From positions 1 to 64,000 of the forward strand of contig CALSCP010002362.1 of assembly GCA_943704425.1 (NCBI GenBank): a DNA stretch of 64,000 bases. Reading direction: 5' to 3'. A model generated the notes under the pieces. The model had not been told where the DNA came from and searched no databases. It saw only the letters and a list, made by a program, of their open reading frames with translations. Position 1 is the stretch's first letter; every line of letters starts with the position of its first letter. The translations under genes and the position numbers were made by a program. Below, piece after piece: positions 1 to 64,000 of the stretch. This DNA is from Ministeria vibrans ATCC 50519 (Eukaryota > Protista > Filasterea).

Positions 1-49
<49 letters not shown>

Positions 50-106
50 TCACTCACTCACTCACCCACTCACTCACTCACTCACACACACACACACACG
101 CACGCA
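1..106. repeat. (CA)n/(CACT)n microsatellite, probably intronic
   Basis: Visible dinucleotide and tetranucleotide run upstream of a putative acceptor AG at 157-158. Confidence 0.95.
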
Positions 107-158
107 TCAACAATTAATGATGTTTTTTTTTCTGGAATGATGCCATTGCGTTGCATAG

Positions 159-277
159 TGAACATTCAGCAGAAGCAAGTGCCCTCGTCCGTGTTTGGAG
201 GTATTGCTGTGCCCGCTGCTGGTGAAGAACCCGCTCCTACCGGTGCAAAGGCACTTTTTGCACAGCGCAAGAAATAA
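159..277 (+). CDS. Probable terminal exon of a gene starting before the window (...NIQQKQVPSSVFGGIAVPAAGEEPAPTGAKALFAQRKK*)
   Basis: ttgcatag acceptor, open frame to TAA 275-277, then AT-rich sequence convergent with the RTK 3' end. Confidence 0.55.
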
Positions 278-388
278 ACAAACGGAGTTATTAAAAGAAT
301 AAAAACGTTATTACAATTCTTCTTCTTCAATAAGTTAATGAGTTGCAAAAAAAATGGAATCAATGTTATATTGTAAATTACACATCTC

Positions 389-1264
389 TCAAATGAGAGA
401 CGACGTGAGCTCCTCCAGCTCAGTGGCGACGTTGCGCAGAGTCGCACCATGCTCCAGCTGGTTCTGTAGCATGCACCGCAGCGTATCGCACAGTGCAGCA
501 AACGTCGGTCGATGCCGCGCGTCCATGTGCCAGCAGCGCTTCATCAACGTGTACATCTTGAATGGTATCACAAAAATGAGTGGTATATTATTATTTTTTT
601 TAAAAAAAAACACTGTGATACGTACCTCGTCGGGGCAGCCTCGCGGACAGGCAAGTCGTCTGCCGTTGCGCAGGTGCTCGGCAATTGCGTGCGCTTGCAC
701 TCCTCGGAATGGCTTCACCGTACCAAACGTCATAAGCTCCCACAGTACCACACCGAAGCTCCACACATCCGATTTCGACGAAAACTAATAGAGAACAATA
801 CATGAGTCACTCTTTCTTTTTCCGTGTGTGTCTGTCTTCTTTTCTTTTTTCTTCACACCTTCCGGAACTCGAGCGACTCGACGGCCATCCAGCGAACGGG
901 GAGCTTGCCCTTGGTCTGCACATGGTAGTAGTCATCGCTGGAGGCAAGGCGGCGCGACAGACCAAAGTCGGCAATTTTAATAACACTGTCGTGTCCCACG
1001 AGACAGTTGCGCGCGGCCACGTCGCGGTGTACAAAGCTACGGCGTGTCAGGTAATCAAGACCCGTTGCAATGTGCAAACCCATTTGAATTTGCTCGGCAA
1101 ACGTCATGTTCAACGTCTCGCATGTCACGCAGAGACGCAAAAAGTTGCGGAGATCGCCATGGGGACAGTACTAGAGAAAATGAGCAAACAGGAATAAATC
1201 AGGCACGATGAAAACAAAAATAAATATATATATTGAATAATTATAAAAAATTAATTATTATTAT

Positions 1265-1312
<48 letters not shown>

Positions 1313-4300
1313 CATAATAATTCTACCTCGAGAACTATAAGCCAGGGCTGACGCTCAATGCAAACACCAAGCAGGGACACGACGTTCTCGTGATCAAAGG
1401 TGGTGAGCAGCGCTGCCTCGCTGAGGCAATCGTCTATCTCGCGCTGCGACGGCGAGTCTTTGAGCGTCTTCACTGCCACATAGCGAGTGCTGCGCTTCCC
1501 TCCCTCCGATGTCTCAGCCTTGAGCACCAGCCCGAATTCGCCACTGCCCAACTTGTCAACAAACTTGAGCCAGCTACGCGGGTAGGCGCGCTTCGCCAGA
1601 CGCTGCCTCTGCGACTCGTACAGGTCACCATAGTCGGCGTACAGTTGCGAGTCATCGTTGTCGCCTGCTGCTGCTGCCGCTGCCGCCACCGCACTGTTGT
1701 ACACTGCAAACTCTTCGTCGTCGTCGTCGTGCGCCCCGTCCGAACGAAACGGGTTCTTGGGCCGTCGCGTTGTAGCACGCATGCGTCGCATAGACTGGTA
1801 AATGTTCTCACCGCGACGTAGACGCTGCTCGTAACCGTCGTAGTCGTCGCCAATCTCGTTGTAGGTGACGACCTCCTCTGGACGTCGGGCCGACGCTGTG
1901 GCCTGTCCACTGGGCGCCGGTCGCGCCAGTTCGCCGTAGACGTCGTCGCGAGGAACGCTCGCTATAGCCGAGTATGAGTTGACATAGTTCGCACTGTCGT
2001 CCGGCAACTGCATCGTCGAGTACACATTCAAGTATTTGGGTTCGTCCGTGCGTCGCTCGGTGACGGGTCCCTCCGCGTACATGTACTCCTCGAGCACGGG
2101 CGGAGGTGCGCTCTCCTGCTGCTGCGCACGACTCTGCTGATACGCAGCCTGCGACGACGAGGCCGATCGCTGCTGCTGCTGCTGATGCTGCTGCTGCTGA
2201 AAGGTACCATACGCGGCGCTGCTTGTATCGCTGCTTACCCCACCAAAGGCAGACACTCCCGTCGTCGCATACGGCTCAAGGAACCGTTCGCAAATTTCGT
2301 CGGGCACCACCTGGCTATACTCGCTCTCGGGTTTGGCATTGCTGTAGACCATATCAAGATCAGTGGTAGCCGCCGCCAAGTTCTCTTTAGTGGGCGCCCC
2401 AACGGCGGGCTCACGCAACTCGTTGTTGGCGTAGGGTGTGCTGTTGTTGGCATAGGCGGACGCAGTGGGCATTGTCTGGTCCTTGAGCTGTCCGTCGAGG
2501 TTGCGTTGAATTGACGTGTAGTGCGTCACATCACTACCATTGCGACGAGCTGACGGATCGTCGACGCCATAGAGCGCACGCAAGTCGTCCAGTGTTGCTG
2601 GCTGTTCGTCGAAGACGGCAAAAATGCCGTCGTCGGCGTCGGTCACGTAGTACTCGGGTGTCGCCTTGATAGGCAGTGCCGTGAGCAGGCCATTGGCAGC
2701 CGTTGTGTCGGGTTGGGCGCTGTATTGAAAGGACGATGAGCCGTCGGTTTCGCCCATCGAGCGGTGTCCAAGGGAGATGGACGACTTGCGACCATACGAG
2801 CCAAACTTGCCGTTGGGCGGCTGTGATTTCGATGCGGGCACGACGACCGCATCGTCGTCAAAGTCGTCCTCGTCCACGTTACGTCGCGCAACAAATTTGA
2901 GCATACCGGGTGCGTCAGCCTCACCCTCGCTGACGCGTGACTCCGAAAGGTTATCTAGAACAAACCCTTCGGAAATGTTCGAGTCGCCACGCGAGAGATT
3001 CAGTTGAGCATGCGAGCCGTGTGACATGAGTGACTTCTCTGAGCGCTGACGACGGCGACGACGCCACAAAACAAACATGATAACGGCGGCAAGGGCAAAG
3101 ACACAGATAACGGCGGCCGCGACCACGGCAATGTTGCTTGAGCCGGCCGCCCTTTGGGCGCCGCCCGAGCTGCCGAGGATAACAGGCGGCGTAGGATTGG
3201 GTGCATTGGCAAAGGGTCCGACGTCGGAAAAGTGGCTCATGTAGCCCGACATGGTGTACTCATTGAGGTTGATCTCGAGCTCGGTCACATCCGACCAGCT
3301 ACCGTCGCTGCCCTGGTACAGGATATTCATGTCGCGGAGTGTCTCGCCGGAGAAAGCACTCTCATCGAGCGTGAATGTGACCTTGATGGGCACAAGCCAG
3401 GTGCGTGGTGACGGCTGCAGGCGATACATGTTGCCCACGGTGGTGGCGTTGGAAAACGCCGTCGGCGCACTCACCTGGCACGATGCGGGGAAGTCAGCAA
3501 TGCTGAACACCTGGGGAGTCGCGTAGTAGTTAGGGGGCACTTCGAGAAGCAGACCAAACGTTTCGACCACGCCGCCTGTGCTGGGCAAAATAACAGCCTG
3601 CGACACTGCCGAAGAATCACAGATGGAAATGCAGCCGGGAGAGGCAAGCGGCGGTAGCGACGACTCGAACTGGCCATTGGAGGTGCACGTCATCGTAAAC
3701 GAGCGGTCGCCCGTCGAGCTTCCCGTGTTGGAGTAGCCACTGTCGCATGTGTAGGTGACCACATCGTCAAGGGTAAGCGTCGAACCGGACGCCGTCGACG
3801 ACGTGACGGTGTGTGCGTAGGTAGGTGGAATGCCACACGAAATGGGTGAGCATGCTGCAGTAGGTGATGAGAAGGTTCCATCCGATTGGCACGTAATAGA
3901 CAGCGACCGTGCTTCGACTGTCTGGCCGCCATCCGTGGTGTAACCAGACTGACAGGAAAAGACCACGGTGTCATTGAACTGGAAAAAGCGATCGGGCGTC
4001 ACCTGACCAGTAAAGGCGGGCACAAACGAGGCGGCAGGTCCACAGCTGACAATAGTACAAAGGGACGAGCGATCTGCAGGCACCCAAGTGCCTTGTGCCG
4101 TGCACGATACGTTGACGGTCGCTGGAGAGTAGCCGACATCGCAGGCGTAGTCAAGCACATCGGGATACTGGCGCGTGCTCGGCGACGATGCCATGAGACT
4201 GGCATGGGCCACGGTGGGTGCCTTTGAAGGACAGAAGAGGGGTACGCAGGCGGATGAAGGTGTTGAAAAGGTGCCTGACTCGAGACAGTCGATGGTGAAG

Positions 4301-7300
4301 GAAGTTACGAGACGCGTGTAGCCCGTGGCACACTCTACGTTGACCGAGTCGCCCGAGGAGAACACGGTAGGGGTGGTCTGGCCAGCGGACACGAAAGAGT
4401 GAGCGGGTAGAACAAGTGCACCACACTCAACGGGAGAACACGCACCAGAAATGACAAACTCTGACGAATCAGAACATGCTACAGTGACAATTGTGTTCGT
4501 TGAGGATCCATTGACACCAAAATGCTGAGAGCAAGTCCACTGCAGCATAGGCTCAGAGTAGCTCAGAGACACAGGTATCGCGCCGGTAGGTGTCGCGTTA
4601 GGCACGACAGGCGGTGTTCCGCACGAGACCGGGGTGCATGCTGAGGCACTAGGCGACGAAAACGCCCCGTCCGCGCCACACACTGTCGTGATGTTCCCCT
4701 CGTACCCACTTTCACACGTNNNNNNNNNNNNNNNNNNNNNNNNNNNNNNNNNNNNNNNNNNNNNNNNNNNNNNNNNNNNNNNNNNNNNNNNNNNNNNNNN
4801 NNNNNNNNNNNNNNCGACGGCGGTGTTCCGCACGAGACCGGGGTGCATGCTGAGGCACTAGGCGACGAAAACGCCCCGTCCGCGCCACACACTGTCGTGA
4901 TGTTCCCCTCGTACCCACTTTCACACGTGTACGTAAGCACATCCCCGTACACGGGCCCGTTCAGCGTCACCGACGCATGACCCACCACGGGAGCCGCAGA
5001 CACACACTCCACACGTGTGCACGGTCGTGCCGACGGTACAAATACAGCAGAGCTGTTGCATGCCAGTGTCTGCGACACAAGCGTCGGTGTGTTCGCTTCC
5101 AGTGCAAATCCCGTGTCGCACACACACGTCGACGATACTGTGGTCACACCCGCACTCGGCGCCGCACAGTCGCTGTTTGCAATTGTCGGCGGCGCACACT
5201 CCACTGCGGCGCACTGTGCGGCGGGCGTCGCAAACGACTTGGACGCAAGACATTGCAGTGTGTACGACGTCGGACCGTCGGGCACAGCACCAACAGTTAA
5301 ACCTGCGTCACACGCAAATGAGGCAGACATGGGATACCTGATCGGCAACACACTGGACAACGTTGCCGTGTCAAACGCCGGCGCAGTCTCGCACTTGACC
5401 GCATCGCACGTCCACGCACCAAGGGCCGTCCAAGACGCCGACGACGCGTCGCCACGAACACACTCAATCACATGCGACTCATGCGCATCCGATGCCACAT
5501 AGCCTGCATCGCATGTATAGTTGCAGCGTGTGCCCGTGCTTGCATTCGATTCGCATGTGTGCGACGCATTGGCCGGCGCCACAGGCGCCGCACCACAGAG
5601 TGTCGATTCACACGCCAGCAGTGGACCGACCAATCCGTCAGCCCCACAGCTCGCACTAAACGCACTCTGGTCAGTTGATGCGCCCACCCCAAAGTCTGTC
5701 TCGCACGTGTACAGCACACCGTCACCGTAGTGCAACACGCCATTCGATGTGTTCGTCGTTGCCGACACGACGACAGGAGCGATGCCACACGACACGATGT
5801 TACAGCTCCCCGACAACACAATCTGCCCCGATGCATCACACGTGCCCGTCACAATGACCATCGAGGTCGATGTGTTGCCCACGGAGTACCCTGTCTCACA
5901 CGTCCACACAAACGCAGGCGCGTCAAACACTAGAGTCGCGGCAGTGGAAGTCGCACTCGCGTGCGGAAGCGACGGCGGTGTTCCGCACGAGACCGGGGTG
6001 CATGCTGAGGCACTAGGCGACGAAAACGCCCCGTCCGCGCCACACACTGTCGTGATGTTCCCCTCGTACCCACTTTCACACGTGTACGTAAGCACATCCC
6101 CGTACACGGGCCCGTTCAGCGTCACCGACGCATGACCCACCACGGGAGCCGCAGACACACACTCCACACGTGTGCACGGTCGTGCCGACGGTACAAATAC
6201 AGCAGAGCTGTTGCATGCCAGTGTCTGCGACACAAGCGTCGGTGTGTTCGCTTCCAGTGCAAATCCCGTGTCGCACACACACGTCGACGATACTGTGGTT
6301 ACACCCGCACTTGGCGCCGCACAGTCGCTGTTTGCAATTGTCGGCGGCGCACACTCCACTGCGGCGCACTGTGCGGCGGGCGTCGCAAACGACTTGGACG
6401 CAAGACATTGCAGTGTGTACGACGTCGGACCGTCGGGCACAGCACCAACAGTTAAACCTGCGTCACACGCAAATGAGGCAGACATGGGATACCTGATCGG
6501 CAACACACTGGACAACGTTGCCGTGTCAAACGCCGGCGCAGTCTCGCACTTGACCGCATCGCACGTCCACACACCAAGGGCCGTCCAGGTGGAAGACACA
6601 CAATTGGTGAACGTATTGTTGTTGGAAGCTCCATCGGACAACTCATATCCGGGGTCACAAGTGTAGCCACAGGAAAGAGCCGAAGTGTCGCAGGAAACGG
6701 ACGCGTGCAGCGGCGGCGTTGGAGCTGGGCCACAAAAACGAGAATCGCATGAGGAAAGCGGGGAAAATGAGCCGTCCAGCTGACAGGTGGCGTTGAACGC
6801 GTTCACAGTGGACGAACCACCTACTCCATAGTTGTCGAGGCATGTGTAACGCACGGTTTCACCAAAAAAAACATCCGACATGATGTCGTGCGTGGTCGAG
6901 CTAACGGCGGGAGGGGCACCACAGTTAATGCGAGTACATGGGACAATGGGAGGGACCAGTGACCCTGACATGTCGCACGAGTATGCCTGATTTGTTGTGG
7001 CGTTGCCTGCCAGGCCATAGCCTGTCTGACAGGTACACGTCGCCGAGGCAACCAGTGTGCTTGAAACGCCACAGTCACTGAAAGCGATTGTAGGCGCAGC
7101 ACACAAGACAGGGGCACAGGTGGGTGCTGTGGAGGCGAACTGACCATCTGACTGGCACGGGAGATCGTAAGACATCTCTCCGTTCGGTTCGCCGTTGATC
7201 GTGCTACCTGCATTGCAGGTAAGCTGGAGACTCGACGGGTAAGGAACGGGCAAAGTCGCGTGCGTGGAGGGCGATAGAGTTGCAAAAGTAGGGGGCGAGA

Positions 7301-9235
7301 CGCATTGAATAGGATCACAGGTCCAATCAACGGGCAACGCATCCCATGTCGCCGAAGTGCAGGAGACGGTGTACGAAGTCACATTGGAGCTAGTGTACCC
7401 TGGCAGACACGAGAAGACACAAGAGGCGTTCGAGAGCGAGCTTGTACATTGTGACTGAGAATTCTGCGGACCCACGGGGCGAGGCCCACACGCGGAACTT
7501 GTGCACACTTTGAGGGGGCCCACACGACCGTTGGCCTGGCACGACGCGGCAAATGTAGATTGACCACTCTGCCCGGTGATTTCAGTGTTCTCCGCACACG
7601 TGTACATGACTGAGTCACCAAAAAACAGTGTGTTCGACGATGCAGGGGAAGCCTGGTCGACAGTCGGCGGCGCGCCGCATTCAATGGGCAAGCAGGCGGG
7701 TAGAGGCGTGAGCAAGCCTGTGAAGCCATCGCAGCGTGCGGTGACGTTGGTGTTGGCAGGCGATCCGGCCAAACCGGTGCCAATCGCACATGAGTAGAGA
7801 ACGGATTCGCCCGCAACCAGAGCAACGGTTGATTGAGCAGCGGTGGCCAAGCCAACAGAGGCTAGAGGAATGCCGCACGAGACTGGTTCACAGCTTTGGA
7901 GAGGACCTACGGTCGCGTCGGCACGGCAACTCGCCGAGAAGGAGGGCCGCGAGATGTTACCATTGACGGCGAGTTGGGCGCCGCAAACGTACACGAGGGA
8001 ATCGCCGTAGACTAGGGAGGTCGCCTGCTGTGTACTCGTAGCGCCCGACACAATGGGCGGCATGCCACAGGGAAGAGGAACGCAGGCCGTGCTGGCAGGT
8101 GGTGCGAGTGAGCCGTCGGCAAGACAAGTGGTGCTCACCTGGGCTTGGCCGCCCACACGAGAGTGATAGCCCACTGCGCAGATGTACGTGACGACATCGT
8201 GTACGAACACCGCACTTGTTTGGTTGGTGAGGGCATTGGCCACTGTAGGGGGCGTGCCACATGTGATAGGCGTGCACGAGCGGACAGGGAGCTGACCGGC
8301 GGCACAGACGGATGTGAACGAGCGCACCGAGGGGCTGCCGTCCACACCAAAGTCGTCGCTACAAGTGTACGCCACGGTATCACCCTGGTAGAGAACGGCC
8401 GACGTGTTGGCGACCGCATTGGCAAGGGATGGCGGTGGACCACAGAGGACGGGCACGCAGGGAGACGACGTTGTCAGGGCGAACTGGCCCGAAATTAGAC
8501 AGGGTAGGTGGAAGGTGCGCACATCCGGTGTGGACACAGACAGTGCATACCCCGTTTGGCAGACATACGTTGCGTTTTCGCCAAAGATGACGTTGCGAGA
8601 GGGAGCGGAGGCGACGGCATGACTGACGGAGGGTGGTGCGCCACACGAAGCAACTGGGAAAGGCGATGAGTGTCGTGAATCGGAGGGGAGGGGGACATAT
8701 TCGGTACATAAATAGGCTCTTACCAGTGTCGCACGAGGTGGTTTTGTTGGAGAAGGAGAGAGAGCCACCCTGAAACGGAATCAACACCAATTAGTATTCC
8801 TTTGTGGGTTTTTCGTTGCGCTCGTTCGTACAGGCTTGAGCGCCACGCTGGCGGAAAGTCCAAGGGAGAGAGTCAACGCTGTAGCAGAATCAGAGATGAC
8901 TTGGACTGTCACAGCAATCGGGGTCGCCTGTAGCGCAGTCGGTTGTGAGCGAGAGAAAGACAAAAAAAAAAAGCGTTTAGTGGTTTTCATACCGTTGAAA
9001 TGTGAGCGAAATCACCCGGACACGGGGTTGCTCCACGTTCCCAGTCCACTGTAGTGTTCCACAGTCCCGCCTACAGAGGAGAAACAGGGGAGAGAAGGAG
9101 TTATTTAGGAGAGAGAGAAGAGATGGTGTGTGGAGAGAGAGCGACCTCGTTGGGTCCAATCCAGTCGACGGTGACGGTGGACACCACAGCAACCAACGAG
9201 GTGACTAGTGCTAATAATAGAAGACACTTGGTCAT
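389..9235 (-). CDS. Giant receptor tyrosine kinase: signal peptide, amnionless-like N-module, >20 Sushi/CCP repeats, ZU5-like domain (HFS), one TM helix, Tyr-rich juxtamembrane region, TK domain; multi-exon, N gap at 4720-4814
   Basis: Exon 1 9235-9146 MTKCLLLLALVTSLVAVVSTVTVDWIGPNE; exon 2 9070-8993; repeated CG.PP...Y.C..GY...C..DG.FS...C modules; TM IAVVAAAVICVFALAAVIMFVLW-RRRRR; kinase motifs GSGEFG, VAVK, HRDVAARN, DFG, LPVRWMAVE, SDVWSFGV; stop 389-391. Confidence 0.92.
4611..6586. repeat. Near-identical intragenic tandem duplication of Sushi blocks, period 1155 bp (385 aa)
   Basis: 4815-~5430 matches 5970-~6585 with a few substitutions; 4611-4719 matches again on the other side of the N gap. 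Confidence 0.9.
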
Positions 9236-9373
9236 TTCAACAAGGAAACAACAGTGATTTGATTATTCTTTATTCTTTAGATCTTTAGGTAAACCACCGA
9301 AACCACTCATAGTTAAATACTTTTCTTTCGAACTTTATAATCCCTTAAGCCCCCTAATACGCACATCTACGCC

Positions 9374-9886
9374 ATGGACCCGCTGGGAGCGAACGCGGGA
9401 GCTCGGGTTGCAACATTTGAGGAGGAAATCGCAGCGACTGATAAAGTGCTCGCCAGCGAACGGGCACAACAGCTAGCGGTGCTCAACTACCTTGTACACC
9501 ACTCGTATGGGGAGACAGCCAGATTGCTTGTGGCCGCATGCAAGAAACACAACGGAGTGTTTGCAACAGCGGACGAAACCGACTCGAAAAGTGTCAAATC
9601 GCGAATGGACATTGCGCTTGCGGATGATCCCGACGGCGCAGCGGACCTGCGCCAGCGCGAAGAAGTTGCAAAGAAAAGAAAAGAGAAGGAGGCGGCAATG
9701 GGAGACCGGTGTCTCAAAGCACTGGCGACTGTCGACGAAAGGAGACGTAACAAAAAAATGGGCATTGGTGTCGAGAAGGATCTCGTCAAGGCCTTTGACC
9801 TCTACTTGTACAAGAAGAAAATACTAATNNNNNNNNNTCTCTCTCTCTCTCTATCACTTTGTTTCTTTCTCCCTCCCTCCCTCCTT

Positions 9887-9941
<55 letters not shown>

Positions 9942-10548
9942 CTATCTCTATCTCTCTCTTTCTATCTATCTCTCTGTGTTGTCGTGTACAGAAATTCGCG
10001 ACTGCATCTTGTCAGGCGACGTTGACCAGGCCATCTCGGTGTGCCAGGAACACTTTCCAATGATTCTGGAGGCGGACGAAGGCGAGCTGCACTTTCACCT
10101 GTGTGCGCTCAAGTTCATTCAGTTTGTTGTTGCGAGCGAAACGCGCCTTGCCATTGACTTTGCACGCGACCATCTTGCACAGTATGTGACCTGTGCCTTT
10201 AGCGATCGCGTTGAGGAAGTGGTAGCATTGCTGGCGTACCCTGAGCCGGCGTCGTCGCCGCTGGCCAACCTGGTGCAGCCATCATTCCGCGACAATGTCA
10301 TTGCACGCGTGAACGCCGCCATTCTGCGCAGTGTCGATGCACCTGCGCGTTCTTCTCTCGAGACGATTGTACGACACACAGCTGTGCTGCAGGACATGGT
10401 GGTGGGTGGCGACGAGCGGTGGACCCTCGCACGGTTCCTGCAAACGAAAAGGACGGTCGCAACAGTATCAGAGCCGATGGACTTGGATGATGTGAGTGGC
10501 GACGACGATGGCGACGACGACTGCAGCCACAAACTGATCCATATGTAA
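9374..10548 (+). CDS. LisH-CTLH-CRA protein (RanBP9/10 or GID8-like CTLH-complex subunit, no SPRY domain); 2 exons
   Basis: LisH-like VLNYLVHHSYGETARLL; CTLH EIRDCILSGDVDQAI...LHFHLCALKFIQ; CRA VEEVVALLAYPEPASSPL...VNAAIL. Confidence 0.85.
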
Positions 10549-10681
10549 CAAATGAAAATGAAACAAAATTGATCATTATTGAAAATTATTATACTTGATT
10601 CAACAATGGAAATGTCTTCTTTCTTAATTCTTTCTATTCTTTCTAAATTTTAAATTTTTAATTCCTATTAGTTATTATTTC

Positions 10682-13130
10682 ATGTCTGACCGATTGTCAA
10701 ACCCGCTGGCTCCTCCAGGGGCGGGCGTGGTCGAGGCACCGCGACCCAAAAACAATGCGGATTTTCGAAAATTGATGATGACGCCTCGTCATGTCGCTGG
10801 CGTCGCGTCTCTGCCGACCCTGGGCGCACGACGAGCTGTCACGAGCGGCAAACGGGTGGCTTTGAGCGACGATGAGGAGGGTGACGGTGACGAGAGCCGA
10901 TCGTCGGAGCAGCAGCAGCAGCAGCGGCAGCAGAAGCGGAAGCCCAAGAAGAAGCGTCGGCAAGAGGAGGAGGAGGATGAAAGCGAAGCGTCCAACACCC
11001 TGTACGCCCGCCATACCACATACCACATGCCCCCTTGCCTTTTCTTCTCAACGTGTCAACGTGTCTGTACTCAATTTCTCCGTATGTGTGTGTGTCTCTT
11101 GTCTCTCTTCTCTCTCTCTGACTGTTTCAAGGTATCGTGATCGTGCGAAAGAACGGCGCGACAATGCGAATCCCGACTATGAAGAGAGCGAAGCACTTCT
11201 TGCAGCCATGCAGGCGACGGAGGGAGCCACGTCGGCACCTGTGCTTGCGCCGATGGACATGGACGAGGATAAGAGCGCGGCCGTCGTCGACGAGAGCAAG
11301 TATCTTGGCGGTGACATGGAGCACACGCATCTCGTCAAGGGTCTGGACTACACGCTGCTGGAGCGGACGCGGGCGCAACTCGAGCGAGAGAAACGCGAAG
11401 CAGAACAGATGGAATTTGATGCAGAGCAGGCAAGTCTGTCGGGACAGCACAACATGGCAGATGCGGCGGCAGCAGCAGCGCGCCTTGTCACTGGAGGTGG
11501 GCGTGGTGCTGGTGGCGCTGAGAGCACCATCCAGAATAAAGTTGCCAAGGGCGTCTACGAGCAATTGTTTCGCCGTCGACTGCCCGAGCGCAACGAACTG
11601 TTTATGCCCGGTCGAATGGCGTTCAACTTCGAACTGGCGAGTGCTGCGGGTGCGCCTCCGTCGTCGTCTGCACACTCTTCCGACGTCGTCACGAGCGTGA
11701 TCCGCTCGCGTGTTGATGTGCCTACCACAACAGCTGGCCAGACGCCGGGTGCCGGTGGTATTTCGTCCACCAACGACATTGTCATCAAGAAGCTCGTGCA
11801 GATTCTGGCGGGACTGCGGCAGGGGTCGCGTAAGACGAAGAAGCAACGCCGACTTGAGGCGGAGGCGAAACTGCGGGCCATTGAGAAGGAGGCAGAAGCG
11901 AAGCGCGCTGCGGAATTGGCAGAGGAGGCCAAGAAGATGGGAAAGGATGCGCTGATGACGAGTATTTACGACGAGGAGGAGCTTGCGCCCATGGGCAGTT
12001 CATCGACGACAACAACGACTGTAACGACTGTGGCGAGTGAGAGTGGGGCGTCGAACAAACCACAGCTGGTGTATGAAAAGAAGAGGGGCAACGACGGAGG
12101 TGAGGAAGAAGACCTTTATGGTGAGTTGGGTGTGACACACCAAGGCGAAGAGGAAGGGCCTGCACGACCACCCATGGACTACGAGATGGCCATGATGGGC
12201 GACGAAGAGGAAGGACCCGCGCGACCTCCAATGGGACATGTGATGTACGACGAGGAGGCGGGACCTGCACGGCCGCCGGCAGAGTATGGGTTGGATGATG
12301 AGGAGGCCGGGCCTGCACGGCCGCCAGCAGAGTATGGGTTGGACGAGGAGGAGGCAGGGCCTGCACGGCCGCCGGCAGAGTATGGGTTGGACGACGAGGA
12401 GGCAGGGCCTGCACGGCCGCCAGCAGAGTATGGGTTGGACGACGAGGAGGCAGGACCTGCGCGTCCAACGACGCACTTTGATGAGATGTATGGAAGTTTG
12501 GATGCGGATGCTGTCGTTGCATCGGCGTGGAGCATTGCGGCGGGTGCAGGAGAGGAGAAGCGAGCGAAGAAGCACAAGTACTTTGATGATGATGATGATG
12601 ATGTTGATGATGTTGGTGGTGGTGGTGGTGGTGCGGGTACCGGTATCACTACCAAGGGACTGAGTGCTGCGCAAATCGCTGCGCCGTTTCGAGCTGCGGT
12701 TGCTATGGCAACGGCATTGGGTGGTGACGATGATGGAGACGATGGAATTGATCATTCGCAGTCGACTCATCGACGCAAACGGACGGAGAAGCAGAAGAAG
12801 GTGACGTTGATCGGGGGTACGGATGGACATGTGGATGACTACGCGGAGTATTTTGGGATGGAGGATGATGTGGTGCTGGCGCAGGGGAGTGATGATGACG
12901 ATGATGATGAGCAGGAGGAGGATCAGGTACGCATGATTGACCGTCTCTGTGTTCTCAAAACATGATTGTGTGTGTGGTTCTTCTTCTTAGGATGTCTCGG
13001 AGGGAACTACACGCAATCAAAAGGCAAAGAAGTCTCGCTTGGATTTTGACACGACCGAAGAGTGGGAGGCCTATCAGGCGACGCGCGAAGCCACGCCCAA
13101 GTACATTTCAAACATATAATTCTATAATTA

Positions 13131-13213
<83 letters not shown>

Positions 13214-13475
13214 TTTCTCTATCACTTTTTTTTGCTTTTTCTATCACTTTTTTGCTTTTTCTAACACTTTGTTTCTTTTCTCTATCTCTCTCGCCGTTTC
13301 CTTTCTCTGGTGTAGAGTCGCGTATCAGTTTGGGAAAAAGGTCGGAGACGGACGCAAGACACGGCGGTCGGGCAAGGGTGGCGGCGGAGGAGGCGAGAAG
13401 CAGAAGATTAACCAGGAGTTGCAGAAGATTCAGAAGATATGGAGTCAAAAGGGTGACAAGAAGGAGAAAAAGTAA
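10682..13475 (+). CDS. IK: Spliceosomal protein RED/IK; about 4 exons
   Basis: NADFRKLMMTPR, YRDRAKERR, ESKYLGGDMEHTHLVKGLDY, ERNELFMPGRMA, AYQFGKKVGDGRKTRR. Confidence 0.93.
12147..12470 (+). repeat. Coding minisatellite in IK, 48-nt unit (GPARPPAEYGLDDEEA), four exact-length units plus degenerate flanking copies
   Basis: Repeated gggcctgcacggccgccagcagagtatgggttgga. Confidence 0.95.
13136..13211. repeat. (CA)n microsatellite in an IK intron
   Basis: Visible run. Confidence 0.95.
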
Positions 13476-13522
13476 TGTTTTTGTTACATAATATTGAAAT
13501 ACACTACATTATACATTCTACG

Positions 13523-14137
13523 CTACTTTCGCTTTCGTTTCCGTAAAGGTGCACGAACACAACCAGTGTTGGCTTGGTGTATCTGCAGAAGATCACTAGC
13601 GACGCGACTGATATGTCTGAAGCGGTCTGTTCCAAGCTGGATGCCGCCGTACCAGCGTGAGACGACCAAAAGGACATTACGTGTGTCTGTGCAATCAACA
13701 TCATAATTATGAGTGAAGCACACCAGACGCAGTCCTACCTGATCTCTCCAAGATATGCGAGAGTCGCACCGCAGCTCCATGTTCCCCATCGTCGTTGTGT
13801 CCGCAGGTCACTTCGCCATCGCAAGCACTGACTGAGCGGAACGCACTAATGTTATGCGTTGCTTTTGCCACCTGAGGCTTCTCCTTCTTCAAACGCTCAA
13901 TGGCAGCATGCGCATCTTCTTTAGACGACACTTCACACAGGTGAGCCTACACAGCAAAGGGGTCACTAGTGCACCTTCGACCGTCACACAAGATCACACT
14001 TGTTGACGTGACGCTACCTGAAACTTGCTTTTCCTGTCCACAACCTCCTCTCCCGAGATGAATTGGTGACACAATGACACGCTGCGATGCAATAAGCGAA
14101 CACGAGAGACACGCGTGACACAACACCTTTTAATCAT
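13523..14137 (-). CDS. IMPACT/YigZ (UPF0029) domain protein without RWD domain; about 3 exons
   Basis: VVDRKSKFQ|AH, ATHNISAFR, DDGEHGAA, NVLLVVSRWYGGIQLGTDRFRHI. Confidence 0.88.
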
Positions 14138-14271
14138 GAAAAAAAAAATCAATGATCGAAAAGTATTATCAAAAATAAATTATTATTATTAATAATAATA
14201 ATAATAATAATAAAAATTAATAATAATAATAATTATTACCTTTTTTTTGTTTTCTCCAAGCTGCTTTCTAG

Positions 14272-17200
14272 ATGGACTTGGATACGCCATGGTACGAACG
14301 GTTGGCGGCGGTGTCGAACCAGCGCAGAACGGGAGGCGAAATTCCGTTAGGAATGCGAATTTGGTTGAGACAAGAGAAGCGAAAGCAGCGGCACGGTCTG
14401 CTGAGTGCCGAGCGTAGCGAACGCCTTGTCGTGGACGCACAAGTCCAGTGGTTGCCTCCCATTGGCGCGTTTGGTAAGATGCACTCAAAAGTAAAAGACC
14501 GTTTTGCGTTTCTGTCTCTTCATCTCCTCCGTCGCTCGCGCTTTGCCCGCAGAACGTGAATGGAGAGAAGAGTGCAAGGGCGTGATTGCCGACGAGGCAG
14601 CGGGCATGCCGCTGACGATCTACCAGCGGGGATGGAAACGCGCGCAGGGCATTCTCCTTCGCGACACCATGGCGGCGCACCAGCAGCTTCTGCCGGACCA
14701 GAAGGCGCTTCTGTTCGCTGCCGGGATCACGGCCAGTGCCCCTGTTGTGCCCGGCGATGACAATGACGAGTGGATGGGCGCTCACTCGCCGCTCTTTGAG
14801 GAGCTTGTTGTCTTTCGCAGTCGACACTCTCACATGCACATGACCAAGGTCGAGAACCCCGCATTGTACACGTGGATTGCGAACATGCGTCAGTTGTACG
14901 CCGATGGTAAACTGAGCGCGGCGCGCGTCGCTCTTCTTGAGGAAATTGGCTTCCAGTGGAATCGACGCGTTGCTCGTGCCGAAGCGTACATTGCCGACTT
15001 GCGTCGCCACGATCGCATCTTCAACTCCTTCGACGTTGCCGACACGTGGGCCGTCAACCCGCAACTGCGCGGTTGGCTCGATCGCGCCACCAAGGACTAC
15101 CGTCAGGGCAAACTCGAGGAGGAAACGATCGGCATGCTCCGTGCCATTGGCTACCCGCTTCCACCCTTCTCCTCGACCTACGACGTCGCCTGGAACACCA
15201 TGTACCAGCGTCTCGTGGCTCACCTGAAGCACACAGCGACACACCCGACACTCCCAGCGGCAAATACAACACCAATGGACACAACAGATGCGCCCACTGA
15301 CACATCCAACGTCGCGACCTCGACCACAACGACAACAACAACAACAGCAACAGCAACAACAACAACACCCGCTACTACCACTACAAATGCAACTGCGGAT
15401 GGTGTCCCTCCCGTCATGGACGAGGATCTTGCGCTCTGGTGCGAAAAACAACGCTCCAATTTCTGGGCGGGACTGCTCGTCGACGAGCAAATCCGATTGT
15501 TGCGCGAGATTCGCTTCGACTACGGCGAGTTTCCGTTGCAACGGTTGTCGCGCGAGGCACAGCAGCTCGAGCAGCCCACATCGGCCGCAGCACAGGAGTG
15601 GGAGCGCAATTTTGCTCTGCTCAAGTCGCACATTGAACGTTATGGAACGTGTCGTGTGCCCTTAACACCCCGCTATGCCACATTGGCTGAGTGGTGCGAC
15701 ACGCAGCGCGATATGTACCGCTTCAAGGTGCTTCCCACAACGCACGAGAGTCGTCTTGCGGCTGTCATGTTCCCCTGGAGCAGCACACCCAAGGCATCGG
15801 GCGCACTGCTGGGCAAGGACGACGCATGGGAGTGCCACTTTTCTTCCCTGCAAATGTTTGTCCTGAAACATGGACACGCCGACGTGACCCGAACGCCGCC
15901 GGGCGCCACCGCAGACGCCAACCTTGTGCGTTGGATGGCACGGTGTCGTCGCGACTTGCGCGAGGGGCGTGCCGTCTACCAGCGTGCGGTGCGTCTCGAT
16001 GCCCTTGGCGTCGTCTGGGCCGAAGAGGGTGCGCAGCCTGTCGACGCCGCTCTCGCCATGCACAATCTTTCCACTTCCGCCTTCACCCCATCGGCTGCCG
16101 GAGTCACCCCGCCGTCTTCATCGACGTTGCGTCGCACCCATTCGGGTCGTCGTGTTGCTGCTGCGGCCGCATCCCTCTCCGCTGCACAGTGTGTCAAAGA
16201 CGCGGACGGCGACGAGTCGGATCGCAGTGAGCCAGTCGATCACGACTGGTCTGGCATTGCGCCCGCTACACCGCCCACGTTTACCACTGCCACTACCACC
16301 GCCACCGCCATTACTACTACTCCTGCTACTGCTACTACCAGTGCAGCGCCGACTCCCTCCACACCTGCAGCAGAACGACGCGAAGCTGAATGGCAAAACT
16401 TCTTTCAGGAGTTGGTGGTGTTTCGCGCGTCGCACGGGCACTGCCATGTCCCACGTGACTACGCCACAGACTCTCAGCTCTGCACGTGGATTCTTCGTCA
16501 GCGCGATGCCTATCGCAAGGGTCGTCTTGACCCATCGCATCTCGTGCAGCTGCAGTCTATCGACTTCATTTTCCACACCATGCCACGCGAAGAGCGTCTC
16601 TTCATCGAACGCCTCGATGACCTCAAGGCCTTTCGCGCTGCCCATGGTCATTGCAACGTTCCCGAGAACTACGAGAACGACCGACTGGCGCGCTGGGTGA
16701 CGCGTCTGCGTGTCGAGTATCGGCGTCGCAAGCTTCTCAAGCAGCACTACGATCGTGCCGTTGCCGTGGGCCTGCAGTTTCCCGCTGCCGGTGGTACCCT
16801 TGACGGCCCACTGCTCGCCGACATGTCTGTGCCCGCCACCGAAACATTTGCTGCCGGCGCATCGTCTACTACGACTACCAGTGCTGCTGCTTCGCCTTCA
16901 GCCGCCTCTGTGACTGCTGTTGCCACTCCGACTGTGTCGCAAATCTCGCACGTGGACGTGACGATTGACTGGACAGAGCGCATGGCGGAGCTGCTTGAGT
17001 TCAAGATGGCCAATGGACACTGTAAGGTCCCCAAGAAGTACCAGCCGCGACCGTACCTGGGTCGGTGGGTGGCGCAGCTGCGCACCGACTACTGGAGTGG
17101 GTCGCTGTCGGACGAGCACGCGACAGAGCTCAACAAGCTCGACTTCTCGTGGGACCAAGGGGCAGGCAGCAGCACGCTCGCGACACACGGACACTGGGAG

Positions 17201-17861
17201 GAGCGCTTTGCCGAGCTGCAAAACATCATTGCGAACCATGGCGGAACAATGCCCGGCAAGATTGAAGGCAACCAGCGCCTCGGCACCTGGTGCAAGCAGC
17301 AGCGTGCCATGCACCGCAAGGGAAAGCTTGCTCAAGTACGCTCAATTGGTTTACTTCATCCGTGTGATTACGACTACCCGATTGAATTGAATTGCATATG
17401 CAATGTGTGGTCCCTATTTTCTCATTTTATTTTTTTCTATTTTTTTAGGACCGCGTTGACCGTCTGCAGGACATTGGGTTTGATCTGGTGCGAGAGGCGG
17501 CAGGACCTGGTCCAGCGTGGGAGCAACAACTCAAGGCACTTGCTGCGTACAAGGAGACGCATGGCAACTGCAATGTCCCCCGTCGCTACACCCTGGACTC
17601 CTCCCTTGCCGCTTGGGTTGATCGCCAGCGCCGACTCTATCGGAAAGGTATGAGGAAGCAGAAGAAGGAAGCAACCCCCTGACTATCATTTCTGCTGTAG
17701 GGAAACTCGAGGACAATCGCTTCCAGCAGCTGGATGCCCTTGGCTTCACCTGGTCGTTCAAGGTCGATCCCAGCTCGCGTCCGGCCAAAATTGTCACCAA
17801 CGAACACGGCGAAATCCTCGACGACAGCGACTTGTTGATGCACAGCGACGATGAACAATGA
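14272..17861 (+). CDS. Protein of about 11-12 helicase-associated (HA, PF03457-like) repeats, no helicase domain; 4 exons
   Basis: Repeated W..(R/N)F.EL..F...HGHC.VP..Y....L..WV..QR..Y..GKL...R...L..LGF.W. Confidence 0.88.
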
Positions 17862-17965
17862 AGAATGAACAACAGGAGAGAAGAGAGAATGATACCTTTT
17901 GACTCAAATGTCCCAGTAGAATCACTATCAACCTTTCATTCCACAATTCGCGATACAATTTGAAG

Positions 17966-18457
17966 CTAATTCACTCCGTACTTGGCAGCAAGAGTGTCGA
18001 CGTGGTCGATGTACGTCTTCTCGGCGTCCTCCTTGGACATTCCTAAGAGCCAAATGCGTTTGATTCGCAAACAAAAGCCAAAACGGCAAAACCTCGTTGG
18101 AATCACGTTTTCATTCGCGTACCCTTCTTTCCATTCCACGCATCCCATTTATACTTGCCGGTAAAGTCCAGCATACCCGGGCGCTCTGAAAAAAGACGCG
18201 TGAGGAGATGAAAGAAATGAGGAAAACAAATGAGAGGTTCGATGACAGAGAAAGTCTCAACAGGACCGCCTGACGCACGCAACCGACACACGCGCACGCA
18301 CACACACACCGACAGACAGACAGCATCGCGTACCGGTGTTGCAGTCGCCGATGGTCGCCTGTTTGAAGAGCGCGTACGTCGTGAGCATCTCCTCGTCGCT
18401 CGGCTTCTCCTTGAGCGTCTTCACGCGGGCGGCAGCGTCGTTAAAGGCAGCAGACAT
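17966..18457 (-). CDS. DBI: Acyl-CoA-binding protein; 3 exons
   Basis: [23 protein letters not shown]|[31 protein letters not shown]. Confidence 0.95.
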
Positions 18458-18746
18458 GATTACAGTGCAAGTTCGTAAATGATGAAGATAAAAAGTAAAA
18501 AGTAAAAACTAAAAAGATAAAAGTCATAACTTTTTAAGATAATAATAAGTTTAGATCAACTGTGAAGAGTAAAGACTGAAGTTGTTTGTGACTTGAACTA
18601 ATCAAGACTCAAAAGCGAGCGTCGAGCAAAGACGGCTGACAGCTAACTCGCTTGTGACTTGACTATCAGGGTGATTATATATTTGTCGCGCAACAAGACG
18701 TGTATAATAATATTAATTGTGTAACTTTCGGCTCCTCTTCACTCTC

Positions 18747-20626
18747 TCACTTCAAGTCTGGCGCAACAAATGAAATATCATCCCAAGGATGTCTGTCAAA
18801 AAAGAAAACAAAAAGAAGAAAAAAAGTTATTTAGACGACAACACATCACCCATTTTAATGTGCTACCGGTAAAGGCCCTGCTTGAGACGCTTCTGGTCAA
18901 GATGATGGCCAATGAAGCCGATGCTCCGCCCGAGCACAAAAATGCCGTTGAGCGAGCCAATCTCAATGTACTCGCGGGCCTCCTCGGCGGTAAAGGCGCC
19001 ACAGGAGCGCAGCAGATCGACCATGCAGACGGCAATGGCGCCGTCGACATTGAGGATCAGGTTGGGCTTCTTTGTTGTCGTAATGGCCTCGACCGAACGC
19101 GCATAGTCAAGCAAAGGGGTCGCTGGAAAATTGTCCTTGCAGAACTGGCAGATGAGCTCCACTCGCTTGTCCGGATTGTCAATGCTCTTGACCTACATCA
19201 CCAAAAAGAAAAAAAANNNNNNNNNNNNNNNNNNNNNNNNNNNNNNNNNNNNNNNNNNNNNNNNNNNNNNNNNNNNNNNNNNNNNNNNNNNNNNNNNNNN
19301 NNNNNNNNNNNNNNNNNNNNNNNNNNNNNNNNNNNNNNNNNNNNNNNNNNNNNNNNNNNNNNNNNNNNNNNNNNNNNNNNNNNNNNNNNNNNNNNNNNNN
19401 NNNNNNNNNNNNNNNNNNNNNNNNNNNNNNNNNNNNNNNNNNNNNNNNNNNNNNNNNNNNNNNNNNNNNNNNNNNNNNNNNNNNNNNNNNNNNNNNNNNN
19501 NNNNNNNNNNNNNNNNNNNNNNNNNNNNNNNNNNNNNNNNNNNNNNNNNNNNNNNNNNNNNNNNNNNNNNNNNNNNNNNNNNNNNNNNNNNNNNNNNNNN
19601 NNNNNNNNNNNNNNNNNNNNNNNNNNNNNNNNNNNNNNNNNNNNNNNNNNNNNNNNNNNNNNNNNNNNNNNNNNNNNNNNNNNNNNNNNNNNNNNNNNNN
19701 NNNNNNNNNNNNNNNNNNNNNNNNNNNNNNNNNNNNNNNNNNNNNNNNNNNNNNNNNNNNNNNNNNNNNNNNNNNNNNNNNNNNNNNNNNNNNNNNNNNN
19801 NNNNNNNNNNNNNNNNNNNNNNNNNNNNNNNNNNNNNNNNNNNNNNNNNNNNNNNNNNNNNNNNNNNNNNNNNNNNNNNNNNNNNNNNNNNNNNNNNNNN
19901 NNNNNNNNNNNNNNNNNNNNNNNNNNNNNNNNNNNNNNNNNNNNNNNNNNNNNNNNNNNNNNNNNNNNNNNNNNNNNNNNNNNNNNNNNNNNNNNNNNNN
20001 NNNNNNNNNNNNNNNNNNNNNNNNNNNNNNNNNNNNNNNNNNNNNNNNNNNNNNNNNNNNNNNNNNNNNNNNNNNNNNNNNNNNNNNNNNNNNNNNNNNN
20101 NNNNNNNNNNNNNNNNNNAAAAAAAAAAAGTTCGAAAATGCACCATAATAATATCAAAAACAAACAAACAAAAAAAAACCTTCTCGCACCTTGAGACCAC
20201 CAACAGTGGCGGGACCAATGATAACAACACCCTTGTCGCGCGCAGCCTTGTTGAGACGGCGTGTGTCTCGCTCGGGGATACCCTCGGCAATGACAGCAAT
20301 GGCGCGGAAAACGCCCAGAGCCAGAGCCGAGTTGACGACGCCTGGGGCAGAGCGCAACGACGCAAAGTTGACGAGAACGGTGACATGCGGATGGCGCTCG
20401 ACTGCTTCGGCAACCGTCGTGTATACGGGCACCATGACCTCTTTGCGGCCCCAGTAGAAGCGCTGCGAGTGGTTTCCGCCAAAGGGGTACACCATGGCAG
20501 CGACGGAAGGGGTCGCGCGACCACAAGCCGTGTCAAAGTCAAACATGCCCTGGACGGCTCGCGGTTGCATCCCAAACACAATCGACGTGGTCGACGACGA
20601 GAAGAGCGGCTCAGGACCACTCGATA

Positions 20627-20657
<31 letters not shown>

Positions 20658-22744
20658 CGCCACCTGAGCCTCACTTGTCTCTTCACCTGAACACGCCGGC
20701 ACACTTGCGTTCGTATCGTCGGCCGAGGACGAAGGTGAGTCGGAGCGCCCTTGAAAGAGCTTCTCAGTGTAGCTAGACTCCAACGCAACGTCGGGCGCCT
20801 CCATCTGGCCAAGGGCCATGGCCACAATGGCCGTCATGTGCGTCTCGGGCCCGTACACATGAATGGGCACACGCAACGAGTGCCCCAAATCGCTCATCAT
20901 GCGCAGTCCTTCCTGGTAATTGGGTCCACCACGACGCACATACACGCGAATCTGATGCTCCGCAATGAGATGGTGGTACTCAGTCAGCGCACGCACAATA
21001 CCCTTGAACGTCGACGCAACATTGGTGAAGTTGGCAATGCCTCCGCCCACAATGAGCACCTTGCCCTCAGCGCGCACTTCCCGCGTCATCAGATCCAAAA
21101 TCGTCTTGGCATACTCGTACGTTTGCGTTTCGCTTGGCGCGCCGCTGTACTCTCCATAGTTGGCCAATTCATCTGCAGAAGAAAAAAAAAAAGAGTGTGT
21201 TGTTGATGTTTTCAGTTACACAAATGAATGAGTTATTAATGAGTGCGTTTGTTTCGTGTGTGTGAATGTAGTGTGCGTGAGTGAATTTTTGAGATTGCGA
21301 CGGACCTGCAGCACCCAAGTCGCAGATGCTGTCGCTGTACACGACGGATGCACCGCCCCCAGCAACCATCGTCCACACGCGCCCCTTTGGGTTGAGAATC
21401 GTCAACTTCAAAGACGATCCTACAAACAACAAAAGCACCAACGGTTTGTTGTGAGCACCTAGTTCCTTCGTATCCGTTTCCTTTCGTAATTTCGTACCAC
21501 TCTTGGCATCAAGTTGGCTCACATACAGCTCTTCGGGAGTCATGGAGCGACCAAAGGGCGCAGGAAAGTTAATTTCGCCCCAGACTGCGTGACATTGATG
21601 GGCGGCCGTCTCGTCAATCTTGGCGGCAAGGTCGAGGACGTGCACTGTGTCGGTGCCCGTCATGACGAGCGGGTTGATCTCAAGGTAGGTAAAGTGCAGT
21701 CGTGCAAAGGTCCGGTGCAAGCCTTGGATGAAGCGCGCCAGTGCCTGAGAATAATACATATGTGCAAATGTGCAGTATACACATGTGAGTACAAAAGGTA
21801 CGTCTTGTGGAAATAGTTCCGTTTGCTCGTACGGGACGACGGTTCTCGGGCACATTGACCAACAAAGAGTTGGCAGCTTCGTCCGAAAGGATTTCGTCAG
21901 CCGAGTTGAGTGCAGTAGGCACAGTGACGGTGAGTGCCTTGGCATCCACGTCGCCGACATCCACGCCGCCTAAAAAAACAAAATTTAGTGCAATGCAATT
22001 TATGAATGTGATGGGACAGATAGCTGTACCTTCGTTGGTGAACATGATGCAGTCGCCCTCGTTGCAGCCGAGGATGGCAACGTAGTACTCGTCGGCGTCG
22101 CTATGGGGCACAAAGGGCGACACAATGAATCGGTGCAGCGTGCCTGACACAGCGCCCACCGACACCGTTGAGCCTTGCTTCTCCTTGATCCACGCAACGG
22201 CGCCCGCCCAGTCCACGTTGACCTTTACCAGCCCGAGCTTTCCACGACGCTTGATGAGCTGGAAATAGACGGGACAATACGCCACGAAAGGTTAAAATAG
22301 GCTCGTGGATGAGTTTGAAGAAATTGTGCTTTTGTTCCAACGACACGCTTTGCAGTGTTTCGGAGGATTACCTGGTCGGGTTTGGCCACGAGACGCTCGG
22401 TAAGAAGCCAGGGGTTCTCTTTGGCAAGAGCATCGAGGTCTGCAAGAACGAGCAAATGAGAAATAGACGTTAGGGAGATTTTGGTGATCGTGACATTGTC
22501 TTGAGCTGCAGTTCAGCACTTACCCGAGTCGACAGTGACAGCAACAGCTTTGATGTCTACTTTGGGCGTAAGCGATTCTCGCAACAAACGCTAAGGGAGA
22601 GAGGAGGAGGTCAAAGGAGCACACGCGTGATCGGAAGTTCGGTGTTTGAAAAAAAGGCGAAAACAGAAGAAAACAGAAGAAAAACACAGAGTCAGAAGGA
22701 ATTCTTACGAGTCCATCGACCTCGTGAATAGCCTTGGCGCTCAT
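18747..22744 (-). CDS. ACLY: ATP-citrate lyase, fused single chain; multi-exon, ~900-nt N gap
   Basis: [94 protein letters not shown]|HPWDDI. Confidence 0.96.
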
Positions 22745-22808
22745 GACGGTGCGAAAAAGAGTTTATTTTGTGTTTTATAGATAGTCTCCGATTTTCAGAT
22801 CGATCTCA

Positions 22809-22819
22809 TTCATTGGCTG
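22809..22819 (-). promoter_or_regulatory. CCAAT box (AGCCAATGA) in the 137-bp bidirectional ACLY/OSC intergenic region
   Basis: tcattggctg on + strand fits the NF-Y consensus and sits centrally between divergent ATGs. Confidence 0.35.
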
Positions 22820-22881
22820 AGCCTGACATGACTTTTTTTTTCTCTCTCTCTCTCCCTCACTCTATCTCGCTTCTTTCAAAT

Positions 22882-25376
22882 ATGAGCAAGTGGGACAGAC
22901 CGTGCACGACGCCAGTGCGTCGACAGACGGTGGCGCCGAAGACGGACTTGACGCGGTGGCGTCTGACTGTGGCGGATGGGCGGCAGTACTGGACGTACCT
23001 TGACGACGACAGCGACGAGCGACTCGCCGAGGCGGTGCCGCTGTCGACGCGATACCACCTGGGCATTGGAGACGGGGTGCTTATTGGCGAGGCGCGCGAG
23101 GATCGGCCGGACGTGGCGCCGACGGTGGACGAGGCGATGGAATCGGGAGTTGGATTCTTTGCGGCGTTGCAGACGGACGACGGCCACTGGGCCGGCGACT
23201 ACGGCGGCCCCATGTTTCTCTTGCCAGGCCTGGCCATTGTCGAGCACGTGACGGGCGGTCTGCAGCTGGGTGAAGCGCGTCGGGCGGAAATCTCGCGGTA
23301 TCTCTTGAACATGCAGGCGGACGACGGCGGCTGGGGCATCCACATCGAGTCGGAGTCGACCGTGTTTGGCACGGTTCTCACCTACGTTGCACTGCGTCTC
23401 TTTGGTCTTGCGGCCGACAATGAGCGAGCCAAGGTAGCGATTCACAAAACAGAATTCATGTTGTTTTATTGACATCTTCGCACTTTGTACAGCGCGCTCG
23501 TGCATGGATTCAAGAGCATGGAGGGGCCATTCACATTCCTTCGTGGGGCAAATTCTGGCTCTCTGTTGCCAATCTGTACAGTTGGGACGGCTCCAACTCG
23601 CTCTTTCCCGAAATGAACCTGCTGCCGCGCTGGGCACCCCTGCATCCCTGCAAGTTGTGGTCGTACACTCGCACCGTCTACATGCCAATGAGCTACTTGC
23701 AGGCGTTGCGGTTCCAGGCCCCGTTGAGCGACCTCATTATGGAGCTGCGTAGCGAGATCTACTGTGCGCCCTACGACACAATCGACTGGGCATCCACGCG
23801 CAATCTGGTGCACAAGATTGACTTGTACCGCCCGACGTCGCTTGTGTTCCGCTCCGTCCAACACATTCTCAATGCATACGAGCACTATGTGGTGGGGCGT
23901 GTGCCATTTCTGCGCAACCGCTCTCTGCGCTGGCTTGAGGAGATTCTCGATGCCGAAGACCGGTTCACCAAGTTTCTCGACATTGGGCCGGTGAGCAAGG
24001 CCATGCACGTCCTCATTGCATTTGTGCGTCACGGCGCTGCCTCGCACGAGTTCCGCCAGCACGTCGATCGCGTCAAGGACTACCTATGGATGGGACGCGA
24101 CGGCATGAAAATGAACGGCACCAATGGCTCGCAGCTGTGGGACACGGCGTTTGCGCTGCAGGCGGCGGCGTGTCTGCCCGAGTCCTTGCGCAAACGCCAT
24201 GCGCCAGTGCTCGCCCGCGCTGCCCGGTTTGTCGACCACATGCAGATTCGCACAGACCACCCGGACCATGACAGATACTATCGCGATCGCTGTCAGGGTG
24301 GCTGGCCCTTTAGCACGCGTGACATTGGATGGCCCGTTGCCGACTGCACAGTACAAGAGAGAGACAGAACGAGAGAGAGAAAGGGAGAGAAGAAAAAAGC
24401 AAAGTGATAGAGATAGAGAGGAGAAAGAAACGAAGTGATATAGAGAGAGTAGAAAGAAACAAAGTGATAGAGAAGTGACAAGTTGTATAAATTATTTATT
24501 GTTAGGCGGAAGGACTGAAAGCGTCGCTTGTGAGCACTCGATATGGGATGACAGACGCACCGCTGTCGCAGGAGCGTCTTGAAGACGCCGTGGACCGTCT
24601 GTTGGCGTACCAGAGCAGCAATGGTGGATATGCGACGTGTGAGCGCATGCGCGGAGCCCCCTGGTTTGAGCTGTTCAATGCCAGTGAGGTTTTTGGCGAC
24701 ATTATGATTGACTACACGGTAAGAACAAGTGTGGCGTGATTCACAAGCGACTTGACACTTCCTGCTTCCTTTTTTTTTTTTGTAGTATGTGGAGTGCACG
24801 AGTGCGGTGGTGCAGAGCCTGTGCTACTTTCGCTCGATGCACGAGACGTACCGCCGACGCGAGATGGACGCGTGTGTGGGAAAGGCGGTGGCGCATGTAC
24901 GATCATTGCAGCGCACTGATGGCTCGTGGGAAGGGCTGTGGGGTGTGTGTTTCACGTATGCGACGTGGTTTGGCGTGGCTGCGCTGGCGAGTGCCGGGGT
25001 GGATGTGCGACGCGATGAGGCGGTGGAGCGGGCGTGTGCGTTCCTGGTGGCGCACGAGCACCCCGAGGGTGGCTGGGGCGAGTCCTTCCTGTCGTGTGTG
25101 ACGCGCGAGTATGTCTCCACCGACCATCCAATGGTGGTTAACACCGCCTGGGCACTCTTGACACTGCTCGATGCGCAGAGCACGCACACGGACGTTATTG
25201 AGCGCGCCGTGCGGGTGCTTCTGCGCCGTCAGTTGTGCTCGGGCGACTGGGCCGAAGAGAACATCATGGGTGTCTTCAACAAGAACTGCATGATCTCCTA
25301 CTCAAACTACAAGAACATCTTCCCACTCTGGGCTCTGGCCCGCTACCGCCAGTGCTACCCCAACTCAGAGTTATAA
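22882..25376 (+). CDS. LSS: Oxidosqualene cyclase, lanosterol-synthase type; 4 exons
   Basis: TDLTRWRL, LQTDDGHWAGDYGGPMFLLPG, MNGTNGSQLWDT, GWPVADCT|AEGLK, QW motifs, GVFNKNCMISYSNYKNIFPLWAL. Confidence 0.95.
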
Positions 25377-25452
25377 CTGATAAAACATAATAATTATTAT
25401 TATTTTTTTTATTATTTTGCTATTGCTACACAACTTGACACCACCACCACCA

Positions 25453-26391
25453 CTATTGAAGTCCGCCCGGCGGTGGTTTGACCTTGATCGACTGAGTGAG
25501 GTCCTCTTCGACCTTTTTCAGCTGTTCGTTGCTGACCTCGTCAAGCTCCGTTTCGACCTGCTCGACAGCATGCACCTCGGGGATGTAGTGCATCATCATG
25601 CCTTCAATGCCGTTCTTGAGTGTCACCGTCGACGACGGACACGTTGCACAGGCGCCCTGCAGCTCCACACGGACGATGCCGTCGACAAACGACACGTAGC
25701 GAATGTCTCCGCCGTCCTCTTGAACAAAGGGACGGATTCGTGACTCGAGCAGTTCTTTGATGAGCACGACCGTCTCCGAGTCGCTCTCAAGGATGCGCGT
25801 GTCGTCGTGTTGCTGGTCACTGGCACCACCGTCGTCAAACGTCTCGTCGATGGTGGGCAAGCCCGACGAGAAAAAGTCTGTGATGGCCGCCCACAAGTCG
25901 GGCTTGAGCACCGTCCACGCGTGCTCGTCGCTCTTGTTCACGCTGATAAACGTCTCGCCCAGCATGACTCCCGTGACACCGTCGACGCGAAACAAGGCGC
26001 GCGCCAACGGCGACCGCTGCGCCGCTTTGAAGTCCCGAAACTCGTACGTGCCCGAGTCGACCACGCTGACGCCCGGTACAAACTTGAGCGCGTTCGGGTT
26101 GGGCGTTTCGTACGTCTAACGAATGAAAAACGTAAGAAGAAGGGAAAAAAGGAAGGATAGAGAATAAACCTGAATAAACATAGAACGACTCGGTTGAGCG
26201 CACGGAGAGCGACGCAACATGAACAAGCGTGACTGTTGAGAGGGGCAGGCAAAGCGAGGGAACGCTGTGCGTGACGATGACAGCGCAAAGGTCGAGAGAG
26301 TGCGTCCAAGACGAGCACATCCTCGCACTGTGCCCTGCTGCTGCTGCTGCCTCACTGCGCGACCTACGACCGCCACGATGTGCTTCAGCAT
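25453..26391 (-). CDS. NFU1: Mitochondrial Fe-S cluster scaffold NFU1; 2 exons
   Basis: Arg-rich presequence, SMFIQ|TYETPNPNALKF, IRPFVQEDGGDI, GACATCPSSTVTLKNGIE. Confidence 0.96.
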
Positions 26392-26754
26392 GATTCAAAT
26401 AATAACTATAATTTGAAGGATCGTTGAAGAATGATTTACTGAATGAAGTTTGAACTGCGATGACAAATCGACACTCACAGCTCAAAGGTGAAAGAGTTAC
26501 AAAAAAAAAAAAAAAAAGTTTCAGCTTGTAAGACATTGNNNNNNNACACCCTAAACCAAATAGCACAGAGCAGCGAATCGAGCGAAAATTGGGTCAGATA
26601 TACACTCAATTCTTGACATCTTACAAACTGCAAAAGTTGCGAGTGTTAGCAAAATCGTCCAAAAAGATGCCTTCTTACAGACTGAGCAGCCCAACGTTGC
26701 CACGCCCAGAAGCGCAAGATAAGGAGTTAGAATCAATTGAAGCAATCATCCAGT

Positions 26755-27206
26755 CTATCTCAAACCTTCTACAGACAAACCTTTCGCTTTAGCACTCGTC
26801 AACCAAAAATCTCTTCTTACTTGCACAGTGATTGTCGAGAGATGGCGAGAATCCCTCATTCCCTGCGTATGTAATCTCCTCCAGGTGCTCACGCAACTCT
26901 AAAATGGCTGCCGGGAGCGTCTTGAGCTTGCATTTCCCGACGTCCAGAAGCTTCGTCCAGAACAAAAAAAAAAGCGCCGACTCGTGAGAAGTCCTCACCC
27001 TTCTCTCCCCCTTTCCATACCTTGAGATTATTGAACTGTCCAATCCAGTCTGGGAGCACACCAAGCGGGTTGTCTGTCAACAGCAATTCCTGTAGAGAGT
27101 CAGCAAGAACTAGAATTTCGTCCGGGAGAGAGGTGAGCTCCATATTCCTTAGGTTCAAGGAATGGGACGTCCGAGCCTCTTGAATGCGTTCCTGTAGTGA
27201 AGACAT
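26755..27206 (-). CDS. Small leucine-rich-repeat protein (3' end uncertain)
   Basis: LNLRNMELTSLPDEI, LQELLLTDNPLGVLPDWIG, LLDVGKCKLKTLPAAI; GT-AG intron near 26955-27020. Confidence 0.7.
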
Positions 27207-27448
27207 GCTTTTGTGACAAAGAAACAGAGAAAGAATGGTGTTTAACTTTTAAGTGTTTTTGAAAAAGGCTGTTCTGTTCGTTCGATCAACCCGACTGAAC
27301 CTCCTCCCCTAAGCCCCTCAGTCCCTCACCAAGATCACTTCAATTCGCCACCTAAGGCTCCCCCAACCCCCCATGTCCAACGCCTTGTCATACTTTACAC
27401 CGACGGGAACACTTTCACAGGCAGGAAACGAGCAATTTCGCTGCCGTC

Positions 27449-28414
27449 TTGAGTGCTTGTGGAGGCGGCGCGGCGGTGCGTGGTGGGTTAGGGTTCTTTT
27501 ACTGCTGCATCCTGTTCATCTGCTTCTCCTGTGACTGGAAGGCAGTGCCTCTCGGACAGATGCAGTCCTTCTCCGCGTCCCTCACCGACTCGCTGTACGA
27601 GCTTGTGCGTCTGCGTTACGGAGAGCACCGGTGTCGTCGAGCGAGGCTCACCAACCGCATGCTCACGCGGACCCAGTCGCACCCTCACGAGACAGTGGTT
27701 GTACGACGCGGTGGCGGAGAGATCGAGTTCTTCGTGCTGCTGCATGTGGCGATGGAGCTACCCACACTCGAGGTAGTCCACCGCACTCGGCACAGACACA
27801 AGCGCTACTGCGATCTGCGCACACAGATGAGCAGGGTGTCCGGGTGTGTAACGAGAGTCAACCAATGGCCGCAGCGGCTGCAGTCGACGTTGGGCTCGCT
27901 CCGTCGCGAGATATCCCTCGTCGTTATTCTTGCTCAGGGACACTTTCCTGAAGTGTTGCTCTCCTTGATTGAGATCTATACCATTGAACATCCCTTTTCC
28001 ACAACTACTTTCGCGGCCTTGCTGCCCCAGGCCATTAATTTTGGTATTACTTATATACCTGAACTCGACCTCTTTCAAGACGTCCCCTACGTCGAGCTCG
28101 TTATGAGTATTGTCCTTTTTACAGCTTCAGTTGCAGTCTGGATTCTCGAATTCTTCAATTTTTCTTCTCTGAGACTTCGAGTTATTTTTGTCAGGATCTT
28201 TTCTGCCGCGCTTGGCTACATAATGCACTCCGCAATAGCACGCCGGAGAAGTTTGCAAGACAATCAAATTCCTCCCCCTAACGGACCCGAAGATGGAGAT
28301 CCAGGTATTCAGAGTCTTGGGAAGGGATCTGCCAACACGAAGAACTCCCTGAGCTCATCCAAGGGTGGAACGGATTTCAATCCAAAATTTCGTTTGAGGA
28401 CACCTTTTAAATGA
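27449..28414 (+). other. Unassigned 321-codon open frame with hydrophobic segments in its 3' half; possibly a degraded membrane-protein gene
   Basis: Open frame starts at TTG; no recognisable motif; VELVMSIVLFTASVAVWILEFF is hydrophobic. Confidence 0.25.
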
Positions 28415-28920
28415 GTCTCGTGAGTGTGAAGAAGACGGGGGCAGACAGGTCGATGGCGGCAAGACGGACTGTGAAAGCTCCCGTTCGAGTTTCCGTCGCT
28501 TGACGGCGGGTCCCTCGTCGTCGCTCTTCTCGCTCTTCCCACTCCTGTCGGCTGTGATCATTGTGGTCGCTGTGGTCGTAAGCGTCGACGTCCGGACGTA
28601 GAGAACGGCGATGTCGCAGAGAAACCGTGCAGTGGTGGCAAATCGGTCGTCAATGTCGAGGCGCACTTCGTTCAAAACAAACAAAGCAAAACACTTCAGA
28701 TTCGCTCAGATTCGCAAAAACAAAAACACTTGAGATTGGCAAAAAACAAAACACTTGAGATTGGCAAAGCAATGTTTATTCACGCATAATCATAAACCAA
28801 GATCACCCGGTAGCACACGTCGTAGGAAATCTTGCGGGTGTTGTTATCCCTTCGCTTTGCGGCGCTGTGATCAAGAATATAACAATCGTAGAAGACTATT
28901 GCGTGAGTCTTTATTCAAAA

Positions 28921-31020
28921 TCAACAAACTTCAAGAGAGCCATAACCGGTGATGGTTGTTGTCCCGGCTGTGGCAGCTTGGAGGCTTGTTTGGAGAGACT
29001 GGCACAGGGCCAAGCGAGTGTTGCCCGTGATGCTTGTGGTGGTGCCGATGGACGTCACGGAGGAAAGGAAGTTGATGGAGACGAGCGCCGTGTCCTGGAT
29101 CTGGAGGCTGTTGTCGATTGTTTGGAGGTTGTTGAATCCCTGAACACTGGTCAGAGCAGGAAAGTTGTTCAGGCGCAGAGAATGGGCACGCGAGAGGGAG
29201 GCGAAACCGGAAAAGGAGGTCAGTGATTGGATGAGAGTGAGTCGCAGTTCACCGTCAGTGACTCGAGTGAGGTTGTTGAACGAGAGAGACGAGAACGATG
29301 TAAAAGAACTGGCGAGACCACCTGATATGGTGAAGGAGGAAGTTTGAGTGAGGGCAGGGAATGAGAGAGTGGTGAGATCACGCATTGAACCGTCCCCAGT
29401 CGCAGAAATAGAAAAGGAGGAAGTCTGAGTGAGGGCGGGGAATGACATGGACGTGAGAAAACGCATTCCGTCATGCGCAGAGGCAGAAATAGAAAAGGAG
29501 GAAGTTTGAGTGAGGGCGGGGAATGACATCGAAGTGAGACGATACATTCCCTGATGCGCAGACGCAGAAAGAGAAAAGGAGGAAGTTTGAGTGAGGGCGG
29601 GAAATGACATGGAAGTGAGACCATGCATTCCGCCGGTATTTATAGACGCAGAAATAGAAAAGGAGGAAGTTTGAGTGAGGGCGGGGAATGACATGGACGT
29701 GAGAACACGCATTCCGTAATGCGCAGAGGCAGAAATAGAAAAGGAGGAAGTCTGAGAGAGGGCGGGGAATGACATGGAAGTGAGACCAATCATTCCGCTA
29801 GCTTCAGACGCAGAAATAGAAAACCCTGAAACCGTCTCCAACAACGGAAACGAAATTGTAGTCAAAAGTCCCATTTTCTGCGGCCCATCAGCAATACTGA
29901 AATCGCCGCCAACTTGAGTCAAGTTTGCCAATCCAAGAGATGTGATAGCAGTCATGCTTTTCACATCAAGCGCACCTCCAAGGGAACTCACGCCAAGTTC
30001 GTCCAGGCTCTGCAAACTACGGCAATCGTCCAGAACAAAGTCTCCGCCAATCACAATCACCTTCTCCAGTCCCGCAAAGTCAGTCAGACCATCCATATTG
30101 GTCATTTCAAAGTTATTGGTGACGTGGGTCAGGTTCATAGAGCCAAAAGAAGTCATGCCCAAAGCAGAGAAGCCCCGCAAAGTGCCGTTGATTTGAGTCA
30201 CATTGCCCATAAAGTCGCTGAGCACAATGAAGTCAACAATGCCTGAAAGAACCACGTCGCCCGCGATAAAGTCGCACTCCTTGAGGCGCTCAAGGGATGA
30301 AGCTGAGGTAAAGACGCCGCCGGGGCAAACATTCGTGAGACATTGCTCTGTGTTACACGTGGTAGTGTCGACCAGTGACGGACAAGCGGCGCCACCATTC
30401 TGGGGATGCGTCAGAATGCTACGAAAGCGAAACTGCTCACCGCCGCCACAGCTGGCCGAGCATGAGCTCCAGTTTCCAGGAAGACCAAGAACGCAGTCCA
30501 CTGGACATCCGTGTGTGTTGCAAGAGCGCATGTCCACTAGATTCACGGAGGCGTTGCATGATAGGCCGGGTATGTCGACGGTGACATTGCGGGAGCGGTT
30601 CTGTGTACCACCGTCGCAAAGGACCGAACAAAGCGAGTAATCCGAGTATTCAGAGTACTCGCAGGTGCCGGGAGTTGGCGCCGGTGGTGTTGAAGTTGTG
30701 TTGGTCGTGTTCAGACCAGCATGGTCAAGTAGCAGAGCGGTCGTGAAGGAGAGACTCGTCAGGCTGCGGCGCAGCTCTGTGTTCTCCGCGCGCAGAGTCG
30801 CGACATCTGATTGCAGCGTGGCAATCGCGGCAATTGCAGCATGCAAATTTGTCTCCGTGGCGCCGTCCTTGAGCATGATAGTGCCGCCCGTCGCCGCCTG
30901 GAGTACGAGGTCGTTGTTGATATCGCCGACGTACGACACCCCGATTGCTTCCGCTGGCAAGTCGATGGCGCACACCTTGCCGACGAGCAACAAAACGCAC
31001 GGCACGATAGTAAGAAGCAT
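28921..31020 (-). CDS. Secreted protein A: signal peptide, cubilin-NTD-like motif plus coiled coil, 2 TSP1, receptor-L/LRR-like solenoid with 27-aa variable repeats; intronless
   Basis: MLLTIVPCVLLLVGKVCA; LQSDVATLRAENTELRRSL; WSSCSASCGGGEQFRFR...NGGAACP; CPGGVFTSASSLERLKECDFIAG; repeats of MSFPALTQTSSFSISA; no TM helix. Confidence 0.85.
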   Translation of the reverse strand: MLLTIVPCVLLLVGKVCAIDLPAEAIGVSYVGDINNDLVLQAATGGTIMLKDGATETNLHAAIAAIATLQSDVATLRAENTELRRSLTSLSFTTALLLDHAGLNTTNTTSTPPAPTPGTCEYSEYSDYSLCSVLCDGGTQNRSRNVTVDIPGLSCNASVNLVDMRSCNTHGCPVDCVLGLPGNWSSCSASCGGGEQFRFRSILTHPQNGGAACPSLVDTTTCNTEQCLTNVCPGGVFTSASSLERLKECDFIAGDVVLSGIVDFIVLSDFMGNVTQINGTLRGFSALGMTSFGSMNLTHVTNNFEMTNMDGLTDFAGLEKVIVIGGDFVLDDCRSLQSLDELGVSSLGGALDVKSMTAITSLGLANLTQVGGDFSIADGPQKMGLLTTISFPLLETVSGFSISASEASGMIGLTSMSFPALSQTSSFSISASAHYGMRVLTSMSFPALTQTSSFSISASINTGGMHGLTSMSFPALTQTSSFSLSASAHQGMYRLTSMSFPALTQTSSFSISASAHDGMRFLTSMSFPALTQTSSFSISATGDGSMRDLTTLSFPALTQTSSFTISGGLASSFTSFSSLSFNNLTRVTDGELRLTLIQSLTSFSGFASLSRAHSLRLNNFPALTSVQGFNNLQTIDNSLQIQDTALVSINFLSSVTSIGTTTSITGNTRLALCQSLQTSLQAATAGTTTITGYGSLEVC
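29335..29830 (-). repeat. 81-nt (27-aa) coding tandem repeat, about 6 units (one of 84 nt)
   Basis: gaagt(t/c)tgagtgagggc.gggaatga recurs at 29339, 29420, 29501 and onward. Confidence 0.95.
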
Positions 31021-32968
31021 GATTCCCCTACTACAAGCAAATCATGAGAGAGAGCCACAAGTTGCGAAACAAAAATCAACAGCGCCTTCTCACACACCCG
31101 CTAGTTCGAAACGGTCTCAAATTATACTAGCAATGATGGGCCACAGACTTGAATAGTTTACAAACAAAGGAAAGAGGGAAGAAAGGTTGGGATCAAGTGA
31201 GGTGACAAGCAAGAAGGCTGAAGAAGAAAACTCGGTCCCATTGAACCTACCGCACTTCAACAAGTGCCACTGTCCACTGACCACATATGAGACATACCCC
31301 AAGCAGAAGCGATGAATGAACGTAGAATTCCAGGCGGCACGAACGAAATGGAGAAAAGCAGAATGGAAGCAGAATGTCGAAAAGTCGCAAGACGTCGCCT
31401 CCGCCTGGCAAAAGGCTATTTTCGCATTCGCCCGCCACCAACGCGTCACGCGAGGTTGAGGGATTGGTCGCGTCCTTGAATGAGCGCACATCTTTTGACG
31501 AAAGTTGCGTTTTCAGCATAAAGGAAGGAATAAAACCCATCCCCAGCAACTGACGACCACCATCGTCAAAGTCAGAGATACACACACCCGTCACTTACAA
31601 CAGTGGGTGGGGCGGAAGCGGTTTACTTGTGCAGAATTTGCAGAATTCACAGACGACGATTCTTTCAGCTTTATCAAAAAACAAGCGAGAGTCGCTCCCA
31701 AACAAAATCCTAAGCCTCCGGGACAAGTCGCACGCCACCATTGTAACACAAACACTATATACAAGCCCCGGCGCCATGCGGCATCGTTATTAGATGGTCG
31801 TGAATGTATTGTCGTTTCAGTTTGGCGACACCAGAGCGAAAAATTCATTCGAACAACTTCAGCGAGTCAGGGAGCAATACGGACAAGCTGAACAATGACA
31901 TGTACGCTTTGGGCTTACTGTGTGTGATAGAGTCCGCGCAGGTTCTTCAAACGTCCAGAGTTGATGAAAAAAGGAGACTCCCCAAGCCCAGAGCAGTTGA
32001 TATTTTTTACGATTCTAGCCAGGCCGCACTCTTTTTTCACCCCTCCCAATCTTCTCAGCGTGCTTCACTGTCTCACTGAAGGTAGGCGGATGTTGTGAGC
32101 GTGTGAGAGAGAGAGAATCGGGGGGTTGAAGTTTTTTTTGTTGCGATTTGAAAACCTCCGCTGGAGCGGTTCCTCTGTCCTCAGTTTTGCAACATATGTT
32201 ATATCTATCAGTGTGGAGGTGAACCTGTCGGGTTTTGGAAGCAGCGAGGCTTGTAGTGGAGCGAAAAGTTTCACACGGTTTTTTGAAGTTTTTTTTCCTT
32301 GCTTGTGCTTGTCTTTGGACAGACTGTGTGCTCAGTGTGTGGGGTTGGGAGAGCGGAATCTAACACTCAACCCAATGTTTTTTGTGTGTGGTGGTCTTTT
32401 CGAGTGGACCTGACAAAAAGCCAAAGAAGGTCCTTCGACAAAGATTTTATTGAAAAACTTGCTTACATACCGTCGCTGTGTGACTTTTTATTTGTTTGGC
32501 ACTCGTTTTCTTGTTTGTCGAAATACGCTAAAGTAACAGCGAACTCAATTTTCGTTTTTTCCCAAGGTTGAGTTATTCCGTAACGCATTCGTTGAGGCTG
32601 GATAACAAAAATTCATCAAAAATGCCCCGATTCGCATGTACTTCTGGTAAGAGTTGGCGGAGGGTTCAGTTAAGATTTCGATATATACTGTTGGCTCGTA
32701 CCAGGCGTTGTGTGGTGGACAAAGGGGATCCCTGTCACATTCCCTGCGTCGATCGGTTGTCTCTGGTTCCAATATTGGCTGTTCTTTCTTTGTTGTGTCC
32801 TATTTGATACAGTCTTTCCCTGTGGGGTAAACGCCAAAGACATTGTACAGGGGTCTTCTCGCCCAGTTCTTGGTACCTGGGTCTTGCGCGCGAATTTGTG
32901 ACTTGTTGTTGAATCTGCAAGAGTTTTCCCCTGCTTACACTCTCTGTAATCACGTAGCGAACTTTGTC

Positions 32969-35224
32969 ATGGTCGCGACTCTCCTGTTTGCGGCGACCGC
33001 GACCGCCGACAGCGACAAAGCCTTCATCGCGACTGTTGACGGGAATCTGCAGCTCAGTGCGGCACCGAACCGCTCCGTCATCGTCGAAGGTGTTGGCGAC
33101 CTGGCGGCGAACCTGACGACACTGCATGTCGGTAACGAGGAGCTGCGCACAGCCAACGACGAGCTCCGCGCAATGCTGCATGCGGTGGAGGTGAATCTGA
33201 CGCAAGTCACATCTCTTATCTCTACCGTGGCGACGCTTGTGGTGGACGTCACGGAACTGCGCGCAGAGAACACAGAATTGCGCGCAGAGAACACCGAGCT
33301 CCGTCGCAGCCTGACGAGTCTCTCGTTCACTACCACCCTGCTGCTCGACCATGTCGGACTGAACACGACCAATACGACTACACCACCGGCGCCAACTCCC
33401 GGCACTTGCGCGTATTCTGAGTACTCGGACTATTCTCTCTGCTCCGCCCTCTGTGACGGCGGTACGCAGGGCCGCTCCCGCAATGTGACCGTCGACATTC
33501 CCGGCTTGTCGTGCAATGGTACCGCCAATCTGGTGGATACTCGCTCTTGTAATACACACGCATGCGCGGTGGACTGTGTGCTTGGTGCCCCCGGCAACTG
33601 GAGCGAATGCTCGGCGACGTGTGGCGGCGGACAAAAATTTCGCTTCCGCCCCATTCTCATGCATCCCCAGAACGGTGGCGTCGCCTGTCCGTCTCTGGTT
33701 GACACGACCTCGTGCAACACACAAGTTTGCCTGACCACCATCTGCCCCGGCGGCGTCTTCACGACAGCATCTTCTCTCCAACGTCTCAAGGAGTGTGACT
33801 TTATCGCCGGCGACGTAGTTCTCTCTGGCATGGTTGATGTGATTGTCCTCAGTGACTTTATGGGCAATGTCACGCAAATTAACGGGACGCTCCGTGGATT
33901 CTCGGCGGTGGGTATCACATCATTTGGCTTGATGAACCTGACCCACATCACCAGCAACTTTGAGATGATTAATATGGACGGTCTCACTGACTTTGCAGGA
34001 CTAGAGAAAGTGGTGGTGATTGGTGGAGATTTTATCTTGGATGACTGTCGCTCTTTGGTTAATATCACCGGCCTTGGAGTGACATCTATTGGAGGCAAGT
34101 TGGATGTAAAAAACATGCCGGCGATGACCACACTTGGACTGGCGAATCTGACGGAGATCGCCGGTGACTTTACGCTCTCGGACGGGCCACAAAAAATGGA
34201 ACTTCTTGTGTCCATTGCTTTCAGCCGGCTGAGCACGACCTCGGGCTTTTCTATAACTATTTCGTTCACGCGTGGAATGGAGTTGCTCGCAGTCATGTCG
34301 TTCCCTGCCCTCACTTCGACTTCGTCCTTTACCATTAATGTGGGGGGTTCAGGACTATATGTACTTACAACCATTTCTTTCCCCGTTCTCATGTCAACGT
34401 CGGCCTTCATTATTTATGCTGGAAGTTCAGGAATGGCGGATCTCACAACCATCTCGTTCCCTGACCTCGTGTCAACGTCATCCTTTTCCATTTCTACCAG
34501 TTCAGGAGGAATGGCACAACTCACAACCATGTCGTTCCCTGTCCTCATGTCAACGTCATCCTTTTCCATCTCCTCCACGCATATTGGCGGAATGCAGCGA
34601 CTCGCAACAATATCTTTCCCTGCTCTCTCATCAACGTCGTCATTTTCCATTTCCGCGGGGGAAACTACCTCAATGATGGTTCTCACAACCATCTCGTTTC
34701 CTGTTCTAACGTCAACATCGACTTTTTCCATTTCTGCGACCGTAAGTTCTAGTATGCCAGCTCTCTCAACCCTATATTTCCCTGCCCTCTCATCAGCTGC
34801 ATCCTTCTCCATTGCTTCTTCTGCAACTGCCCCCGTTTTCCCTTCCCTTCTAAGCCTTTTTTCATTCAACAATCTCACACGGGTGTCCGACGGACAACTT
34901 TTTCTCTCTCGATGCGATTCTCTCACTTCCATTTCCGGCTTTACGTCACTCTCACGCGCCCATTCGCTCCGAATGGAATATCTCCCTGCCCTGACCACCA
35001 TCCAAGCACTCACCTCTCTGCAAACAATCGACAACAGTCTGATTGTTCAAAACACCGCCCTTGCCTCGGTCGACTTTCTCTCCTCTGTGACATCTATCGG
35101 CACGACCACATCGATCACGAGCAACTCTCGATTGGCTCTGTGTCAGTCGCTGCAGTCGAGCCTCCAAAGTGCGACCGCCGGGACGACGACCATCAGTGGC
35201 TACGGCTCTCTTGATGCGTGCTAG
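32969..35224 (+). CDS. Secreted protein B, divergently oriented paralog of A with a different N-terminus and about 8 more diverged repeats (an upstream signal exon is possible)
   Basis: MVATLLFAATATA-DSDKAFIATVDGNLQLSAAPNRSVIVEG; long heptad region; TSP1 and L-domain core closely similar to A; ends GYGSLDAC* versus GYGSLEVC*. Confidence 0.85.
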   Translation: MVATLLFAATATADSDKAFIATVDGNLQLSAAPNRSVIVEGVGDLAANLTTLHVGNEELRTANDELRAMLHAVEVNLTQVTSLISTVATLVVDVTELRAENTELRAENTELRRSLTSLSFTTTLLLDHVGLNTTNTTTPPAPTPGTCAYSEYSDYSLCSALCDGGTQGRSRNVTVDIPGLSCNGTANLVDTRSCNTHACAVDCVLGAPGNWSECSATCGGGQKFRFRPILMHPQNGGVACPSLVDTTSCNTQVCLTTICPGGVFTTASSLQRLKECDFIAGDVVLSGMVDVIVLSDFMGNVTQINGTLRGFSAVGITSFGLMNLTHITSNFEMINMDGLTDFAGLEKVVVIGGDFILDDCRSLVNITGLGVTSIGGKLDVKNMPAMTTLGLANLTEIAGDFTLSDGPQKMELLVSIAFSRLSTTSGFSITISFTRGMELLAVMSFPALTSTSSFTINVGGSGLYVLTTISFPVLMSTSAFIIYAGSSGMADLTTISFPDLVSTSSFSISTSSGGMAQLTTMSFPVLMSTSSFSISSTHIGGMQRLATISFPALSSTSSFSISAGETTSMMVLTTISFPVLTSTSTFSISATVSSSMPALSTLYFPALSSAASFSIASSATAPVFPSLLSLFSFNNLTRVSDGQLFLSRCDSLTSISGFTSLSRAHSLRMEYLPALTTIQALTSLQTIDNSLIVQNTALASVDFLSSVTSIGTTTSITSNSRLALCQSLQSSLQSATAGTTTISGYGSLDAC

Positions 35225-35532
35225 GGATTATGGGGTTTATTAAAGTTTTCGAGTCGTTTTCTGCGTTTAGTCAAGGTAGTGTCGACATGCGGCAATGTTG
35301 ATGTTGTCAAAACAGCAGTGGTCGTAGGTGACGATGAAGTTGTTCTTCTTCTTGTGTGTGTGGACAGGGATCGCAAGAAGAAGAGAGGGCGAGTATGGCG
35401 TTGGGGTAAGGTCGAGTTGGTGCCGGAATCGAAAGTGAGGTCTAGAGCCGGAATAGTTGCGAGTATACGAAGCAGAAAAATTACCCACTCCTGTGCTTCA
35501 AAAGATCGTATTGGTGTAATCTAATAAAATTA

Positions 35533-35870
35533 CTACACCTTCATTGCCCCCCTCTTCGTTCCTTCCACCCCTAAAGTAGGTCTCTGCTCAAACTCGAGCA
35601 GCTCAACGCCGAGATCACGAATATTCGCGCTTGGGATCAACGCACTCAATCTTTCCTCAAGAACCGCAAACGAGGGCCGATCTGCCGCTTCTCCACTCCA
35701 GCACGTTATCAAAATCAAAAACACATTCTGCAGACAAGTCAATAAATGTCAGCCACAACAATCAACAACAACAGTCAATCAATGTCAGCCACAACAATCA
35801 AAACACTACCAAACACTGATTTTTGGACACCCAGGTGGCAAGCAGTGGGAAGACGCCTTATCTGCTTTGT
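35533..35870 (-). other. Tandem duplicate of the GPCR-kinase 3' end: intact second terminal exon (35727-35533) plus a relic of the penultimate exon
   Basis: NVFLILITCWSGEAADRPSFAVLEERLSALI...RDLGVELLEFEQR...MKV* parallels 36224-36033; upstream LPPGCPK relic is followed by atcagt instead of the gtcagt donor. Confidence 0.8.
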
Positions 35871-36032
35871 GATATACTTTAACGAGTAGGAAAAGAGTTT
35901 TCAACAAAATACAGCGCAAAGAAAGGGGATAATTCTTAGACTAAAGCAGACCAACAGCAACCAATAATACCTCATGAAACCCATCAAACCCGGTTCTGAT
36001 CTTTAACAAAATTCCATCAAGGGACCTTTTAC

Positions 36033-39000
36033 TCACACCTTAACAACCCCTTTTGTGGCATCCACACCCAACACCGCCCGCTGCTCAAACTGCAGCAACT
36101 CAGCGCCAAGGTCGCGGGCACTAGCACGTGTGATCAGCGCAGATAAGCGTTCCTCAAGAGCCACAAACGAGGGCCGCTCTGCCGCCTCTGCACTCCAGCA
36201 CGCTTTCAAAATTGAAAACACGTTCTGTAGAGACGAGTTGAACGTACACTTGTCAGCTAAAAAAAATTTCAACAACAACATTAACACTGACCTTCGGACA
36301 TCCAGGCGGCAGCTCAAGCCTGCGACCGGTTTGCACAAACGGTACAATGCCGTTGATAGGCACATCGCGGTACGGCCGGACCTTGCCAAACGTGAACAGC
36401 TCCCACACAAGGACACCAAATGACCACTACATACAGTGTTACACTCAAGACACCTGCTACCGTGCCATCACTTACCACATCACTCTTCTCAAGCAGGAAC
36501 ACCGCCTCCGTCAGCGCCTCCACTGGCATCCAGCGCATTGGCAGCTGACTCCCGTGCGGAATCTTGTAGCGGTCGTGACCTCGCTCAAGGCGCACCGCCA
36601 AGCCAAAGTCGCTCACCTTGACCACATTCTGTGCATATACAAGGCAGTTGCGCGCCGCAAGGTCGCAGTGCAGCACACCATTCTCCGCAAGAAAGCCCAT
36701 GGCCGACGCCACCTGCACAGCCACGCCAATCAATTCCATAGGCGACACCTCAAGACGGTGGCGTTGCTTAAAGAGGCGCCGCACAAAGTTGCGCAGGTCA
36801 CCGTACATGGCCAGCTCGGTCACAAGAAGCCACGGTTCGCGGTCCATGCATACACCGGCCAGTTTGACAATACCCGCGTGTTTCGCACCCACATCCGCCA
36901 GTAGCTGTGCCTCGCGCACAAAATCGTCACGATCGCGCTGAGACGCATTCGCATTGAGTGTCTTCACCGCGACAAGCTCTTCCTTCGTCGACGCAAGAAT
37001 GACAAACCCAAAATTGCCTTTGCCGATCTCCTCCTCAAACTCCAGGCGCGAACGGTCAAACTACAAAGATTAGCACAAATTCTTAATCATAACTCTTCTT
37101 CCCTCCCATCCAATGAAAATTACCTGACTTTCCACCATGAGTGCATTCATGTCGTGGCGCTCGTCATCGTACTCGCCCTCGTCATCGGCGACCTCGACAA
37201 GCTTGGGCATTGCTTCAAACACAGCCTTGTGCCGCTGGTGTTCCTGCGCCAGACTCGCTCGTGTCTTCGTCTTGAGCGACAGCGACTGGACAATCAACAA
37301 GACACGCTCTGACTGCTGCGCCATCGCTACACCATCCTCCTCGAAAGCACCACCGCCCTCCTCCATATCCTCCACGCGGTTACCGTACACAGTATCGCCA
37401 TCGACGGGCTCTTCGCGATTCCCATATTCGGCGACCAACGACGCCGGTAGGTAGCCAGTTCCGTCACTGTTGCCGTACAGGGTTCCTTGGTAATCGCTGC
37501 CAGTCGCGTTGGAGTACCCTGCGCCCATGTAGCCGTAGCCCTCATGCTCATCGTCCTCGTCCTCGTCCTTGTCAACCAGACCGTAGTCGTTTTCGCCGCC
37601 GGCCACTAAGGAATGGAGATCGCCCTCCTCAGCGGCATCCTGGCTAGGCTCGCGCATACTCATTGTCTCTGCGAAACTGAGTAGTTGAATGGAGCGCTTT
37701 CGCCCAAGCAAGTCTGGATGCACAGAGGCAGAAGCGGACGATGCCTTTGGCTGCAGGCCAGCATGCATGCCACCCTCAACAGTCATGTCGTCGCATGCTT
37801 CGACGGAGTCTGGAATTCCCGACGCGCGCCCGCCGCCCTCGGACCACTCGTTGCTGTGACTGAAGCGCTGTCGCACATGAGCGATCGCATTCTTCCACTC
37901 GCGGCGCGGTCGTCCACTCAGGATGAAGAGAACCGCCAATAAGGCACCCTGTAGCGTGTTGAAGATCACAAACAAGTACCACAGGGCCACCTGCTGCGCT
38001 GCAATTGCCACTATAAATAAGGAAAGAATTAGAGAGAAAAGCGGTTTATTCGATGTCACAGTATGATAATAGAAGCGACATTCTCATTACGTGGTGTGAA
38101 AAAAAACGTGACAAACTTACCGTAGGCAAAGATCCAGGTGAGACCAAGACACGCGACAATGCCAAAGAAAACGCGCACCCTCGACTTGTCACTGGCGGCC
38201 TTGTCAGTAGCACGCGAGGTGCGAGCCAGATGATAGAAGACCGCAACCGTCACAATCAGGTTGTACACGAGTACGCCGGCGATAGGAACAAGAAAGCCAA
38301 TGATCAGTCCCCACTTGGAGTGAATCCAACAGTGATTCTCGCCGCCAAACTGAACACCGCCCTGGGTGGCCACATCGACAAGGGTAATCACGAGGGTAGC
38401 GACCGCTGCGCTGGCCCAGCCAACGATGAAGTAGAAGCGCAACGAGCGGCCCTGACCAAACACCTTGACAAGCAGAAAGTACAGGTTGTGCGCAATGCAT
38501 GCCATCCATATGAATGAGGCCATGAGAGCAAAGTACAGGAGTATGCCGACAGCGCGACAGACTGACGTGTTCTGAGTCTTGGTGATGCCGGCGAGAAAAA
38601 TCAAGTTGACGGCAAACAGCGCCACTGCCAGGTTTGCAATCATGGCAATGGGCTGCGTGCGGATCTTCTTGAGCAGCGCGTACGAGAGAACAATAAACAA
38701 ACTTGCCACCATTGACAGTACGCATCCCAGGTAAGTGAGCACCGAGAGAGCGCGTGCGTCTGTCTCGCTCAACTGGGTCGCAAGTGGCGAGTTCCAGCCG
38801 GCGAGAATGGCAAACGAGGTCATATAGTGGCAGCGACGACAGCGGACAAGCGCCTGTGAATCAAGCTGCTTGCAGCGGCAGACTGTCTTGGTCGCGTGGC
38901 GCGTGTGTGCACGGCAGAGAGACGAAGACCACTGGCGCTTCCAGCGATCCCACTGGACACAGAGACGATCGTCGGAAAACGACTCGTTGCGATGTTGCAG

Positions 39001-42000
39001 CGTTACGTCAATGGCGACTTCGTCGGGCAGATCCGTGACAGTGAGGTTCCCAAGCGAGAAGCCCACAATGTTGGAGTCGACCTTGTCAGACTGTGTGTCG
39101 TCCGTCGAGACAAACGGGTTCGAGTGGCTAACGAGAAAGCGCGACGACAAACAGCTTTCGTTGAGACCGAGGTGAGCAACAAAACCACGCGGCACAACAA
39201 GTGTCTCGTTCAGACCCGTGTACGAACTTTCCACAAGCGAAGCGTTTTGGCGACGCGCAAATTGAGCAGCCAAGCGACCTTGGACCGTGAACTGCGAGCT
39301 TCTGTCGCAGGAGACACGCGATGACGCCGCCCCAACAAATTGGTCAATGAGTTCGGGCGCGGCGCTGCTCTGGTTCGACTGGCGCAGTGTGTTGAGGGCC
39401 GAGGGCTCAAGTAGATTGCTCAGCACCGCAAAGGACGATGTCAGGGCACCAGTCGCCAGGTCCGCCTGTTCTCCACTGCTGGTGTCATTGCCCACGAGCG
39501 AATCGAGGACAGAGCCAAGCATTGACACGATGGTGTTGGCAGATGAGGCGGTGTGGTTGGTGTCGTCGAGCCAAGTGTTGTTATTGGTGAGTTGTAGAAG
39601 GGGGATGGTGGCTGCGGCTGCGGCTGCGACCGAACCGCTTGTGGTGGTTTTATGCAGAGTGAGGGCAGTGAGAAGACACGTGACGGGAGCACTGCCACCG
39701 GATCCGGCCGTGTCGACAGTGCCCGCAGTGAAGGCAGCGGGGTTGATAAAGGCGGACACGCACAACTGGGGATTGTTGCCGAGTCGCGCGTCGCCAGTGA
39801 TGTTCTGCAGACGAGCGAGGTCAAGTGCAATCAGACTCGGGAGCGATTCGGCAATAAGGGAGCCGTCAATATGCGCGAGGTGGGGCATGATCAAGTCGAC
39901 AACGCGCGTCGCCGGTGAGTCGACAACACGGATATCACCGCGTACGCGACGCAACAAAGGCACTTGAACTGACTCGACTGACGTGGTGTTGATCGTGAGA
40001 GGGCCGTACAGATCACCGAGCGTGGCCAAGGGTGCGACCGAGCGCACATCCACTCCAGAAAGATGAAGCCCTCCAAAAATGTGCGAGCAGCCAGCGTAGG
40101 CGTCGACACGCGCTTGTGAGGTGACAACTGTCTCGACGCGGCAGTCGCTTTGACACTGGGGCCCCACAACCTCGGCGATACAGGTGCAGTTGTAGCGGTT
40201 CGTGTTCGCGTCGTCTTCGGCACAAGTGCCATCGTTCTCACAGGGTGACGATGCGCACTCGTCAATGTTCGACTCGCACTGGGCGCCGGTGAAGCCCGGA
40301 GAGCACACGCAAGAGAAGGCGTCAAGAGCATTCACACATGTGCCGGCATTGATGCATGGTGACGAGGAGCACTCATCGACTGCGAGTAGAGCCAGCTGTG
40401 CCGATGAAGCAGCGGTGGAGCCACACGAGCTGGTTGAGGAGAGAGGAACGCAGGTGCTGAGGCGACGACGGCCCGTGCTCAGTGGGCTCTCGGCCAGTGT
40501 CCAGGTGGACGGACTGTCAAGCGGCGCGGCGACATATACGAGACCATCGACAGTAGTTGCGTTTGCGTCGCGCGCAATGTGGATTTCGACAGCGCGCGCA
40601 AAGTCGGAGCCATTGAGCGACGGCACCCACAAGGAGTACACAATCTGCTGTGCCTTGACGGCGTTTGAGGGGAGTGTGGGTACTGCCAAGGCCGCCACAA
40701 TGTCAGCAAGGACAACAGTTCCGTTCGCTGTGATGGCGTTTGCTGGTATGATGACGGCGAGAGCGCCAAACGAAAGGGTTCCGCCTGCAGGCCCAACGAT
40801 GGTGCCGGTCTGTTCGCAAGCGGCACCAACATAGTTCGCGGCGCACACACACGTCGTACTGTTGATACCGTCAACACATGTGGCCCCGTTGGCACACGTG
40901 CTGGATGCACACTCATCAATGTTCGACTCGCACGCGATGCCTGTGAAACCGGCCAGACATGGGATTTTCACGCCACAAGTGGGACCCGTATAGAGGGTAT
41001 TGCAGGTGCACAAAAACCCAGCCACGCTGTCTGTGCACGAACCGCCGTTTGAACACGGCGACGAAGCACACTCGTCAACGTTGACATCGCACAATGTACC
41101 AGTCCAGCTCGAGTCGCATGTGCACGAGAAGGCGGAGTGGGTATCGACACAAACAGCGCCGTTATGGCAAGGCGACGAAGCACACTCGTTGATGGCGTCA
41201 TCGCAAAACTGACCGGTGAATCCTGGCGCACAGAAACACATAGTGCTGTTGGCGGCACAGGTTCCATCGTTTGCGCACGGTGTAGTGGTACAGTTGGTGG
41301 CGCAGGGGCTCGCATCGAGAATAATGATAATGTCGTCGGCAAAGCTGAGCAATGCGTTGAGACCAAACTCGATGCGTTCGAACGACGCGGTTTGTTGTAG
41401 CACTGACTCAGCAGTGTAGTCGACGAGGGCGCCCGAGCAAGGGAGTGATTGGTGAAGCCAGTTTGTCGGGTCGAGGAAAACCCCGTTGCCAGCCGTGTTG
41501 GTGAAGACAGCGAGGGCGCTGTCGCAGGAAGTTCCGGTCCGCGTCGTCGGGCACGCACAGATGTACGAAGACAGAGAAGCAATGCAAGTGCCACCGTTTG
41601 CGCACGGGGACGAGGCGCACGGGTCTGTGCATGTGTGGTTCGAGCTGCGAAAAATGGGCAAATTGAGTATCTGGGTTGAGCTTCGGTCTAAGAGATCGAA
41701 AATGGTGGCATTGAATTCTCTTATTGACTTACGCATGGGTACTGAACAGAATGCCAGTATTGGGCTCAAAAGTCGCGTACGTATCCGTTGTAAGGGCCAT
41801 TCCCGAAGCTGTCGCAGATGCCCTCAGAGAAACCGCCGCCGAAGAGGCGACAACGACCAAGTCTCCGGAGCATGGGATCGCTCCTGCGTTCCAGTTGGCA
41901 CTCACATCCCAAAATCTCGAGGAGTTGCTCGAAAAGAGTCGAGTGTCGGCTCTTACGGGCACGAGCAGGCAGAGGAGAAACAGGGCAACTGAAGTCGTGA

Positions 42001-42016
42001 GTTTGGGAGACAACAT
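36033..42016 (-). CDS. Adhesion GPCR-tyrosine kinase fusion: signal peptide, 2 amnionless-like modules, about 7 EGF, ZU5-like, L-domain, GAIN/GPS, secretin-type 7TM, Tyr-rich tail, non-RD TK. Exons 42016-41733, 41644-38121, 38010-37124, 37060-36476, 36426-36292, 36224-36033
   Basis: All five introns are GT-AG and phase-compatible by manual splicing; GPS CVQWD...WSSSLC...TVCRC...MTSFAIL; TM motifs LTYLGCVLS, SFIWMACIAHNLY, VGW, CWI, LGLTWIF, LFVIFNTLQG; kinase GKGNFG, VAVK, HCDLAARN, DFG, LPMRWMPVE. Confidence 0.88.
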
Positions 42017-42442
42017 ACCCGCCTGGTCCAGGGCAAGCGTGTCAGGTAACGTAAATGTGCGGTTTAGCCTCCCCTTTAAGGCCTGGCTTGTTGTTTGAGG
42101 CACGCTGAAGATAGTCGGATGGATAGAGAAAGAGAGAAAGAGAGACGAGAGTCAGTTTCGACAAATTTCCGCTTCAACATAGCTACGGCCGTGAGACACG
42201 ATTCCGGTCATAACAGACAATTTCAACATTAATAAACAGACGAATAACAACCCCGTACACCAATAACATGACCAGATGGAGTGGAAATGGTACAGAATTT
42301 CCACGCGGCATGAAAGAACCACCTCGAAAAGAACGCCACAAAAAAAAAAAAAAAAAAAAAAACGTTTCAGCTTGTAAGACATTGCTTCTGCAGTAAAAGT
42401 ACAAGAGGGGATGTGTGTATTGTAGTATGTAGACAAGCAGCG

Positions 42443-42740
42443 TCAAAAGAGCACCAGGCTGTTGCCATAGACGGCAGAGACAGCGACGACTGCGCCGAAA
42501 ATGACTACATCGCGTGCGACTCGCCTACGCATGGAAAACGGTCAGTGGCGCCATGGAGGCGGCGGCGGCGGGCACAGGGCCGATGTCTTGCTCATGGGGA
42601 CACGGTTGCTGTGAACCGCTGTGGAGGGGGGCTTACAGAATGGCGCTGATGGGGGTCGCGGGAGCGGACGGGCCAGCGGCTCCTGCGCTGGGCATTGACG
42701 GCTCTTCGGGGAACTCAAGCGAGGGGTTGGGGTCGTCCAT
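42443..42740 (-). CDS. 61-aa tail-anchored microprotein (Tom6-like layout); exons 42740-42637 and 42524-42443
   Basis: Splices via gtaagc...gcgtag to MDDPNPSLEFPEEPSMPSAGAAGPSAPATPISAILRVARDVVIFGAVVAVSAVYGNSLVLF*; head-to-head with PFDN5. Confidence 0.55.
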
Positions 42741-42915
42741 TGCTGCCGGTTTGGGAAGGAAAAAGATCAAGAGGACTGCCGAGAGTCGAGAGACTGAGAG
42801 AGATCAGAGAGAGTCAACGAAGAACTGTTGATTGAATTCTGCGTTAACGTACGTTGATCAACAGAGTATAACTAATATCAGCTTTCAACACATTTATTTT
42901 TGAACAACCCTGAGC

Positions 42916-43711
42916 ATGTCTGAAGGACGCGAAATCAACTTGGCAACGCTGCCGTTGCCGCAGATGCAGCAGCTTCAACAGCAATTTCAACAGGTTTGCA
43001 CATCTCTCTCTCTATCTCTCTCTCTCGCGCGCGCTCTCTCTCTCTCTCGCCCAGGCCCATCTACACCATCATCAAATGAACATGCTACTTACGGCGCTCT
43101 GCTGCTGGCTCTCTGTAGGAGATTGAGTATTTGACGCAGTCCTTTCGCCAATTGAAAAAGGCGGAAGCGAAATTCGGCGGCGCCCAAAAGTCCATTGCGT
43201 CGTGCAAGACGAGTGAAGTGGGCCACGAGGTTCTTGTACCCCTTTCAAGTGCCGTACGAAGCTCCTCAAAATGTCCCTTTCGATCAACCAACACATTTTC
43301 GTCTTCTTTCTCTCCTACTCGCGCAGGTGTACGTCAAAGGGTCTCTTGACGCTCCCCAGACCTTCCTCGTGGACATTGGTACCGGGTATTTTGTCGAGAA
43401 GAACGCCGAAGACGCCGACAACTACTACAAGCGAAAGGAGGTATCACACGAGTTTTATTGATTGTTACTTTTCACTTCTTCTTTCCTAATCCGCTTTGTG
43501 TTTGCAGGAGTCTGTCCAAGCAAGCTCTAAGAATGTTGAGGGGATCATTGTGGAGAAACAGAAGAACCTGCAAGGTGAGCGCAACAGCAGAGCTAGAGAG
43601 AACACTGACACGAATGATCTTGTGCACGTCTTAGTGGTGACGGATGTGCTGCGCCAACGGATGGCAATGCAGCAGCAGATGCAACAACAGCAGGCTGCAG
43701 CAGCGAAATAA
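42916..43711 (+). CDS. PFDN5: Prefoldin subunit 5; 5 exons
   Basis: INLATLPLPQMQQL, YLTQSFRQLK.A..KF, EVLVPLSS, VYVKGSL, FLVDIGTGYFVEK. Confidence 0.95.
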
Positions 43712-43765
43712 GGAGAGGGACCAGCGGCTCTGCTCTTTTGTGTATGAATTCTTCTCTTTGTGTGT

Positions 43766-44912
43766 TTACAATTTCTTTCCTTGAACTCGAAAGTCAAACG
43801 AGTGAGTCCCATCGCTCTCGACGGACGCGTACAAGCGCGTGCCTTGTCGAACATACTCGCAGGTGAGGGGAAACCAAGCGTTGACGGTGGATGTTTGGTT
43901 GTGCCAGTCGTTGTGAGCGAGACGGGCAAGTCGGTTGACGGACGCCTGCACGTGAAAGGTGGCGCTGTTGGCCGAGCGAGAGGAGCCCTTGGGGTAGAGC
44001 GAGAAGGTGAAGTTGCCATCGTAGGGCGCCGTTGTCACGTAGTCAGTGTATTGAAAGGCTGTTGTGGAGCCCACTTCAGGAATATCTGCAAAATATATAA
44101 ACAAAACGCGTAAGTTGATTACGCACCTAAATTGGTGCATAGCAACAGATACCGTCGTCAACTTTGAGCTCCGTGGGTGGCGCTGGGGGCACGGAGCGTG
44201 AAGTGGCACTGATGGAGTACGATTCGCTGTCGCCAATGCCCTGAACGCCCACGTAGAAGGTGGCGTTGGCGTCGGGACCAGCATGGTCAATGTGCACGAC
44301 GGACGGGTAGCCCGTGATCGCACCCATGGACCAGTCGGACACGCCGTCGACCGGTCGGTACCCAAGCCCCACCCATGTCCACGCGCCGTACTGACTCCCG
44401 CCTAAACGGTGTGTGTGTGTGAGAGAGAGAGTGAGAGAGAGAGAGGAGGGAGAAAGAAACAAAGTGATAGATAGATAGATAGGAGGGAGAGAAACAAAGT
44501 GATAGATAGTTAGAGAGAGAGAGAAACAAAGTGATAGATAGAGAGAGAGAGAGAAAACCAAAGTGATAGAGAGATAGAGAGAGAGAGAGAGAGGAGGGAG
44601 AAAGAAACAAAGAGAGAGAGAAGAAAGAGAGAGACAATTGACAGTTGACTTTTTGTTGTACCTGTGATTGTGGTCGTAATGTCAATATTGAGCCATGAGC
44701 TTACATTGAAATAGTAGTAGTTGTACTGCAAGGGGCATACACAAATGAGGTCCAAACGCTGAAATGAGAGCAAATTCAAAGTGTACCGCATTGAATTTGA
44801 CGGATCCCGTCAACACACTGCCGTCGAGCGGAAGGAGCGTTGTATCGTCACCGCGACAGGGCGATAGGATTGCAAGGGTGGAAACAAGGAGTATCAAGCA
44901 AAAGGAGTTCAT
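43766..44912 (-). CDS. Secreted protein with two PPC-like beta-sandwich domains; about 4 exons
   Basis: Signal MNSFCLILLVSTLAILSPCRG; YNYYYFNV; VGLGYRP; TFYVGVQG...SYSISA; second similar unit ending FDFRVQGKKL*. Confidence 0.6.
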
Positions 44913-44949
44913 GCTTTATATATAAAAAAGTGGTGTATTTGGAGAGTGA

Positions 44950-46326
44950 TCAACTGTTACAACTCCACTTTGAGTCTTCAGTGTAACACACAATGTACGC
45001 GCCCCAGGATCCAATGGGCTGCCCAAAGTGGGATACGCAGTTACAGTGCGAGGCGTTGTCGTTGAAGGTGATTGGGCGCGGAATGGAAAGAGGATAGCAG
45101 GCGGGCTGTGTCCAGTTGCCCAGGGGTAGACCAGTGTCGGCGGAGAAGGCGTACTCGGTGAACCAGCTTTCGCTGGTTGACGAGAAGGTGTTGGTGACGA
45201 GTAGGTTGGAGTCGCCCATGAGGTTGAGAAAGGGCTGGCGTCCGCCGCACGGGACTGCCTTGGACGTGCGGTAGAGCTGCTCGCCCGTCGTCGTGTTCCA
45301 AGCGAGCAGCGTGCAGTCAAAGTAGTAGGGCATGGCAAGAGTGTCGGGTGCGGTGAATTGCAAAGGAGCGTAGCTGCCACTGCTAGAGAAGCTGGGGAGC
45401 GCGAGCGAGCGGGGCAGACGCTCACCCGTGTCACTGGCAAATAGCGTAATGTAGTTTGTCCGTCCCGATCCCGAAGGCGTAGTGATAGCCAGGAGGGTGT
45501 CGGAGACGATGGAGAAGACGGAACAAGGACTCGCGCGTGGCTGAGTGTAGTTGCTGGCCCAACGAGGGGCACCCGAGGTCAGGTCGAAGGAGAGAAGCTG
45601 TCGGTACGACATGGCATGGAGACCGTCGGGGTTGGTCGCTAGCCAAAATACGTAGTCGTCAACGGGAGTTTCCCATCGCTGGACGCCTGTCAGGCTGTCA
45701 AAGGCGACAATGGACGACGAGAAGACTCCCCAGACACTCTGGTTGGTGACCTTTGCGCCGTACACAGTGCTGCCGTCGGGCGAGAGTGCGATCGGGAAGG
45801 GCCCACAGTTGACGAGTGACGGCCAAGGGATGAGCAATGGCTGGGTCCACAGCAAATGGCCTGTTGCCACATCGAGCGCGTTGACGCCGATGGTGAAATT
45901 CGACGACGAGTACGCCAGAGTTGTCGTCGTCAGCACAATCTTATCGGACACCAGCAGAAACGCACGCGTCGCCGTGCTGCCATCTTCCGGTACCCATCGC
46001 CACTGAAGCTCGCCAGAGTCCAGGTTGAGAGCAAGCACGGTGGGATTGGACAGGCCGTTGGAGTCGACGGTCGCGGTTGCGGATGAGTTGTCAAAGTAGA
46101 AGTACAGACTGGTTGCGTCTGCCGCCATTGTCGTGCCACCGGGCGCGTTCTCTTGCTTGGGCGTCTGGAACTGGTAGGCAAACCCCCCATTGGCAGGACA
46201 CCCACGTGGCGCTTGGCCTGTGCCCAGCGGTCCGGTAGGTGTCGGCCAGGGAAGTGACGCGTGCGCGAGGGTGAGAAGCACCGATGTCACCAGCACAGAC
46301 AGCGCAGGAGAAGTGCAGCCATTCAT
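44950..46326 (-). CDS. Secreted PQQ/BamB-like beta-propeller protein; intronless
   Basis: Signal peptide; repeats ALNLDSGELQWRW, ALDVATGHLLWT, AFDSLTGVQRWET, SFDLTSGAPRW, AFSADTG. Confidence 0.8.
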   Translation of the reverse strand: MNGCTSPALSVLVTSVLLTLAHASLPWPTPTGPLGTGQAPRGCPANGGFAYQFQTPKQENAPGGTTMAADATSLYFYFDNSSATATVDSNGLSNPTVLALNLDSGELQWRWVPEDGSTATRAFLLVSDKIVLTTTTLAYSSSNFTIGVNALDVATGHLLWTQPLLIPWPSLVNCGPFPIALSPDGSTVYGAKVTNQSVWGVFSSSIVAFDSLTGVQRWETPVDDYVFWLATNPDGLHAMSYRQLLSFDLTSGAPRWASNYTQPRASPCSVFSIVSDTLLAITTPSGSGRTNYITLFASDTGERLPRSLALPSFSSSGSYAPLQFTAPDTLAMPYYFDCTLLAWNTTTGEQLYRTSKAVPCGGRQPFLNLMGDSNLLVTNTFSSTSESWFTEYAFSADTGLPLGNWTQPACYPLSIPRPITFNDNASHCNCVSHFGQPIGSWGAYIVCYTEDSKWSCNS

Positions 46327-46481
46327 ACTGCGAGTGTGTGTTGTGTAATGTAGCAGGAGTGGGTAGGGAGGCTGTCAGACTCACGTCAGACTTGAGAGGG
46401 AGTGAAATGAAATAATATGATTTCAGAATTCTCAATTCAGATAATCAGATTTAGTCAAACAACAAATTTTATCATTCCGCT

Positions 46482-49036
<2,555 letters not shown>

Positions 49037-49119
49037 AGAATATACTCATCGCCACTTTGGACACGATCATGTGAAAAGAACAAAAAGAAAACAAGTTTTG
49101 CATTGGGTTGTTTGCGCCT

Positions 49120-50995
49120 TTACTTCTTGACAGCGCCACCAGTCGTACCCAGACCACACACGGTCTTGAACGAATCCTAAAAGAGAAGAACCATCCAGTC
49201 AGAGACCGCGAGAGAGAGAGAGTGAGAGAAAGAAAGGAAAAGGAAGGAGAAGGAAGGGAGAAAGGAACAAAGTGATAGAGAGAGAGAGAGTGTGTGTGTG
49301 CGTATAAAATTCAATTGTCATTTCGTACGTAGATGTACCACTGAAGACCAGTGAGCGTTCCGATCATGATGATGCGTGTGCCCAGACCCGCTGTCATGAG
49401 GTTCTTCATGCCAATCTCGCCTGCGATCTGGCCAAAGCTCTTGCCCTGGTTCGCTGGCTTGCCAATTTGCGACACAAGGTTGTCGGCAGGGTGCGAAATG
49501 ATGGCACAGCCCACGCCGGCAATGTAGCCTGACAGGAAGGTGATGCCCAGCTGCGTGCTCTTCGAGTACGAGTCCTTGGGCTGCGTGAACACGTTACCGT
49601 AGAGCGTCTCGACGACCGCCTGGAACAGCGCAAATTTGGCCATGGTGTAAGGGATTTGCCTGCTCCAGAGGGGCACGAGCGAGCCAAAGGGGAAGCGCGT
49701 CTCGACCTTCTTGGCCGACATCATCGCCAGAGCGGGGCCCAACGATGTGGGCCACGCGCCCGTCGGCGAAGTCTGCACCTTCACCTTGACCATCTCCATG
49801 GGGCACAGTGCAATGTCAGCGAAGAACTGAAAAGAAAAAAAAAGGGGGGGTCACGTTTTAGTCTTGGATTATTTTTATACTATCATAAAAAAACAACACA
49901 CACCTCGGCGCTGGCACTGGCCGCGAGCCAGATGATGGCACGGTACTTGGTGGCGTTCTCCTCGCCAGCCATGTTGGCGTAGACGTCTTTGAAGACCTCG
50001 TAGAAGCCAAACTTGAAGAATCCCTGCATCGAGTAACCTACATAAAGTGAGACAGAAGGAAGACATCCGCTTAGTAAATGTACGCACACACAACATCAAC
50101 AACAAAGTGCATTTCAGTGTGTACCGATGAGAGTGGGAGCCCATCCCTTGACGAGGTTGGCAACGCCACCCTCGGACGAAATGACGCGCAGAGAGCTGAG
50201 CAGACCCTTGTACTTGCCGGGGTCAGTCTACAGGGAAGAGAAAAAAAAAAAAAGGTCAATGTCATCCCAAATTGTCGGTCAAATTCTCAAGGGATCGCTG
50301 AAGGAAACGGGTGGGGAACACTCACTCACTCACCTGCATGTTGCACTTGGCCACATCAAGAGGGGTGACAGCCTAGAAGGTGGACAGAGACAGTTAATAT
50401 GATGTTTGTTGAGTCAGAGCGACACACAACCGTATGAGAAGAGAGAGTATGATAGCACTTTCTATGACTTACGGTGTGTGTGAGGCCGCACGAGAGAATG
50501 CCGCCCAGCATACACTTCATGTAGTAGTCGGTGGTGTGGGGAATGGGGCCGGCGAAGCGCGAGTCCCATTTGGGCTCTACAGAAAGAAGAGATTGAGATT
50601 TTTTTGCATTGTCGTCGTCAAACGTCAAGCGCGACTGGCTTTGAGTGAATCCGCACTGGGGATCATACAAAACGGTGTAGTCTTAATCGTATGGGCTGCA
50701 AATGCTTGTAAATAGAAAGCGCGACATTTGTCAACGAGACATGAAACGGTTTTTTTTTTTTTTCAGGACACATTCGATGCACGTGGAAAAGCAAGATGGA
50801 GCGTCGTGCGTGTGCCCATACGCGGCTACACTCTGGCGACCGTCTGGCTAGTCCCCTTGGCGCAATGTCTGCGTGCATACCGGCGGCGGAAGGGACGTTG
50901 ATGGGACGGCTCGACGGAGCCGCGTTGGCGACGGCGACGTTCGAGCGGACCAGCGAGGGCATGCCAAAGGGGTTAGAAGAGGCCAGAGAAAGCAT
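49120..50995 (-). CDS. SLC25A3: Mitochondrial phosphate carrier; multi-exon
   Basis: YYMKCMLGGILSCGLTHT, PLDVAKCNMQ, GYSMQGFFKFGFYEVFK, ASASAE.FADIALCPMEMVKVKVQT, PLWSRQIPYTMAKF, RIIMIGTLTGLQW. Confidence 0.95.
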
Positions 50996-51014
50996 CTTGT
51001 CAATATTTTCAAAA

Positions 51015-51449
51015 ATGTGTCGAATAAATTTGATAATTGATTTTTGTAATTTTGTTGCCTTACTTGTGACGAGTGCGTTCGCTCGCACGACTCGACTGCT
51101 CATCGTTGGCGTAAATGACGGTGGTCCTTCCGGCCTTGCGACGGCGTTTCACTTGACAAACCAGCAGTCGACTTCTTTTGAGGTTGAAGTGGCGACAGTC
51201 GGGTGGAGGTTGGGCGGCAAATGTCACACCGGTCGAAACGACACAAGTGGCTTTGGTATGCGAATTGAAGAACACGGTCTACATGCCACGTTTGGTTGGT
51301 ACGACAACACATTTGATATGCTTCGACAAGTGTACCATGAAGCGCCGTGGCCCTCCACTACCTACCCTTTGACGAATTTGAGCATGGCAATGCGGGAGAA
51401 TCGTGCATTCTTGAAGTATTCCCAAGAAAAAAGAAATACAACCCATTAA
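51015..51449 (+). pseudogene. Truncated N-terminal fragment of a bacterial-type FAD/NAD-binding oxidoreductase (carotenoid desaturase/amine oxidase-like)
   Basis: LLIVG(VND)GGPSGLATAFHLT, GWRLGGK..TGRN, RIEEHGLHATFGWYDNTF; stops after about 144 codons. Confidence 0.65.
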
Positions 51450-53150
51450 TGATACAGTCACCACGCGAAGACACAGCCAGACCGCCTTGCAAACTCGACC
51501 GAAACTCTAGAGGTAACATGGGAGAACAGTGGCAGGTCATAGTGCTGTGTCGACGCTATAACCAGTGAGGCAATCGCAATGGTACGTCATACAGTGGAGG
51601 CTTCAGAAAAAAGAAATAGAAGAAATTAATTTGAAAAAAGAAATAATAATAATAATAATAATAAAATAATAATAATTAAAATTTTCATTATTGTAAAAGT
51701 ACAACTCTCGATTCTCTATTAATTATTTTCCTATTGTAAAATTAATAATTATTATAAAATTAAGAAGAAGAATACAACCCATTTATTAATGAGCATACAG
51801 TCATTAATAATAACAACAAAATACAAAATAACAAAATCAAACCAACTATTACAAATTAAAGGAAAGGGGTACGGGGAAAAGCTTGGTTTCCCCCTATTAC
51901 AAATCAGAGAAAAGGGGTTACTAGGTTGTCCAATTAAAAAAAGAAAAAAAACTATTATACAGCGTTACTAAATACTTTAACTTTACTGTTATTCTACTAC
52001 CTATACTCTAAAGAGGTTACTAAAGTGGTTACTAAAGGTTACTCAGGTTACTAAAGTATCAGGAAATCCACCAGAATACATAGCTCCCATACTGCCTCCG
52101 TTTTCTTTGCGACCCAAACTTTTGCAACTTACTCCTTTGTATATAGTTTTATTATGCGTTCCATGTTCTTTATTATTAATTGAAACATAAAATCCAATAA
52201 CATTTGTTATTACCGCTAATTGGCAACTCTGATGAACCCATGTTGCCATATCGTCGAAGTCGGAAACAACTCCGACCAAGCGTGGGACAAGCAGGACTGT
52301 CCAGTTGAGTGGAAATGCTAAAGAAACCAGCGTTTGGGGTGTCGTCATCCGAGTGGAGAAGGGTACATCGCCCTGAAACCGAATTAGTCAGATCAAATAC
52401 CAGTTCCTTGACTCCAAATGAATAGCACAGCATCCTGTCAATGCTACATTCATCGCTAGATGGAGCAATACCAATGGAGGCATTCGAGAGGAACATCGAC
52501 TCTTGAACAAGTGGCGAAGGACCATAGTAAATTCGGTTGCCATTTGAGCAAAAACGGTACATCGACCTCCAGTCTTTGCCAAGCTTTTCTTCCTCAAGTT
52601 GCTGCACTTTGGCAGTCAGTGACCCCACAGTTTGAGTCAGACTCTCCATTTGAGCCAAGATATCCGTGCTGTTGACAAAAACACTGCCGTTTTCCGCAGG
52701 AGAAATAACGACGTTGCCATCGACGTTCTCAATAGTTGCAACCTCGGAGGCATCACTACTCAGACACATGACGCCCAAGAACAGGGCGGAAATCACAAGA
52801 ACCTGAGCGTAGGACGGATTCTCGGTTATTTCTGCTCCACTGACTGATTTCTCGGAGATTTCTCACCTTGAAATGCATAGTGACGACTACTCCGTACTTC
52901 GTACGGAGTACGTGGTAGGCGGTGGTACGTTCGACAAGGCAGAAATAACGTTGTACTCTTAGGGAGAGCAAATTATCTGTTATTCAACACCTGATTTTAC
53001 AGTACTCCTCGTAATGAATTAACAATTATTATTGATTCAACAATAATAATTATTATTAGAAGAAGAATACATCCCATTTATTCATGATACAGTCACCAGA
53101 TCTACAACAAAAGCACAAGTGCAATCGCTATCCAGTGAGGTAATCGCAAT
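51431..53150 (+). repeat. Dispersed direct repeats at 51431-51463/51554-51580, 51764-51802 and 53059-53098/53126-53150
   Basis: aatacaXcccat...atgatacagtcacca and cgcta..ccagtgaggYaatcgcaat recur in the same order. Confidence 0.7.
52176..52878 (-). CDS. Secreted protein C: signal peptide, cubilin-NTD-like motif, coiled coil, unknown Cys-containing domain; exons 52878-52867 and 52802-52176
   Basis: MHFK|VLVISALFLGVMCLSSDA; IENVDGNVVISPAENGSVFVNSTDILAQMESLTQTVGSLTAKVQQLEEEKL. Confidence 0.75.
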
Positions 53151-53253
53151 TATTATATTCAACATCAGTAAATTAAAATTTTCTGGTTAATTATGAATAA
53201 TTATGTTTTAGTATTTTTTTTTTCTTGGGTAGGGGCTTTGACCTTGCGGAATC

Positions 53254-55738
53254 GATGAGCGGCAGCTGGGTACGCTACCGTATCCCTGCTCCCGATTGGT
53301 CTTTTATCAACAACCCTCTGATCGGGCAGACTACAGACTACTATTGTGACACCCTGTGGCGAGAGCACTGCGCCCACTCCTCCCAAGTCATTTTGCCGCA
53401 CTTGTGCCGACTTTGCTTGGTCACTACCTCTCTGCTGCCTGTGCTTATCTCCTCCTCAAGGAGTTTTCTTTGAAGCGCATATGACAGCTTGGATGTCAAA
53501 AGCAAAGGCGGACTCCCGTAACACTCCTTGGTTGCATCTTGCAGAAGAAGTCAGCGCATTCTTTCTCGCTGTCTTTCGTGGGCTCGCACGAGAGAGACCA
53601 AACCGAATTAACCGATTCATCGATCTTGACCCTTTTGAGTTTTGACTTGAGAGACTATGATTTCCAACTATTTACATAACAGCTGACATTATTTTTTATT
53701 ACTTTTTCCCCCCAAAAGTTTTCTACAAAAAAGAAGAAACAAACCTTCGTCCAGCATGTCCTGGCTCGAAACCCTGAGAGATTTCGCATGGAAGTCCAAG
53801 AATACAGTTGCACACACACTCCTACGCGCAGCTGTGCCGCTTCCGCCCCCGGAGAGGACAGTCAATGTCCTTTCGCGAGCGCTCGCGACCTGCCCGGTAT
53901 CGGACGAATTTGTTGCGCTCGTTGGCGGCTTTGCGTCGTCTAACATCGGTGTATTGTTGGACGTCTTGCAAGAAGCGGAGGCGTTGCGTCGGATTCTAGA
54001 GAACTCGACCGACATGTCCAAAACTCTTTCGCAAACGCTTTACGCAATGTCTGCTGCCACACAAACCTTCCCGCTTGCTCTTTGCCTCCCTGACATCTTC
54101 GAGCGTTTTGCTGCCATCAACCTCTCTTCCGCTTCCCCCGACCAACGTTTCGTCGCGCTCAATCTGATAGCGACGATCCGTCGTTCTCTGGCACGCTCCC
54201 TCACAATGGGGATGCGAGATGCCCAGGGAAACTCAGCCGATGTGATGTTGTCGCTGGGTGGAGATTTCTCCGTCCAATGGGTGGCACGTGTTCTTGTCGA
54301 CGCGATCAACACCGCCGACAAAGCGTCGCAAGCAACCACGTCAGGCGACGCAATGAAGTCGCGAGTGTGCGATGCCATCGCTTGCAACGCTGTCAAGGTG
54401 CTCTCGCTGCTTGTATACAATAATGTACAATTGCAGGAGGAAGCAGTGGGGCATGGGAATGGATGTTTGCTCGAGTACGTGGAGGGCATGCTGGCCTTCT
54501 TTGCGCGCGACAGTGCCATCCAAGAGCGGAGCTATGGGCCCGCTTCGGCCCCATCGACACCTCTCGCGACCCACGCGGGCGACGAGGCGCCCCAATGGCC
54601 CGACAGTGCAAACACCGGTTTTCTGGCTGTGGAGGAGGCTTTTGATCCCATGATAGGTCTGGTGTCCGAGAAGGAGCCTACCAACCGCCTTGGCGGCGGC
54701 GGTGGTGGTGGTTTTCATGTCCCGCGTGGAGGCCACAGTAAACCTGGCACAGTTCCCGTGTCTGTTCTCTTTGCGCCCTATCCTCCAGCACCATTGCGCA
54801 GCAGCAACGCTTATGCGCTCGACAACATCGCAGACTCAATGGAACGGTGGAAGCTCATCGTCTTAAAGGAACTGCTACACTTGGTGTCGGTGCTCGCATA
54901 CCAGGTGCACCCTGGCGAGGACCGCTCGTGGTTGTACGCAAGTTCCCCAATGCAAGCGACAAGGAGCAGTGCACAGGATGCCCTGCTCGAGACGAACATC
55001 CCCGGTCATGTCAGTTCCATGCTGCATCTCTCTCTCCCCGTGCTCTCCCTCGACACCATCGGCCTGCGTAGCAACACCAATGTGTACCGCTTTTTCAAGA
55101 CGGCCCTGTCTGCCCTGGCCAACATGAGCTATAACTGCCGTCCCGTGCAGCACCAGCTCGCTCGCCACACCCTCCTACATGGCATCCTGCCCCAGTATCT
55201 ATTCCAACACTGCCTGGAGCTAATGCAGGCCACAACATGGCCAGACCTGGGCGAAGACGGTCAGAAGGCCATTGCCTCTCTAGTAATGAGGGGGGCCAAG
55301 CTCGTCGCCACTGTGTTTGCCAACCGCCCCGATCTTCAGCGACACCAGCTCTTCGACTGCCGTGGGTCGACCAAGGAGTTTAAACCTTTAGTTCAGTCGT
55401 TTCTAAACATTGTAGATCAGGTTGACTCTATGGTGGAGCAGGTGGAACTCGCCGGGAAACTCGTGGAGTATCTCTTTGTGGCAGTGCGCGAGCTCATTGG
55501 TGTGCGCAATGACAGTCGGCTTTCCGTGCTGCGGCGATTGCTGGTGCGGGCGTTGGCGCGAGTGGCCCGCACAGTTCTCCGTGACGCCACGAACAGTGAA
55601 TTTGTTGCGTCCGTTGCATTGAGTGTTCGTTCGGAGTCAGGCGAGGCATATACTGATGTTGATGTAGCCGAATCGCCCGTAGCGGAGTCAGTGTGTACGT
55701 GAGCCAAATAACCCCGGCTCTCATTTTATCGTTCTCAT

Positions 55739-55773
<35 letters not shown>

Positions 55774-57365
55774 TAGCAACGCAATGGGCGACTATTTGGC
55801 GAGAGTTGATGGATGCGACAAAGAGAAGCGAACGCGCCTGTGTTGGTGTGAAGAGGGCGTGCACAGAGACGCAACGTGCCATGTCACCCGCGCCACTCGA
55901 AGAATCTCTTCCACCTGTCAAATGGCTCGTCTCCTTCCTCCAGTCGCTGCCGCTGTCCCGAGCCAGCGACATGCACATGTATCTGGTTCACGGCAGCGCG
56001 TCGCAAAGTCGAGTGCGTCTCCTCGTGCGGCCACCCAAGGGAGGGTTCAAGGCGCTCCGCCAAGTTCGAGACAAACACAAGGATGATATTGACAGACTAC
56101 TGTGCGGCATGGATGGTCTTCTCGTTGGGCAGAAAGAACTCCGTATCGACGGTGTTTCACTTGACCGTCTCATTCCACCGGAGCCAGTCAAGCCTCTTCC
56201 TCTCGGGAGAAGCTTTGAGGAGTTCGCACAGGTGCGGAGAAACACATTGTGCAAAATCACCTCGCCTTCTTACACATTCTTTTTTTGCTTCATCGTTTCA
56301 GATCTCACTAGACGCCAGCGCGGTATTCTCACTCAAAGCCCCGCTGTGTTAATATACCTCAACAAAAATATACTAATTAGTGCACAATATGTTGTATACT
56401 TATAATGGGTGCGACGATTCAATAAAGAGGTCATTTTACTGCACACTCGCGGCGCTAATTGCTCTCGCCATAGCATTTCAAGAGTGCCCATATCGCGCTG
56501 CCTGCAACAATACGAAAATTCCGCGAGTTTCAAGAGAAAGGCCATTATGATGATATATATAGTACCTTCTGGTGGGGGGGGGGATTGAAATTTGTTGACG
56601 ATGTCGCTGCTCAACGCAACAATCGCATCGTGGAGTTTTAGAATTTCTTTTTTGCTTGAAGAAGTGATTAGATTGGGTATGGGGGTATCCGTTCTCATTC
56701 CGGGCGCGAAGTTTATTGTGCCCACGGAACTTGCTCTCTCTCACTGAAATGCTTGCTCGAGATTGATCACGACCTAGGACACGATTATGAAAAAGATCAC
56801 CAATGTCGTGGATAAGATGGCCAATGCCCCCAACCCCCTTGCGGACAGACCTTGCGGTTTTTGTGGATAGCTACAAATCCATTCGTCCGGAAGTGCGGAA
56901 CGCGGAGACTCGCGACGCTGCCAAGTTGGTGGTGACGCGCGAGCAGTTCAACTCCGCTATGTCACAATGGATGACTCGACGCCTGCAAGCGTTTTTTTGG
57001 AGACTTTGAATCACTTGCTCGCAATGATTGGCCAGCGCACGCAATTAATCATTCAGCACGACACGTCGGTCATCGAGCGCGCGCTCAAGCAAGAGCTCCT
57101 GCCTCTGCTAAAACTCCGCATCGACCATATTCAAATAATTCAGGTGGACCTTGACGCACTCAATGCTGATTCGAGCGCGCTGACTAATTTGCAAATGGTC
57201 CTCCAGTCGCTCTTGGTGGATCTCAGCGACGACGCTCTTCATTCGCTCTATCTCATGACCAAGTCTCTCACGTGCCAGTACTCTGAAATTGCCACTCCTG
57301 TTACTGTCACCGTCTCGTCTACGGGATCGCTCAGCATTCGGTACCAGCTGCGCGAAATTCGCTAG
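53254..57365 (+). CDS. Large uncharacterised helical (ARM/HEAT-like) protein; multi-exon, boundaries uncertain
   Basis: 648-codon Leu/Ala-rich exon 53756-55696 (e.g. ALSALANMSYNCRPVQ, VLSLLVYNNVQLQEE); flanking open frames with GT-AG sites. Confidence 0.55.
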
Positions 57366-57493
57366 CAACAAACACTCCTGGGAGGAGACCCACCGTGGAA
57401 GCACGTTCCCCTTCCGTCTTCTGCTTCCCCCCCAATTTCTCTCCTTGCCTCTCAGGCTTGCATCGGCCGCGACCAACACATCAACAATGAGAA

Positions 57494-58434
57494 ATGCATC
57501 GGCGCTGGCAGGGAGCAATCCATTGTATATGCGGCCACCACCCGAGAGTTTGGAAAGCAGCCACAACACCAGCTGGCACTAGTCCACACGTCTCCTTGTC
57601 TCCCGCCAAAGTGTCCTTCATCGTGCCGCTTGGCTATTCAGGCACAAACTTGTTTTACAACGTTGGCATGAGTGATATTGATGTGTGTGTGTCTGGTGTG
57701 TCGACCGGCAACAACCAACTGCGTGTCATTATCAAGACGTCGGCCAACATGCGCATTATCGACGCAAGCGGGAGGCCCATTGAGCTCTCTGGAGAGCCTC
57801 GAATCTATGTCAAGGTCATCAACCTTGACTCATGTGCTGCGCTCAATGCTCTCCCAGTCAATTCCTTTCCCATTTACGGGAGTAGTACTGCCAGTTACTC
57901 GACAGTGGAAGCATCAAGTCACTCTCGTGCTGGTATCTTGTACCCAATTGATGCACACGGGCGTCTGTCATGCTGTACAACCATCCATCTCGATTCACCA
58001 CCTTTGAAGTGTCTGTTCTACAATCGGTCAACCAAGGCCTCACCATCAATCAGAGTTAGCAAAAATAATAAATTATATTAATAATAATATTTTATTGTCA
58101 TATTTTTTTCGTCTTTAGGAAGCGAGCCATCGTTCAGCTGACTGTTAGCGGAACAGCTTCTCCACTTGCTGCGGAGCCAGTGATCCCCGTTACTTTAGGT
58201 GGTACATCACTTCAATCAAAGCGACAGGATACAATACGTCGTTTGCGTGGGTACACAAGCACCCCCGCACACAATCTGGGTGACAACGCAAGAAGAAACA
58301 AAAATCGGCTAACAGTTGAAATTGTTGCCCCGGGTGCTGTTGTTAGTGCCCTCCTACTCACTGGGGGTATTGTTTTTTGTTTTTTTGCAAAGCAACGCAA
58401 ACGTCATTCACAAGGCCACCATCGCGTTAATTAG
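57494..58434 (+). other. Open frames encoding a beta-rich segment and one C-terminal TM helix; either the 3' part of the preceding gene or a separate/degraded membrane-protein gene
   Basis: IVAPGAVVSALLLTGGIVFCFF-AKQRKR; frame continuity with upstream exons not resolved. Confidence 0.3.
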
Positions 58435-58638
58435 CACCAAGAAAGAAAAACTATTAACAATAAAGAAGAAGACAAAAACTTATCGCGGCATCAAAAGCGA
58501 CACAGACCCCCTTTTTAAGCTACAGAGGAGAGTCAAGAGAGGAACCGAACTAGACAGATTAGCTGATGGCGAGACACATGGCGCAATAGACACGACATAC
58601 ACCATAGTTTTACAGTAATGGAATACATAAAATTTCAG

Positions 58639-61392
58639 TTACGTCTTCTTCTTCGAAATCTTGCGCCCCTTTGCCGTCGTCGTCTTTGTTCGCTTTTGAC
58701 GCGAGACGCCGGCCGTCGCAGCTCGATAGTTGATACCTTGATCATCAAGAAAGTCCGCGAGCGCCACCAGACCACAGCGGACACCGGCGCGCTCCTTGAG
58801 CACACGTTGAATGTCGCGCAGCTCAAGCGGCTGGTACATGAGTATTTTCTCATATAGCTCGTCACACTGCCTCACTGCCATAGCTAGTCGACGTGTCATA
58901 CGCTCTTCTTTGCTCAACAACGCACCGGCATCGTCAACCCCATCGCTCTCCACACCACCGACATCTTCGTCTTCCGAACCCATCTCGAGCAGGTTGTCTG
59001 CCACCCCGTCCGACATGGCATCGCTGTCGCCGCACATGGAACTTGCCACGCTCGACTGACTTGCCATGTTATCCTCACCCTGCGTACCCCCCCCTCCTCC
59101 TCCTCCTCCTCCTCCACGACCACCAAAGATGGACGCAAAGTGGCGATGTTCTGCCTCATGCGCAGACTGCTCTCGTGCCAGTTCGCGCTGGCTCGCTCGC
59201 GCATACGCACTCAACTCAATCAATTTAGCCACCATGACCTTGCGTCCACCACGCATTGTCCGCATCCCAAACTTACGCAAGCGAATAGTCAATTCAGGCG
59301 TCGTCATGCGTCCAAATCCATCTACATCTCTCTCTCCCTCCTCCTCCTCCTCCTCGTCGCCGCCGTCGTCGTCGTCGTCGACAGCTTCCGCGGCAGTGCG
59401 TTTTTGTCCTCTTCCTTCGTCCATCAATTCCACCTCATCGTTATCATCAATGTCGTCATCATCATTATCATCAATACCCCGCTGCATCATCATCATCTCT
59501 TCCATCGTCTCCACCTGGTAGTACGGCTGCAAAACATCGCCGCCCTCCTCACAACCGCCCGTCACCACTGCCCCGCACGCCAGCATCAGATCATCATCAT
59601 CATCATCATCGTCCTCATCCGGCTTGTATCCATCCTCATTGCATTCAGTGACACCGCCCACCGCTTCATCATCATCAGACACTGCTACTGTTGGTTCCAT
59701 TCGCTCCTGACCATTCTCCTTGTCACTACTCTCCACAAGAGTCGTTCTTCTTGTCTCAAACAAGTCTCGACTCGCTTCGTCGTCCTCTTCCTCAAGCCAC
59801 GCACGTCTCTCAACACCCTCAACAGTCTCTCGCTTCCCTTCCACAACCTCCACCGAAGCACTCAGTGACGAGCTACTCCCGCAACTATCCACTCGAATGG
59901 CAGTCGGAGTTTTCTCCGCGTCCTCTTCCTTCTCCCCTTCCCCTCCTTCATCCTCATTTGCTGCACGCTCACCTTCGTTGGCTGCATGTAGCAGTCGTTC
60001 GTTTCGCTCCCTCTCCAGTCGACGCATTGTGTTGGCAAATGTCTGATGTGCCTCTGCGACTGTCGCGGCCAAAAGCTCACGCGCCACACGTGTCTCCTCC
60101 TCGAAGATACATTGTATCTCTTGACGCTCTGGACACAGTTCGCGTTCAAATGTGGGCAACAGGCCCGTCACATAAAACTGTTGCGGTCCATCAGGCTGTT
60201 GCGCTGCCAGTGTCCACAGCGACATGTCACTGCAACCGTTTTCGTCTGCTCGGCGATGCGGCGTGGTGTAGTCGAGACGGCTTGGCGGCATGGGCGGCGT
60301 TTGTAACTCGTCGTCATCGTTGTCACTGTTGCTTCGACGCACTTTAACAACACTCGACTCGAGTGCGGCCGCTGCACGTATCTGTACTTTGCGGTCTAGC
60401 TCGGAGGGGGTACGGGTGAGCAGTGGTGGGGGTGTCCGGTCGCGTCCTCCAGCAGCGCTGCGACGTGTGGAAATCCGACCACGAGCACTGACACCACGAG
60501 TGCTGCTGCTGCTGCTTGCCACCGCTGAACGCCACCGTCCTCGTCCACCGCCGCGAGCCTCGTTACAACCAATCGTGTCTGTTGTGACAGTCGCAGTGCT
60601 CAGTGTCACCGAAGTGGTGCGATCCACACCGGCGGCCACCTCGAGACGGCGCTGCTCTGACGTTCGACCATGTCGGTCCACAAGCGACGCACTGAGTGCC
60701 ATTCCCACCTGAAGACTTTCGTCAGGGACACGCGATCCACGACGCGGACGTTTTCCCGATGCACCACTCGATGCGACACGTGTGGCGCCGGGGCTGGAGC
60801 GCACTGGGGTGAGGGTCGTTTGTACGAGCATGCGTGCTGCCTCTTGCTCGATTTGTCGTAGAATACCCACAAGACGAGTGGTCGATACATTGTGTGCGAG
60901 ACCGCACCGTTTTATGTGCGCCGCACGCGCCCGTCGATCGAGATCGTTCAATCGAGTGTCGCACAACGGACAGAGGGGCGCCTCGGTGCCCGGACGGGCA
61001 GCACCAGCGGGAGTGTTGTCGGCGGAGGCGTAGCACGCAGCCAAGTGCTGAGCCCGTTCGTCGTCGTCGCGCAGCAGACGCAAGTCAATGGCACAAATTT
61101 CGCAACGCGCAGACGGAGTGAGCGGTTTGGAGGGGGTGCCAGGGGTTTGCGAAACGTCCCGTCTTCGATCCAAACACGCATTCACATGATCCTCACGCGC
61201 CTTGTCTCCTGCCACGGGTTTCAAATCCAGCGAACAGACAGGACACACCACAATGGAAGAGGCGCTCGACGTGTGGACGACGTGGTTCTCTTCGTCCGAT
61301 GTGGCGGTCCTGTTTGCGTTTGTCGTGTCCGCTAAACACCCGACGGGCGACGGTTCAAAAGGAGAACGAGGCGGAGAGAGCGCTGATACCGA
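58639..61392 (-). CDS. SLX4: Structure-specific endonuclease scaffold SLX4 (5' end in or beyond the N gap)
   Basis: UBZ-type fingers CPVC...HVNAC, CEIC...HLAAC, CPLC...HIKRC; LQVGMALSASL; SLWTLAA; SAP-like MTTPELTIRLRKFGMR; C-terminal LYEKILMYQPLEL...FLDDQGINY. Confidence 0.88.
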   Translation of the reverse strand, partial: SVSALSPPRSPFEPSPVGCLADTTNANRTATSDEENHVVHTSSASSIVVCPVCSLDLKPVAGDKAREDHVNACLDRRRDVSQTPGTPSKPLTPSARCEICAIDLRLLRDDDERAQHLAACYASADNTPAGAARPGTEAPLCPLCDTRLNDLDRRARAAHIKRCGLAHNVSTTRLVGILRQIEQEAARMLVQTTLTPVRSSPGATRVASSGASGKRPRRGSRVPDESLQVGMALSASLVDRHGRTSEQRRLEVAAGVDRTTSVTLSTATVTTDTIGCNEARGGGRGRWRSAVASSSSSTRGVSARGRISTRRSAAGGRDRTPPPLLTRTPSELDRKVQIRAAAALESSVVKVRRSNSDNDDDELQTPPMPPSRLDYTTPHRRADENGCSDMSLWTLAAQQPDGPQQFYVTGLLPTFERELCPERQEIQCIFEEETRVARELLAATVAEAHQTFANTMRRLERERNERLLHAANEGERAANEDEGGEGEKEEDAEKTPTAIRVDSCGSSSSLSASVEVVEGKRETVEGVERRAWLEEEDDEASRDLFETRRTTLVESSDKENGQERMEPTVAVSDDDEAVGGVTECNEDGYKPDEDDDDDDDDLMLACGAVVTGGCEEGGDVLQPYYQVETMEEMMMMQRGIDDNDDDDIDDNDEVELMDEGRGQKRTAAEAVDDDDDGGDEEEEEEGERDVDGFGRMTTPELTIRLRKFGMRTMRGGRKVMVAKLIELSAYARASQRELAREQSAHEAEHRHFASIFGGRGGGGGGGGGGTQGEDNMASQSSVASSMCGDSDAMSDGVADNLLEMGSEDEDVGGVESDGVDDAGALLSKEERMTRRLAMAVRQCDELYEKILMYQPLELRDIQRVLKERAGVRCGLVALADFLDDQGINYRAATAGVSRQKRTKTTTAKGRKISKKKT

Positions 61393-61808
61393 NNNNNNNN
61401 NNNNNNNNNNNNNNNNNNNNNNNNNNNNNNNNNNNNNNNNNNNTTAACTCAGAACGTCTTCTTCTGCTCGCCGCGCAACACGTGTTAGTCTGGTGTTAAA
61501 TAAGTTAATCCCGTTATATTGCATTGAACAGCAAACTGTATAAAACATGTAAATCGTAGCCTAATACTGCTTTCTAAAGTTTGCTTCCATTGACAAGCCG
61601 GCTCCTTTTGACATTGGAACGTGTGTACATATAAACAGTTTTGCGTCTCTCTCATTCCGCTCTATCTCAATCTCTTTGTTCTCTCACGCTGTCACTCTCG
61701 CTCACTCCGTCGCTCTCTCTCTGTCTCTCTGTCTGTCTCTGTCAGTCTCTCCCCCCCCCTCTCTCTGTGTGTGTGTCTGTCTCTGTCTCTCTTCGTCGGG
61801 TGAAAAGA

Positions 61809-62231
61809 CTACTTTCCGGCGGCAGCCTTGGCCTCAAGCTTGGCCTTGAGTGCCGCAGCATCTCTGAAAAAACATATACAGTTCATCACCACTTTTCCAC
61901 CTGGCTCGTGTGTCTCGCTTCTTACCGCTCCTTCCGCTGCAGCGGGGTCAATCCCTTGTTCTTGTCTGTATCCGCCGCAGCAGTACCTTTGGATCCCTGT
62001 GCACGACAACAGAACACAGACAGTTGAGGTTAAACAGCCCATTTCACGATGACGCGTGCATCAGCATCCATGTGCCATATCAGCAGGCTCATTCTAGTGA
62101 CAGTCGCAGCTGACTGCGACGAAGAGGAACGCGGGAAGAGTGCGCAGGAAAGGAAATCGTGTTTTCTCACTTACCGCCTTCTTCTGCGCCTTTTCACGAG
62201 CAATATCACGCTGATTACCACCTGCAGCCAT
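61809..62231 (-). CDS. SERF: SERF/4F5 family small protein; 3 exons
   Basis: MAAGGNQRDIAREKAQKKA|GSKG...GLTPLQRKER|DAAALKAK. Confidence 0.88.
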
Positions 62232-62535
62232 AGAGATACGAGGGACAAGAAGAAAGAAGCGCAAGAGGGTGTGAGAGAGGCGCAAATGAATCGTTTTGAC
62301 GTACGAGCCATTGTAAGAAAGAAAATAAAGAATCTAGGGGTGTTTTGACGGTGGTCACTGGTCAAGGGACTGAAATAGAAGAGAAGATCAGGCGAATGAA
62401 GTGTTTAATCTTTAATGAAAAAACTTTTTTTTGAATTCCCAATAACTCAATTGTCATAAGTATTGGGAATTTTTGGCATTCTCTCTCTTTTCAGTGATCA
62501 GTCTTTCTTTTAGCCAGTTATTTGTGTCTACGTCA

Positions 62536-63405
62536 ATGGGTACCCTGTTTGCACGCCCTGCCGCCCCCCATGCGGGCGGCGTCAGTGTTTCTGCGCACGA
62601 CCGAGCGGTTCTCGACTTGAAAGTTCAACGCGACAAGTTGCGCAAATTTCAGAAGCAAATGGAGTCAGCATTGGAGACGGATAAGGAAATGGCCAGGCGG
62701 GCGTTGCGGGATAACAAGAAAGCCATGGTACGTGGAGAAAAAGGAGTTTTTGAAGGGAGAAAGGGGGTTTTCTCGATGTGTCGACAGTGCTCGCCAATGC
62801 AGCCCTCAAACGGCGCGACTGTCCCCTCCCCCCTCCTCCTGTGTAGGCAAAGTGTCTGCTGGCGAGAAGAAAGTACCGACAGGGTCTGCTGGAGAAGACG
62901 GAAGGGCAGATATTGGAGCTTGAAGAGATGGTATGTATGGGATGGCGGTGGAGCTGAAGTGTTGCTCGCCGTCGCCACAGAAGCCTCAACGCCTGTTTTT
63001 CGTTTGGTTCTCGTCTGACAGGTGGGCACCATTGAGTTCTCTCTTATCCAGCAAAAGGTGTTGGATGGCCTCAAGACAGGCAACGACACGCTCAAGGAGA
63101 TCCAGTCGCAAATGACTGTGGAGGACGCAGAGCGCATCATGGCCGACACACAGGATGCCAAAGACTACCTCAACGAAATCGATGCCATTCTTGCGACAAA
63201 ACTGTCCCCGGACGAAGATGCAGCCATTGTCGAGGAACTCGAGGCACTTGTTGCCGCTCAAGTCGCCGCACAGATGCCCGCAGTGCCAGCCGACGAACCT
63301 CTGCCGACCGAGCCGACGGAGGAGCAACAGGACGAAGTCGAGTCGACTCAACAACAGCAACAACGACAACAGCGGGAGGCCGAACCTGTCCTGGTGGCTG
63401 CCTGA
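62536..63405 (+). CDS. CHMP6: ESCRT-III subunit CHMP6/Vps20; 3 exons
   Basis: MGTLF myristoylation start, VSAHDRAVLDLKVQRDKLRKFQK, TIEFSLIQQKVLDGLKTGNDTLK. Confidence 0.95.
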
Positions 63406-63890
63406 GTCTATAGTTATTGTACAATTCAATTCAATTCTTTTTGATGATACGTTTTTTTTGAGCATAGCAAACTATCCAGTCTCAACAAAACGTCTGACAA
63501 AACTCACTGTAAGGCTCCAGATTACTATGTAAAATAATTTGGGTAGTAAATGGTAATTCCGTTTTTACCTACGTAACTTCACTTTCACTCAGAATATAAT
63601 ATTAATTTTACTATTTTTGAGAATAATAATTATTATTTATTCACGCAATCTTGGGCAAAGAAAATTATCGGCCAAGAGAGTAAATTCGCTTTGATTTCCC
63701 TAATTTTGCCTGACCTGCACACTCCACTGCAGTGAATGCACTGCAAAGAGACCCAAACCACTGTACTTGTTTGATAATAGCAGTTATAATAATAACTATT
63801 AATTTATTAATATTATTTTCGACACTTTCACTTTTTACTTTAATACTTTTTCCTAATAATAAATTATTTATCTTTCTTTTCTTCTTGACC

Positions 63891-64000
63891 ATGAGTAGCT
63901 TAAGATGGGGAATTCTCGCCACGGGGCGAATTTGCCAGGATTTTGTGATTGGTATGAGGAGAACATACTGCGCTGACAAGTGATGTTGACAGTGCAGCTG
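63891..64000 (+). CDS. Start of a Gfo/Idh/MocA oxidoreductase (DHDH-like); runs off the window
   Basis: MSSLRWGILATGRICQDFV followed by a gtatga donor. Confidence 0.7.

Follow-up and report, generated by a model that had tools for sequence, protein, structure and literature searches.

The window, that is, the whole stretch of 64,000 nucleotides analysed here, encodes two genuine extracellular modules in a cubam-like arrangement, whose pairing is putative and appears doubtful. The first, here called the socket, is carried on the ectodomains of kinase receptors and, judged from sequence profiles and a predicted fold, is a beta-helix domain homologous to beta-helix 1 of amnionless (AMN). The second, here called the plug, is a beta-strand cassette at the N-terminus of a family of secreted proteins. 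Within these 64 kb are two socket genes and plug genes at two independent loci (Table 1). The two modules expanded separately and most likely work independently, a tentative reading to which a probability of about 0.45 is given.

Table 1. Socket and plug features of the window.
Feature	Positions	Strand	Description
GPCR-tyrosine-kinase gene	36100..42016	-	spliced RNA contigs and Pfam
GPCR-kinase exons	42016-41733, 41644-38121, 38010-37124, 37060-36476, 36426-36292, 36224 downward	-	
GPCR-kinase signal peptide	42016-41948	-	exon 1; module 1 directly after
Socket module 1	41735..41947	-	about 71 residues; three-faced beta-helix (AF2 model)
Socket module 2	41311..41529	-	degenerate copy between two EGF domains; NW...PC.G motif
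RTK signal peptide and socket module	8724..9235	-	exons 9235-9146, 9070-8993, 8927-8832, 8769-8724
S1	28921..31020	-	signal peptide, plug cassette, coiled coil, two TSP1, Receptor-L-like repeats (translation, Pfam)
S2	32969..35224	+	signal peptide, plug cassette, coiled coil, two TSP1, Receptor-L-like repeats
S3	52176..52878	-	small secreted protein; exon 1 52878-52867, exon 2 from 52802

The socket module and its relatives

Spliced RNA contigs of 5751 and 5781 nt, from two runs, connect all exons of the GPCR-kinase gene, and one 5.75-kb transcript spans module 1, the 7TM region and the kinase. The introns, the first at 41732-41645 and four others, are all GT-AG on the minus strand, and the product contains EGF, 7tm_2 and PK_Tyr_Ser-Thr domains (Pfam). 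The splice model of the receptor tyrosine kinase (RTK) gene is predicted, with GT-AG boundaries read from DNA alone. Downstream of its module, Pfam identified Sushi repeats and a kinase domain (8768-1312). Exons were searched separately rather than as joined spliced protein models.

Pfam Amnionless (PF14828) was the sole match to exon 1 of the GPCR-kinase gene (E 2e-4, 20.6 bits, profile positions 10-67). Module 1 falls below the curated cut-off of 30.4 bits, which is set for the whole protein, because only 57 of the 442 profile positions are present. Three independent modules had this family as their sole or top match, with their alignments in register (E 2e-4, 0.016 and 0.11), and no window protein matched it beyond profile position 78 or so. 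With a profile free of any module of this genome, module 1 scored 36.9 bits, whereas shuffles reached 11.2 at most; the genome's other modules scored 28.7-41.7 bits with it, except module 2 (8.5 bits). A profile built from this genome's modules alone ranked the amnionless chain 6gje_A first in the PDB (E 0.024), and a 46-module profile matched it at E 6.8e-6.

All motifs quoted in an earlier note on this DNA were found where it had placed them, and its claim that the GPCR-kinase and the RTK bear the same N-terminal module was borne out by module-profile matches. It had also described a second copy in the GPCR-kinase. The motif of module 2 is indeed there, but the copy is degenerate, scoring 8.5-9.4 bits with profiles built without it (2 of 1200 shuffles were as high) and giving no Pfam Amnionless match. 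In the RTK, exons 2, 3 and 4, scored one by one, match the module profile in order (positions 10-33, 36-60 and 65-73) at 22.7, 5.3 and 1.0 bits, respectively, with a shuffle maximum of 8.1; exon 2 is the only one of them significant alone (genome-wide E 8e-5).

The AF2 model of module 1 from a 46-row alignment had a pLDDT of 85.2 and superseded an unusable one from an 8-row alignment (pLDDT 52). A VIA structure search of 48,161 chains returned 6gje_A as the best match (Z 5.7, rmsd 1.8 Å, 61 of 71 residues; runner-up Z 3.4), the model superposing on AMN residues 26-88. The Foldseek comparison proposed in the earlier note likewise placed 6gje_A on top (prob 0.94, TM 0.64).

Profile searches of the genome found further sockets beyond the window in at least five other genes and on the ectodomains of at least four more kinases, and every socket gene found encodes a tyrosine kinase domain. 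The socket signature, W..NW..G..PC.GD ... C, covers about 75 residues with a conserved Cys pair. At least four receptor genes have the socket at the very N-terminus; on contigs C1426 and C1708, sockets are internal or triplicated.

Beta-helix 1 of AMN (6GJE chain A; PF14828) is a right-handed three-faced beta-helix of about 70 residues, and module 1 resembles it in this fold, in its start (W..NW..(R/G)..PC.G), in the second Cys that closes it and in its position directly after the signal peptide. Beyond this, AMN has a beta-helix 2 with helical caps, then a Cys-rich linker, a SEA domain, a lone TM helix and an endocytic tail of the FxNPxF type, whereas in the window receptors EGF or Sushi repeats come next and then a 7TM-kinase or TM-kinase body. 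The window receptors are domain-sharing relatives of amnionless, not orthologues. A small amnionless-type protein was not found in this genome. One Sushi/EGF protein of 1455 residues on C2457, which has a TM helix and a FANPIF tail, was considered as an AMN orthologue and rejected, its weak match to the C-terminal part of Pfam Amnionless (E 0.03) being judged low-complexity or tail similarity.

In a library of 1.8 billion proteins, 954 matched the module profile at E <= 1e-3, and most of the best 150 are giant proteins poor in Cys that have 3-11 copies each. The statistically strongest relative of the pooled module profile is RemA (PDB 8GL6 chain D, residues 891-962; E 3.6e-13). Such bacterial giant-adhesin repeats, like the start of G8 (PF10162), share with sockets a unit of about 75 residues and the signature W.G...W...NW...P..D.V.I; unlike sockets, the bacterial units lack the PC...C cysteine pair, stand in tandem and are not on kinases. 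An ESM Atlas query with the module gave, as leads only, bacterial and phage clusters without names, G8 being at rank 19. No window module matches G8 even at E <= 10, and a genuine G8 domain on contig C2792 matches G8 (5e-13) and not Amnionless. The socket fold is not amnionless-specific, being a tandem repeat in hundreds of giant bacterial proteins and overlapping the G8 start. The amnionless likeness proposed in the earlier note thus holds at the domain level (Pfam, PDB profile, predicted fold) but not as a specific one. Its caveat of a generic cap proved right too: bacterial adhesin repeats and the G8 start are part of the broad superfamily of the unit.

Two proteins found with the module profile, P0060 from the choanoflagellate Choanoeca perplexa and P0045 from marine metatranscriptomes, score 33.5 and 43.9 bits, respectively, and pass the Pfam Amnionless threshold of 30.4. 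P0060 also aligns directly to a C1708 module (31% identity, E 8.7e-6). These amnionless-like membrane proteins have the same PC-type module as the sockets; like amnionless and unlike the window receptors, each has a single TM helix and a tail of the NPxF/NPxY type, with two modules.

The plug family of secreted proteins

S1, S2 and S3 share a signal peptide, a cassette and a coiled coil, as had been claimed. The S1 cassette (30966-30838) is divergent and still recovered by the plug profile. That of S2 (33008-33124) is two-stranded and followed by a long coiled coil to about 33322; N-termini nearly identical to that of S2 are found on contigs C1339 and C1706. The S3 cassette (52748-52638) precedes a short coiled coil, after which comes a C-terminal part that contains cysteine (plug profile, translation) and has no Pfam family match; the S3 splice site is inferred from GT-AG alone. 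S1 and S2 are paralogues with identical C-terminal architecture, and S3 alone differs; the different C-terminal domains announced in the earlier note are therefore found in S3, but not between S1 and S2. A search with the whole S2 protein gave generic TSP1 and Receptor-L matches only, with no orthologue.

Genome-wide, the plug profile has 27 matches, with signal peptides directly upstream, and the counts suggested in the earlier note put both the socket and the plug motifs far above chance. The plug family comprises at least 24 genes, whose products have a signal peptide and a conserved cassette of beta strands, then a short coiled coil bearing a trimerisation motif, and lastly varied C-terminal domains. 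The cassette begins 3-8 residues past the signal-peptide cut, has two or three short beta strands and follows the consensus h-x-N-x-[DN]-G-N-L-V-L-x-P-A-x-N-x-S-V-x-V-x-G-x-L-x-V-N-G. It is followed by a coiled coil of about 25 residues, then often by a C-x-C pair (8 of 24 plugs) and then by EGF repeats (several plugs, including L041 and L044; Pfam), DUF285 repeats or TSP1 with Receptor-L domains. One plug protein has a short Gly-X-Y run. The C-terminus of another (L048), taken by eye as fibrinogen-like, was dropped for want of Pfam support. The motif [RK]-h-x-x-h-E occurs in the coiled coil of 16 of the 24 plugs, against 1.4% in shuffles, and R-hxxhE is known to specify parallel trimers (PMC3653964). 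Plug proteins probably form trimers, to judge from these motifs.

Relatives of the plugs were not found outside this organism by protein searches with a single plug or with the plug alignment. The former (region 1-62, protein library) gave no match, and the latter gave only P0196, which matches the N-terminus of the C1339 plug and comes from the same or a near-identical organism. A PHROGs search with all 24 plugs also gave no match. ESM Atlas returned an arthropod hypothetical cluster (0.90), a Peptidase_S74-named cluster, YadA_stalk and BppL_N, which are leads only, with a trimeric-fibre flavour. In collectins, ficolins and tenascins, an N-terminal cysteine segment and a coiled-coil or collagen stalk form trimers that display variable C-terminal recognition domains. 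Plugs resemble them in layout, having a short N-terminal segment with cysteines and a stalk before variable heads; unlike them, plugs have a conserved beta cassette that precedes the coiled coil.

The earlier note had likened the secreted N-termini to cubilin. Single plug sequences and three family profiles, one of them beta-only, matched no PDB chain, including those of cubilin in 6GJE, at E <= 10, a search of low power for a beta motif of 30 residues, and the proposed likeness was not upheld in sequence. It is one of architecture only: as in the N-terminal region of cubilin (6GJE chains B-D), a free N-terminus and short beta strands with Gly/Asn turns precede a coiled coil, and EGF repeats follow in several of the probably trimeric plugs. 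Unlike cubilin, plugs have no CUB domains, many are two-stranded only, and their N-terminus arises by signal peptidase cleavage, not by a furin-type cut. The only CUB-domain locus of the genome (C408) has no plug match.

Possible relations between the two modules

To judge from their motifs, the cassette and coiled coil of the plugs would form parallel, disulfide-knotted trimers, each displaying a variable binding domain in triplicate, as in collectins, ficolins or tenascins. If the two modules work independently, these trimers would act as secreted binders of several valencies or as matrix proteins, and the kinases would use the beta-helix cap as a structural or ligand-contact domain, a role that its bacterial and G8 relatives also appear to have. 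Several features weigh against this independence. The plug layout is exactly that of a trimeric beta-helix with a coiled coil, the partner type of amnionless beta-helix 1. The extreme N-terminal sockets would suit a distal docking site, all socket genes found are kinases, and socket and plug genes occur together in one 64-kb window. The trimerisation is itself predicted from motifs alone.

Given its close architectural resemblance to cubam, direct docking is a serious alternative, though a clearly less probable one. Three plug N-termini would intertwine into a short beta-helix, which would sit on the amnionless-like module at its open base and thereby anchor interchangeable trimers to kinases. 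The contact face, again with some doubt, may be the N-terminal face of the plug beta-helix, with a hydrophobic centre. In sequence and predicted fold, the socket comes nearest to amnionless beta-helix 1. That domain binds cubilin, and its Met69 and Leu71 are part of the hydrophobic centre of the cubilin-binding base (PMC6283879). Met and Leu are kept at these positions in module 1 (HMMER alignment to 6gje_A), but the conserved hydrophobic residues are also plain beta-helix core residues. On the plug side, V, I or L stands five residues before the conserved Gly in 19 of the 24 plugs, where human cubilin presumably has Met44, in agreement with the published numbering of Met44, Pro103 and Asn105. 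The continuation of several plugs into EGF repeats, as in cubilin, also favours docking.

Against docking stand the failure of the three plug profiles to match cubilin, in an underpowered search, and the occurrence of the socket fold as an ordinary tandem repeat in bacterial proteins without such a partner. The internal or triplicated sockets, the CUB locus without a plug match and the failure to find either a small amnionless-type protein in this genome or plug relatives outside this organism also count against it. Gene order is ambiguous. S2 lies tail to tail with the GPCR-kinase, and a plug gene on contig C1920 lies tail to tail with another kinase gene, but two such neighbours compare with about 0.5 expected by chance; plug-kinase adjacency is anecdotal and statistically not compelling. 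No socket was found within the 1.5-kb flanks of plug genes.

It is rather improbable that S1, S2 and S3 are ligands or co-receptors that bind the adjacent kinases through their C-terminal domains, the cassette serving only to trimerise them and so to cluster and activate the receptors. The genes adjoin in the window, the coiled coil has a trimer-type motif, and the variable C-terminal domains (TSP1, EGF, Receptor-L-like) belong to recognised types of binding domain. Ligand-induced clustering is the standard mode of receptor tyrosine kinase activation. However, the adjacency is limited to one or two loci, the interaction itself is putative, and the kinase-only occurrence of the amnionless-type cap is left unexplained. 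Finally, a chance or compositional match, with modules that are not real domains, would suit the single Pfam matches under the cut-off and the weakness of module 2 and RTK exons 3-4 alone, but is hardly credible against the independent-profile score of module 1, its confident model with a specific top structural match, the recurrence of both families and the transcription and splicing of the GPCR-kinase as predicted; for module 1 and for the plug family overall it is refuted.

Significance

To our knowledge, the one role described for amnionless is that of membrane anchor for cubilin in animals, and its beta-helix 1 is known only to dock a trimeric beta-helix with a coiled coil. Since no paper linking amnionless to choanoflagellates was found, three observations appear to be undescribed: an amnionless beta-helix domain at the tip of tyrosine-kinase receptors in a protist, choanoflagellate amnionless-type membrane proteins above the Pfam threshold, and an amnionless fold common to hundreds of bacterial adhesin repeats. 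Taken together, the kinase, choanoflagellate and bacterial occurrences set the origin of a cubam part before animals and assign it to a broader family. The plugs make up a new family of secreted, probably trimeric proteins that has expanded in this lineage and bears modular heads.

It is conceivable, with odds well below even, that beta-helix-on-beta-helix docking is older than animals and that at least two dozen secreted trimers plug combinatorially into RTK and GPCR-kinase caps. If so, interchangeable sensing domains would couple soluble recognition directly to phosphotyrosine signalling, a modular receptor specificity distinct from classical ligand-RTK pairs.

Gene models in the window

The window is eukaryotic sequence with long exons and GT-AG introns. 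Its genes have a holozoan look, with tyrosine kinases whose ectodomains carry Sushi, EGF and TSP1 domains, and with a secretin-type 7TM region. The adhesion-type GPCR fused to a tyrosine kinase (GPCR-kinase) is represented by RNA-like contigs of 5751 and 5781 nt, from two runs of one study, in which five introns are removed, and these contigs support the gene model. All five introns are GT-AG on the minus strand, the one at 41732-41645 separating exon 1 from the large exon. Three of the five were confirmed by shorter contigs from a second study, and the stretch is present unspliced in a DNA run. The spliced contigs therefore place socket module 1, the 7TM region and the kinase on one transcript, and the gene is expressed as modelled. 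Fusions of a GPCR to a tyrosine kinase are known from choanoflagellates and sponges (PMC12716839).

Features of the window and further genes carrying the socket, an amnionless-like beta-helix module of about 75 residues; S1 to S3 are secreted proteins
Feature	Location	Strand	Remarks
GPCR-kinase	42016 to about 36100	minus	RNA-like contigs
Socket module 1	41947-41735	minus	About 71 residues, after GPCR-kinase signal peptide; W..NW..G..PC.GD, then alternating hydrophobic strands
Socket module 2	41529-41311	minus	Degenerate copy between two EGF domains
RTK with Sushi repeats	9235 to 1312 and beyond	minus	Pfam domain matches; splice model from GT-AG sites only
S1	31020-28921	minus	TSP1 + Receptor-L-like repeats
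S2	32969-35224	plus	TSP1 + Receptor-L-like repeats
S3	starts 52878	minus	Splice model from GT-AG sites only
Further socket, kinase gene	C1426		Internal, between two Sushi domains; genome profile search
Further sockets, three copies	C1708		3371-residue ORF; genome profile search
Further socket gene	C1664		Near-copy of C1708 gene; genome profile search
Further socket, kinase gene	C1890		Directly behind signal peptide; genome profile search
Further socket, second gene	C1664		Apparently near N-terminus, signal peptide not seen; kinase domain about 6 kb downstream

S1 and S2 are paralogues in divergent orientation. Both contain runs of a repeat of about 27 residues (29335-29830 and 34200-34850) between their Receptor-L-like parts, with a consensus around L-T-S-M-S-F-P-A-L-T-Q-T-S-S-F-S-I-S-A; bacterial relatives of this repeat part carry a T9SS sorting domain. 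Elsewhere, at 18001-20000, the G+C fraction falls to 0.29 and long ORFs occur in several frames on both strands (18770-20827), which has the appearance of a gap in the assembly or of simple low-complexity sequence.

The socket and its relation to amnionless

The earlier note had placed one module at the start of both receptor kinases, with a second copy in the GPCR-kinase, and both points were borne out. The closing Cys of module 1 is encoded in the following exon. In the second receptor kinase (RTK) the socket is split across four small exons, each of which was searched singly. Against a socket profile without RTK sequence, exon 2 matched positions 10-33 (22.7 bits; shuffle maximum 8.1), exon 3 positions 36-60 (5.3 bits) and exon 4 positions 65-73 (1.0 bit), so that the three matches are collinear. 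Genome-wide searches covered an assembly of 29.7 Mb in 2860 contigs, and the socket count is a lower bound because the search prefilter misses short exons; many sockets are divided into exons of about 26 residues. In every socket gene found, a tyrosine-kinase domain lies downstream, on the strand of the socket; among the genes found, only kinases carry the socket.

The C1426 gene (locus L017, G000:C1426:1-10000, ORFs 8905-4409 and 4646-1263, minus strand) encodes a very large RTK whose ectodomain holds Sushi domains, one internal socket and dozens of EGF repeats, as well as two segments that by eye resemble cupredoxin/plastocyanin-type domains, unusual for an ectodomain. The giant RTK genes at G000:C1708:5103-14394 and G000:C1664:67172-71268, with EGF-socket-Sushi cassettes and a kinase downstream, are nearly identical and are either separately assembled alleles or the products of a recent duplication.

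At the level of the domain, the socket is homologous to amnionless beta-helix 1. In Pfam at E <= 10, Amnionless was the sole match of module 1 (E 2e-4), over profile positions 10-67 of 442, which the C1426 and C1708 sockets also matched (E 0.016 and 0.11). A genuine G8 domain of the same genome, taken as a control, matched G8 at 5e-13 and not Amnionless. A profile built from this genome's sockets alone ranked human amnionless (6gje_A) first in PDB, at E 0.024. With a profile lacking any module of this genome, module 1 scored 36.9 bits (shuffle maximum 11.2) and module 2 only 8.5 bits.

The structural comparison gave the same top chain. The AlphaFold2 model of module 1 (46-row alignment, no templates) was confident, with pLDDT 85.2 and pTM 0.71. 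Foldseek against 350,542 PDB chains placed 6gje_A on top (prob 0.94, query TM 0.64, E 0.13). Exhaustive VIA alignment against 48,161 representative chains also ranked it first (Z 5.7, rmsd 1.8 Å over 61 residues), with model residues 9-71 superposed on AMN 26-88; the runner-up was an autotransporter beta-helix at Z 3.4. The 6GJE structure was released in December 2018, after the structure cut-off for training of the AlphaFold weights used, and the match should therefore not reflect a memorised structure.

The fold itself is generic. In a full-database HMMER run over 1.84 billion proteins, a five-module profile matched 954 at E <= 1e-3, and the best 150 of these are mostly giant, Cys-poor proteins in which the unit occurs 3-11 times. 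Five of the proteins, P0002, P0003, P0007, P0020 and P0085, lie in genome or metagenome assemblies that look prokaryotic. A 46-module profile (6 from this genome, 2 from P0045 and 38 bacterial) gave E 3.6e-13 for RemA, an adhesin of Flavobacterium, and E 6.8e-6 for amnionless beta-helix 1. The generic G8/autotransporter-like cap, which the earlier note had set against its proposal, is thus partly what was found: bacterial surface proteins commonly carry the fold as tandem repeats, and it overlaps the beginning of the G8 domain. The PC...C cysteine pair, by contrast, is shared by amnionless and the eukaryotic socket subgroup and is specific to that subgroup, as is a better score for amnionless than for RemA when only this genome's modules are used.

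The loci L066, L069 (NCBI assembly GCA_028711905.1), L070, L071 and L072, from genome or metagenome assemblies, hold apparently bacterial proteins of 1500-4300 residues with up to 11 tandem copies of the socket-type unit of about 75 residues. Precomputed Pfam gave only faint Amnionless or G8 matches on them, so this bacterial repeat family seems to be without a Pfam model of its own.

Amnionless beta-helix 1 has an open hydrophobic base that binds cubilin and is followed by a two-helix-capped beta-helix 2, a Cys-rich linker, a SEA domain and a TM helix (PMC6283879). Only the first of these elements is present in the receptors described here, which are therefore not amnionless orthologues; the description of them as amnionless-like holds for beta-helix 1 and fails for the rest.

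Amnionless-type proteins nevertheless seem to exist outside animals. The 954 matches include P0060 (from the choanoflagellate Choanoeca perplexa) and P0045 (marine metatranscriptome, L067:29-1456), each of which combines a pair of PC-type modules with a single TM helix and a tail of NPxF/NPxY type, and both pass the Pfam Amnionless cut-off of 30.4 bits (33.5 and 43.9). P0060 aligned directly with a C1708 module at 31% identity (E 8.7e-6). Per protein, P0060, P0045 and P0066 (Diaphanoeca grandis, also a choanoflagellate) have two or three PC-type modules. A separate ORF of this genome (L016, G000:C2457:103000-112999, 9875-5508, minus) encodes a 1455-residue protein that has Sushi and laminin-type EGF repeats, a single TM helix, a C-terminal FANPIF motif and a weak match to the Amnionless profile tail (E 0.03). 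The protein could be an endocytic receptor whose sorting signal is of the amnionless type.

The plug family and cubilin

S1, S2 and S3 share an N-terminal beta cassette followed by a coiled coil (the plug), as had been noticed, and it starts 3-8 residues past the predicted signal-peptide cut. A genome search with the three-sequence profile enlarged the family to 27 matches, at least 22 of them clear members with a hydrophobic signal peptide just upstream, and the family size is a minimum figure. Its consensus reads h-x-N-x-[DN]-G-[ND]-[LI]-V-[LI]-x-P-A-x-N-x-S-V-x-V-x-G; most plugs continue with x-L-x-V-N-G-x-x-V-x-T and then a coiled coil of about 25 residues. The third strand is present in members such as the C1676 and C1813 genes and absent from S2, S3 and a few others, and S1 is the most divergent member. 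The cassette matched no family in Pfam or PHROGs, and no relatives in other organisms were found within the limits of a word-seeded search.

The motif [RK]-h-x-x-h-E occurs in 16 of 24 plugs (1.4% in shuffles), one match sitting in the beta region and not in the coil, and C-x-C stands at the coil end in 8/24. R-hxxhE specifies parallel three-stranded coiled coils across many families (PMC3653964). Judged from these motifs, the plug is likely a disulfide-knotted parallel trimer.

Behind the coil the family is varied, with TSP1 + Receptor-L-like repeats (S1, S2 and a C1706 member), EGF repeats, DUF285 repeats with PKD-like parts, a short Gly-X-Y run or, in several members, Cys-containing regions of no family. 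The idea of different C-terminal domains thus holds for the family but not for S1 and S2, which are of one type. The DUF285 repeats, whose family takes its name from Mycoplasma proteins, were found at E 1e-66 to 1e-84 behind plug and coiled coil in the secreted eukaryotic proteins of L047 (G000:C1813) and L053 (G000:C1920).

Neither single plugs nor the 3-row, 24-row and beta-only profiles matched cubilin at E <= 10 in a search of every PDB chain, cubilin 26-135 of 6GJE among them; this negative is weak, since a 30-residue beta motif at about 20% identity gives little power. The only PDB matches were coiled coils or weak, insignificant beta-helix proteins. The proposal that the secreted N-termini are cubilin-like by sequence accordingly gained nothing from this low-power test. 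At C408, the only CUB locus in the genome, there was no plug match.

Human cubilin reads M-A-T-E-R-G-N-L-V-F and onward. We take it to align with the plug consensus through a hydrophobic residue five positions ahead of the Gly, then G-N-L-V-[LF], and a similar strand spacing. This sequence agrees with the numbering of Met44, Pro103 and Asn105 in PMC6283879; the position that would correspond to Met44 is V, I or L in 19/24 plugs. Cubilin and the plugs have in common a free N-terminus, a beta cassette and a trimer-type coiled coil, and EGF repeats follow in some plugs. The architectural parallel is real; the relation is one of architecture, and homology is not established.

Plugs and sockets as neighbours

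Two socket genes share the window with two independent plug loci, and about 1 kb separates the end of S2 from the 3' end of the GPCR-kinase. Outside the window, only one plug gene lies tail to tail with a kinase gene, on C1920 (plug minus from 53825, kinase 51014-51805 plus). About 0.5 plug-kinase neighbours are expected by chance from 24 plug loci and some 110 kinase genes (a rough estimate from 169 kinase-domain matches) in 29.7 Mb. No socket was found within 1.5 kb of any other plug. The co-location is suggestive but weak. At G000:C1920:51014-53825, the plug gene, with EGF and DUF285 repeats, and the neighbouring tyrosine-kinase gene are arranged like S2 and the GPCR-kinase.

Both module families exist, and the reading we favour, with a probability of roughly 0.45, is that they function independently. 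Cubam-like docking, a putative seating of plug trimers on sockets as cubilin trimers seat on amnionless, draws on the beta-helix 1 homology, the architectural parallel and the co-location in the window; it is a less probable but serious alternative. Less probable still are neighbouring ligand-receptor pairs that bind via other domains, the cassette only trimerising and clustering. That the module resemblance is an artefact is very improbable beside the profile and structure results.

In the literature searched, no paper was found that joins amnionless and choanoflagellates, and work joining cubilin and choanoflagellates appears unrelated by its titles and abstracts. Amnionless is absent from the paper on GPCRs of animal relatives. 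Within this literature, the domain-level socket findings and the plug family appear undescribed.

The plug family probably forms parallel trimers displaying variable domains. If plugs and sockets function independently, these trimers would act as multivalent secreted binders, and the socket cap would be a structural or ligand-contact domain of the receptor kinases.
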